DNA of 32,000 bases from positions 30,001-62,000 of the forward strand of contig CAYHAA010000002.1 in NCBI GenBank assembly GCA_964354495.1, given 5' to 3'. The notes beneath the pieces are model-generated. The model did not search any database, was not told the DNA's origin, and worked only from the letters and a program-made list of their open reading frames with translations. Positions 1 to 32,000 of this stretch are shown here, in pieces; positions within the stretch are counted from its first letter, which is position 1; each line of letters opens with the position of its first letter. A program made the translations under genes and the position numbers. This stretch comes from an uncultured archaeon (GTDB lineage Archaea; Asgardarchaeota; Thorarchaeia; Thorarchaeales; Thorarchaeaceae).

Positions 1-264
1 ATGATTTGGGACACTATTTGGAAAGACACTCCATGGCATGGCACTCCGGGCGGATAGTCGCTCCAAGATCTACCATGTTGCGTAGGGTGAGTTGAGAACA
101 CCATCAGCCTTCTCATTGTATGACAATCACTCATTCATGGAGCCACCTGAGTTCGTGTCGAAGCAGCTCAATACTTCCACATGTCGTGAAAGAGAAGCCT
201 ACAATCGAATTTGAAAGGATGCAAGAAAGGCCAATTGCTAACGCTTATGTTGGTGCTTGCATTC

Positions 265-272
265 CTATAAAC
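265..272 (+). promoter_or_regulatory. Candidate TATA box for iorAB
   Basis: CTATAAAC 33-40 nt upstream of the iorA ATG (305); SD-like GAGGT at 294-298. Confidence 0.45.
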
Positions 273-304
273 GGCTTTGAGTTAAGAGATACTGAGGTCT
301 AGAG

Positions 305-2209
305 ATGACAATTGAAGATGTAAAGCGGACCGATACAGGAATCGCTCTCCTACTTGCTAACGAGGCCGTGGTACGCGGAGCTTTAGAGGCAAATGTGAAG
401 GTAGTGGCATTCTACCCCGGTTCACCCACATCAGAGATCTTGGATACGTTCAGCGAAGTCATTGATCATTTTGGTGACTACAAGATGCATATCTCGTCGA
501 ACGAGAAAGTTGCGCTTGAGACCGTTGCCGGAGCCTCGATGGCTGGAATGAGGTCATTCACATCTATGAAGAGCGTCGGAATGAATGTCGCAAGCGACTC
601 AATGTTCAGCATAGCGTATACCGGACTCAATGCGGGTTGTGTGTGTCTCATTGCAGATGACCCACATGCACACTCCTCTCAATCTGAGCAGGATGGACGA
701 TACTTTGGAGAGGCTGCCTACATACCTATGCTTGAACCATCAACCGCTCAGGAGGCGCTTGATATGACGAAATGGGCTTTCGAGGTCTCGGAGAAGCACA
801 AGACTCTGGTCATCCTCAGAACTACGACGCGTGTCAATCATCAGCGTGGGATGGTGAAGCTCGGCAAGCTTGAGAGGACTCCATTCAAGAAGAACAAATG
901 GCAAGACATCAAAGGACCTTACTACACCGTCGGAGCTGTAGCTAGAGCGCTAAAGGCGAAGCTTCTGCAGAAGACTGACGCGATTAAAGCGGATTTCGAG
1001 GAATCTGATTTCAACTTCGTTGTACCAGGTAGCGGCGCTGTGGGGATACTGAATGCAGGCGTTTCTTATGCTCATACGAGAGAAGCAATGCGGAATCTTA
1101 GAGTGAAGCTGCCGATATTCAAGCTTGGCACTCTCTTCCCGCTTCCTGAGAAGAAACTTGGAGAATTCCTGAAGACTATATCTACTCTCATAGTCGTGGA
1201 GGAACTGACACCCTATCTTGAAACACGAGTAATGGCACTAGCACATAGATACAATCCGAGTCTCAATATCGTGGGCAAAAGAAGTGGACACTTCAGTGAG
1301 ATGCTTGAGTATAACGTGCCAATTGTCGAAACCGTGTTGGCTGATGTCCTCGGAAAGAAAGCAAGTATGGACTATGATGCAATCCTGAAGAAAGCTGAAA
1401 AGCTCAAAGACATCCTTCCAGAGAGACCTCCAATCTTCTGTCCTGGCTGTCCACACAGGGGCACGCTATGGGCCTTCCGACAAGCCCTACAGCAATTACG
1501 GATTCAAAGCAAAATTGTGTTCAACAACGATATTGGCTGCTACTCCATGGCTTTCCTTCCACCGAATGAGTTCAGTGATTCAATGCTAGCGATGGGATCT
1601 TCGTTGGGAGTTTCTGCTGGTATGGAGATGGCACTAGAAGACAAAGTGATTGCCATGGTGGGAGATAGCACTCTGTACCATGCAGCTCTTCCTGGCGTTG
1701 TCAACCTCATCCATCACAATGCGAACGTGACACTCTTTGTCCTTGACAACGCAGTCACTGCAATGACAGGACAGCAATATAATCCAAACTCGCCCTATAA
1801 TGCAGGCGGACATGAAGCACGTAAGATCAACATGGAAAAGATGTTCGAGGCGCTCGGGGCAGACTCTGTCACCATAATCGATCCCTACGAAACACGTGAT
1901 TGTGTCGCTCCTATCAAGAAGGCAATCGAGAGCGATGGTTTCAATGTCATAATCTCCCGACGTGACTGTGCACTCTACGGCGACCGTCTCAAGAGAAACG
2001 CTGGCGAGATGATCATTCCCAGTGAGAATGTCAAGGACACTTGTCGTAATATCTATGCTTGCATAAGGGAATTCTACTGCCCAGCCATCGCTATTGATGA
2101 ACGGGACGGCAAGATGATTATCCAACAGGATCTGTGCGACGGATGTCTTGAATGCGGGCAGACATGTCCCGTGAAGGCGCCCAAGCATGTGGAGGTGGAA
2201 GGCCGATGA
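305..2209 (+). CDS. iorA: Indolepyruvate:ferredoxin oxidoreductase alpha subunit
   Basis: Motifs NEAVVRGALEA, YPGSPTSEI, NEKVALE, SSQSEQD, RPPIFCPGCPHR, DIGCY, GDST, DNAVTAMTGQQ and a C-terminal ferredoxin domain (CDGCLECGQTCP). Confidence 0.93.
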   Translation: MTIEDVKRTDTGIALLLANEAVVRGALEANVKVVAFYPGSPTSEILDTFSEVIDHFGDYKMHISSNEKVALETVAGASMAGMRSFTSMKSVGMNVASDSMFSIAYTGLNAGCVCLIADDPHAHSSQSEQDGRYFGEAAYIPMLEPSTAQEALDMTKWAFEVSEKHKTLVILRTTTRVNHQRGMVKLGKLERTPFKKNKWQDIKGPYYTVGAVARALKAKLLQKTDAIKADFEESDFNFVVPGSGAVGILNAGVSYAHTREAMRNLRVKLPIFKLGTLFPLPEKKLGEFLKTISTLIVVEELTPYLETRVMALAHRYNPSLNIVGKRSGHFSEMLEYNVPIVETVLADVLGKKASMDYDAILKKAEKLKDILPERPPIFCPGCPHRGTLWAFRQALQQLRIQSKIVFNNDIGCYSMAFLPPNEFSDSMLAMGSSLGVSAGMEMALEDKVIAMVGDSTLYHAALPGVVNLIHHNANVTLFVLDNAVTAMTGQQYNPNSPYNAGGHEARKINMEKMFEALGADSVTIIDPYETRDCVAPIKKAIESDGFNVIISRRDCALYGDRLKRNAGEMIIPSENVKDTCRNIYACIREFYCPAIAIDERDGKMIIQQDLCDGCLECGQTCPVKAPKHVEVEGR

Positions 2210-2838
2210 AGAAAGGAGAAACCTACAACATCCTATTCTGCGGAGTAGGAGGTCAAGGTCTGATGCTCTTATCAGCTATTCTTGGTAAAGCAGGACTTGA
2301 CTCCGGGTTCAATATCATGACAGGGGAGCAACACGGCCTCTCGCAGAGACATGGTTCGATTTATGTTCACTTTCGAATTGGAGACCCACTCTCGCCGCTT
2401 ATTCCATATGGCAAAGCAGACATGATGATATCCATGGAGGCGACCGAGGCGCTTCGGTACATCGAGTACCTGAAGAAGGACGGGGTCATTATTACGAGCA
2501 ACCGGATAATGCCAACTGTCACGGAAACCAAGAAGGTCGCATTGGATAAGGAGAAGAAGACTAAGTACCTGACAGTTGAACGAATCGTAGAAAGGATGAA
2601 GCAAGTCACAAGTAAGGTGGTCGTGCTTGATTCTCTCAATCTAGCATTGCAGGCAGGGAATCCAAGAACTGAGAACTCAGTTCTGGTCGGCGCGACAGTT
2701 GCATGCGCGGATTTCCCAATTCCGAAGGAGGAAGTGAAAAAGGCAGTTCTTGCCCTTGTTCCTCCGAAGACCATCGAAGCCAACTCAAGGGCTTTTGACC
2801 TTGGCTGTAGTATCTGCGCGGATTGTCTCGGTGGATAA
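2206..2838 (+). CDS. iorB: Indolepyruvate:ferredoxin oxidoreductase beta subunit
   Basis: GVGGQG, GEQHGLSQRHGSIYVHFRIG, EALR and NSVLVGA motifs. Start moved from 2152 to ATG 2206, which overlaps the iorA stop (ATGA) and follows SD GGAGGTGG at 2191-2198. Confidence 0.92.
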   Translation: MKKGETYNILFCGVGGQGLMLLSAILGKAGLDSGFNIMTGEQHGLSQRHGSIYVHFRIGDPLSPLIPYGKADMMISMEATEALRYIEYLKKDGVIITSNRIMPTVTETKKVALDKEKKTKYLTVERIVERMKQVTSKVVVLDSLNLALQAGNPRTENSVLVGATVACADFPIPKEEVKKAVLALVPPKTIEANSRAFDLGCSICADCLGG

Positions 2839-2865
2839 GAATGATAAATTGCCTCACACCACATG

Positions 2866-2873
2866 CTTATAAT
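2866..2873 (+). promoter_or_regulatory. Candidate TATA box for the TrxB-like gene
   Basis: CTTATAAT in the iorB-trxB gap, about 40 nt upstream of ATG 2911. Confidence 0.4.
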
Positions 2874-2910
2874 GCCATAATCACGACTTCTAGGATGAGT
2901 GAAATGCACT

Positions 2911-3915
2911 ATGGTTAAGATTTATGACGCAATCATTGTTGGCGGTGGTCCTGCCGGATGCTCAGCGGCACTTCATCTTTCTTTCCATGAACGTTCTGTG
3001 CTGGTTCTGGATCGAGGAACCAGCCCCATGGCATTTCATACTAACTCCATCTTGAACTTCATTGGCTCGGTCTACCATGAAGGTCGAAGCCTCTTGCGCA
3101 GCATGCAGGGAGAGACCCGAGCTGCTGGAGCTGAGTTCATTGCCGCAGACGTCGTGGAGATATCAGGTCGATATCCCGACTTCAAGATTAGAACATCACC
3201 GAGCTACCGGACAAAGGATGAGAATGAGTATCATGCGAAGTTGCTTCTCATATCTACTGGAACAGCCAGAAAGCATCCAAAGGTAAATGGGCAATGGCGA
3301 GGATGGCTACCAGTTGCTAATGTCGGAAACGGAGCATTCTATTGCCCCGACTGCGAGGCGCCATTGTGCAAAGGAAAGGAGGTTCTGATCGTGAATGTGG
3401 GCACCGTAGGAAGCGCTCTCCATGTAGCCAACTCACTCACGCGCTTTACAGATAAGATTCAGATTCTAATGACTGAAGATGCCTATATTCCAATTGAGGG
3501 TCAAGATCTCTCCAAGTTGGATAGTTCGCGATTTCCTTGGACTAGAGGAATCATCAAGTCGATTAGTTTTCCGAGGCCTGGAGTGATGCAGTCAGTGACT
3601 CTTGCAGACGATCGGAAACTGAAGGCCAATGTGTTCTTTGTTGCCCATGTCGGAGTCGCGAGGTCAGAACTCGCACGACAAATAGGGATAGACGTCGATG
3701 AAAAAGGAAACATACTCACTGACCATCGAGGGAAAACCAACGTTGAAGGCATTTGGGCAGCAGGCGATGTTAGACCCATAACGCAGCAGATAGCTATGGC
3801 AGTAGGTACAGGGAATTATGCGGCATTGATGATGAATCAGTTTCTAGGCAACAAGCATGAGCAGGAACAGGCGTTTGACCATCCTGATTATCGCAGAGCA
3901 TTACATATGGGGTAG
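2911..3915 (+). CDS. TrxB-like FAD-dependent disulfide oxidoreductase
   Basis: GGGPAG FAD motif, CPDC redox motif, TNVEGIWAAGD second FAD motif; the NAD(P)H-binding motif is degenerate. Alternative start GTG 2899. Confidence 0.85.
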   Translation: MVKIYDAIIVGGGPAGCSAALHLSFHERSVLVLDRGTSPMAFHTNSILNFIGSVYHEGRSLLRSMQGETRAAGAEFIAADVVEISGRYPDFKIRTSPSYRTKDENEYHAKLLLISTGTARKHPKVNGQWRGWLPVANVGNGAFYCPDCEAPLCKGKEVLIVNVGTVGSALHVANSLTRFTDKIQILMTEDAYIPIEGQDLSKLDSSRFPWTRGIIKSISFPRPGVMQSVTLADDRKLKANVFFVAHVGVARSELARQIGIDVDEKGNILTDHRGKTNVEGIWAAGDVRPITQQIAMAVGTGNYAALMMNQFLGNKHEQEQAFDHPDYRRALHMG

Positions 3916-3982
3916 TGAGCAGAATGTCTCAAACCGCAATATTGAATAAACAGGCTAGAGTAATCTTAGCCATGAAGAACCG

Positions 3983-4501
3983 GTGGATTCAATAACAATA
4001 GTTAATATAGAAGGCGACAAACAAGTGAGCAGCACTGAGGTAATTAATATATTCAAACAACAGATAGATGTTGAAAAAAAGACACTTGAGAAACTTGTCA
4101 AGCTAGAGGAATCAGCGAACGAGGCGACAGTAAGACTAGCATTCATGGACCTTCGCTTGGACACATGGAAACACATCAAGTTCCTTGAAGGAATGATAGA
4201 AGTGATTACTACAACTCCCTGTGATGAGTGGTCCGCCAAAGTGGGGCGTTATGCTGGCAGAGTGAAGCTTGAACGAGAGCTCAAAACACTCGTCGACGAT
4301 GAAAACCAGATGGTCTTGCTTCTTGGAAAAGTTCTCAAGAAGATTGATGATCCCATTGCACAGCTCTTAATTGAACATATGCGAGATGAAGAGGAAACCC
4401 ATCACTCGGGTCTCACGAAACTTATCCGACTGATCAAGCAATCCCCTCTGCAATCAAAGAAAGGGGAGAAGGGTACAGACATCGTCTGCGACCCCGATTA
4501 G
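3983..4501 (+). CDS. Ferritin-like/rubrerythrin-like four-helix bundle protein
   Basis: Two helical halves with VEKK..DTWKH and DENQ..EEETHH patterns; GTG start. Confidence 0.65.
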   Translation: MDSITIVNIEGDKQVSSTEVINIFKQQIDVEKKTLEKLVKLEESANEATVRLAFMDLRLDTWKHIKFLEGMIEVITTTPCDEWSAKVGRYAGRVKLERELKTLVDDENQMVLLLGKVLKKIDDPIAQLLIEHMRDEEETHHSGLTKLIRLIKQSPLQSKKGEKGTDIVCDPD

Positions 4502-4531
4502 ACTATCGATTTCTTACTGAGGTTACAAATA

Positions 4532-5011
4532 TTGCCGACTCTAAAAGATGTTCAGAAGGATGCAAAAGGAGCATCGGAGTGCATCGAGACAATACCCCAG
4601 ATGTATCGTGGAGGTTTTCTTAGACAGAAAGAGGAGTACTCACTTAACGCAAAGGCATTAGAGCGACTCAAAACACTATGTAAGGAGTACACCTGTGTTA
4701 TGCTCTATGCTGACTGGTGTGGAGATTCCAGAAAAGCACTACCAGTACTTGCACTCATAGAGGAGCAGACAGGAAAGAAAATGCCTGCGCTGGGCGGGAT
4801 GACAAAACCACCCTATGGTTCAAACAGATTGTGGGCAGTGCCTCCATCTCCACCCGAAGTGGAGACTTTCAAAATAACCAGCAGTCCTACGATTCTCATC
4901 TTTAACAAGGCAGGAGAGGAGATAGGTCGTATTAAGACACGTCAGAGAATGACTCCGACAATTGAGGAAGAGATCGTCAAGATTATAGAAGATAGCGAAA
5001 AGAGAAAGTGA
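4532..5011 (+). CDS. Thioredoxin-fold protein with CxxS site
   Basis: YADWCGDS, then SSPTILIFNKAGEEIGRI (cis-Pro loop and beta hairpin); TTG start after SD GAGGT. Confidence 0.8.
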   Translation: MPTLKDVQKDAKGASECIETIPQMYRGGFLRQKEEYSLNAKALERLKTLCKEYTCVMLYADWCGDSRKALPVLALIEEQTGKKMPALGGMTKPPYGSNRLWAVPPSPPEVETFKITSSPTILIFNKAGEEIGRIKTRQRMTPTIEEEIVKIIEDSEKRK

Positions 5012-5038
5012 CTTAGTAGCGAATCGTTGACCTCTGTA

Positions 5039-5155
5039 ATGATTCTTGACCTCAATCTTGCTCCAGGAAACTACATTTGGGTGCACTACTTCACAACAGA
5101 CTCAGAGGGCATAGCCACGCCGCTGTTGGTGACTGTTTCCGTTCTCTATAAGTGA
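5039..5155 (+). pseudogene. 38-codon ORF resembling the C-terminal half of an Ig-like domain (remnant or microprotein)
   Basis: My translation: MILDLNLAPGNYIWVHYFTTDSEGIATPLLVTVSVLYK; same frame as the upstream thioredoxin and open from 5012. Confidence 0.3.
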
Positions 5156-5172
5156 TGGTCCTTGCCTAGGAA

Positions 5173-6051
5173 TCAAGGCCAATTGGGAGTCATTGATGTA
5201 TAGGGTGCATCTGAATCTGAGTATAGTATTGCAGTGGGCATATGTGGAGTATCAAATCGTACAGTCGTATTCCCCTTACAGTCGGCAAGAATAATGCCTG
5301 CTTCTCCACTTGTCTTCTGACGCAACTCACCCATAATCCTCTCGGCAGCCTCTTCGACAGTCAAGCCCTTCTCAACGTGATACACCGCCATTCTTGCCAT
5401 TGTAATTCTCAAAATCTGTTCGCCTTTTCCCGTGCAGCAAGCTGCAGCAACATCATTGGCATAGACTCCTGCTCCGATGATTGGAGAGTCTCCAATTCTT
5501 CCCACGAGCTTGCCCGGCCAGCCACTCGTAGAAGCTGCAGCAGCCATTCGCCCCTCTGCATCAACAGCGACTGCTCCAACTGTGTCACATCCTTCTGCGA
5601 TAAAAGGCACGGCAGTTCTTTTAGCTCCGACCTCCTTGCGATATCCCTCATCTATCATCTTTTGATAGAGCTTGTTTGCTCCTCTTCCTGCAATCTGATA
5701 GTTCGAGGTCCTCTCCAACACATAACGGGCAAGAGAGATGGGATGGATTATGTCTTGAACGGCCATGACTGCGCCACTCTCAAGACGATTGCCATCCATG
5801 ATCATTGCGTCTAGCTCAATCTCTCCGTCTTGGTTCTTACTTGCACCCCGACCTGCAGTGAAGATACTCGTTTCCTCAAGAACATATACGGCGGCCTCTG
5901 CAGCGTCCAGTGATGATCCTCCTCTATTGAAGACACACATGCCCGTACGTGCGGCTTTCTCAACAGCGTTCAAGATATCCCCATGGAACTTGGTCTGGAA
6001 TCTCGTTGCACCGCCATGTACTATAATTATGGGTAGTGTCATCTGCATCAC
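5173..6051 (-). CDS. iaaA: Isoaspartyl peptidase/L-asparaginase (Ntn hydrolase, type 2)
   Basis: IIVHGGA, ELDAMIMDG, DTVGAVA (Thr nucleophile), GRIGDSPIIGAG, CTGKGE. Confidence 0.92.
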   Translation of the reverse strand: MMQMTLPIIIVHGGATRFQTKFHGDILNAVEKAARTGMCVFNRGGSSLDAAEAAVYVLEETSIFTAGRGASKNQDGEIELDAMIMDGNRLESGAVMAVQDIIHPISLARYVLERTSNYQIAGRGANKLYQKMIDEGYRKEVGAKRTAVPFIAEGCDTVGAVAVDAEGRMAAAASTSGWPGKLVGRIGDSPIIGAGVYANDVAAACCTGKGEQILRITMARMAVYHVEKGLTVEEAAERIMGELRQKTSGEAGIILADCKGNTTVRFDTPHMPTAILYSDSDAPYTSMTPNWP

Positions 6052-6091
6052 TTGAATCCAGGAAGAGTAGGTACATCAAAAATGTATCGCA

Positions 6092-6994
6092 CTAGAGACC
6101 CAGTCGATGGAGCTCCTCTTCGAATATCCTCTGTCTATCGACTAGTCTCATTCTTTGTCCTGCAAACGCGCCAAGGTCGATAGTACCTTTTCTTGCGGCT
6201 TCGTCAAGTCTGCCAATCTCATCTTTGATTTCCTTGAGGCGTTCCCTGACAACATCGACTCTGGATGCTGCGCCCATCTCTTGGTCCGCGGTAGGAGACT
6301 GGACCGAGATTATTTGGCCATCACGAATCCTATAGATTCTGTCGCACTGTCTTGCAATCGAGGGGTCATGTGTCACCATGATAATCGTCTTGCCGTATTC
6401 CTTGTTCACCTTGTGCAAGTACTGGATAATAACGCCACCAGTTTCCGTGTCGAGATCCCCGGTAGGCTCATCGCAAAGCAAGACCATTGGATCATTCGCA
6501 ATTGCAGCGGCGATGGCGACTCGTTGACGTTCGCCCCCGGAGAGCTCATCGGGTTTGTGATCCTTTCTATCCTCGAGACCAACAACCGAGAGCAGTTCCT
6601 CAACCCGCCTCTTTCTGGTGCTTCCGTCCTTTCTAGCGGCAAGCATCGGGAGCTCGATATTCTCATAGGCAGTGAGAGTACTAAGAAGGTTCAGTTCTTG
6701 GAAGATATGGCCAACGATTTCCCGGCGAAGGGCAACTAGCTGCGTAGGATTGGCATTCGTGACATCATACCCCGCCACGACAGTCCTTCCGGCAGTGGCT
6801 CTCGTTATGCCGCCTAGAATATTGAGCAAGGTAGTCTTTCCAGAGCCTGAGGCACCAACAATGGCCACCATCTCACCTTTATTGACCTGCATCGATAGGC
6901 CACGCAGTGCCTGCACCTCAACGTTTCCGAGGCGAAACACTTTCACCAAGTCATCAGTCTGTATGTATGCTGTATTATTCATCATCTTCTCCAC
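6092..6994 (-). CDS. ABC transporter ATP-binding protein, LolD/MacB family, with a ~57 aa helical C-terminal extension
   Basis: Walker A GASGSGKT, LSGGERQ signature, Walker B LLCDEPTG, H-loop VTHD; abuts the permease stop (true start may be ATG 6985 or 6982). Confidence 0.93.
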   Translation of the reverse strand: MEKMMNNTAYIQTDDLVKVFRLGNVEVQALRGLSMQVNKGEMVAIVGASGSGKTTLLNILGGITRATAGRTVVAGYDVTNANPTQLVALRREIVGHIFQELNLLSTLTAYENIELPMLAARKDGSTRKRRVEELLSVVGLEDRKDHKPDELSGGERQRVAIAAAIANDPMVLLCDEPTGDLDTETGGVIIQYLHKVNKEYGKTIIMVTHDPSIARQCDRIYRIRDGQIISVQSPTADQEMGAASRVDVVRERLKEIKDEIGRLDEAARKGTIDLGAFAGQRMRLVDRQRIFEEELHRLGL

Positions 6995-9781
6995 CTAAAC
7001 CCTTAGTAGATCAATCTTCGATTCCGGTCTCCTTGAGGACCACCAGACAGGAATAATAGCGGCAAGGAGCACCACAGAGAGAAGTAGGAGAATCGTATAG
7101 CCTGCTGCCCCTCCTAGTGCCATTCTGTACCGGATTAGACCTGTTGCACTCTCATTCAGCGAGGCGATTTGCCCAAGGTTCTCGATATATCCCACTGCTA
7201 TGCCAAGCAGAAGTGCAAAGAAGACAGTCACCATAACCTCAGCTAGGAGCGTCTTGAACAATTGCCATTTGCTGAAGCCGCGCACTGAGAGAAGAGCTAT
7301 CTCAGCATCTTTCTCCTGTAGAGTGAGAATCACAACCAATGCAGTACCAACCATTGCGAGAATGACAGCAAATGAAATCGCCAGCCACTGTATCTTCGTT
7401 GTACCGCTTCTGATGACGCTAGTTTGATAGTCTGTTAGCTCAGTCGTGACCGAGTAACTAGCATAGACCCCGCTGAGCTCATCAGCCAGCTGTTCCTGCA
7501 GTTGGGTACCGTTCGTGTTGTCCACAGTATCGATGAGCACATTGGCAGTGGATGTATAGATCAGCAGACTGGAGTTGAGAAAGCCCTCTGACACAAAGGA
7601 TGTGTAGTCACCACCAATGGAGAACTGAAACCCTCCCGCAATTTGCTCAATTGGTGAGAGATAGCCAACAAGCCCCGCAATTGTGAGCGCATGTGTTCCA
7701 GAGGAAAATGGGGCTGCAACATTGAGTATGTCACCAACTGAGAGATCAAGTCGCTGCGCTACATCCAGCGAGAGGATAATACTGTCGTCTGTAAGGTCGT
7801 CGAACATCTGTTCGACGTCGCCAATGAACCACCCTGGTTCCCAAAATGCAATATCTCTCCATTCATCCGGTCGAATTCCTCGTGCATCTATTGTATTCGT
7901 TCCAGCTCTGAGGCTCAGTGTGTATTCTGGAGTCACATTCTGAACTGGTTCGTACTCCAAAACAGCTCCGAGCATCTCAGTCATATTCGTACCGGCATTG
8001 AGCTCGAGCCTCACATCTGCACCGACATCGTATCTAGCGGTTCTCTCAGTATAATCGTATTGTGAGTACAGACTACCTGTAGCAAAGATGCCATACGAAA
8101 CAATCAGAGCAGCTATGAAGACAAGTGTTGCATTACGAGCAGGGTGGCGTTTGATATTGCTTGTAGCTAGCTTCCCGAAGGCACCAAAGAACCTACGACC
8201 TGCAGTCATGACTGCCTCCTGGAACCTCTGCGAGCCTCGAATGAATACCTTTGTTGCGCCGTAGAGAAACAGGAGCGGACCTATACTATTCAGCACACTA
8301 TCAACCGCAAGCCAAGCAAGGATGGCAATTGAAACGAAAAGATTCCCGAAGCTTATACTGCCAAGTAGTCCATTCATGTCAATCCCTAGAGTCCAGACAA
8401 GTAGCTTGTAGGTTCCCAAGATCAAGCAGATGGTAGGCAGCAGTTTCTTGTACTCTGAGGTTTCTTCAACAAAGATGTACTGCTTGAGAGCGTCCAGAAC
8501 TTCGAGTTTGGAAGCCCGCCCAGAAGGACGCCACACTGAGAGGAGACCAAGAAACATACCTAAAATGACAGAGAGGACTACTGACACTAGATTGTCAAGA
8601 ATCGCTTGGAACATGTTCAGATTCTCGACACCTAGGATGATGTAAGCAGACGCAGTGCCAAGAAAGATGGAGAATGCTCCTGCAATCGCTCCAATGAGAG
8701 CTCCTTCCACCAAGAACATCCGTCTAATAGTCCCTCTTTCGTAGCCCTTCGTGAGTAGGAGGCCTATCTCGCGTCTTCTGAAGTTATATCCCACATCGCT
8801 GACCATTGTACCTGTGAAGTAAGCCAGAAGAAAGATGGGTAGAGACAATGCAAGAAACTGTGCGCTCATTATGAGCTGTGTGATCTGATAGACGAGAAGA
8901 CGACCCTGAAGATTCGAGGATACCTTTGCACCAAAGGGATCAGAGAGCTCGCTGATCACATCGGCTCGTCCCCTGATTCTCTCGAGCGAATTTGTAATAT
9001 CATAGGGATTGAGGTACCTTGCTCTATCCATCTGGAGATGAACTGAGGTAGTAATTCCAAGGTGAGTGTGACCACTAATAAACTCAGCCTCTCGCAAGAT
9101 AGAGTCCATGACCAGGTCCCAATCAGCGAGAAGAAGATTGTAGGAAGTATCGAAGGTGAAGGCGCGCGCACCACCGCCCAGACCTTCGAGTATCGCCATG
9201 ATTCCAGCACCAAATGACGGGATTATTGCCTCTCTGTTTCTCTCAGGCAAGTCAATGTATCCGACGACCGTGAGGTTTCTGGCTATTGTCAGTGGAGGCA
9301 TGAACAATCTGGAAACACGAATCTGAACCTCCAGTACTTGCCCCAGAGAAAAAAGTGATTCATTCCTCGAGCCCCGTACAACATAAGTTTCGTTCGCACC
9401 CAGTGATGAACTTCCTTGAAGTACCTGTATACCTGAAGCAATGTCTGAAGACATCTCTATGGCTGCGACTGTCATATTCGTGCCAGTACTATCGTAATCA
9501 AAGTAGAACTTGGATGAACGGGTGCTGTTTACAATACCGTCCACGGCATCCAGCTCGTTCTCTAGTTCATTCAGGTCGGCAATCGTCCAATTGGAGTTTA
9601 CTGAATCCACGTCAAAGTCATACAGGATGCTCTCGATGGTTGCATTGAGGGCATCCCTCGATATGATATCAGCCGCAACATTGGTGGACGCAAAGAAAGT
9701 CGTAGCTAACAGAACGCCAATGGTGAGGGCAACAAAGAGGCGATAGCTGCGAACCACTCGCTTGAAGGCGTACTTGAACAT
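6995..9781 (-). CDS. FtsX/MacB-like ABC permease (duplicated architecture)
   Basis: Two FtsX-type modules (RRREIGLLLTKG; EKDAEIALLSVRG), multiple TM segments and two large extracytoplasmic loops; SD GGAGGT. Confidence 0.88.
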   Translation of the reverse strand: MFKYAFKRVVRSYRLFVALTIGVLLATTFFASTNVAADIISRDALNATIESILYDFDVDSVNSNWTIADLNELENELDAVDGIVNSTRSSKFYFDYDSTGTNMTVAAIEMSSDIASGIQVLQGSSSLGANETYVVRGSRNESLFSLGQVLEVQIRVSRLFMPPLTIARNLTVVGYIDLPERNREAIIPSFGAGIMAILEGLGGGARAFTFDTSYNLLLADWDLVMDSILREAEFISGHTHLGITTSVHLQMDRARYLNPYDITNSLERIRGRADVISELSDPFGAKVSSNLQGRLLVYQITQLIMSAQFLALSLPIFLLAYFTGTMVSDVGYNFRRREIGLLLTKGYERGTIRRMFLVEGALIGAIAGAFSIFLGTASAYIILGVENLNMFQAILDNLVSVVLSVILGMFLGLLSVWRPSGRASKLEVLDALKQYIFVEETSEYKKLLPTICLILGTYKLLVWTLGIDMNGLLGSISFGNLFVSIAILAWLAVDSVLNSIGPLLFLYGATKVFIRGSQRFQEAVMTAGRRFFGAFGKLATSNIKRHPARNATLVFIAALIVSYGIFATGSLYSQYDYTERTARYDVGADVRLELNAGTNMTEMLGAVLEYEPVQNVTPEYTLSLRAGTNTIDARGIRPDEWRDIAFWEPGWFIGDVEQMFDDLTDDSIILSLDVAQRLDLSVGDILNVAAPFSSGTHALTIAGLVGYLSPIEQIAGGFQFSIGGDYTSFVSEGFLNSSLLIYTSTANVLIDTVDNTNGTQLQEQLADELSGVYASYSVTTELTDYQTSVIRSGTTKIQWLAISFAVILAMVGTALVVILTLQEKDAEIALLSVRGFSKWQLFKTLLAEVMVTVFFALLLGIAVGYIENLGQIASLNESATGLIRYRMALGGAAGYTILLLLSVVLLAAIIPVWWSSRRPESKIDLLRV

Positions 9782-9816
9782 GACAACTGCGACCTCCTGT
9801 GTCCCAACTGATGAAG

Positions 9817-9826
9817 TCTTATAAAC
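9817..9826 (-). promoter_or_regulatory. TATA box for the ABC permease/ATPase operon
   Basis: Minus strand GTTTATAAG, 37-45 nt upstream of ATG 9781; SD GGAGGT (plus acctcc, 9792-9797). Confidence 0.55.
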
Positions 9827-9835
9827 CGGATGGAT

Positions 9836-9851
9836 ATATCATTGATGATAT
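9836..9851. promoter_or_regulatory. Perfect 7-2-7 inverted repeat, candidate operator
   Basis: ATATCAT-TG-ATGATAT just 5' of the minus-strand TATA box. Confidence 0.4.
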
Positions 9852-9882
9852 TTCTTCGCTTCTTGTTATAATTCCGATTGTT

Positions 9883-10458
9883 TCATTCAGAACCGGCTGA
9901 CTGGCGTTGTCGATACAGGTATGCGCCGATACAAGCAATCAGACCAATACAAAGACTTGATGCGACGACATATGGCATTGTGATATTAGGGTCAACCACG
10001 GTCGTCGTTTCCGTTTGTAGTTCGACGTATTCATGGCGACTCACGCGAGTATTGTTCGCGAGATCTGTGGCAGTAATGTAGATATCATATGTACCAGCTT
10101 CCAGCAAAGCATCGAGGTTCTCAACGTAGAGAGACCCGTTGTACGTCATTAGCTCTCGGATGGTTGTATTCGGCCCATTGACATAGACACTCACATTAGC
10201 TAGGTCGAGATCATCATCAGTGACATTCGCCCATACTGTGAATGGCTCACTCATGTTTGGTCTTCCCGCAATGCCCCAGTCGTAGATTGAAGGACTCACA
10301 TCTGCCACATGAGTAGCGTGTTGGTCTTGTGTCTGAGAAACAGTCAGTATTCCCTTTGTGCCAACGGAAAGGATGAGACTCGAGAATAGAACAGCCAGCA
10401 CAAGAAATGTGAGGACATGGGAGGTTCTTCTGTATTGAGCCATCATAATCCTGCTCAT
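9883..10458 (-). CDS. Small secreted, C-terminally membrane-anchored protein with one Ig-like domain
   Basis: N-terminal hydrophobic signal/TM, beta-rich NVTDDD...GTYDIYITATDLANN, C-terminal TM followed by RQRQ. Start uncertain (10542, 10458, 10446 or 10443). Confidence 0.75.
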   Translation of the reverse strand: MSRIMMAQYRRTSHVLTFLVLAVLFSSLILSVGTKGILTVSQTQDQHATHVADVSPSIYDWGIAGRPNMSEPFTVWANVTDDDLDLANVSVYVNGPNTTIRELMTYNGSLYVENLDALLEAGTYDIYITATDLANNTRVSRHEYVELQTETTTVVDPNITMPYVVASSLCIGLIACIGAYLYRQRQSAGSE

Positions 10459-10616
10459 CTTCAATACTCTCTTAATTAGCTCGCTTGTTGACGCATTCTG
10501 CGAGGGTCTGGTTGTTCCGATGGGTCTATGCTGGAAGACCAAAAGAACACCGCAGGAATAGTCCCTGATCTAGGGCGCTGTTGTACTAACAAGATAAAAC
10601 GATAGAACAAGAAGGT

Positions 10617-10867
10617 GGGCATAGCGTCGTGCGAGCAACGCGTCGTATTGCCGCGCCACCACCTAATGATTTTGTACGCCGCATTCCAACGAGCCTATTT
10701 TGAGGTCGCTGCAAGTCGTCACCGCACGCCTTAGTGATGACGGCTCGCACCGAATTTGCTATGCCCTTGGTTCAGGAGTGATTTGGGAGCAATTGCAGTT
10801 AACCCTTACGGTTTGCGTTGGCTCGGCAGCATGGGTGGAGCAGCCACCTGGTCGACGACTGACGCAA
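10617..10867. ncRNA. Candidate structured RNA of unknown class
   Basis: GGGCATAGC 10617-25 pairs with GCTATGCCC 10758-66; GTGCGAGC 10629-36 pairs with GCTCGCAC 10743-50; internal hairpins; a second long hairpin at 10813-10867 has four G-U pairs on the + strand. Confidence 0.45.
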
Positions 10868-10880
10868 TCCTTTGACAGGG

Positions 10881-10904
10881 ATATGATATCATATGATGTG
10901 ATAT
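10881..10904. promoter_or_regulatory. Overlapping palindromes, candidate operator
   Basis: 14 bp perfect palindrome ATATGATATCATAT (10881-94) and 10 bp ATCATATGAT (10888-97), next to TATA-like ACTTAAAA (10907-14). Confidence 0.35.
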
Positions 10905-11208
10905 TACTTAAAAGGAATGTTGAGATGAACATAAGGATTGGAGATGCATCGTCTGAAGCGTATCTAGGCAGAGTAGTCAGCACAGACAAGATGACTTGCA
11001 CTAAGAATGAACCAACGTGGTTCACGCTAACATCAATGCGAATGGTGCAAATCGGAACCTTTTTCCATTAGCTAATATCAGTCGTCTTGCCCAAGAGCTT
11101 AACATAAGACCTTTATGAGAACCTGTTCTGTGAAACAGAAGCTTGAGCAACGGGACTGTAGTTCCAAGACCTTGGTCATGCAGTACTAGTAGATGGAGAC
11201 ATGAATGA

Positions 11209-13026
11209 ATGCGAGTGTACCTTGATGCGAACTTCTTTATCAGTGGCTTTTCGGACCGACCAAAAGATGTAGCAATAATCAAGAAAGCGGCAGACAAAGT
11301 CGGTATCGAATTATGGATTACAAGACAGGTATTCCAGGAACTGCGTTGGTACTTGCGACGAGAGGTCGAAACGATGATCCAAATCGATGAGACACTATCC
11401 AAAGACATCAAGGCTTTGACGGAGAGCATAAAGCGCCCCGAAAGCTCGCTTCCTCAACCTAATGACATGTCCCTAATTCTTGCAGCAATGCGCTCTAAGA
11501 GATCCAGGATTGTAACAAGCGATATGAAGCTGCTCAATACTATTCAAGATCTCAAGGTAGAAGTAGAGGGGATTGTTGGCTCTGCATTTGTCCTCGAGCT
11601 GATGGAGCTTGCAGATAACGAGGAAATGAAGAAAGCGCTCTCGCCAATTCGAGACAGAATCTATTCTGAGGAAGTCAGGTATAGTATTTCAAGGCAGGAG
11701 TCTTATGATCCTGTGACTAGAATTCGGGTCATTGAGGATCATGCGCTTCGTGTGCTCAGGGCCGTAAAGAGACCCGCAGAGGGGCTAGACAAACAATTGG
11801 CGAAGGGGCAGCCATTGTTCGTCCTAGACTTCCTTGAAGATATCAAAGCAGGCATTCCGAACATGTTTGATGATTTCCGTGAGGGAAGGTATGATCCTCT
11901 AGCGCTTGAGATAGACGCAGTTCAAAATGAAATTGAGCGTTTGCTAATTGTCTCGACACTGACTGAGGAATCAGAAACTCATGGTAAGCTTGTTCGTCAT
12001 GCAGCCGACCTCACGCTCTTTCTGTATTATCTCGAGATGATTTGCCACATGTACAGAGGTACACGCGAAGGAATAGAGGACGCACTAGCTGTCAGCGAGG
12101 AAGCCTTTCGTTTACTCATGTTTGCAGAAGTACAGAACGACGAACTCAAGGCATCAGTTTTCTTCGTGAGAATACTTCTGTCCCTCATTCGAGAGGACTA
12201 TGATGAGATTGACTATTTCTATAGCCTCTATGATTCGATGATTGGTAGATTGTCTCTTGACAGTATGATGGAGACCACCGAGGGTTTCTACATAACAATG
12301 CAGGTGCTACGGTCAGAGGTCATGGGCGGTTTCAGTCTCACAAAGACAAAGCTACAATTCCCTGACGTGACAATGGCAATGCTCAACGACATAGCGAAAT
12401 ACAGTCTTCTCTTTGAAGACCATGATAATGCATGGCAGCTAGCGGTTGCAGCCTACAAGATTGGTGTGGCATACAACAGAGAAGAGGGTGCAGTCAATTC
12501 ATTCCGAATGCTCTACAAGGTATCATCTTCATCTCACGACCGATTCAAGCCCGCACTAGAGAAAATATCGGAACACGCGCTGAAGGCCTTTGTAAAGAAG
12601 GGATGGAATACAAATATGGTCACTCCAATTCTGAACGAAGTTCAAGGCGAGTTTCCGCCTATCGATAATTTGGCAACAGGAGGGCCAGTGGCGTTCAAGT
12701 CGATTCGCGATGAACTCAAGGGCTGGATGGACGTCCTAACTCTGGAAACAATTGATGGAGAAGAGGTCCTGATGGTGCGAAACGAGAGGTTGCAGGCCAG
12801 AGTGGCCATTATGACCAAACACCATCCTGAGCTCAGGTCTTTGAAGACGGGACATAAGGTCGCCCTTACAAAGGGCAAATTCGATGTCTCGAATGCAAAA
12901 GCTGATGTGGTCAAGAGGTACTCTATAGTATTGATGATTGAACCAAGTGAACAAGCAGAGATATCATATGAAGGAGAGTATGGATTCTCCTGCCTCAAGG
13001 TGGCAGTCCCCGAGACTGAAGCATGA
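11209..13026 (+). CDS. PIN-domain protein with long helical region and beta-rich C-terminus
   Basis: PIN acidic quartet YLDAN, VFQEL, PNDMS, VTSDMK in the first ~130 aa; the remainder is unassigned. Confidence 0.8.
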   Translation: MRVYLDANFFISGFSDRPKDVAIIKKAADKVGIELWITRQVFQELRWYLRREVETMIQIDETLSKDIKALTESIKRPESSLPQPNDMSLILAAMRSKRSRIVTSDMKLLNTIQDLKVEVEGIVGSAFVLELMELADNEEMKKALSPIRDRIYSEEVRYSISRQESYDPVTRIRVIEDHALRVLRAVKRPAEGLDKQLAKGQPLFVLDFLEDIKAGIPNMFDDFREGRYDPLALEIDAVQNEIERLLIVSTLTEESETHGKLVRHAADLTLFLYYLEMICHMYRGTREGIEDALAVSEEAFRLLMFAEVQNDELKASVFFVRILLSLIREDYDEIDYFYSLYDSMIGRLSLDSMMETTEGFYITMQVLRSEVMGGFSLTKTKLQFPDVTMAMLNDIAKYSLLFEDHDNAWQLAVAAYKIGVAYNREEGAVNSFRMLYKVSSSSHDRFKPALEKISEHALKAFVKKGWNTNMVTPILNEVQGEFPPIDNLATGGPVAFKSIRDELKGWMDVLTLETIDGEEVLMVRNERLQARVAIMTKHHPELRSLKTGHKVALTKGKFDVSNAKADVVKRYSIVLMIEPSEQAEISYEGEYGFSCLKVAVPETEA

Positions 13027-13044
13027 ATAAAAGAAGGAAAAAGA

Positions 13045-13485
13045 TTGGAACTACTGGCACTGGCCTTGATTGTGGTTGCAGTATCGTTCTTGGCTGTGTT
13101 CAATTATTATCTGAACCTTGCGCCAGGAGCAGATCCAGAAGATTTCAGGATTGGCCCTCAACAACTCAATTTGACCTGTGACTGTTATCTGAACCCCCTA
13201 ATTGTTGGCGGAATCTTGGTCATTGCTTTTAGCGCAGGTTCGGGAATGTTCGAGTCTCGTCCAGAGCTCTTTCTGACTGGTATCATCTCTTTTTCTGTTG
13301 TTACAGCCGCAGGCGTCATAGGCAGACGAAAACGGTACAATGAATGGAAGGAGTTTGACAAGGTCATTAGAAGGGCTATACCAAAGGCAAACCTAGCGAC
13401 GCCATATAGAAGCCCTGTCGACATACTCTTCGATGATGAGGAAGAGGATGAAGATGAGGATGATTACGACTTTGAGGACTACTGA
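13045..13485 (+). CDS. Three-TM membrane protein with basic juxtamembrane segment and poly-acidic tail
   Basis: Three hydrophobic stretches, RRKRY, C-terminal DDEEEDEDEDDYDFEDY; TTG start 18 nt after the PIN gene. Confidence 0.7.
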   Translation: MELLALALIVVAVSFLAVFNYYLNLAPGADPEDFRIGPQQLNLTCDCYLNPLIVGGILVIAFSAGSGMFESRPELFLTGIISFSVVTAAGVIGRRKRYNEWKEFDKVIRRAIPKANLATPYRSPVDILFDDEEEDEDEDDYDFEDY

Positions 13486-13856
13486 TTTGTCTTCGATGAA
13501 TGAGACTCTATCTTATCGTTCTTCAGGTTTGGAAACTTGATTGCTAGAACGCTGCTCTCAGAATTCTTCGAGGCAGAGAAGGAGTGTTTCTCTCCTGGAT
13601 CAACGAGGACTATATCGCCTAGCTCAAGGTGCAGCTTTCTATCATCTACATGCATACTTAAGGCAGTCAATGCCACAAAGGCCTCCTGCAGCTCTGCATG
13701 GGCGTGAGGCGCAGTGACTGTGCCTGCAGGTATCGTCACCCAGATGAATCCACTATCTGGTATGCTCTTCCGAAATTTGATGTCAGCGATATACTTCGCA
13801 CTATATCCCGTCCTAGCCATCTCTTCAGCATCTGCGGCTCTGAATAGTTTCACCAT
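13479..13856 (-). CDS. Cupin-2 domain protein
   Basis: TAPHAHAELQEAF...GDIVLVDPGEKHSF metal-binding cupin motifs; start moved to ATG 13856. Confidence 0.82.
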   Translation of the reverse strand: MVKLFRAADAEEMARTGYSAKYIADIKFRKSIPDSGFIWVTIPAGTVTAPHAHAELQEAFVALTALSMHVDDRKLHLELGDIVLVDPGEKHSFSASKNSESSVLAIKFPNLKNDKIESHSSKTNQ

Positions 13857-13969
13857 TTCAACCAGTGATGACGTTAGGATGCAGAAGATGAATCTTGTTC
13901 TGTGACCAATAGTTATCAGTTTATTATTACATTGATTCGACATCCAATGGTGAGCCGGTTGAAATCTTC

Positions 13970-14110
13970 ATGCTCATAACAAGGGCATCATCAGGAAAGT
14001 CACTACTTGAGGCAGCAGGGGGTCGAATAAAGCATGGAAAACTGCCGAGCTGGATTTACGAAATGCTGAAAAGAAGGCTGTTTTCAGTAGAGGACTCAAA
14101 GAAGAACTGA
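13970..14110 (+). CDS. Candidate 46 aa small protein missed by the ORF track
   Basis: MLITRASSGKSLLEAAGGRIKHGKLPSWIYEMLKRRLFSVEDSKKN; the frame is open from 13913 and stops 13 nt before the next gene. Confidence 0.35.
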   Translation: MLITRASSGKSLLEAAGGRIKHGKLPSWIYEMLKRRLFSVEDSKKN

Positions 14111-14123
14111 CAGGAGAATCGTA

Positions 14124-14627
14124 ATGCACTTCAGGACTATCTCAGTTATTGGTGGCTCTGACTCTGACCAGAAGGTGCTGATACTGGCGGAGCAAGTCGG
14201 CGAGGAAATTGCGAAGCGAAATGTCGCTTTAGTTTGCGGAGGCCTCGGAGGAGTCATGGAAGCTGCTTGCAGAGGTGCCAAGAGGAACAATGGTCTAACA
14301 ATTGGCATCCTTCCCACTGACACTAAGGAACATGCTAACGAGTTCGTCGATATTGTAATCCCTACAGGTATTGGTTACGCCAGGAATTTCCTTGTGGCAA
14401 AAGCAGGAGATGCAGTCATTGCGATGGATGGCTCAGCTGGAACCCTAAGTGAAATCGCTATCGCTTGGTTCTCAGACCGGCCGATTGTTTCAGTGACTAG
14501 CTCCGGAGGATGGGCTGCGAAACTTGCTGGGACACAAATAGACGGCCGGAGAACAGATAAGGTGTACTCAGCCAAGACACCCAAAGAGGCAGTTCAGCTG
14601 GTCTTCGACGCTCTCGATTGGCAATAG
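14124..14627 (+). CDS. TIGR00725 family / LOG-like Rossmann-fold protein
   Basis: VCGGLGGVMEAAC, TIGILP, TGIGYARN, GSAGTLSEIA. Confidence 0.88.
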   Translation: MHFRTISVIGGSDSDQKVLILAEQVGEEIAKRNVALVCGGLGGVMEAACRGAKRNNGLTIGILPTDTKEHANEFVDIVIPTGIGYARNFLVAKAGDAVIAMDGSAGTLSEIAIAWFSDRPIVSVTSSGGWAAKLAGTQIDGRRTDKVYSAKTPKEAVQLVFDALDWQ

Positions 14628-14638
14628 GTGTGTATGCA

Positions 14639-15481
14639 ATGGACAGGCTTGTTCAGTCTATTCTTGGCGGCAAGACAAATTTCGAAGCAGATGAGATATG
14701 GCATCTCACAGGATTGACTCAGGATCTTCTTAGAGAGAAGCCAAACGTTGTAGATATTCCCTCTCAGAACCTGATATTCATCGGAGACCTCCACGGGGAA
14801 CTCGCAAGTGCATTATCCGTACAACGTTACATTGCAAAATATGATGATCATCATTTCATCTTTCTAGGTGACTACGTGGATCGTGGACCGGCACAAATAG
14901 AGACCTTCAATCTGGTTATGGCATTGGCACTTGCTCATCCAGAAAGAGTCACTATGCTCAGGGGAAACCATGAGTCCGAAGAAATAGTATCTCACTATGG
15001 GTTTTACGACGCTGTGACAGGCTCGTATTCGCTTGATGTGTTCAAATCCTACACAAGAGTCTTTGAAGTCCTCCCTATTGCCGCCTATCAGAATAACGCC
15101 GTATTTGCTTGTCATGGTGGCGTGGCCGAAGGAGTGACGTCGGTCGAGGATATTCAGGCATGCAACAGAAGAGACCCCAATTTCCCCGATGATGTTGTAT
15201 TTCAGATGGTGTGGAATGATCCACAGGAGGGCGACTTCAGATTCAGGCCCAACATCAGAGGTGCCCGTGCAAGATACTACGGACGGAAAGCCTTTGATGT
15301 TTTCATGACGGACATCAATGCACATCTCATGTTTCGTGCCCATGAGGTCATATCAGACGGATATGTCACGTTCTTCCAGGGCAGACTTGTTAGCATCTTC
15401 AGTGCATCATACGGCGGACAAGTACAGCCAAAGATTGTGCGACTCGGTTATAGTTGTAGAATAGAAACGCTGGCTGTCTGA
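14639..15481 (+). CDS. PPP-family Ser/Thr protein phosphatase
   Basis: GDLHG, GDYVDRG, RGNHE, YGFYD, CHGG, WNDP, RAHE, SIFSA; start ATG 14639 after SD AGGTG. Confidence 0.92.
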   Translation: MDRLVQSILGGKTNFEADEIWHLTGLTQDLLREKPNVVDIPSQNLIFIGDLHGELASALSVQRYIAKYDDHHFIFLGDYVDRGPAQIETFNLVMALALAHPERVTMLRGNHESEEIVSHYGFYDAVTGSYSLDVFKSYTRVFEVLPIAAYQNNAVFACHGGVAEGVTSVEDIQACNRRDPNFPDDVVFQMVWNDPQEGDFRFRPNIRGARARYYGRKAFDVFMTDINAHLMFRAHEVISDGYVTFFQGRLVSIFSASYGGQVQPKIVRLGYSCRIETLAV

Positions 15482-15486
15482 TAACG

Positions 15487-15990
15487 ATGACCAAAGTGCA
15501 TATTAGACTAGAAGGCGATACTTCAGATGAGGGATTGATCTTGGCAGATTCACAGGATTCCTTTGATAATCTCGATGCATATTCCGAGGCCGCAAATGAA
15601 ACGGAGACCAAGATAATTGTCATTTTTGTTCTCGAAATCATGTCAGGGGTATTTGGAATCATACTGACAGCCATGCATTTTTCGATGGGCTTCTCTGAGG
15701 GACCACTCGGTTTTATAATAGCGTACATTTCCGCTGGGGTGATCATTGGCGTTCTCGCAGTCTTATCACTTGTCGCAGGATGGGGCATTTGGCGACTGGA
15801 GCCCTGGGCATGGAGAATGGCGATGGCTGTCAGCATCGCATCTGTAGTTATCGATCTTATCACTCCAAATCTGCTCCTACTTGGACTCAATATCATACTA
15901 CTCTGGTGTTTGAAGAATCCACAGGTACGAGAGGTATACTCTGAGATTGGATCGCTCTGGGCGAATGAACCTGTTGAAACAGTCCAATAG
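15487..15990 (+). CDS. Hypothetical multi-TM membrane protein
   Basis: Acidic N-terminus followed by about 4 hydrophobic segments; starts 5 nt after the phosphatase. Confidence 0.7.
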   Translation: MTKVHIRLEGDTSDEGLILADSQDSFDNLDAYSEAANETETKIIVIFVLEIMSGVFGIILTAMHFSMGFSEGPLGFIIAYISAGVIIGVLAVLSLVAGWGIWRLEPWAWRMAMAVSIASVVIDLITPNLLLLGLNIILLWCLKNPQVREVYSEIGSLWANEPVETVQ

Positions 15991-16090
15991 TACAGTGGTA
16001 CAAGAATAACCATTGAGGCAACTTATTAAGATGAGAGTAAAGAGGGCAATTTGATGCGGCGAGCGATGCTCAGGCTGAGTTGAAAGAACA

Positions 16091-17170
16091 ATGCCGAAAG
16101 TAGCTGTTGTCAACACATCCCCGAAGACAATCAACGAGGACATAGCTAGAGCAATGGATGCCGCTGATTACAGCAAATTCGTGTCGAAAGATGTTGCAAC
16201 AACAATCAAGCTGAATCTGTCATGGAGCAAATTCTACCCCGCATGCAGCACCAACCCATACATTTTCGATGGAATGCTCACGAAGCTCATCAGTGATGGT
16301 TTCGACCGAAGAACAATACAAGCAGTCGAAAACGAGACTGTTGTAACCAATATCTATGTGGGCACGAGGAATAACAACTGGTATCCGGTCATCAAAAAGC
16401 ACCGCATCAAGTTTCTTCCCCTCATTAAGGCTCATTATGTCGATGTGAAGCTACCCAAGAAGACTCTGGTGCTGGAAGATATATTCGGCGAAATCATTGC
16501 TCCAAAGGAGATCTTCGGGACTAATATCATCCATCTGCCAACAATCAAAACTCATGGACACACACAGATGACAGGGGCGTTGAAGGACAGCTTCGGTCTC
16601 TACCTCACGAAGAACAGGCATTTAGCACATCTCAAAATACACGAAGTACTAGTGGACTTGCTTCTCCTGCAACAGACTATCTCGCACTCTGAGTTCGTTC
16701 TTACCGATGGTACCGTCATGGGTGATGGAGCCGGCCCTCGTACAATGGTCCCGAAGATTGGAAATGTGTTGATTGCCACAAGCGATATGGTTGCCGCGGA
16801 CACGGTCCAAACACGTCTCATGGGGATTGATCAGACATACGTACGGAAGCTTCAGCTTGCAAAGGAAGTCGGGCTGGGAGAGTCTGACCCGGAGAAGATT
16901 GAGATAGTTGGTGACTATGAATCATGGGAAGACCTCCCCAACTTTCACCTTTGCCCCAAAAAGAGCCCAGTGGTCGCTTGGAATCGCGGCTTCCTGAAGT
17001 TTCCCGGAATGGAAACATTCTTGTTCAGGTCTCCACTAATGTGGCTTCCAACGCAGCTCTCTGGTTTCTACCATGATGGTATATGGCTTCCTCTCAAAGG
17101 AAAGAGATGGGTGAAATGGTTCCTTGAAGAAACTGAATGGGGCGCATTATGGAGTTCATACTCTGAATAA
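16091..17170 (+). CDS. DUF362 family protein (no ferredoxin domain)
   Basis: IKLN...STNP, LPTIKTH..TGALK, DG..GDGAGP and SDMVAAD patterns; no CxxCxxC. Confidence 0.82.
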   Translation: MPKVAVVNTSPKTINEDIARAMDAADYSKFVSKDVATTIKLNLSWSKFYPACSTNPYIFDGMLTKLISDGFDRRTIQAVENETVVTNIYVGTRNNNWYPVIKKHRIKFLPLIKAHYVDVKLPKKTLVLEDIFGEIIAPKEIFGTNIIHLPTIKTHGHTQMTGALKDSFGLYLTKNRHLAHLKIHEVLVDLLLLQQTISHSEFVLTDGTVMGDGAGPRTMVPKIGNVLIATSDMVAADTVQTRLMGIDQTYVRKLQLAKEVGLGESDPEKIEIVGDYESWEDLPNFHLCPKKSPVVAWNRGFLKFPGMETFLFRSPLMWLPTQLSGFYHDGIWLPLKGKRWVKWFLEETEWGALWSSYSE

Positions 17171-17185
17171 TTGGAGGATTAGGTA

Positions 17186-18172
17186 ATGGTTCTTAGTGGC
17201 TATATTCGACTCATGAGACCTGCCCAATGGTACAAGAATTTGCTTGTCTTCTTACCCATTCTCTTCTATCCAGTCAAGCAACTTGAGGATGTACTTCAGT
17301 ATGCCTACTGGATGCAATACATACCACTATGGTTCGGATTTGCAGCTCTGTGTGCTGTAACAAGTGCCACATACATTATCAATGATATCCGTGATTTCGA
17401 GGCTGACTCTGTTCATCCTGAGAAGAGAAACAGGCCTTTACCCTCCGGGGCTGTGACAAAGAAAAGCGCTTTCTACTTTGCTATCGTACTCCTCATTTCC
17501 GGACTACTCCTATCCTTTATTCTCTATTGGATGTTCTTCCTCACTGTGGTTCTCTACATACTGACATCCCAGCTCTACAATAGTTGTCTTAAGAAACGAG
17601 CGATCATTGATGTAGTCACTATCGCAGTCGGCTTTGTCATTAGAGCGATTTCAGGAGCAGTTCTGATACGCATCAGCTTTACGTCGTGGCTGGTCATAGG
17701 TGTATTCTTTCTTGCACTGATTCTGGGATTCGGTAAGAGGAAGAATGAGCTGCAGTACTTGGGTGAGAATGCGGCAGCTCACAAATCCGTATTCACGAAA
17801 TACACACACACAATTCTGGATCACTCGATTTCCATGTCGGCAACATGGTTTGTCATATTCTACACACTATATTGCTACGATATCTACACAGTTACACCAA
17901 GCCAGCAGCCTATCATGCTCACAGTTCCGATAATGGCAGGGATCATACTTCGATACGTCTATTTGATACACATAGGTAGTCCTGTCGGAAGAAAACCTCA
18001 CCTGGCTGTGAAGGATAAGGGAATCCTGATTGGCTGTATCTTGCTCTTGGCAACTCTGGCTTGGACCCTTTTCTTCTGGGACACTGTGCTGAATTTCCTA
18101 GGAGCAATATTCCAAGTTGTTCTCGATTTCCTTGAGAATATATTCCCACCACTCTTCCCCTTCCCCCCCTAG
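17186..18172 (+). CDS. UbiA-superfamily prenyltransferase, decaprenyl-phosphate phosphoribosyltransferase-like
   Basis: LMRPAQWYKNLLVF, YIINDIRD..D..HPEKRNRPLPSG, GFVIRAISG, FGKRKNEL. Confidence 0.88.
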   Translation: MVLSGYIRLMRPAQWYKNLLVFLPILFYPVKQLEDVLQYAYWMQYIPLWFGFAALCAVTSATYIINDIRDFEADSVHPEKRNRPLPSGAVTKKSAFYFAIVLLISGLLLSFILYWMFFLTVVLYILTSQLYNSCLKKRAIIDVVTIAVGFVIRAISGAVLIRISFTSWLVIGVFFLALILGFGKRKNELQYLGENAAAHKSVFTKYTHTILDHSISMSATWFVIFYTLYCYDIYTVTPSQQPIMLTVPIMAGIILRYVYLIHIGSPVGRKPHLAVKDKGILIGCILLLATLAWTLFFWDTVLNFLGAIFQVVLDFLENIFPPLFPFPP

Positions 18173-18862
18173 GTGGATAAGATGAACGGACGGCTGTCTG
18201 CATTCGACTTCCATATGCACACATTCCATTCTAAAGATGGTCTTCAAAGTCCATACTCGCTCTTCGAAACGATGAAGAAGAAAGGTCTCAGAGGCGTAGC
18301 ACCGACCGAGCATTTTCGAGCCGCGAATCTAAGAGTCATTCACCGAGATGGAAAATTCATCCTTCCAGCGTGTGAATACAAGTCCAAAGACTTCGGCGAA
18401 GTCATTGGCATATTCATTTCAGGGCACATTGAAAACAGGACCTTTGCTGAGATTTCAGAAGACATTCATGACATGAACGGACTAGTCATACTTCCGCATC
18501 CCACCGATGTATTACGAAAATACACCGCCATACGACGAGGACTGCCCGAACATCTGATAGCCAAACATGTGGATCTCGTGGAAGGCATCAACTCAAGATG
18601 CATCGTCAATAGCTTCAACAAGAGCGCACAGAATCTTGCAAGACGTCTGAACAAACCAATGACAGCAGGTAGCGATGGACACTCCGTCTTTGAGATGGGA
18701 CATGCCAAGACCTGGCTTCAAGATATCGAAACCGCGGACGATATCTATGATGAATTGAAAGCAGGCAGGACACAGATTACGGGTTATCCCTCATTCTTCA
18801 TTGTACATATTCCAACAATGCTCTGGCAACGGATTCGGAGGATTTCATACGATGCCTGGTGA
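18173..18862 (+). CDS. PHP-domain phosphoesterase
   Basis: DFHMHT..SKDG, TEH, PHP, EGINSR and AGSDGH metal-binding motifs. Confidence 0.88.
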   Translation: MDKMNGRLSAFDFHMHTFHSKDGLQSPYSLFETMKKKGLRGVAPTEHFRAANLRVIHRDGKFILPACEYKSKDFGEVIGIFISGHIENRTFAEISEDIHDMNGLVILPHPTDVLRKYTAIRRGLPEHLIAKHVDLVEGINSRCIVNSFNKSAQNLARRLNKPMTAGSDGHSVFEMGHAKTWLQDIETADDIYDELKAGRTQITGYPSFFIVHIPTMLWQRIRRISYDAW

Positions 18863-19868
18863 ATCTGAGAATACGATCAGAGAGAGTTCCTTCGTAAGTC
18901 CACGGAGCATTGCCATCTTCATTGTCTTCAGTATGATTGTTTTTGCCTTAGTTGGTTTCTATGGGGACACGAGCGAGGTTCTATTGGTGCTGGGCTCAGT
19001 TCCTTGGATGTGGATACTGCCAGCAATGATGGCGCTCTCCTTTCTGAATTACATCTTTCGATATTTCAAGTGGCAGTATTATCTCCACCTGATAGACGTT
19101 CATCTTAGTCACGCAGACAGTTTCAGTATCTTTCTCGCGGGCTTCACCCTTACGACGACCCCCGCCAAAATCGGTGAGGCTGTCAAGGGCTATTTCATCA
19201 AATCAATCGATGGCACGCCTGTGGCAAAGACATCTCCAGTCGTGATCTCAGAACGGGTCACGGATCTCTTAGCAATGGTGATTCTCGCACTTGTTGGATA
19301 TGCAGTCGGTATCAATACTGGAAATCAGTTGCTCACAGTCCTTCTGTTAGGCGGTGCAGTATTAGGAGGCGCGATTATTCTTGGGACAGGTACGTTCTAC
19401 AAGCGAATCTTGAAGCGACTGACTTCAATAGGTCCCTTGAAGAGATTCCAAGACAGTCTTAACCTTGTTGAGGATACAATGACGAAAACGCTTAGTCCTA
19501 GGCCTATGTTGGCTGGTACAGCAATCAGTATTCTTGGATGGTTCATGGAGTGCCTTGAACTCTGGTTACTTCTGACTGTACTTGCGCCGGCCACTCCAAT
19601 GAGTCCTCTCCTCCTATTACTCAGTGCCACATTCATTCACTCTACTGCTTCCGTCATCGGTGCAGTCTCATTCTTGCCCGGAGGCGTTGGAACATATGAG
19701 GCCACTTCTGTTTTATTGATTATGCTATTGCTTGTTGTACCCAAAGCACTTGCAAGTGCGGCTACTATCCTGATCAGAGTGGTCACTCTATGGTTCAGTG
19801 TCATTGTGGGATTTGTTGCACTTGGCATAGTGACTCAGAGAGCAAGAAAGAGAAACACAGAGAGCTAG
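18852..19868 (+). CDS. UPF0104 / LPG-synthase-TM family membrane protein (flippase-like)
   Basis: R..KW, TPAKIGE, ERVTD, PGGVGTYE, RVVTLW; start ATG 18852 overlaps the PHP gene end. Confidence 0.85.
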   Translation: MPGESENTIRESSFVSPRSIAIFIVFSMIVFALVGFYGDTSEVLLVLGSVPWMWILPAMMALSFLNYIFRYFKWQYYLHLIDVHLSHADSFSIFLAGFTLTTTPAKIGEAVKGYFIKSIDGTPVAKTSPVVISERVTDLLAMVILALVGYAVGINTGNQLLTVLLLGGAVLGGAIILGTGTFYKRILKRLTSIGPLKRFQDSLNLVEDTMTKTLSPRPMLAGTAISILGWFMECLELWLLLTVLAPATPMSPLLLLLSATFIHSTASVIGAVSFLPGGVGTYEATSVLLIMLLLVVPKALASAATILIRVVTLWFSVIVGFVALGIVTQRARKRNTES

Positions 19869-19872
19869 ACGC

Positions 19873-20961
19873 CTACCGCGTTACTTGGTAGGTCTTAACA
19901 AGCTCAAGCATCTCCCTCGCGCTCTTCTTCGTTTCGAAATATGAGCGAATGGGCTCAATCATCTTATCGAGGTAGATTACCATTGCATTCTTCAGGTCAA
20001 GGGGATGAATCTCTCCGTTTCCATACGCTTTCTCCAGGTCCTCATAGCTCGTGAAGTCGATGTCGCCTCCATACTTTGGTTTGCGCTCGATGATCATCGT
20101 ATCGAACTGGCGGAATACAATATGCTTCGCGTATTCCAGTAGAGGGTTATTCACAACCTCCTTCGGAGGGCAGTATGCAGACATTATCTTCTCACGAATT
20201 TTGTCCTCAGAATCATGTACGAAAATGCTAGAGGAGGGCTTACTCTTGCTCATCTTCGAGGATATTTGGACGTCAAATCGCTTCTCCTCGTCGAATCCCT
20301 CTGGCTCAGCTGCTCCTTCAAGGTTCATGAGCATATGATGGCTAATGACGACTGGCTTCCACCATCCTAGCTTGGGGCCGATTTCTCTTGCAAGCATATT
20401 GGCTCTTCGCTGGTCAAGACCCAATTGAGTGATGTCAGCTTCTAGATGAAAGATATCAGCAACCTGCATCATGGGATAGAAGTACTGAGCTACCTCATTC
20501 AGCTCTCCCTCATGTCTGCCCATGATCGTCAGTGCTCTGTTTGCTCTGGCAATTGTCGTACTCTTCGCAACCCTCACAACTCTCTCCCAATACTCTATTG
20601 AGTCCATGGCTTCAGATGCCCAGAGGAATTCTACCTTGTCAGTGGGAACTCCAGCTGCCTTCCATACTTCGATGAAGTACTCTCCAACGTTCCTGATCTT
20701 CTCTAAGTCACTATCCATCTTGCGATTGATCCACGCGAACCAATCTGCGAGCCAAATCTTGAATCTGACGCCTGCCTTGACCAAGTCCTTTAGAAGAAGT
20801 GCTCTGTAGACTCCAAAAGGCAGGTGTGCAAGCCCAGATGGTTCGAACCCATCATAGGCAATCGGATGAGGTTTCTCTTCTAGCAGCTGCCTCAATTCAT
20901 CCAATGTGACTACTTCTTCGCCAACTCCAGCGATTAACTTGATTCGGTCATCGAGATTCAT
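19873..20961 (-). CDS. tyrS: Tyrosine--tRNA ligase (archaeal/eukaryotic type)
   Basis: YDGFEPSG, HLPFG (HIGH variant), YPMMQVAD, GLDQRR, KMSKS, HPLDLK. Confidence 0.95.
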   Translation of the reverse strand: MNLDDRIKLIAGVGEEVVTLDELRQLLEEKPHPIAYDGFEPSGLAHLPFGVYRALLLKDLVKAGVRFKIWLADWFAWINRKMDSDLEKIRNVGEYFIEVWKAAGVPTDKVEFLWASEAMDSIEYWERVVRVAKSTTIARANRALTIMGRHEGELNEVAQYFYPMMQVADIFHLEADITQLGLDQRRANMLAREIGPKLGWWKPVVISHHMLMNLEGAAEPEGFDEEKRFDVQISSKMSKSKPSSSIFVHDSEDKIREKIMSAYCPPKEVVNNPLLEYAKHIVFRQFDTMIIERKPKYGGDIDFTSYEDLEKAYGNGEIHPLDLKNAMVIYLDKMIEPIRSYFETKKSAREMLELVKTYQVTR

Positions 20962-21059
20962 AGGGTCAAAGAAGCTTGATACTCACTTAACTGTTCTCCA
21001 TTGTATAAATGGAATATTCCTCAATGGACTCTTCTGCAAATCAATGAGAACTATCGATT

Positions 21060-21098
21060 AGAAGAAACACACTAACCACCCTGCCATAGCTAGTGTGT
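21060..21098 (-). terminator. Hairpin plus pyrimidine tract after the giant-protein operon
   Basis: Minus strand ACACACTA-GCTAT-GGCAGG-GTGGT-TAGTGTGT-TTCTTC: 8 Watson-Crick pairs extended by 5 more (mostly G-U), starting 11 nt after the stop. Confidence 0.5.
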
Positions 21099-21108
21099 CA
21101 TGCTAGTG

Positions 21109-24100
21109 CTAGTCTAGGCTAATACCCAGGCTGTCTAGCAGGGCATCGAGGTCAGCTTTTGAGAGCCCTTTAGCCTCCTCTATGATGATGTCGATCTCGT
21201 CGCTAGCCATGCCCTTCTTGAGGAGCTTCTTCCGTAGGTCATCTAGCTCGCCTGGCATGTCCTGCAAAGGAACTTCCTCTTTCTTGGCAACGACCTTCAC
21301 AGGCTTTGCCAGGACATCGGCACGCCGAGCCTTCTCCTGGTCTATGACTTCTTTGAGGAATCCAGGTCTCTCGCTAGCCCTCATTCGTGAGAGATCAGCT
21401 CGGAAAGCATCAATCTCTGCCTCACCTAGACCAGTGATTGATGCCAGTTCTTCTAGCAGTTCATTGACCTCTGGAACCGTAGTCACTATTGGCTCCGGAG
21501 CTACGTCCTCTCTGGGTTTCACAAGGTGCAGTGAAGCTATCTCTTCATTCACAATAGTCATTGCCATGTCTTGTCTAGTGGGGGACTTGGGTGCCTTTGG
21601 CACACGACCTTTCGCCAGCGCACGAATCATTCGGCTCATGATGCGTATCTGTTTTGGAATGCTCCATACCTTCACATAACCCACTAGGAGTAGTGCCACT
21701 ATGAGGACTCCAGATCCTCCAGCAAAGGTCACCAACTGCTGGAAGGCCTGCTCTGCAGAGATGTCCGACTTGATGACCAATCTGATTTGTTGAGCGTCAT
21801 AGCCCTCCTTCACAATATTGATGATGATTGCATGGGTTCCTCCCTGAGTCAAGAGGAAGTAGAACGTATATGTTCCATCTTCATCTAGGGTAGACTGATT
21901 GTAGTAGGTAAACAAATTCAGATCCAGCTCCAAGGAATAGCTTCCACCGGTGATTGGAATATTATGGTCTAAGTCCATGTATGTCGTAGTGAAGGAGAAA
22001 GATACTCCGGGCTGGATCTGAATGGTCAGGTTTCCATGCACGGCGGCTGTCATGATTCTACGTATGATCACATCCAAGTGGATGGGCGACATAGTGTATT
22101 TCGTCGTGGCGAAATAGATATCGAAACCGTAGGTTTCGTACTGCAAATCGCCAGGGAGATTCAGAGTATAGTTGCCATTCGGCATTAGCAGAAGCTCGTA
22201 TTCACCCAGATCCGCGGAATAAGCAATTCCAATCACATCAGATATGGTGCTGTTGTCTAACATATTCTTCACATGGTAGGGAATCACAATGGTATCATTG
22301 ATTGGCGATGAGTAGGTTGTTGGACCGTAGATAGCGGCGGGAGTGGCATAGACCTCAATCCTAGCTATGGCTGTTCTCGCTGTGTAGTTCTGAAGGTTGA
22401 ACCTTACAACCAAATCATAGATACCTGGAGTTGTCACAGTGATGACCAGATCAACTCTGTAGGTTCCATTATCGTAGTCAGTTACAGTTGGGGTGCCTCC
22501 TTCCCAGCTGGCAATGACATTAGCTCCTCCAATGCCCACGTAGTGCTGAAGGTCATCATAGTAGAACTTGAAGCTGAGCGGCGCTCCGAAGTATCCACTC
22601 TCCAATGTGCTGCCTTCATCAACGGTCGCAGAAGTTGGAATGGGGAGGATTGTCACGATAATCGATTTCGTAGCGGTCGAGTAACCGAACTTCGAAGCTG
22701 TCAATCGTAGATAGATCGACTGAGATGGCAATGAACTTACATCAATGACAGCACTATACGTATGGTTCGTTTCCTCAGTCAATACGCCGGTTAGGCTCCC
22801 AATTGTGTAGCTCACATCCGCTCCACCTACTAGTGCACTGTAGAAGGTGTCATTATAGACCGCGAGGATGCTTAACGTATCACCGAAGTAGACCGTCAAA
22901 ACGGTCACGCCACTGGCAAGCTTCAGTTCAGTGTAGATTGGAACAACATTGATGCCAATGATGGTTTCAAGGAACACATGGTTGACTGAAGTAGCTCTCA
23001 GGGTAAGCGGATATTGCCCTACTGCAAAACCATACACAAGCAGATTAGCAGAATAGACGCCACCACCCAGATGAGAGAGAGGATAGACCGTACCATTGAA
23101 CTCCATTGTTACAGTAGCTGTGGTAACAGACATGGCAGATACAGTATCATTGAGGTACAGCTGAACGTCTATCGACGTATCAATCACAACCTCATAGGTG
23201 GAGAAATCAGGGATGATTTGACCTGTTGCTTTTGATACTATGAGATTGAATGTTCTCTGCCTTGGTTGATAATACTGCTTTGTGACGGATATCTGTGGAC
23301 TATAGACACCGAAGTCAGTATCTGACGAATCGACCAGCAGCGTGTAGTAGCCATTACCAACCTCGCTGAAGCCATAGAGCATGCCGTCCCACAGAAGAGA
23401 TGCAGTCATACCGGTGACTGGCGTACTGTAGTAGGGTTCCAAGACCTGGAAAGTGATGTTGACTAGTTCACCCCATTCTGCGTAGTAGGTGCTTCTCTCC
23501 AGGAATATCTCGACTGTGGCTGCACCAGGCTGCACAAATATCTCTGCCAGAGCAGTCTGATAGAATGGTTTGTTGGCATAGGCATGGAAGTCATACCTCT
23601 GCGCAAGCAATCCAGTTGTGTTGAGAGTGATAGTGTAGACACCATTTCCGAGCTCTGCCACTGAATAGCTTCTGCCAAACAGCGTTGTCCAATCACTTGA
23701 GATGACTGCACCTGACAAGGGCAGGTCATGGTCAAAGTCAACAAGAGTAATGACGACCACGATCGGTGCTCCCACAGCTGTAGAACCAGCAGGAGGAGCA
23801 TCGGCAATCAGAGAAGTCTGGACCTCCCTTATGGTTGCTGGAACGGCGAGTGTAATCCTGGTTGAGTAGAAGGGTGCGCCTGACTTGCTGAGAGTGAAAT
23901 CAAAGAAGACAATTCCAGTGTATCCGAAGATGCTGCTATTGATGAGGATTCTGTAGTTACCGTCGCCCTGTCGGACCAACGTGTACTGAGGTGAAGACCA
24001 GTTACCGCTTGTTATCAGCAACTGAGCATCATCAATACCGGCCCCTGTCAGGTAATCGACATAACTGAGCTCGATAGTTATGTTATCAAAGTACGGAGTA

Positions 24101-27100
24101 TCTTCCACGAGTGGAAACAGAATCTGGGTTGATCGTTCTACTGTCGATGCAGTTGTTGAAGTGCTTCGAGGTGCGTAATAGGGGACGCCGGGCCCTAGGT
24201 CGATTGTCATTTGAATAGGATGCCCAGTGACGAGGGCATCAGGACTGATGATAGTGGAGTTAAAGACTATCTCATAGTATGTTGAGTATTCATTGAGAGT
24301 GTAACTGCCGGATGCGATCACTGTGTAGAGGGGTCCATGTGTGAGTGTGATATGACTCTTCGTTATTGCTATCTTGGTGCCCAACAAGTAATCCGTGAAT
24401 TTGAATCGGAGGACCACGTTTTCAAGGAAGGAAACACTCCCTGGAGTCTGAGTGATAAGAATCTGAGTTGTTCTCGTAGTGACCCTCGCCAATACATCTC
24501 TCGAACCAGGAAGGTAGAACGGTTCTCCTATGAATGTTACAGTGACAGTGAGGAGATAGTAACCAGGTGCACCAAGAGCAGTCGTGTCGACCTCGATGAG
24601 ATAACGACCGTCACCCACGTATTTGAACCAGTAGTTTGAGTTCAGCACTAGTGCATAACTGCCATTCCCGGATACAGCAATGGCAGCACCGGGAATACCT
24701 CTTCCTGTGCTATCATCAACATAGGTGACATATAGAGTAAGATTAGATGAATATGGTGCACGATCCGGACTATCATAGCCTAGTTGAGTGGACCTCTTTA
24801 GTACCGATATGTCGAATACTTCGACCGCGTTTGCATAATACGGGTATGTATGGACAACGGCAGCTGTGACAGAGTATATTCCATCTGCTGGAAAAGCTGT
24901 TGTATTCAACGTAACTATAAAACGTCCCTCTGGACTGTATACGACAGTGTATTTATCTGCTGGAATATTCAATGTCAATGTTCCGGTCATGCCAGTAGCC
25001 GAGCCAGCGATTATGTCAGTGTAAACGAAGACGATAGTTATGTTGTTGCCCCACTGCCCGAGGCTAAACGACAGGTGAGAGAGCTGCGTTGCCCTTGTGA
25101 CGACGTTGACAGAGAATGTCTTGCTCTGAATTGAAGCATAGAACGGTGCTCCGGTCCAAGTTAGATTCAGGTGAAGAACATGAGTTCCGACACTTCCTAT
25201 CGATGCAGTATCTATGTACAGTGTGAACTCCTTGGTCGCTGGGTTATATGAATAGGTGAACGTCACACCTGCATCGTTCAGGTCAATATCGAGTTGAATC
25301 GATTCTCCGATTTTCAATGAGGTGAGCGTATCGACAAAACTGAAGAGAAACTCAGCTTGTTCACCATAAGGAGTGGAGGCAACAGGTGTGTAGTCAACAT
25401 ATGTAGGTCTATCTAGTAGAATCAGTGAAACAACCATAGTACCATTCTCATATAGGGGACTCTGCCCTTTCCTCCACATGAAGGAGAGCTCAAATCGAAA
25501 TGTATCTGTACTTGAGAATAGTGAACTGTCAAGAATGAAGACATAGGTACCAGGAACCGATTCAGATTCAATCACCGTGAAATCGCTCTGAGTGACCGAG
25601 TTGCCCGCATCAAGTGCCGTAATTCGTAGAAACACGTTGTCCGTGCTGTTGCTTATTCTCTGCAGGCTTACGGTGTCCCAATAGATCACTGTGAAGTTGA
25701 AGGTGTTCAAGTAGTAGGTAGCAGTCGGTGCGAGTTCAAGATACAGATCAGTATCTGTCCCTGTTATTCTTGCGCTGGTGTCTATCGTCTGACTATAGAA
25801 CTTGTCAACAATCCCAGTCCACTCAATGAGAATATATAGATCCTTCCATCCAATACTTCCCCATTGGTCGCTTGGGATGCTGACATTGTAGTGCCCTAGA
25901 CCAAGAGAAGACTGGGCAACAGAGCATACTATACTTCCAATTTCCGGGGAAGTCATAGTGAGTCTCACTTCTCCTGTGAAGTTGCCGATGCCAACTCGGA
26001 GCTCTGTATCCTGATAGAAGACAAGTACTGTAATTGTACTTCCATAGGGTGTCTGTACGATGGGTGCGTCTAGTACAAAGAGGGTGTTTCTTTTCCGTAT
26101 CTCAACAGCGATGTCAAACGTGTGATTCAGATGGTCATCTTTCATCACATTAAATCTGACATCGATGAAGTCCGACCCAGTCAGAGGATCACTCGACTTG
26201 GTGAAGATTGTAATGTTGTACTTCCCGGGCAAAGTTTCGACAACTGTGTAGTTCGTATCGCCCGAAATATGGAAAGACGTCCAGTTGCAGGTGATTGAGG
26301 AGCTAGAGCCCGTGATTGGTGTCCCGTGGTCAGTATCGGTCCATGTCAATAGGAATGAGGACGCCTCACCAAGAGGTATTGATAGCTGATTAGAGGTGTA
26401 TGTGATGGACGTATAGATCTCTCTTGCTTCGACATACATCAGCATTGTCTGCGGCTCTACGAAGGATCCCGTTGCATAGACACGGACTGGGTATTCACCA
26501 ATCTCCATGCCTGATACATCAAGTTGGAATTCGAACTGACCCATTCCTAGTGAGACTACGGTGTAGGGGTTAGACCAATCGCACCATAGGTTTCCCTCTG
26601 AGATTCCGGTCCCATTGACATTGGCGAAGACCGCGGTAAATGACTGATCGTCACCGACAGGACCAGAAATGCCAGGATAGTCAGGCGATGCTAAGGTGGC
26701 CGCATAATTGACGTTTATCGTGAGGTCAGTACTGGACGAATCAAAGTATGGATGAGTCCATTCCAAGTCCATAACATATTGACCACTTCTTGAAAGACCC
26801 GATGTGTCTATTACTTTGGTATATTGACCATTTCCATTGTCATCAAATGTTCCAACACCTAATGACCAATCGAGAGTCATGGTGCCCCCAGGAACAAGAA
26901 CAGTGGGTGAGTAGCTGTCGGTATCTTCCACTTCCAGAATAATGAGCAATAGGTCTCCGAAGGTCACATTAGTGACCATTGTTCCAACTGCATCGTTCGG
27001 ATATATTAAGACTATATCAGAAGCATGAACCACCCCGAATGGTCTCTTAAATAATCCGACAGAGGTCCGTTCTCCATCTGCACCCAGATTGTTGGTTATT

Positions 27101-28863
27101 GCCTGAACCATCCAACTGCCGGCTGGAGCAGACGATCCATCAAGCACAAATGTCGTGGATGTTGCATATCCGGTTCCGTTAGCGACTGGCTTCACAGTCA
27201 ACCACTCAAGCCCGTCTGGTCTGTATATGGTGATGTTGACAATCGATCCAGAGAAATCAGCGCCTACGTAAGCGCGCACTCTTGTCGTATCGCCAGCTCT
27301 GAGGGTAGGAGTACGAGTCCAACTGCTCGTATCTTGATCCCATAGCTCCAAGTCAGATATCATGTTTGGGGAACTGCTCAGAACTCGCCAATATCCGTAT
27401 CTGCCAGGCTCACTAGTGATATCATAGGTTGACACGTTGAGAAAGCCATCATTTGGATTACCTCCAGTCCAGCCGGATGTAAGATTCGTTGTCGGCGCGA
27501 GCGGCTGCCCAACGAAATAGACGTCTCGTGCTGCAGGAATTGTCTCATTGAAGAAGTAGCGATTCGCATATCCCACGGGGATGTCTGCCCTGAAGTACGA
27601 TGTAAAGTCGGTATCCGTTCCGTTTCTTACGACAAACCTCTCACCGTATGCTAACGGACTTATCTCGTAAAGGCTTTGTATGTCATAGTGACGTGCGAAT
27701 AGGCCGACTGCGACATCAAAGTCGACTCGAATCTCTTTGTTTGGACTCGGCGTGGACGGAATCGGAGTCCATGAGAAGGTGAGGACGACAGGTGAAGTAG
27801 TCCAAGGTGTGGCAGGAATCTGCGTTATTGAGCATGTCCCGCGTGAGGCTCCATTGCTGATGCTGAGACCATTCATCTGTAGACTTAGTTCACTCGGATT
27901 AGCCAAGGTCTTCAAGTACAGCTCGATATTATCAAACCTTCCCCGAGGATGAATATTGGGTTCATAACCCACCGCTGCAAGCGATTCTAGACCGATTCGT
28001 GTGGTTGCTGTCGTATCGCCAGGTAGTCCAAAAACAGACGGGTTGACAGTGATCAACCCCGAGTTGTACCATGTTTCTTCAGCTCCGATATCGCCGAATA
28101 CTTTTCGCCAGACGTCAGTACCCTCAATATTCGCGATGAGTCGAAACGAGCCAGTCATTCCATAGTGAGTATCATCTACTGTGTCCGCCCAGTAGTCTAG
28201 GCGTAGGGCCGCCCAGACCACTGTCCCGCGAGTTACTGTCGTTGCCTGTTGATAGGCGGCAATATCGCCGTCATCATAGTAATAGGTAGAACCGCCACTT
28301 GTGGAGTCTATATCGACCAGTATGCAATCATCATTCAATCCGTGCCCATCATTGAGCCATGATGATGTTGGAACGCTCGAGCCAGCAACGTTTGTGTTTG
28401 ACACAACCCAGTCAGCAGCGCTGTCCTGAAACCCAGGATTCGTTATCCAGGTTCTGTTCTCAGTCAGGCTTGAAATTTGCACTCTGGCTTCATAGGCTTC
28501 CCAACCAGTACCCATGTAGACACTCGTCTGGACTGTGGTTGTGCCACTGCCTGGAGTGTACTTCATTTGCCGGCCGAGGAAGGTATTGGTGCTGTTTCCG
28601 AATTCTGAACCGACAATCGGGTCACTGAAACCGCTCCATTCCGTCCAGCCTTGGTCTGTCAGGACAAACTTGTGCAACTGCTCATAGGGCGCAAGTTCCA
28701 CGAACTCGCCATTTCCGATATCAACCTTGCGAGTATCGTCAGAGGCGCCAGCATTCAGCGTAGGAATTGTTCGTAGAACCGATGCCTGCGGAGCAAAGAT
28801 TATTGGAGCTACCATGAGAGCTATCAAGATTGCCAGTGGTAATAGGTGTCTGATGTCTTTCAC
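21109..28863 (-). CDS. Giant (2584 aa) single-pass surface protein: signal peptide, ~600 aa tip region, ~17 Ig-like repeats, TM, 184 aa cytoplasmic tail
   Basis: N-terminal hydrophobic signal; beta-rich ~100 aa repeats; about 40 N-x-S/T sequons by manual tally; TM near 21664-21740; charged helical tail. Confidence 0.9.
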   Translation of the reverse strand: MKDIRHLLPLAILIALMVAPIIFAPQASVLRTIPTLNAGASDDTRKVDIGNGEFVELAPYEQLHKFVLTDQGWTEWSGFSDPIVGSEFGNSTNTFLGRQMKYTPGSGTTTVQTSVYMGTGWEAYEARVQISSLTENRTWITNPGFQDSAADWVVSNTNVAGSSVPTSSWLNDGHGLNDDCILVDIDSTSGGSTYYYDDGDIAAYQQATTVTRGTVVWAALRLDYWADTVDDTHYGMTGSFRLIANIEGTDVWRKVFGDIGAEETWYNSGLITVNPSVFGLPGDTTATTRIGLESLAAVGYEPNIHPRGRFDNIELYLKTLANPSELSLQMNGLSISNGASRGTCSITQIPATPWTTSPVVLTFSWTPIPSTPSPNKEIRVDFDVAVGLFARHYDIQSLYEISPLAYGERFVVRNGTDTDFTSYFRADIPVGYANRYFFNETIPAARDVYFVGQPLAPTTNLTSGWTGGNPNDGFLNVSTYDITSEPGRYGYWRVLSSSPNMISDLELWDQDTSSWTRTPTLRAGDTTRVRAYVGADFSGSIVNITIYRPDGLEWLTVKPVANGTGYATSTTFVLDGSSAPAGSWMVQAITNNLGADGERTSVGLFKRPFGVVHASDIVLIYPNDAVGTMVTNVTFGDLLLIILEVEDTDSYSPTVLVPGGTMTLDWSLGVGTFDDNGNGQYTKVIDTSGLSRSGQYVMDLEWTHPYFDSSSTDLTINVNYAATLASPDYPGISGPVGDDQSFTAVFANVNGTGISEGNLWCDWSNPYTVVSLGMGQFEFQLDVSGMEIGEYPVRVYATGSFVEPQTMLMYVEAREIYTSITYTSNQLSIPLGEASSFLLTWTDTDHGTPITGSSSSITCNWTSFHISGDTNYTVVETLPGKYNITIFTKSSDPLTGSDFIDVRFNVMKDDHLNHTFDIAVEIRKRNTLFVLDAPIVQTPYGSTITVLVFYQDTELRVGIGNFTGEVRLTMTSPEIGSIVCSVAQSSLGLGHYNVSIPSDQWGSIGWKDLYILIEWTGIVDKFYSQTIDTSARITGTDTDLYLELAPTATYYLNTFNFTVIYWDTVSLQRISNSTDNVFLRITALDAGNSVTQSDFTVIESESVPGTYVFILDSSLFSSTDTFRFELSFMWRKGQSPLYENGTMVVSLILLDRPTYVDYTPVASTPYGEQAEFLFSFVDTLTSLKIGESIQLDIDLNDAGVTFTYSYNPATKEFTLYIDTASIGSVGTHVLHLNLTWTGAPFYASIQSKTFSVNVVTRATQLSHLSFSLGQWGNNITIVFVYTDIIAGSATGMTGTLTLNIPADKYTVVYSPEGRFIVTLNTTAFPADGIYSVTAAVVHTYPYYANAVEVFDISVLKRSTQLGYDSPDRAPYSSNLTLYVTYVDDSTGRGIPGAAIAVSGNGSYALVLNSNYWFKYVGDGRYLIEVDTTALGAPGYYLLTVTVTFIGEPFYLPGSRDVLARVTTRTTQILITQTPGSVSFLENVVLRFKFTDYLLGTKIAITKSHITLTHGPLYTVIASGSYTLNEYSTYYEIVFNSTIISPDALVTGHPIQMTIDLGPGVPYYAPRSTSTTASTVERSTQILFPLVEDTPYFDNITIELSYVDYLTGAGIDDAQLLITSGNWSSPQYTLVRQGDGNYRILINSSIFGYTGIVFFDFTLSKSGAPFYSTRITLAVPATIREVQTSLIADAPPAGSTAVGAPIVVVITLVDFDHDLPLSGAVISSDWTTLFGRSYSVAELGNGVYTITLNTTGLLAQRYDFHAYANKPFYQTALAEIFVQPGAATVEIFLERSTYYAEWGELVNITFQVLEPYYSTPVTGMTASLLWDGMLYGFSEVGNGYYTLLVDSSDTDFGVYSPQISVTKQYYQPRQRTFNLIVSKATGQIIPDFSTYEVVIDTSIDVQLYLNDTVSAMSVTTATVTMEFNGTVYPLSHLGGGVYSANLLVYGFAVGQYPLTLRATSVNHVFLETIIGINVVPIYTELKLASGVTVLTVYFGDTLSILAVYNDTFYSALVGGADVSYTIGSLTGVLTEETNHTYSAVIDVSSLPSQSIYLRLTASKFGYSTATKSIIVTILPIPTSATVDEGSTLESGYFGAPLSFKFYYDDLQHYVGIGGANVIASWEGGTPTVTDYDNGTYRVDLVITVTTPGIYDLVVRFNLQNYTARTAIARIEVYATPAAIYGPTTYSSPINDTIVIPYHVKNMLDNSTISDVIGIAYSADLGEYELLLMPNGNYTLNLPGDLQYETYGFDIYFATTKYTMSPIHLDVIIRRIMTAAVHGNLTIQIQPGVSFSFTTTYMDLDHNIPITGGSYSLELDLNLFTYYNQSTLDEDGTYTFYFLLTQGGTHAIIINIVKEGYDAQQIRLVIKSDISAEQAFQQLVTFAGGSGVLIVALLLVGYVKVWSIPKQIRIMSRMIRALAKGRVPKAPKSPTRQDMAMTIVNEEIASLHLVKPREDVAPEPIVTTVPEVNELLEELASITGLGEAEIDAFRADLSRMRASERPGFLKEVIDQEKARRADVLAKPVKVVAKKEEVPLQDMPGELDDLRKKLLKKGMASDEIDIIIEEAKGLSKADLDALLDSLGISLD
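21745..27024 (-). repeat. About 17 tandem degenerate ~100 aa Ig-like protein repeats
   Basis: Recurring pattern T-x-L...Y/W-G...Y-x-D...I-x-G-A...G-x-G-x-Y-x-I-x-I-D/N-T...F-Y; no clear nucleotide-level repeat. Confidence 0.75.
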
Positions 28864-31800
28864 TCTTCCGACCCTCCTATTTCACGAAGTAGTGCGTCTA
28901 TCTCAGCTCTAGATAGATTGCGAGCCTGCTCGATCATGAGGTCTGCCTCAGTTTCCGCAATTCCCATCTTCATCAATCGCTCCTTGAGGTGTCTGAGCTC
29001 CTCATTAGAGAGCTTCTCAACTTCGATGCTTGGGCGTTTCTCGGGCGTGACGCCCTCAGTCTCGGCAAGCTCCCTAGCTCGCCGAGCACGTTCCTGTTTC
29101 AAGACTTCATTGATGAAGCCGGCACGTTCACTCGGCCTCATCTGGTCGAGATCCCTCCGAAGGGTATCAACATCGCTTGCGGTCAGACCAACCACAATTG
29201 CGAGGTCTTCAAGCAGAGCTTCGACATCCATTGCGGCAACATCGACTGTCGAAACTGAAATGTCCTCAATGGTCTTAACTACGGCTACACCTGCAAGTTC
29301 CTCTTTCATCATGGCCAGCAGCATATTGCGTCGTACTGGAACATTCGCTGGTTTGGGAATGCGGCCTCTCCCAAGAACCGACACCATGCGTCGCAGAGTC
29401 CGAAGCAGCTTTGGAACTGATAGTACCTTGATGTACAAGGTTGCAAGAGCTGCCAGTGCCAACATACCAAGTGCAGAGAACCCGAAGGTCCTAGCAAGTG
29501 CTAGCTGCGCCGCGCTCAGTTCGGTATAGATATCCAGTTCTACTGACGAAGTCTGATAGTCCGCCTTGCTGAAATCGATGCGAAGGCTATAGAACGCCAA
29601 GTTGGGGGCGCGGAAAGCAAGTGTATAGGTCCCGTTGCCCCAGTTAATGTCCAGATTATATTCCCTGATAATTCCGTCATCAATAACATTAATGATAGCA
29701 TCAGTGATCATTGTGTCATGGTCCTTATCCCAAAATGTGACATTGATAAGGAAGACATCACCGACATAGATGTGTGAGGGTGGCTCAGTATAAGTCTTAT
29801 CTGTCAGGATTCGCCGGATGGTCAAATAATGCTCAATCTCCATTCTCGAGTAGTTTGCTCTTGAGAGAGATATTCTGATTCTGTAGGGGAGATCTCTGTA
29901 TTGAAGAGGTGTCGCCAGATTTGTTTCATTCGGCCCAAATACATACGAACCATTTCCGAGATTCGTTAGAGTAGCAGTCCCGAATTCCCACACAGCAGTG
30001 GCGACAGCGTCAGTAACCCATGCATCATTGAGGGTGTCTCTAAAATTGAAAAGCATTGAATAGTTGTCATATACTGGATACTCGGCTTCAAGAGGACCTT
30101 CTATTTGTGTGGGGATGGGCATCACAAGCAGTTTGGCAAGCCCGTAGGCGAACCTGTAGTTCTCTTTCCTGAAAGTCAAAGATATGTCGTGTGGTATCGC
30201 TCCAGCTGATGCAATAGACGTATTCAGAGTAAGACTGTACGTCCCATTTGCATAATCCACAAGCGATCCTCGTGTTTGCTCCAGAGTGTAGTTCGTGATT
30301 GCGCCCGCTATTCCTTCGTTTGCATGAGTGTCATTGAACAAGAAGTAGAATGTCACAATCTCACCGTAGTAGCCTGCAATCGTACCACTAGTGAGGATCA
30401 CAATCGCAGTTTCGATTTGTTCAACTGTCAATGTGAAGTCAAATTGAGACGGGGTGAATCCCGGTTTAACACTGGATATGGATACAGTCCATTCTTGCAC
30501 GCTGAGGAATGATGTGTCAACGAAGGCGCTGTAGTAGCCAGGAGTTGCCAACTCTACTAGACTGCCAACGATGGAGCCCACCCCAAAACTGAGAGTAGCG
30601 CCATCGACAGGCAGATTGAGATCAGTATTGTTCAGATACACGGTGATAATGACAATATCCCTGTAGTTGCCTGAGATTACTGTGTTGGAAATTGGGACGA
30701 GCTGCGTTTTTATCTCTGTAATCTCAATTGTCACCACAGTGCTAACGCTCTTGTAGTTAGGGGAGGAGGCTTGGATGAGAATATGGTGGTTGCCAACCGG
30801 AGCGCCATTCACTACAAAGGAACCAACATATTTGCCATCGATGGCTGACCAGTCAATGAAACCGCTGCCGCCAACCCAGGAGAATTGAACTAATCCGTCC
30901 ACTGAGATTGGAAGGCTGGTAGCATACTCAAGGTAATCAACATAGACCGTGACTGTCTCACCGTTGACAGCGGAGATTGGATCGATGGACGCAACAATCT
31001 TCGCAGCGATTTTTTCTATGCGGATCTGGAAGTCCCGCAGCGCTGTTTCGTAGTTGACCAGAGAGGACTGCACTCGAATCGTGTACTCACCTGAGGTCAA
31101 TGAAGAAGTGAGAACGGTACAATTGTACAGACCATCAGCCACGGGTGTCATATCGAAGGTCAGTAGACCAATCGTCAGATTGACATCTGCTCCAACAACT
31201 GGGAAGCCCGTCCTAGCATCTGTGATATTTGCTTGGAACTCCACACTATCGCCCCACATGGGACTCTGAGGAGTGAAGATCAGCTCAAGCAAAACAGGCA
31301 CTGCCGCGAGAAGAATGTCCGCCTCAATACTCTGACTCAGATGGAGGTATTTGCTTGCATTCACAATGAACCGATATTGCTGAGCATTGAGTCCAGAGGT
31401 GTTGATTGACATCTGGTATATGCCAGGTGCTATTTCCACAATAGTGGTGTCAGTCCCGTATCGTGTGAACCAATCAGTTGTTATGGTAGCACTTGGTACT
31501 CCTGTGCCAAATGCAATGGCTGTGTAGGTGATGTTGGCATAGACCATATCGCCGAGATAGTGTGTGACTCCCTCGGGCAAAACAAAGCTCAGAGTCGTGG
31601 ATACTGGATTCACGGATATGCCGAATTTCACACCAATAACGTCGCGATAAAATGGACTGCCAGACCATGTGAAATTGGCTTGGAAGAAGTACCTGCCAAG
31701 GCCAGCTAGACTATTCGAGTCCACAATGACCGCGTAAGTACCATCAGAATTGTCGATAATCCAATAGTCAAAGCTCGATGTGTTCGAGCAGCTCACGCTG

Positions 31801-32000
31801 ACACTGGCACCAAGAATTGGAGCACCGGTCAAATAGTCGCTGAAACGTAGGAGAGCAGTCACATTGAAGTAGTAGTAGCCGGGTGGCGTCTGCAGCACCG
31901 CCGCTTGGGTGAATCGTGCTACGATAGAAACCTCTGTCGAAGAGGACGCATTTCCATAGTATGGAGTGACGTCGCCCCATACAAATAGTATGGATATCAG
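28860..32000 (-). CDS. Second giant surface protein, paralog of 21109-28863 (5' end outside the window)
   Basis: The frame is open from 32000 (LISILFVWGDVTPYYGNASSSTEVSIVARFTQAAV-LQTPP...). Eight full repeats, TM and a 186 aa tail. Its TGA overlaps the downstream GTG start (GTGA). Confidence 0.9.
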   Translation of the reverse strand: MISILFVWGDVTPYYGNASSSTEVSIVARFTQAAVLQTPPGYYYFNVTALLRFSDYLTGAPILGASVSVSCSNTSSFDYWIIDNSDGTYAVIVDSNSLAGLGRYFFQANFTWSGSPFYRDVIGVKFGISVNPVSTTLSFVLPEGVTHYLGDMVYANITYTAIAFGTGVPSATITTDWFTRYGTDTTIVEIAPGIYQMSINTSGLNAQQYRFIVNASKYLHLSQSIEADILLAAVPVLLELIFTPQSPMWGDSVEFQANITDARTGFPVVGADVNLTIGLLTFDMTPVADGLYNCTVLTSSLTSGEYTIRVQSSLVNYETALRDFQIRIEKIAAKIVASIDPISAVNGETVTVYVDYLEYATSLPISVDGLVQFSWVGGSGFIDWSAIDGKYVGSFVVNGAPVGNHHILIQASSPNYKSVSTVVTIEITEIKTQLVPISNTVISGNYRDIVIITVYLNNTDLNLPVDGATLSFGVGSIVGSLVELATPGYYSAFVDTSFLSVQEWTVSISSVKPGFTPSQFDFTLTVEQIETAIVILTSGTIAGYYGEIVTFYFLFNDTHANEGIAGAITNYTLEQTRGSLVDYANGTYSLTLNTSIASAGAIPHDISLTFRKENYRFAYGLAKLLVMPIPTQIEGPLEAEYPVYDNYSMLFNFRDTLNDAWVTDAVATAVWEFGTATLTNLGNGSYVFGPNETNLATPLQYRDLPYRIRISLSRANYSRMEIEHYLTIRRILTDKTYTEPPSHIYVGDVFLINVTFWDKDHDTMITDAIINVIDDGIIREYNLDINWGNGTYTLAFRAPNLAFYSLRIDFSKADYQTSSVELDIYTELSAAQLALARTFGFSALGMLALAALATLYIKVLSVPKLLRTLRRMVSVLGRGRIPKPANVPVRRNMLLAMMKEELAGVAVVKTIEDISVSTVDVAAMDVEALLEDLAIVVGLTASDVDTLRRDLDQMRPSERAGFINEVLKQERARRARELAETEGVTPEKRPSIEVEKLSNEELRHLKERLMKMGIAETEADLMIEQARNLSRAEIDALLREIGGSEE

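Follow-up and report, generated by a model that had tools for sequence, protein, structure and literature searches.

A structured RNA of one Thorarchaeota family with ends that resemble those of tRNA

No known prokaryotes are more closely related to eukaryotes than the Asgard archaea, and to our knowledge almost nothing is known about their non-coding RNAs. Among described systems, the RNA examined here is most readily compared with tRNA genes and tRNA-like RNAs, such as the tRNA-like domain of tmRNA and bacterial YrlA, and with riboswitch aptamers built around multi-helix junctions, such as those of the SAM-I, cobalamin and lysine classes. Integration is also known to occur at tRNA and tmRNA genes, with the same pattern of insertion that we describe below. 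Non-tRNA RNA genes that serve as integration sites include that for tmRNA and, as reported in PMC12540744, ffs (4.5S RNA). A further point of reference is provided by the orphan structured ncRNAs from comparative-genomics motif surveys (such as PMC2864571). Like these, the RNA at the present locus is defined only through covariation and conserved context, and it is lineage-restricted. It differs from the orphan RNAs in being specific to a family of Asgard archaea (Thorarchaeota), in being absent from Rfam 15, and in combining a tRNA-like terminus with a tRNA-like gene layout.

The locus lies in a window of 32,000 nucleotides, the whole stretch of DNA that was analysed. The original prediction for this DNA described nested stems at 10617–10766, richer in GC than their flanks and located in a long gap between divergent genes. 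All named stems are found at these places, the gap measures 750 nt, and the RNA contains 58% G+C compared to 45–50% for the window. The predicted bounds are right for the outer stem, but the true element extends from 10614 to 10766 and includes an invariant ACC beyond that stem. This gene of 153 nt starts with 5′ GGGC at 10766, ends with GCCCACC at 10614, and coincides exactly with the match of our covariance model R1 (138.8 bits). Both strands fold better than shuffled sequence, with a minimum free energy of −64.1 kcal/mol (z = −3.38) and a nearly identical centroid structure on the minus strand, and −54.6 kcal/mol (z = −2.68) on the plus strand. The plus strand reading that was implicit in the prediction did not hold up. 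In the model-based alignment, 225 G-U cells stand against 29 A-C cells in the minus sense; mismatches that appear as C-A when homologues are read on the plus strand are G-U on the minus strand. RNAalifold assigns −42.1 kcal/mol to the minus sense and −18.7 kcal/mol to the plus sense. These counts and energies show that the RNA is encoded on the minus strand and is read from 10766 down to 10614. The homologues all start with GGGC or GGGU and end with CCCACC. Their lengths range between 147 and 188 nt and show no three-base periodicity, which speaks against a coding function.

The secondary structure was written on an alignment of 51 loci (49 distinct) produced with R1. An earlier version of the structure partly guided this alignment; the outer pairs of P2 and the lower pairs of P4 are absent from that earlier model, and they covary nonetheless. 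Among the 49 distinct homologues, 93.9% of the paired cells contain standard pairs, and 37 of the 43 pairs show compensatory changes on both sides. The covariation score of 0.58 compares to 0.08–0.12 for controls with slid partners, and none of 500 shuffles reached the observed values. The top 19 pairs ranked by mutual information all fall within the proposed helices. Mutual information revealed no tertiary pairs, because the loops are invariant. These observations, which include the covariation among homologues that had been proposed as a check on the prediction, show that the fold, in which P1 and an internal loop lead through P2 to a four-way junction that bears P3, P4 and P5, is under selection and not due to chance.

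All parts of this fold are given in minus-strand sense. P1 is a helix of 9 bp between RNA nucleotides 1–9 (10758–10766) and 142–150 (10617–10625), with 98.2% of its cells paired and double changes at six of nine pairs. G1–G3 and the last three C residues of the opposite strand are invariant, while pairs 8 and 9 covary. The invariant ACC tail (10614–10616) is single-stranded, and the next base is T or C, but never A, in every copy for which the flank was read. An asymmetric and variable internal loop separates P1 from P2, a helix of 8 bp between nucleotides 17–24 (10743–10750) and 131–138 (10629–10636), in which all eight pairs show double changes. The 3′ strand of P2 abuts the 3′ strand of P5 without a linker; the other linkers of the four-way junction are CG(A) between P2 and P3, CUUG between P3 and P4, and G between P4 and P5, and the junction bases are invariant. 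Hairpin P3 (nucleotides 27–51, 10716–10740) contains top-ranking mutual-information pairs, shows double changes at seven of eight pairs, and carries the invariant block UGGCGUGCG in its loop. In the consensus register, the window copy has one A-C mismatch in this hairpin. P4 (nucleotides 56–80, 10687–10711) comprises covariation helices 4 and 5 and a conserved A-rich loop, CAAAAU, with an invariant A-run. The long hairpin P5 (nucleotides 82–130, 10637–10685) is paired in 98% of cells, has double changes at nine of ten pairs, and ends in the apical block AGGUGGUGGCGCGGCAA (10648–10664), an invariant set of alignment columns. Two homologues deviate at this apex: L106 has an insertion of 30 nt between GGUGG and GGCGCGG, and L095 lacks UGG.

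We then asked how widely this RNA occurs. By BLAST, 26 of 36 genomes from the window's family contain the element, with similarity spanning approximately 10604–10817. Among 151 sampled Asgard genomes, 24 of the 26 members of this family contain the RNA, against none of 124 genomes outside it. A larger sample of the family contains 63 positive genomes among 80, including 21 of 23 genomes of high quality and representatives of all 16 genera. A scan of genomes for the sequence pattern returned chance bacterial matches beside those from Thorarchaeota. In viral contigs, a 16-mer scan produced 53 matches, which we attribute to chance because none fits the covariance model. Each genome contains one copy, including the 3.3-Mb genome of the window, a Thorarchaeota MAG; the sole exception is G013, with a second, partial copy that is cut by a contig end. 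Two family genomes, G035 (97% complete) and G036, as well as G037 from a sister family, give no match to the RNA even at E = 1, and the copy in G194 is truncated. The absence of the RNA from a high-quality genome such as G035 and the truncation in G194 show that the RNA is not strictly essential.

The prediction had assigned the element to no recognisable class, and searches for described RNAs agree with this view. Rfam 15 (4227 families) gives no match in the window at the gathering score. Even at E-values up to 10, no match overlaps the RNA in the window or at 18 homologous loci. ARAGORN finds neither tRNA nor tmRNA in the window, and the tRNA covariance model RF00005 has 26 matches in the genome, none of them at the RNA. 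To account for a possible intron, we removed single segments of 8–109 nt, and ARAGORN called no tRNA in any of the shortened sequences. We rejected an assignment as tRNA on the basis of these results together with the covarying P1 of 9 bp, the internal loop, and the lack of a T-loop, a D-loop and a 7-nt anticodon loop. An assignment as tmRNA was likewise rejected in view of the ARAGORN result, the lack of a tmRNA match in Rfam, and the lack of a T-arm beside the 3′ strand. The housekeeping RNAs of this genome are encoded elsewhere (RNase P RNA on contig C7, SRP RNA on C3, 5S rRNA on C24), so the element is none of these, in line with the original remark that it lacks their consensus sequences. 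No match to Ro60 (TROVE) was found in the genome and no Y RNA match in Rfam, which argues against a Y RNA and sets this RNA apart from YrlA. A probe for the conserved 3′ region of 16S rRNA, used to follow the idea of a Shine–Dalgarno or anti-Shine–Dalgarno mimic, has no match in the assembly, and we found no description of the RNA in the literature. The element is a lineage-specific structured RNA outside any described family. With strong covariation and no match in Rfam, it fits the proposal of a novel ncRNA or cis-regulatory RNA.

The flanks of the RNA resemble those of tRNA genes in the same genome, which carry a TATA-like box approximately 25–35 nt upstream and a pyrimidine-rich trailer. 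A BRE/TATA-like box (AAGG-GTTAAC in RNA sense, 10798–10810, minus strand) ends 31 nt before G1. Variants of this box (TATAAC, TATATC, TTTAAC and TTTATAC) occur 23–36 nt upstream of G1 in most genera. On the other side, a pyrimidine-rich trailer with oligo-T runs (10590–10613, minus strand), presumed to be an archaeal terminator, follows the ACC in all homologues with flanks read. These elements show a gene laid out like a tRNA gene, with a putative BRE/TATA box upstream and a pyrimidine-rich trailer after the 3′ ACC. A scan for sigma-70 promoters was disregarded as irrelevant to an archaeal genome. The likeness extends to the RNA itself: G1G2G3/CCC followed by ACC equals the acceptor ends of tRNA-Glu, tRNA-Ser and tRNA-Met of this genome without the final A (an acceptor end in this genome reads, for example, GGGC...GCCC-A-CCA). 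As in tRNA-like RNAs, the four-way junction has no linker before the closing helix. Unlike tRNA-like RNAs, this RNA has no T-, D- or anticodon loop, possesses a terminal helix of 9 bp with an asymmetric internal loop and a further helix behind it, does not encode the final A of CCA, and escapes both the tRNA finders and the tRNA model. We understand the tRNA-like reading of the terminus as a resemblance only.

Expression data were limited to Logan contigs, namely two short metatranscriptome contigs of low depth from different studies. These contigs cover 10521–10760 and 10624–10866, and both extend past a predicted end of the RNA; they carry neither strand nor ends, and DNA carry-over is possible. 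Upstream of the TATA box of the RNA, the plus strand contains a hairpin at 10813–10867, and similarity to relatives of the same genus stops near 10817. Farther upstream, the motif CACGCTGGAGTTTCGCC is common to one subclade only and is absent from the subclade of the window.

Downstream of the RNA and on the same strand lies a conserved operon (6092–10458) which, according to Pfam matches, encodes a MacB-type ABC transporter. It consists of genes for a small Ig-like secreted protein of 191 residues (9883–10458), an FtsX-type permease (6995–9781) and an ABC ATPase (6092–6994). Of 49 genomes that contain the RNA and the permease gene on one contig, 47 have the permease gene downstream of the RNA and in the same orientation. 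The distance between RNA and permease gene has a median of 993 nt, which corresponds to the small Ig-like gene, and ranges from 9 nt to 8 kb. Some genomes have gaps of 63–104 nt with no intervening gene, and the 9-nt gap belongs to G194, in which the RNA lacks its 3′ third. Two family genomes without the RNA (G035 and G036) were checked and also lack the permease gene. Between the RNA and the first gene of the operon, and not part of the RNA, is a further module (10471–10498, minus strand) composed of ATGCGYYAAC, a spacer of approximately 10 nt, and the TATA-like CTAATTAAG. This module is kept across genera at 15–39 nt before the ATG of the Ig-like gene, and it reads as the putative promoter of the operon together with a regulator site.

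The genes on the other side of the RNA were considered as partners as well. A PIN-domain protein of 605 residues (11209–13026, plus strand; Pfam) is the constant divergent neighbor within the genus of the window, and it is 66–88% identical across the family. Since full-length relatives occur in 74 of the 151 sampled Asgard genomes, this protein is a conserved protein of the housekeeping type and not a toxin. It was rejected as a specific partner because it also occurs in families without the RNA and is often encoded far from the RNA in other genera. Other upstream neighbors (FG-GAP, histidine kinase, solute-binding protein) were dismissed because they are heterogeneous between genera.

In approximately 18 genomes, the RNA is separated by 1–8 kb of unrelated genes from an operon that is nevertheless kept. 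Among the intervening genes are those for an M3 peptidase, an MFS transporter, NosD-like and LRR proteins, and two-component systems; a few genomes have a convergent gene as the next one after the RNA. The RNAs of these insertion-bearing genomes keep the invariant blocks and show compensatory changes among exactly these genomes. These observations show that the RNA gene stays intact when unrelated DNA is inserted directly behind it. In G001, G018 and G005, the inserted DNA carries on its far side a copy of the last 23–46 nt of the RNA plus the trailer. Such left-behind 3′ copies have substitutions at otherwise invariant bases, while the complete RNA copy is not decaying. Decaying partial copies with trailer bound insertions at L123:6501–6523, L125:4770–4806, L126:6088–6120, L131:9948–10022 and L132:7407–7429, and the insertions delimited in this way measure 1.4–3.4 kb and lie behind the RNA gene in relatives. 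From the substituted copies on the far side, we infer that the insertions entered the 3′ part of the gene and brought or rebuilt an intact 3′ end, and that the old end decays. The 3′ end of this RNA gene is a recurrent insertion site with duplication of the 3′ end, a property that it shares with the genes for tRNA and tRNA-like RNAs. The arrangement of inserted DNA directly behind the gene, bounded by a copy of its 3′ part, also corresponds to that at the tmRNA gene and, as reported in PMC12540744, at ffs. In contrast to those examples, no integrase was found among the ORFs scanned in the inserted islands, and no viral contig contains the RNA sequence. A different rearrangement is found in G194 (L135:1712–1880), where approximately the last 50 nt of the RNA are deleted between two TCATTA repeats. 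This deletion joins the shortened RNA to the upstream region of an intact permease gene, and it could represent a real loss or a variant in a MAG that is 73% complete.

After establishing the fold and its surroundings, we turned to the question as to what kind of gene this may be. The reading that we favor, and that we hold to be reasonably probable, is that 10766–10614 on the minus strand is an independent gene for a structured ncRNA of approximately 153 nt, a new class confined to one Thorarchaeota family, with a tRNA-like end and a function in trans. The main rival, which we consider unlikely, would make the RNA a cis-regulatory leader of the MacB-type ABC operon, a riboswitch-like aptamer in which closure of P1 beside the U-tract would set readthrough. 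The anatomy would suit such a role. Like riboswitch aptamers, the RNA is approximately 150 nt long, its P1 closes a four-way junction with near-invariant unpaired bases and loops and abuts a U-tract, and it precedes a transporter operon encoded on the same strand. One of the two RNA-library contigs reaches from a point close to G1 to 93 nt beyond the 3′ end. Moreover, upstream neighbors vary while the downstream operon is constant, and the tight linkage to the permease gene and the co-absence of both from G035 and G036 remain real arguments for a cis-regulatory or other functional tie to the transporter. Against a leader stands the conserved TATA-like box with its upstream motif between RNA and operon, which gives the operon a promoter-like module of its own. 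In the insertion-bearing genomes the RNA is still under selection even though unrelated and sometimes convergent genes separate it from an operon that is kept, and in G194 the 3′ third of the RNA is gone next to an intact permease gene. Furthermore, P1 is invariant at its outer end and not at the junction-proximal end as in most riboswitches, and no Rfam riboswitch matches the element. The promoter-like module of the operon, the retention of the RNA despite insertions, and the decay of the old 3′ ends favor a stand-alone gene, and the evidence leans to this side. A mobile-element relic (a MITE or an att site) or an RNA from the plus strand, with conservation that reflects a function at the level of DNA, appears highly improbable. 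The terminal inverted repeats of 9 nt and the partial copies nearby in a few genomes could be read in this way. However, the compensatory changes maintain five helices, the G-U pairs are strongly strand-asymmetric, and the partial copies derive from this very gene as displaced 3′ ends rather than being dispersed elements. The MITE alternative offered in the original prediction is further contradicted by the copy number of one per genome at one conserved position, and no dispersed copies with target-site duplications were found.

The resemblance to tRNA may also be taken literally. As a functional tRNA mimic, the RNA would gain a terminal A and might be aminoacylated, or its UGGUGG loop would bind tRNA 3′ ends, with a role in translation-linked sensing or quality control. 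We regard this as quite improbable. The identity of the invariant terminus with three acceptor ends of the genome less the final A, the cloverleaf-like junction (a linker of 2–3 nt after P2 and none between P5 and P2), and the insertion pattern known from tRNA and tmRNA genes are consistent with a mimic, and UGGUG, as read from the sequence, is complementary to CACCA. On the other hand, ARAGORN and RF00005 are negative, no single deletion yields a tRNA, the 9-bp P1 with its internal loop is foreign to tRNA, T-arm and D-arm and the corresponding loops are missing along with a 7-nt anticodon loop, and the terminal A of CCA is never encoded. A related and bolder idea, for which we see little probability, is that the RNA is an Asgard-specific copy of an acceptor end that is matured by the tRNA machinery and perhaps CCA-tailed or charged, with a UGGUGG loop that reads tRNA 3′ ends or its own tail. 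If so, such a copy would amount to an archaeal equivalent, acting in trans, of the RNAs that sense tRNA in the manner of T-boxes or tmRNA, and it might be linked to the control of the neighboring exporter.

For the favored stand-alone gene, we surmise the following sequence of events. The primary transcript would start 0–13 nt before G1, and transcription would end in the U-rich trailer. The transcript would then be trimmed at the foot of P1 to the tRNA-like end, G1G2G3/CCC followed by ACC, probably by the machinery that processes tRNA ends, that is RNase P, 3′ trimming and perhaps addition of the last A. The resulting stable RNA would act in trans, and the invariant G-rich loops UGGCGUGCG and GGUGGUGGCGCGG together with the invariant terminus may provide binding surfaces for a protein or another RNA.

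All 16 sampled genera of one Thorarchaeota family retain the RNA, which belongs to no described class. This RNA supplies a new covariance model for the annotation of Thorarchaeota genomes, a concrete target for end mapping, RNP pull-down and structural work in enrichment cultures, and an example of a non-tRNA RNA gene with a 3′ end that serves as a repeated insertion site. Should it prove to be a riboswitch or a sensor of tRNA ends, it would represent a rare archaeal case.

Several observations on other RNA genes in this genome were made along the way. ARAGORN detects 33 tRNA genes, compared with 26 for the tRNA covariance model; many of these genes are 105–139 nt long, which indicates that they contain introns. 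None was detected for Asn, Ile, Phe, Thr, Trp, Tyr or Val in this 97.7%-complete genome; these tRNAs probably contain unusual introns or are unassembled. The full-length SRP RNA on C3 scores just under the Rfam gathering threshold (91.6 versus 96.5), and a second, partial archaeal SRP RNA match (C3:174398–174504, 35.7 bits) lies approximately 1 kb away. Finally, C7 carries two full-length matches to archaeal RNase P RNA (28603–28942 and 31249–31574, with 157.5 and 110 bits) on the same strand and approximately 2.3 kb apart, an unusual tandem pair.

Follow-up and report, generated by a model that had tools for sequence, protein, structure and literature searches.

Two giant genes overlap on the minus strand of the analyzed window, a stretch of 32,000 nucleotides from an Asgard archaeon. 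The downstream gene ("dn" type; 21109..28863, minus strand) runs from a GTG start to a TAG stop and encodes 2584 aa, while the upstream gene ("up" type; 28860..32000, minus strand) lies in the window with its 3' part, the last 1046 codons. It continues past the window to G000:C2:67542, and the full gene of 2893 aa was recovered from the genome. Both proteins are giants of ~280–310 kDa. An overlapping gene pair of probable Asgard origin had been proposed in a preliminary description; both open reading frames were confirmed at the positions given above, and the origin could be narrowed to Thorarchaeota, to which all named relatives belong.

A GTGA stop/start overlap (28860..28863, minus strand) links the two genes; in it, the upstream stop TGA occupies 28860–28862 and the downstream GTG start 28861–28863. 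The GTG start was considered correctly assigned because orthologs carry ATG at exactly that position. A GGAGG-like purine run is found 9 nt upstream of the overlap, within the last codons of the upstream gene. At the other end of the pair, 10 nt past the downstream stop codon, a 14-bp terminator-like hairpin is followed by a U-rich run (21059..21100, minus strand); its RNA fold reached −19.9 kcal/mol with a z of −3.2, and none of 200 shuffles was equally stable. Behind the hairpin follow a TATA-like ATTTATA and the next gene, a class I tRNA synthetase of the Trp/Tyr type. Upstream of the pair are genes for an ADP-forming acyl-CoA synthetase-like protein, a small membrane ORF, and an LRR protein. 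A conserved LRR/pseudo-GTPase neighbourhood was considered and rejected, as the LRR gene is 2.5 kb away from the pair on its upstream side in the window genome and does not adjoin the pair in three other contigs. No GTPase was seen in the neighbourhood of the window pair.

Architecture of the paired proteins

BLASTP of the two window products returned a single collinear alignment of 1050 columns with 29% identity and an E-value of 1e-117, and the motifs quoted earlier in favour of paralogy were all present. In the full-length comparison, residues 160–2580 of the downstream protein were collinear with residues 441–2889 of the upstream protein at 32% identity, and the N-termini were aligned as well. 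The alignments thus indicate that the two genes are collinear paralogs along their entire length.

The downstream stalk (aa 621–2360; 21784..27003, minus strand) is predicted by repeat profile, with AF2 and Foldseek on the first two repeats, to consist of 17 tandem Ig-like (beta-sandwich) repeats of ~100 aa. Internal repeats were not detected by self-BLAST, and an iterated profile was required, which gave 17 repeats in the upstream protein and 16 in the downstream protein, where one further divergent repeat inferred from spacing completes the 17. Since the collinearity spans the whole proteins, all 17 repeats correspond one-to-one, extending the match that had been claimed for the last eight. 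The first two repeats were modelled together with the head as beta-sandwiches (AlphaFold2, pLDDT 82), and in the structure search these models matched Ig-like, MG, and FN3 chains. From the match of the last eight repeats, preservation of the membrane-proximal stalk length had been argued. While this match is real, the argument is weaker than it appeared, as the match merely reflects whole-gene collinearity after tandem duplication. A stronger case for a fixed length comes from the 66 orthologs, in which repeat number and protein length are constant. The gap fraction of the stalk is 0.5% among them. Downstream orthologs, all from Thorarchaeota, span 2552–2600 aa over their full length, and upstream orthologs 2870–2923 aa with an NHL beta-propeller and 2599–2631 aa without it.

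The downstream protein opens with a signal-peptide-like N-terminus (aa 1–28; 28780..28863, minus strand), which aligns with the N-termini of orthologs and contains a hydrophobic window at aa 10–18. It is followed by the head (aa 29–620; 27004..28779, minus strand), modelled as a jelly-roll and then beta-sandwich domains (AF2, pLDDT 82). Model residues 110–293 matched the reelin N-terminal region, MAM, and the ephrin-receptor ligand-binding domain with Z of 10.5–11.6, while model residues 470–790 matched complement MG, SbsC, and SlaB domains. In the window genome, the NHL beta-propeller is an addition to the upstream head and has no counterpart in the downstream head; among the matches listed, it occurs in about one third of the upstream orthologs.

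Each protein is predicted to cross the membrane once. The transmembrane helix of the downstream protein (aa 2379–2400; 21664..21729, minus strand) was modelled by AF2 with a pLDDT >90 and ends in a nearly invariant juxtamembrane motif, Y-V-K/R-V-W-S-I/V-P-K. The single helix of the upstream protein lies at 29421..29486 (minus strand). The first 35 residues past the helix hold nine K/R against zero to one D/E. N-glycosylation sequons number 41 in the ectodomain versus 20.7 ± 4.1 in shuffles, an enrichment of about twofold, and zero to one in the tail; the counts for the pair are 41 and 54. The basic residues behind the helix and the placement of sequons in the ectodomain rather than the tail agree with the type I topology, tail inside, that had been proposed. 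The earlier outline of each protein as an Ig-like stalk, a single helix, and a cytoplasmic domain of ~185 aa is likewise upheld by the repeat profile, the helices, and tails of 184 and 186 aa.

Cytoplasmic tail and inheritance of the pair

The tail begins with a basic juxtamembrane box, continues with box 2, and closes with box 3, a C-terminal three-helix unit. In the downstream protein (184 aa; 21112..21663, minus strand) it was modelled by AF2 as all-helical with a pLDDT of 81, and tail alignments place box 2 at 21304–21483 and box 3 at 21124–21243, both on the minus strand. The same three boxes were aligned in the upstream tail (186 aa; 28863..29420, minus strand). Across the 66 orthologs the tail is not only conserved, as had been suggested, but the most conserved region, with a mean ortholog identity of 0.69 (0.84 in box 2 and 0.80 in box 3) versus 0.53–0.57 in the ectodomain. 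Boxes 2 and 3 evolve slower than any extracellular part.

Comparisons of the tail with described families and structures were negative throughout. Nothing in Pfam or NCBIfam came at or near threshold (best RecX_HTH1 0.03, SAP 0.056, and PSK_trans_fac 0.022), and a four-module relative matched Bap31_C with 27.7 bits, under the 30-bit cut-off. The ESM Atlas gave no usable match, PDB sequence profiles gave chance-level matches only (EF-hand-like, uS15, and designed proteins), and Foldseek against PDB and AFDB gave nothing with E <0.01. With VIA-align, one three-helix unit of the tail reached Z ≤7, under the noise level for helical folds. Readings of box 3 as SAP/HeH, UBA-like, or MIM-like were dropped as nothing supported them. 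We found no description of the tail in Pfam, NCBIfam, solved structures, or papers.

A "tailed giant" family was defined by the transmembrane helix, the Y-x-K/R-V-x-S-V/I-P-K box, box 2, and box 3. Among 1.84 billion proteins its tail was found in 142 cluster representatives, each time at the C-terminal end of a giant, and the family is, as far as these searches indicate, almost confined to Thorarchaeota. It occurs in 81 of the 85 genomes of the archaeal family to which the window belongs and in all 27 of its genus. The window genome encodes four such giants only. In both window proteins and in the second pair of this genome, all three tail boxes are located C-terminally on giant beta-sandwich chains. 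The stalks of the second pair are unequal, with 22 and 21 repeats, and its genes are separated by a spacer of 169 nt, which shows that pairs of the wider family need not be equal in length or coupled; genes for GluRS, alkaline phosphatase, ThiI, and DUF2334 lie upstream of it.

Homologs of the window proteins occur paired rather than single, with tails neither variable nor missing, as the paired arrangement first described would imply. Of 33 junctions (30 distinct loci) in other genomes, 29 retain an NTGA overlap, as ATGA in 23, GTGA in five, and TTGA in one. The tails of upstream and downstream proteins fall into two distinct clades of mirrored topology, supported at 100/98 and 99/98, which points to an old duplication without gene conversion. 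The genetic coupling of the two genes is thus strong, in support of the conserved, translationally coupled unit described earlier. Duplication of the whole pair is also seen, in the order (up-dn)-325 nt-(up-dn), and judging from these loci duplication is only pairwise and does not affect single genes. Distant Thorarchaeota contigs keep the pair together with its neighbours, namely genes for the class I tRNA synthetase, an LPG-synthase-like protein, UbiA, and DUF362. Gene order and trees indicate that side-by-side inheritance predates the radiation of the archaeal family.

Proposed function and alternative readings

The locus is probably an old, almost universal two-gene operon of Thorarchaeota that encodes two non-redundant paralogous type I membrane glycoproteins. 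We consider it more likely than not that the pair serves as co-produced, non-redundant subunits of a glycosylated surface fibre or coat of fixed length, tied to a conserved cytoplasmic partner. One transcript would yield both proteins in coupled amounts, and after export through the Sec pathway and N-glycosylation both would rise from the single membrane as long rods. Among sequencing runs, no RNA run was found to contain the locus, and DNA runs contained it only weakly. As an Ig-like domain measures ~4 nm, a fully extended rod may reach ~70–90 nm. Equal stalk length would bring both heads to the same height, where they probably work together, whether in a mixed fibre, a coat, or an adhesion layer. 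On the inner side, conservation by itself suggests that the tail most likely has a cytoplasmic partner, and boxes 2 and 3 would most likely dock the rods to it for positioning, anchoring, or sorting.

Two further properties had been ascribed to the pair. One is a putative physical heterodimer of the two chains: when their TM-plus-tail segments were co-folded from paired alignments of 31 rows, the score was 0.00, which the tool reads as "no answer" and which is evidence neither way. As a frequent feature of archaeal operons, the stop/start overlap is no proof of a complex. The other is a putative sensing role, which found no support in the tail, as this lacks a recognisable signalling or enzymatic domain.

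The two proteins could instead be independent parallel adhesins that do not associate, with a different head for each ligand and co-transcription merely through tandem duplication. The heads do differ, with the NHL propeller inserted in about a third of the upstream orthologs among the matches listed, and the window genome encodes many other giant surface proteins. The tail co-fold gave no support for association either, which is not evidence against binding. Nevertheless, independent adhesins seem unlikely given the 1:1 retention of both members in two old clades, the persistence of the 4-nt overlap at 29 of 33 junctions, duplication by pairs rather than by single genes, and a fixed repeat number that is the same in the two members.

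It is decidedly more speculative, and rather doubtful in our view, that the pair forms a heteromeric fibre of fixed length whose boxes 2 and 3 dock onto the Asgard cytoskeletal, ESCRT, ubiquitin, or small-GTPase machinery. Such a fibre would be an independently evolved counterpart of eukaryotic adhesion receptors, coupling cell-cell contact to the cell interior, and the TM-plus-juxtamembrane box, which is common to giants of other Asgard families, would be a sorting or docking signal.

A true paracrystalline S-layer with the two proteins as its subunits, forming a canopy on long stalks with a tail that serves for anchoring or assembly only and resembling the two-component S-layers of archaea, is improbable. 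The pair is near-universal, fixed in length, and enriched in sequons, and predicted domains matched S-layer proteins (Nitrosopumilus 8c8o, Haloferax 7ptp, SbsC, and SlaB) among other Ig-like chains; however, such fold matches are generic for Ig-like chains. A layer on 17 repeats would be far taller than usual. In known archaeal S-layer proteins the cytoplasmic part is very short or absent, whereas here conservation is highest in the 185-aa tail. An earlier description of the family as an S-layer was not found, in line with the preliminary description, and cultured Asgard archaea are without an ordered S-layer (PMC9834061).

A role of the pair as cargo of a mobile element of the aloposon kind, like Otus and Ephialtes of Heimdallarchaeum, is hardly credible and was rejected, since both integration at a tRNA site and a MinD/ParA-containing four-gene upstream block were lacking: with ARAGORN, neither the 32-kb window nor the 8–10 kb flanks of either pair gave a tRNA gene, MinD/ParA and integrase were absent and the neighbours are housekeeping genes, the same neighbours recur in distant relatives, and the mirrored gene trees fit vertical descent.

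The preferred reading, a surface fibre or coat built from both proteins, bears on the cell envelope of the archaeal relatives of eukaryotes. In cultured Lokiarchaeia, where an S-layer is missing, unidentified proteins protrude from the surface, and models of the cell-cell contacts at the origin of eukaryotes draw on such proteins (PMC9834061, PMC12993045). The pair, near-universal, ancient, of fixed length, and probably glycosylated, is a concrete candidate for the surface coat or adhesion fibres of Thorarchaeota. It offers two heads for binding assays, one tail family for pull-downs, and epitopes for labelling in enrichments and for environmental cryo-ET. If the tail binds cytoskeletal or trafficking proteins, it would couple surface and cytoplasm in these archaea; if it does not, the family would still be the first described envelope component of its class.

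Comparison with known surface proteins

Otus and Ephialtes, compared here by description only, are likewise two adjacent, mutually homologous giant genes of an Asgard genome. The window proteins, also tandem and homologous, fall with 2584 and 2893 aa just below the 3000–6000 aa of aloposon giants, and in contrast to Otus and Ephialtes the pair is syntenic, vertically inherited, and free of mobile-element hallmarks. Tandem giant genes in Thorarchaeota were mentioned by Wu et al. 2022, without their architecture, tail, coupling, or distribution (PMC8813620).

Archaeal S-layer glycoproteins such as SlaA/SlaB of Sulfolobales and tetrabrachion of Staphylothermus share with the pair a signal peptide, Ig-like chains, many sequons, and a C-terminal membrane anchor. 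SlaAB is encoded by two co-transcribed genes, and the tetrabrachion stalk measures tens of nm. The signal peptide and N-glycosylated beta-sandwich ectodomain of the window proteins are recognised at the level of sequence and models. The pair differs in that its subunits are paralogs, both are membrane-anchored, and the cytoplasmic part, negligible in S-layer proteins, is a large and highly conserved domain of 184–186 aa. PGF-CTERM had no model match in Pfam or NCBIfam.

Bacterial fibrillar and giant adhesins (SiiE, LapA, and MpIBP) also combine a lectin-like or beta-sandwich head with a stalk of ~100-aa Ig-like repeats and are very large and surface-located. Head and tandem Ig-like stalk are both present in the window proteins, and the extender region 6xi3 was among the fold matches. 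Unlike in these adhesins, the anchor is a C-terminal transmembrane helix with a conserved 185-aa tail instead of a T1SS, LPXTG, or outer-membrane plug, the repeat number is fixed at 17 rather than strain-variable, and the paralog pair is obligatory.

No cadherin, integrin, or FN3 family reached threshold (Cadherin_5 E 0.37, Filamin 0.052), and neither sequence nor family-level homology to eukaryotic type I receptors was found. The likeness to them is one of working only, with a jelly-roll that resembles the MAM and ephrin-receptor ligand-binding domains (Z ~11). Like cadherins, integrin alpha/beta, Ig-CAMs, and receptor tyrosine phosphatases (MAM-Ig-FN3), the paired proteins join a long beta-sandwich ectodomain and one transmembrane helix to a conserved cytoplasmic tail with slower evolution than the extracellular part.

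The overlapping genes and their ectodomains

Both genes of the pair lie on the minus strand of the window, which spans G000:C2:30001-62000 of an assembly of 3.3 Mb that is 97.7% complete. The downstream gene (21109-28863) is an open reading frame of 2584 aa with a GTG start, and the upstream gene (28860-32000) extends past the window end, the complete gene in the genome encoding 2893 aa. The GTGA stop/start overlap reported in the preliminary description is borne out by the sequence around 28860, where the upstream gene stops in GAA GAG TGA and the downstream gene starts with GTG AAA. A purine-rich GGAGG-like run is located 9 nt ahead of this internal GTG. A 14-bp hairpin with a U-rich run occurs 10 nt past the downstream stop (-19.9 kcal/mol, z -3.2), a TATA-like element lies between the hairpin and the next gene, and the 320-nt intergenic region 5' of the upstream gene is shared with a divergent acyl-CoA synthetase-like gene. 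These elements fit a predicted single transcript with coupled translation; a search for RNA data on the locus found none. Further upstream by 2.5-7 kb, on the strand of the pair, a 373-aa leucine-rich-repeat protein and a 1166-aa Laminin_G_3-like protein are encoded (G000:C2:70004-74700 of the same genome; locus L100:2605-7301:-). No GTPase was seen there, and in three other contigs the leucine-rich-repeat gene does not adjoin the pair.

The window-contained products gave a single collinear BLASTP alignment of 1050 columns with 29% identity (E 1e-117). When the full upstream protein was used, residues 160-2580 of the downstream protein paired with residues 441-2889 at 32% identity, collinear throughout, and the N-termini of the two paralogs aligned at 39%. 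Their sole large difference is an insertion of ~300 aa in the upstream head, assigned by Pfam to a six-bladed NHL beta-propeller. The last eight repeats do match in order, as had been noted from the window, but given the whole-length collinearity this match is just the portion of a whole-gene tandem duplication that falls inside the window.

An iterated profile seeded from one repeat detected 17 back-to-back units of ~100 aa in the upstream stalk and 16 in the downstream stalk, where one divergent unit fills a 118-aa gap. No curated Pfam family matched the stalk at its cut-off. The AlphaFold2 model of residues 28-830, built with 23 orthologs, was all-beta (pLDDT 82). Its Foldseek matches were chains of Ig-like, FN3, and MG domains, including archaeal and bacterial S-layer proteins, alpha-2-macroglobulin and complement MG domains, titin, and receptor phosphatase ectodomains. 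With VIA-align, model residues 110-293 matched the reelin N-terminal region, the MAM domain, and the ephrin-receptor ligand-binding jelly-roll (Z 10.5-11.6), and residues 470-790 matched MG, SbsC, SlaB, and adhesin-extender domains (Z about 10-12). These matches indicate the fold class, and neither homology nor function.

Each protein starts with a signal-like segment and carries a single TM helix in its C-terminal part. The first 35 residues past the helix contain 9 K/R against 0-1 D/E. The ectodomains have about twice the number of N-x-S/T sequons seen in shuffles (41 vs 20.7 +/- 4.1 and 54 vs 28.9 +/- 4.4), and 0-1 occur in the tails. On the grounds of this charge excess and sequon distribution, the tails of 184 and 186 aa are predicted to sit in the cytoplasm.

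The cytoplasmic tail family

A second tailed pair of 4089 and 3162 aa is encoded outside the window on contig C1 of the same genome (G000:C1:411902-433852; L006:1403-13669:+ and L007:168-9653:+). Its members carry 22 and 21 repeats behind DUF2341/LamG-like heads and are 42% identical across 2178 aa. The two genes are separated by a 169-nt spacer, with no overlap, and a spacing of ~173 nt is also found in Thorarchaeota SMTZ1-45 (L077). This pair is probably of the kind that Wu et al. 2022 (PMC8813620) mention as “tandem giant genes over 3000 aa”. The genome holds about 60 open frames of more than 1000 aa, at least 12 of them over 2200 aa, and many of these giants have a signal peptide, a C-terminal TM helix, and a short basic tail. 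They span several unrelated surface-protein families, e.g., a 4666-aa frame on C8 and a 3349-aa protein on C10.

The four tails of the two pairs align into three boxes: a basic juxtamembrane box, whose opening Y-V-K/R-V-W-S-V/I-P-K is nearly invariant and sits where the TM helix ends, followed by box 2 and the C-terminal box 3. The AlphaFold2 tail model contained helices only (pLDDT 81, pTM 0.36), boxes 2 and 3 each forming a small three-helix unit. Nothing in Pfam, NCBIfam, the ESM Atlas, PDB sequence profiles, Foldseek, or VIA-align identified the tail. Among 1.84 billion cluster representatives, its profile matched only 142 proteins, and each of them is a giant protein, or part of such a protein, with the tail at its C-terminus. 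Box 2 (21304-21483) gave a sub-threshold Pfam match to PSK_trans_fac (E 0.022). The 1423-aa family fragment P0051 is named “type II toxin-antitoxin system VapB family antitoxin” at NCBI, almost certainly a mis-annotation through a weak local match.

Tails occur in length classes of about 189 aa (window pair), 245 aa (C1 type), and 410 aa, the last with four copies of box 3. These copies are tandem modules of ~55 aa in P0101, P0124, P0126, and P0146 (3371-4257 aa), which implies that box 3 acts as an independent, repeatable unit; within the window's genome it is confined to the four giants. Three short “proteins” of box 3 repeats alone (P0174, P0176, P0178) look like contig-end fragments of four-module tails. 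The metagenomic P0204 (245 aa) joins an undecaprenyl-diphosphate-synthase-like N-terminus to two box 3 modules, and may be a chimera produced by assembly or gene calling.

The TM helix and juxtamembrane box also appear on large beta-sandwich proteins of other Asgard families, usually without boxes 2 and 3, in the pattern aromatic-x-K/R-V-L-K/R-F/Y-P-K-x-V-R-K-x-R, then G-K/R-x-P. Carriers were found at loci L085, L092, and L097 (G263:C84:41604-51662), L086 and L091 (genome G304), L087 and L095 (G128), and L088 (G149); G263 carries a tandem array of four such genes. This element may serve type I surface proteins across the Asgard archaea as a sorting or docking signal.

Distribution and retention of the pair

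The named homologs of the downstream protein, hypothetical proteins by annotation throughout, all belong to Thorarchaeota or bear a generic Asgard label. When one genome was scanned for each GTDB species, 121 relatives turned up at 71 loci, essentially all in Thorarchaeota, the closest being isolate OWC2 with 92% tail identity. Of 400 genomes from the phylum, those matched by the tail profile include 81 of the 85 in the window's family, among them 27/27 of its genus; matches were also strong in one other family (19/19) and weak elsewhere. Three contigs were read with their gene calls. In each, the downstream type again has a paralog before or after it, and in two of the three the housekeeping neighbours of the window recur (class I Trp/Tyr-type tRNA synthetase, LPG-synthase-like, UbiA, and DUF362).

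Wherever a six-frame scan had enough upstream flank, the upstream tail ended exactly at the downstream gene start. A 4-nt NTGA overlap was present at 29 of 33 junctions (30 distinct loci), as ATGA in 23, GTGA in 5, and TTGA in 1. The remaining junctions were one TAATG, two 4-nt gaps, and the single C1-type junction of 173 nt. In a maximum-likelihood tree of 62 tails, upstream and downstream proteins formed clades of 29 rows each (support 100/98 and 99/98) with mirrored branching orders, and one deeper lineage had upstream and downstream branches of its own. The duplication is thus older than the radiation, and both copies were kept without homogenisation. One genome carries two pairs 325 nt apart, in the order (up-dn), (up-dn), and consecutive locus tags in two other MAGs also point to two pairs; where copy number changes, it does so in whole pairs.

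The upstream orthologs form two length classes: those that carry the NHL propeller have 2870-2923 aa, and those that lack it 2599-2631 aa. At L009:1347-10004 (= L036; contig_23502 of a 916-kb Thorarchaeota assembly), gene calls break the upstream paralog into four consecutive ORFs of 1407, 915, 283, and 297 aa, which together equal one gene of ~2900 aa, and the adjoining downstream gene and ATGA overlap are intact. The split reflects either frameshift errors of a long-read assembly or a decaying copy.

Constraint, interpretation and comparison with known systems

Constraint was measured as identity to the window protein in an alignment of 66 full-length downstream orthologs (2552-2600 aa, median 2579). 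Mean identity was 0.53 in the head, 0.565 in the stalk, and 0.37 in the last (17th) repeat. The tail reached 0.69 overall, with 0.84 in box 2 and 0.80 in box 3. Since stalk columns contain only 0.5% gaps, the repeat number is fixed, and the identity profile marks the cytoplasmic boxes as the slowest-evolving part.

The best-supported reading is a conserved operon that encodes two subunits, neither redundant with the other, of a long surface structure that is glycosylated and anchored in the membrane, with a tail that contacts a conserved intracellular component. Association of the two chains would be plausible: their stalks are equal and fixed in length, their synthesis is predicted to be coupled, and they have been retained 1:1 and duplicated together. 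A true S-layer is possible, but disfavoured by the large conserved tail and by cultured Asgard archaea, in which S-layers are absent (PMC9834061, PMC12993045). The sensing role also proposed in the preliminary description is without support, as the tail has no recognisable signalling domain. A mobile element was rejected, with no tRNA or ParA block, housekeeping neighbours, and conserved synteny at the locus.

Database names of the family are “hypothetical protein” or domain-level guesses throughout, and the literature search found no paper on the architecture, tail, coupling, or distribution of the pair. The giant Ig-repeat prokaryotic surface protein is an already known kind; an obligatory pair of paralogs in which a cytoplasmic tail dominates is a new form of it. 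In bacterial repeat adhesins, the repeat number usually varies. The opposite pattern is found here, with a fixed repeat number and the slowest evolution in the cytoplasmic boxes, and this pattern is likewise unexpected for an S-layer anchor.

Follow-up and report, generated by a model that had tools for sequence, protein, structure and literature searches.

Integrins and cadherins are type-I proteins in which a large, repeat-built and glycosylated ectodomain is followed by one membrane helix, a basic juxtamembrane segment and a tail whose conservation exceeds that of the ectodomain. The fibrillar adhesins of bacteria combine an Ig-like stalk with an anchor, which can be a sortase motif, a T1SS retention module or an outer-membrane domain; they are not known to possess a structured tail in the cytoplasm. 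In archaea, the usual description of a surface protein has it stop at its anchor or shortly behind it.

The window, i.e. the whole stretch of 32,000 nucleotides analyzed here from an uncultured archaeon of the Thorarchaeaceae, encodes two giant proteins, P0001 and P0002, which resemble the fibrillar adhesins in their many-repeat, beta-sandwich-like ectodomain. Their tails are like those of integrin beta and classical cadherins in type-I topology, in the basic juxtamembrane segment and in a conservation above that of the ectodomain. This is an analogy only, with no sequence or fold relation found: the archaeal tail is built from small three-helix bundles on a leash, whereas integrins and cadherins carry NPxY or catenin-binding peptides. 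A literature search found no paper describing these giant proteins or their tail.

Gene arrangement and neighborhood of the giant proteins

Both giant ORFs are located on the minus strand. P0001 (21109..28863) comprises 2584 aa and has a signal-like sequence at its N-terminus, and the tail forms its C-terminal end. P0002 (28860..>32000) is a 2897-aa open frame in the genome, of which the last 1046 aa lie inside the window. The ectodomains consist of many beta-sandwich-like repeats, and the weak Pfam matches of the two proteins are CarboxypepD_reg, Filamin and Invasin_D3. The ectodomain contains 41 N-x-S/T sequons, the tail none.

According to the ORF coordinates, the stop codon of the upstream giant and the GTG start codon of the downstream giant overlap in the sequence GTGA (28860..28863, minus strand). 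The same 4-nt overlap occurs in the Thorarchaeota loci L021 and L022 and thus in 3/3 loci read. In total, the genome encodes four tail-bearing giants in two tandem pairs, the second of which is located at C1:411854-433852, and in many relatives a distance of about 7.7 kb separates two tail matches. The tails fall into four subtypes, each forming a separate orthologous group (T1 with 103, T2 with 17, T3 with 23 and T4 with 29 representatives).

From gene order, the only candidate partner is the cytoplasmic LRR protein P0233, and this candidacy is weak. In about 18 genomes, which belong to several genera, the gene for its best orthologue shares the strand of the pair and lies 2-6 kb upstream of it, and an opposite-strand CoA-ligase gene lies between the LRR gene and the giant pair. 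Since the housekeeping neighbors, TyrRS and a PALP enzyme, are syntenic to an equal degree, the proximity of the LRR gene may be inherited gene order. No LRR gene was found within about 15 kb of the second giant pair. One Arf/Roc-like small GTPase gene is located about 12 kb from this second pair; it was not counted as linkage, as housekeeping genes lie between. No candidate sorting or biogenesis machinery was found adjoining the giant genes.

Architecture of the tail

By its sequence features, the tail is cytoplasmic and follows one membrane helix. This single C-terminal transmembrane helix is the hydrophobic stretch directly before the tail in P0001 (about residues 2376-2395; 21679..21738) and was placed at 29436..29495 in P0002 by translation and alignment A1; these and all following features are on the minus strand. 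The sequence-only reading had proposed a layout of basic helix, module 1, variable linker and module 2, which fits the alignment of 22 diverse tails and the AlphaFold2 model.

The juxtamembrane segment, supported by the 22-tail alignment, charge and AlphaFold2, covers residues 2396-2457 of P0001 (21493..21678) and 29250..29435 in P0002, with 24/62 identities between the two in ungapped comparison. In P0001, a Y-V-K-V-W-S-I-P-K motif is followed by a basic amphipathic helix, and a K-G-R-V-P turn leads to a second helix. P8, R12, P27 and R35 are invariant among the 22 tails, and the mean net charge is +5 (+9 for the first 40 residues). The helix at tail positions 9-22 has a hydrophobic moment of 1.65 compared to 0.88 in shuffled sequences (p ~0.05), and the segment is modeled with a pLDDT of 84-92.

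Module 1, an acidic unit of three predicted helices (positions 69-82, 86-96 and 104-124), was assigned to residues 2458-2520 of P0001 (21304..21492) by alignment and AlphaFold2, and to 29061..29249 in P0002 (27/50 identities in the core). Its invariant residues among the 22 tails are L74, L75, L78, L84, D95, M99, S102, E103, F107, E110, V111, Q114, E115, R118 and A120. The following linker (P0001, residues 2521-2536, 21256..21303; P0002, 29007..29060) was recognized by length, composition and pLDDT and is without conservation between the two tails. Its length varies from 12 to 75 residues in the 22 tails, with E (24%), P (12%), A and K as abundant residues, and it has the lowest pLDDT in the model (57-61).

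Module 2 forms the end of the protein (P0001, residues 2537-2584, 21112..21255; P0002, 28863..29006; 20/42 identities) and is supported by AlphaFold2 and charge. The model built from 49 copies has a pLDDT of 83 with helices at 5-17, 22-33 and 37-47, and the mean net charge over these copies is -5; both modules are strongly acidic (net -5 to -6). For the whole tail, AlphaFold2 gave a pTM of 0.36, so that the mutual placement of the parts is not fixed by the model.

Conservation of the tail compared to the ectodomain

The tail is the best-conserved region of both giants. BLASTP alignment of the P0001 and P0002 tails resulted in 76/189 identities (40%) with 2 gaps and an E-value of 5e-47, compared to 26% identity between the ectodomains of the paralogues. 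In windows of 60 columns, the mean identity is 0.26 in the ectodomain (sd 0.05, max 0.38) and 0.385 in the tail; it is highest in module 1 (0.48), the best-conserved part, and every one of the five windows with the highest identity is located within the tail. The same tendency was observed in 8/9 P0001 orthologues compared, where the tail identity exceeds that of the ectodomain by 9-21 percentage points; the exception, P0087, carries an insertion in the linker. The tail-tail counts of the sequence-only reading (27/50 and 20/42) were reproduced exactly, the ungapped total from the first post-membrane residue being 51/121 here, and its claim that the tail is conserved above the repeats holds in formal alignment. 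Furthermore, 25 positions are invariant over 22 tails that otherwise share 34-77% identity, and these residues are present in both window tails and in the two other paralogues.

Distribution and modularity of the tail family

When 1.84 billion proteins were searched exhaustively with a profile, only 146 matches emerged, nearly all at the C-terminus of large proteins; those carrying a name belong to Thorarchaeota or other Asgard MAGs. The family of giant-protein tails in Thorarchaeia and Hermodarchaeota is unnamed and is defined here by profile A2. The tail ends the protein in 167/172 full-length matches, the other five continuing with extra copies of module 2, and a hydrophobic 18-mer precedes it in 169/170 relatives with enough upstream sequence. 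The median length of the tail-bearing proteins is 2559 aa. Both window proteins conform to this family, as their tails are located at the extreme C-terminus, directly after the single membrane helix. Within the genome, no protein besides the four giants carries any of the three tail parts (hmmsearch --max, six-frame ORFs).

In the window's family, 73/76 genomes have matches, and in the Hermodarchaeota family 18/19. The other 205 genomes sampled contain matches in 5 cases (f3 2/4, f21 2/3, f9 1/68; sister family f2 1/1). The Hermodarchaeota giants possess the juxtamembrane segment and module 1 but not module 2, and even in these distant proteins the membrane-proximal motif Y-x-K/R-V-x-S-x-P, followed by R12, P27 and R35, is kept. 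Four tandem copies of module 2 occur in the relatives P0102, P0105, P0126, P0130 and P0157. Judging from these sequences, the two tail parts are evolutionarily separable, with the juxtamembrane segment and module 1 as the core and module 2 as a repeatable add-on of 1-4 copies.

The profile search for other fusions, as had been suggested beforehand, returned one non-giant context, P0207, in which a truncated UppS is joined to two module 2 copies; it comes from a single 1147-bp scaffold of one sample and may be an assembly chimera. The Zn-ribbon repeat protein P0222 (E 4.8e-5) is RecX-like and probably unrelated.

An internal duplication of modules 1 and 2, proposed on account of a shared G-x4-E/D-I/V-D pattern, could not be demonstrated. 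The G-x4-E-I/V-D string is indeed present in both modules and sets the best ungapped register (z 2.6), but this register is statistically inseparable from chance, as 21% of trials with shuffled columns score as high (p about 0.21). Comparison of the modules with hhalign resulted in a probability of 30% over 22 columns, in a register differing from the one proposed.

Comparison with known families and folds

No significant relative of the tail was found by sequence and fold searches in Pfam, NCBIfam and PDB, and its profile matches include no enzyme or nucleic-acid-binding family. The description of an undescribed, conserved, two-part intracellular domain common to both giants is upheld, no curated family covering the tail. 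Foldseek against PDB gave no match at E <= 0.001, either for the entire tail or for module 2, and VIA-align (wide) reached Z-scores of at most 6.8 (module 1) and 6.0 (module 2), values in the background range of helical bundles. The PDB sequence-profile matches to Thf1 (E 0.007), RAP domain 3 (0.011), designed helical repeats and the uS15 N-terminus (0.0046) were judged non-specific, being short helix-loop-helix similarities. In the ESM Atlas, searching by features of the tail yielded nothing usable, and the shape search gave only matches with TM <= 0.31, to a relaxase, a histidine kinase and other proteins.

The best Foldseek matches of the juxtamembrane segment together with module 1 are the AlphaFold DB clusters A0A524EH80, A0A497QA96 and A0A497PX50, which are DUF4129-annotated or unnamed (E 0.019-0.26, probability 0.69-0.99, 124-139 aligned residues). 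Their TM-scores are only 0.20-0.27 with an rmsd of 13-15 Å; A0A524EH80 (DUF4129) has an E-value of 0.019 and a probability of 0.99, but a TM-score of 0.27 and an rmsd of 13.5 Å. DUF4129 (PF13559) is absent from the hmmscan matches of either tail at E <= 1, and the likeness may reflect merely helices after a membrane anchor.

Module 2 had been compared to Pex14 N-terminal and RecX motifs, and both resemblances stay below threshold. The Pex14 N-terminal domain (PF04695) is likewise a small three-helix bundle, but the weak local match to the last helix covers 15 residues only and reaches 15.0 bits against a cut-off of 23.2 (E 0.02); 4/49 module 2 copies match at E <= 0.5. RecX repeats (PF21982, PF02631) share with module 2 the ~45-residue three-helix unit, the L-x-x-K-G-h-x3-E-I loop motif and the arrangement in tandem, generic features in the case of three helices and tandem repetition, which do not establish membership. 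In contrast to RecX, a soluble RecA regulator, module 2 is acidic and belongs to a giant membrane protein, at whose inner end it lies. RecX_HTH1 is the commonest weak Pfam match (13/49 copies at E <= 0.5, best E 2.4e-4), but the P0001 copy scores 15.2 bits against the Pfam gathering cut-off of 26. The SAP/HeH motif (PF02037) was rejected, as it appears only at E 0.1 in one relative's tail and module 2 has a net charge of -5.

Possible functions of the tail

The tail probably represents the cytoplasmic part of a Thorarchaeia-centered family of giant type-I surface glycoproteins and would serve most likely as a protein-docking platform, an explanation in which we place moderate confidence. Because all fold matches are at background, the term docking module is derived only from architecture and conservation. 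The basic juxtamembrane helix would lie on the inner face of the membrane, and module 1 would present an invariant polar surface (D95, S102, E103, E110, Q114, E115, R118) to a conserved cytoplasmic partner. The flexible Glu/Pro/Lys leash would tether the module 2 copies for a second, avidity-type contact, and together these parts would couple the giant adhesin-like ectodomain to the cell interior. A variable linker of low pLDDT, 1-4 copies of module 2 and a core that also occurs without module 2 constitute a modularity typical of docking units, and the lineage-restricted spread of the tail fits a lineage-specific cellular function. Of the adaptor-binding or oligomerisation domain suggested by the sequence-only reading, the conserved intracellular domain is confirmed, while the binding role is still presumed.

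If the tail were an assembly or oligomerisation domain, the tails of coupled giants, or of several copies of one giant, would bind each other and hold pairs or clusters together in the membrane. The tandem pairs with the conserved 4-nt stop/start overlap in all three loci, the tandem arrangement of both pairs in this genome, the ~7.7-kb spacing of matches in many relatives and the maintenance of T1-T4 each as its own orthologous group speak for this. However, the strongly acidic character of both modules (-5 to -6) disfavors self-association without a basic counterpart, and invariant positions common to all four subtypes fit a common partner better than subtype-specific pairing. Oligomerisation is regarded as unlikely. 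A complex prediction for P0001-type and P0002-type tails (alignments A4 and A5) weighs neither way, with a score of 0.00 and a partner pLDDT <50. Slightly less likely still is a biogenesis or sorting element, read by insertion, anchoring, glycosylation-coupling or quality-control machinery for very long exported proteins; in the mature giant, it would not functionally connect to the cytoplasm. Such a role would agree with the restriction of the tail to very large exported proteins and with a membrane-proximal motif conserved as far as the distant Hermodarchaeota proteins. Known archaeal C-terminal sorting signals, i.e. the PGF-CTERM/archaeosortase signals, are short, which speaks against it: a 190-residue tail with two folded modules, one of them in up to four copies, exceeds the needs of a sorting tag, and the candidate machinery was not found beside the giant genes.

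A role of module 2 in nucleic acid binding or regulation, as a RecX/HeH/SAP-like three-helix unit freed from the membrane by proteolysis in the manner of a membrane-tethered regulator, is highly improbable. Apart from RecX_HTH1 being the most frequent weak Pfam match (13/49 copies), the distant repeat protein P0222 exceeds the cut-off of 26 with 28.4 bits, and the three-helix bundle is tandemly repeatable like RecX repeats. Against this, the copy in the window stays at 15.2 bits, a search of this genome with the RecX_HTH1 model gives no match at E <= 0.01, whereas 9/14 control genomes give one, and a mean net charge of -5 is unsuited to nucleic acid binding. The SAP match is limited to one relative (E 0.1), and the fold searches list no RecX or SAP entry. 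A further reading, likewise unlikely, is that Asgard archaea possess a eukaryote-style adhesion-receptor system and that the tail is its inner half. Mechanical load on the ectodomain, or the binding of a ligand to it, would be transmitted through the membrane to module 1 and to the module 2 copies on their tether, which would recruit cytoplasmic adaptors, e.g., the syntenic LRR protein, small GTPases or cytoskeletal proteins.

Significance

The giant surface glycoproteins described here end in a cytoplasmic tail that is folded, modular and better conserved than their ectodomain, with four paralogues per genome, an occurrence in nearly all sampled Thorarchaeia and a core common to Hermodarchaeota. 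This conservation implies a constrained interaction inside the cell. Two domain families that Pfam and NCBIfam lack were defined, and with about 60 residues for module 1 and about 48 for module 2, they offer small soluble constructs for partner screens. If the adhesion-receptor reading were true, the tail would be part of a prokaryotic analogue, or a forerunner, of outside-in coupling as in integrins or cadherins. Among archaea, this group is the closest to eukaryotes, and a connection between surface and cytoplasm would bear on how such cells might sense contact with other cells, adhesion or symbiosis.

Conservation and anatomy of the tail

Window positions 21109-32000 are filled by two minus-strand ORFs, which encode the giant surface proteins P0001 (21109..28863, 2584 aa) and P0002 (28860..>32000, running past the window; 2897-aa frame in the genome). 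Their tails, the C-terminal parts following the membrane helix, share 76 of 189 identities in a BLASTP alignment (E 5e-47), and 51 of 121 residues are identical when they are aligned without gaps from the first residue past the helix. The identity counts of the sequence-only reading (27/50 in module 1 and 20/42 in the last module) were reproduced exactly. The ectodomains are 26% identical. In 60-column windows of the paralogue alignment, a mean identity of 0.26 (sd 0.05, maximum 0.38) was obtained for the ectodomain vs. 0.385 for the tail, whose highest value, 0.48, falls in module 1; the top five windows all lie within the tail. Tail identity also exceeded ectodomain identity by 9 to 21 points in eight of the nine P0001 orthologues compared (e.g., 82 vs. 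68%, 75 vs. 63% and 56 vs. 47%); only P0087, which has a linker insertion, departs from this. Therefore, the earlier observation that the tail is conserved above the ectodomain repeats stands.

The tail was dissected using A2, an alignment of 22 diverse tails, and an AlphaFold2 model, which is all helical (pLDDT 78, pTM 0.36). The juxtamembrane segment (tail residues 1-62, mean net charge +5) has a Y-V-K-V-W-S-I-P-K motif and then two helices with a K-G-R-V-P turn between them. The first helix is basic and amphipathic: its hydrophobic moment of 1.65 compares with 0.88 in shuffled sequences (p about 0.05). P8, R12, P27 and R35 are invariant in the 22 tails. Most of the invariant positions are located in module 1 (residues 63-125, three helices, net charge -5.6), namely L74, L75, L78, L84, D95, M99, S102, E103, F107, E110, V111, Q114, E115, R118 and A120. 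It is followed by a linker of 12 to 75 residues, in which Glu, Pro, Ala and Lys abound and the pLDDT of the tail is at its lowest, and by module 2, a three-helix bundle formed by the last ~48 residues (net charge -5; pLDDT 83 in a model built from 49 copies).

A signal-like hydrophobic stretch is present at the N-terminus of P0001, whose Ser/Thr-rich ectodomain contains 41 N-x-S/T sequons. The P0001 tail contains no sequon and 34% charged residues. The positive-inside rule is an established basis for reading charge as topology, and because the first 40 residues past the membrane helix carry a net charge of +9, the tail is predicted to be cytoplasmic.

Distribution

The tail is present on exactly four proteins of this genome, which are all giants arranged in two tandem pairs: the window pair (C2:51112-58881 with C2:58863-67553) and a second pair (C1:411854-424168 with C1:424340-433852). 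When all six-frame ORFs of this genome were searched with sensitive HMMs, none of the three tail parts turned up outside these four. Only 146 matches at E <= 0.001 came out of a HMMER profile search run exhaustively over 1.84 billion representative proteins. The collected tails fall into four subtypes matching the four paralogues (103, 17, 23 and 29 representatives). The tail ends the protein in 167 of 172 full-length cases, the remaining five continuing with three more module 2 copies, and a hydrophobic 18-mer precedes it in 169 of 170. The median length of the proteins is 2559 aa; short tail-bearing proteins are probably contig-end fragments.

Among 300 sampled genomes of the phylum, tail matches were found in 73 of the 76 genomes of the window's family, in the one genome sampled from a sister family, in 18 of 19 genomes of the Hermodarchaeota (family f12) and in three further families (2/4, 2/3 and 1/68 genomes); the remaining sampled families gave no match.

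Comparison with known families

Neither tail has a significant match in Pfam or NCBIfam. Among 49 module 2 copies, RecX_HTH1 was the commonest weak Pfam match (13 copies, best E 2.4e-4), and other frequent ones were Bap31_Bap29_C, VIT1, DUF6074 and Pex14_N (4 copies). The resemblance of module 2 to Pex14_N and RecX noted earlier was not borne out, as the window's copy scores 15.2 bits for RecX_HTH1 and 15.0 bits for Pex14_N, both under the family cut-offs. The RecX_HTH1 model has no match in this genome at E <= 0.01 and matches in 9 of 14 control genomes. PDB sequence profiles returned short helix-loop-helix similarities only (Thf1, RAP, designed repeats and the uS15 N-terminus), and Foldseek against the PDB returned nothing at E <= 0.001. 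VIA-align Z-scores reach at most 6.8 (module 1) and 6.0 (module 2), inside the tool's stated background for helical bundles. One of the best AlphaFold DB clusters is annotated as DUF4129 (E 0.019) but has a TM of 0.27 and an rmsd of 13.5 A, and hmmscan found no DUF4129 match in the tails. Atlas searches were empty or weak. Neither a paper on these proteins nor a curated family was found. Two undescribed domain families, both confined to Thorarchaeia and Hermodarchaeota, make up the tail.

A duplication linking modules 1 and 2, proposed in the sequence-only reading, is possible. Both are predicted three-helix bundles of similar size, and the suggested G-x4-E-I-D register does top all ungapped offsets (z 2.6), but shuffled module 2 columns equal its score in 21% of trials, and hhalign gives 30% probability over 22 columns in another register, where the second helix of module 1 is paired with the first of module 2 (E about 0.2 in reversed controls).

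Two separable parts

The Hermodarchaeota matches are giants as well, with lengths of up to 4511 aa and 5 to 8 of them in a genome. Their match to the profile is limited to positions 1 to about 130, i.e., the juxtamembrane segment and module 1; one or two further module-1-like units come after this core, and module 2 is absent. Module 2 behaves as an independent repeat, with one copy in the window proteins and four in tandem in the relatives P0102, P0105, P0126, P0130 and P0157. The description of the tail as bipartite is therefore correct in an evolutionary sense: a membrane-proximal core with a tethered add-on.

At three loci read in Hermodarchaeota genomes G096 and G052 (L006, L007 and L012), the giants show the juxtamembrane motif of Thorarchaeota tails, two or three repeats that resemble module 1 (L-S-x2-E...E-E-R) and a Lys-rich C-terminus where module 2 would stand. 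In P0207, encoded on a 1147 bp ENA scaffold (L024), two module 2 copies come after a truncated undecaprenyl-diphosphate synthase (Prenyltransf, E 8e-51); since this arrangement is known from a single short scaffold of one sample, it may be a chimera of the assembly. In a 5-Mb genome of a different Asgard family (f9), a type-I membrane protein of 1558 aa (L023:705-5381, plus strand; G282:C334) has a cytoplasmic tail of three parts without any Pfam match: an alpha/beta region of longin/Roadblock-like look, a module-1-like motif I-P-G-L-T-D-Q-E-R...M-S-P-A-E-R-E (E 8.5e-6 to profile A2) and MIT/TPR-looking helices. Module-1-like units may be a wider Asgard tail element.

Gene neighbourhood and candidate partner

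The genome comprises 3.3 Mb in 51 contigs, with the window at G000:C2:30001-62000, and nearly every named homologue comes from a MAG of a 'Candidatus Thorarchaeota archaeon'. Upstream of the window pair and on the same strand lie genes for a LamG-type membrane protein (1166 aa), the LRR protein P0233 (373 aa, no signal peptide) and a membrane protein (198 aa), in this order, separated from the pair by an opposite-strand CoA-ligase gene; the same order was found at locus L021. The P0233 C-terminal domain occurs in 71 of 76 genomes of the window's family and in 0 of 19 Hermodarchaeota. By coordinate comparison, about 18 genomes belonging to several genera have the best P0233 orthologue on the strand of the pair and 2-6 kb upstream of it, and three genomes have it 10-15 kb away on the other side. 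This gene order makes P0233 a lead as candidate tail partner. Against it count the equally kept synteny of TyrRS and other housekeeping neighbours, the many LRR paralogues in this genome (34 matches) and the absence of an LRR gene near the second giant pair.

The LamG-type exported protein (G000:C2:71200-74700, minus strand, L018:4201-7701; Laminin_G_3, E 5.5e-5), encoded directly upstream of P0233, crosses the membrane with one helix; its cytoplasmic tail of ~215 aa is of another type than that of the giants, with a Roadblock/longin-type alpha/beta look by eye. About 12 kb upstream of the second pair, with housekeeping genes in between, lies a gene for a 283-aa small GTPase (G000:C1:398874-399725, minus strand, L019:1875-2726; Arf E 2.6e-19, Roc, Ras) that bears an N-terminal extension of ~120 aa.

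Opposite both tails, plus-strand ORFs (21182-21679, 165 aa; 28846-29529, 227 aa) translate into Ser/Arg-rich low complexity and are most likely no genes, but a by-product of the tails' Glu/Lys/Leu-rich codon usage. Judged from translations only, the window also encodes an ABC ATPase and a 928-aa FtsX/MacB-like permease (6092-9781, minus strand), followed by a 219-aa membrane-anchored, glycosylation-sequon-rich protein (9883-10542, minus strand), as well as a LOG/Rossmann-like protein (14124-14627) adjoining a PPP-type Ser/Thr phosphatase-like protein (14618-15481, plus strand; GDLHG, GDYVDRG and GNHE).

Proposed function

The tail is confined to giant exported single-pass proteins, is their most constrained part and bears no enzymatic signature. 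Its helix next to the membrane is basic, module 1 has an invariant polar face, and a flexible leash carries one to four small bundles. We infer, with slightly better than even confidence, that it serves one or more cytoplasmic proteins as a docking platform, in which leash length and module 2 copy number would tune reach and avidity. The giants would then be type-I surface adhesin- or receptor-like proteins with a docking tail.

Tails of translationally coupled pairs might instead assemble with each other. The P0002 stop and the P0001 GTG start share a 4-base GTGA overlap (28860-28863, minus strand), and an identical overlap occurs at two more Thorarchaeota loci (L021 and L022); we regard tail-tail assembly as unlikely. 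A role as biogenesis or sorting element, for a tail found on exported giants only, is judged quite unlikely. A released RecX/HeH-like regulator, as the weak RecX_HTH1 matches might suggest, appears highly improbable: a nucleic-acid role of RecX, SAP or HeH type is disfavoured because both modules are acidic. The tail is a conserved and testable element of these giant proteins.
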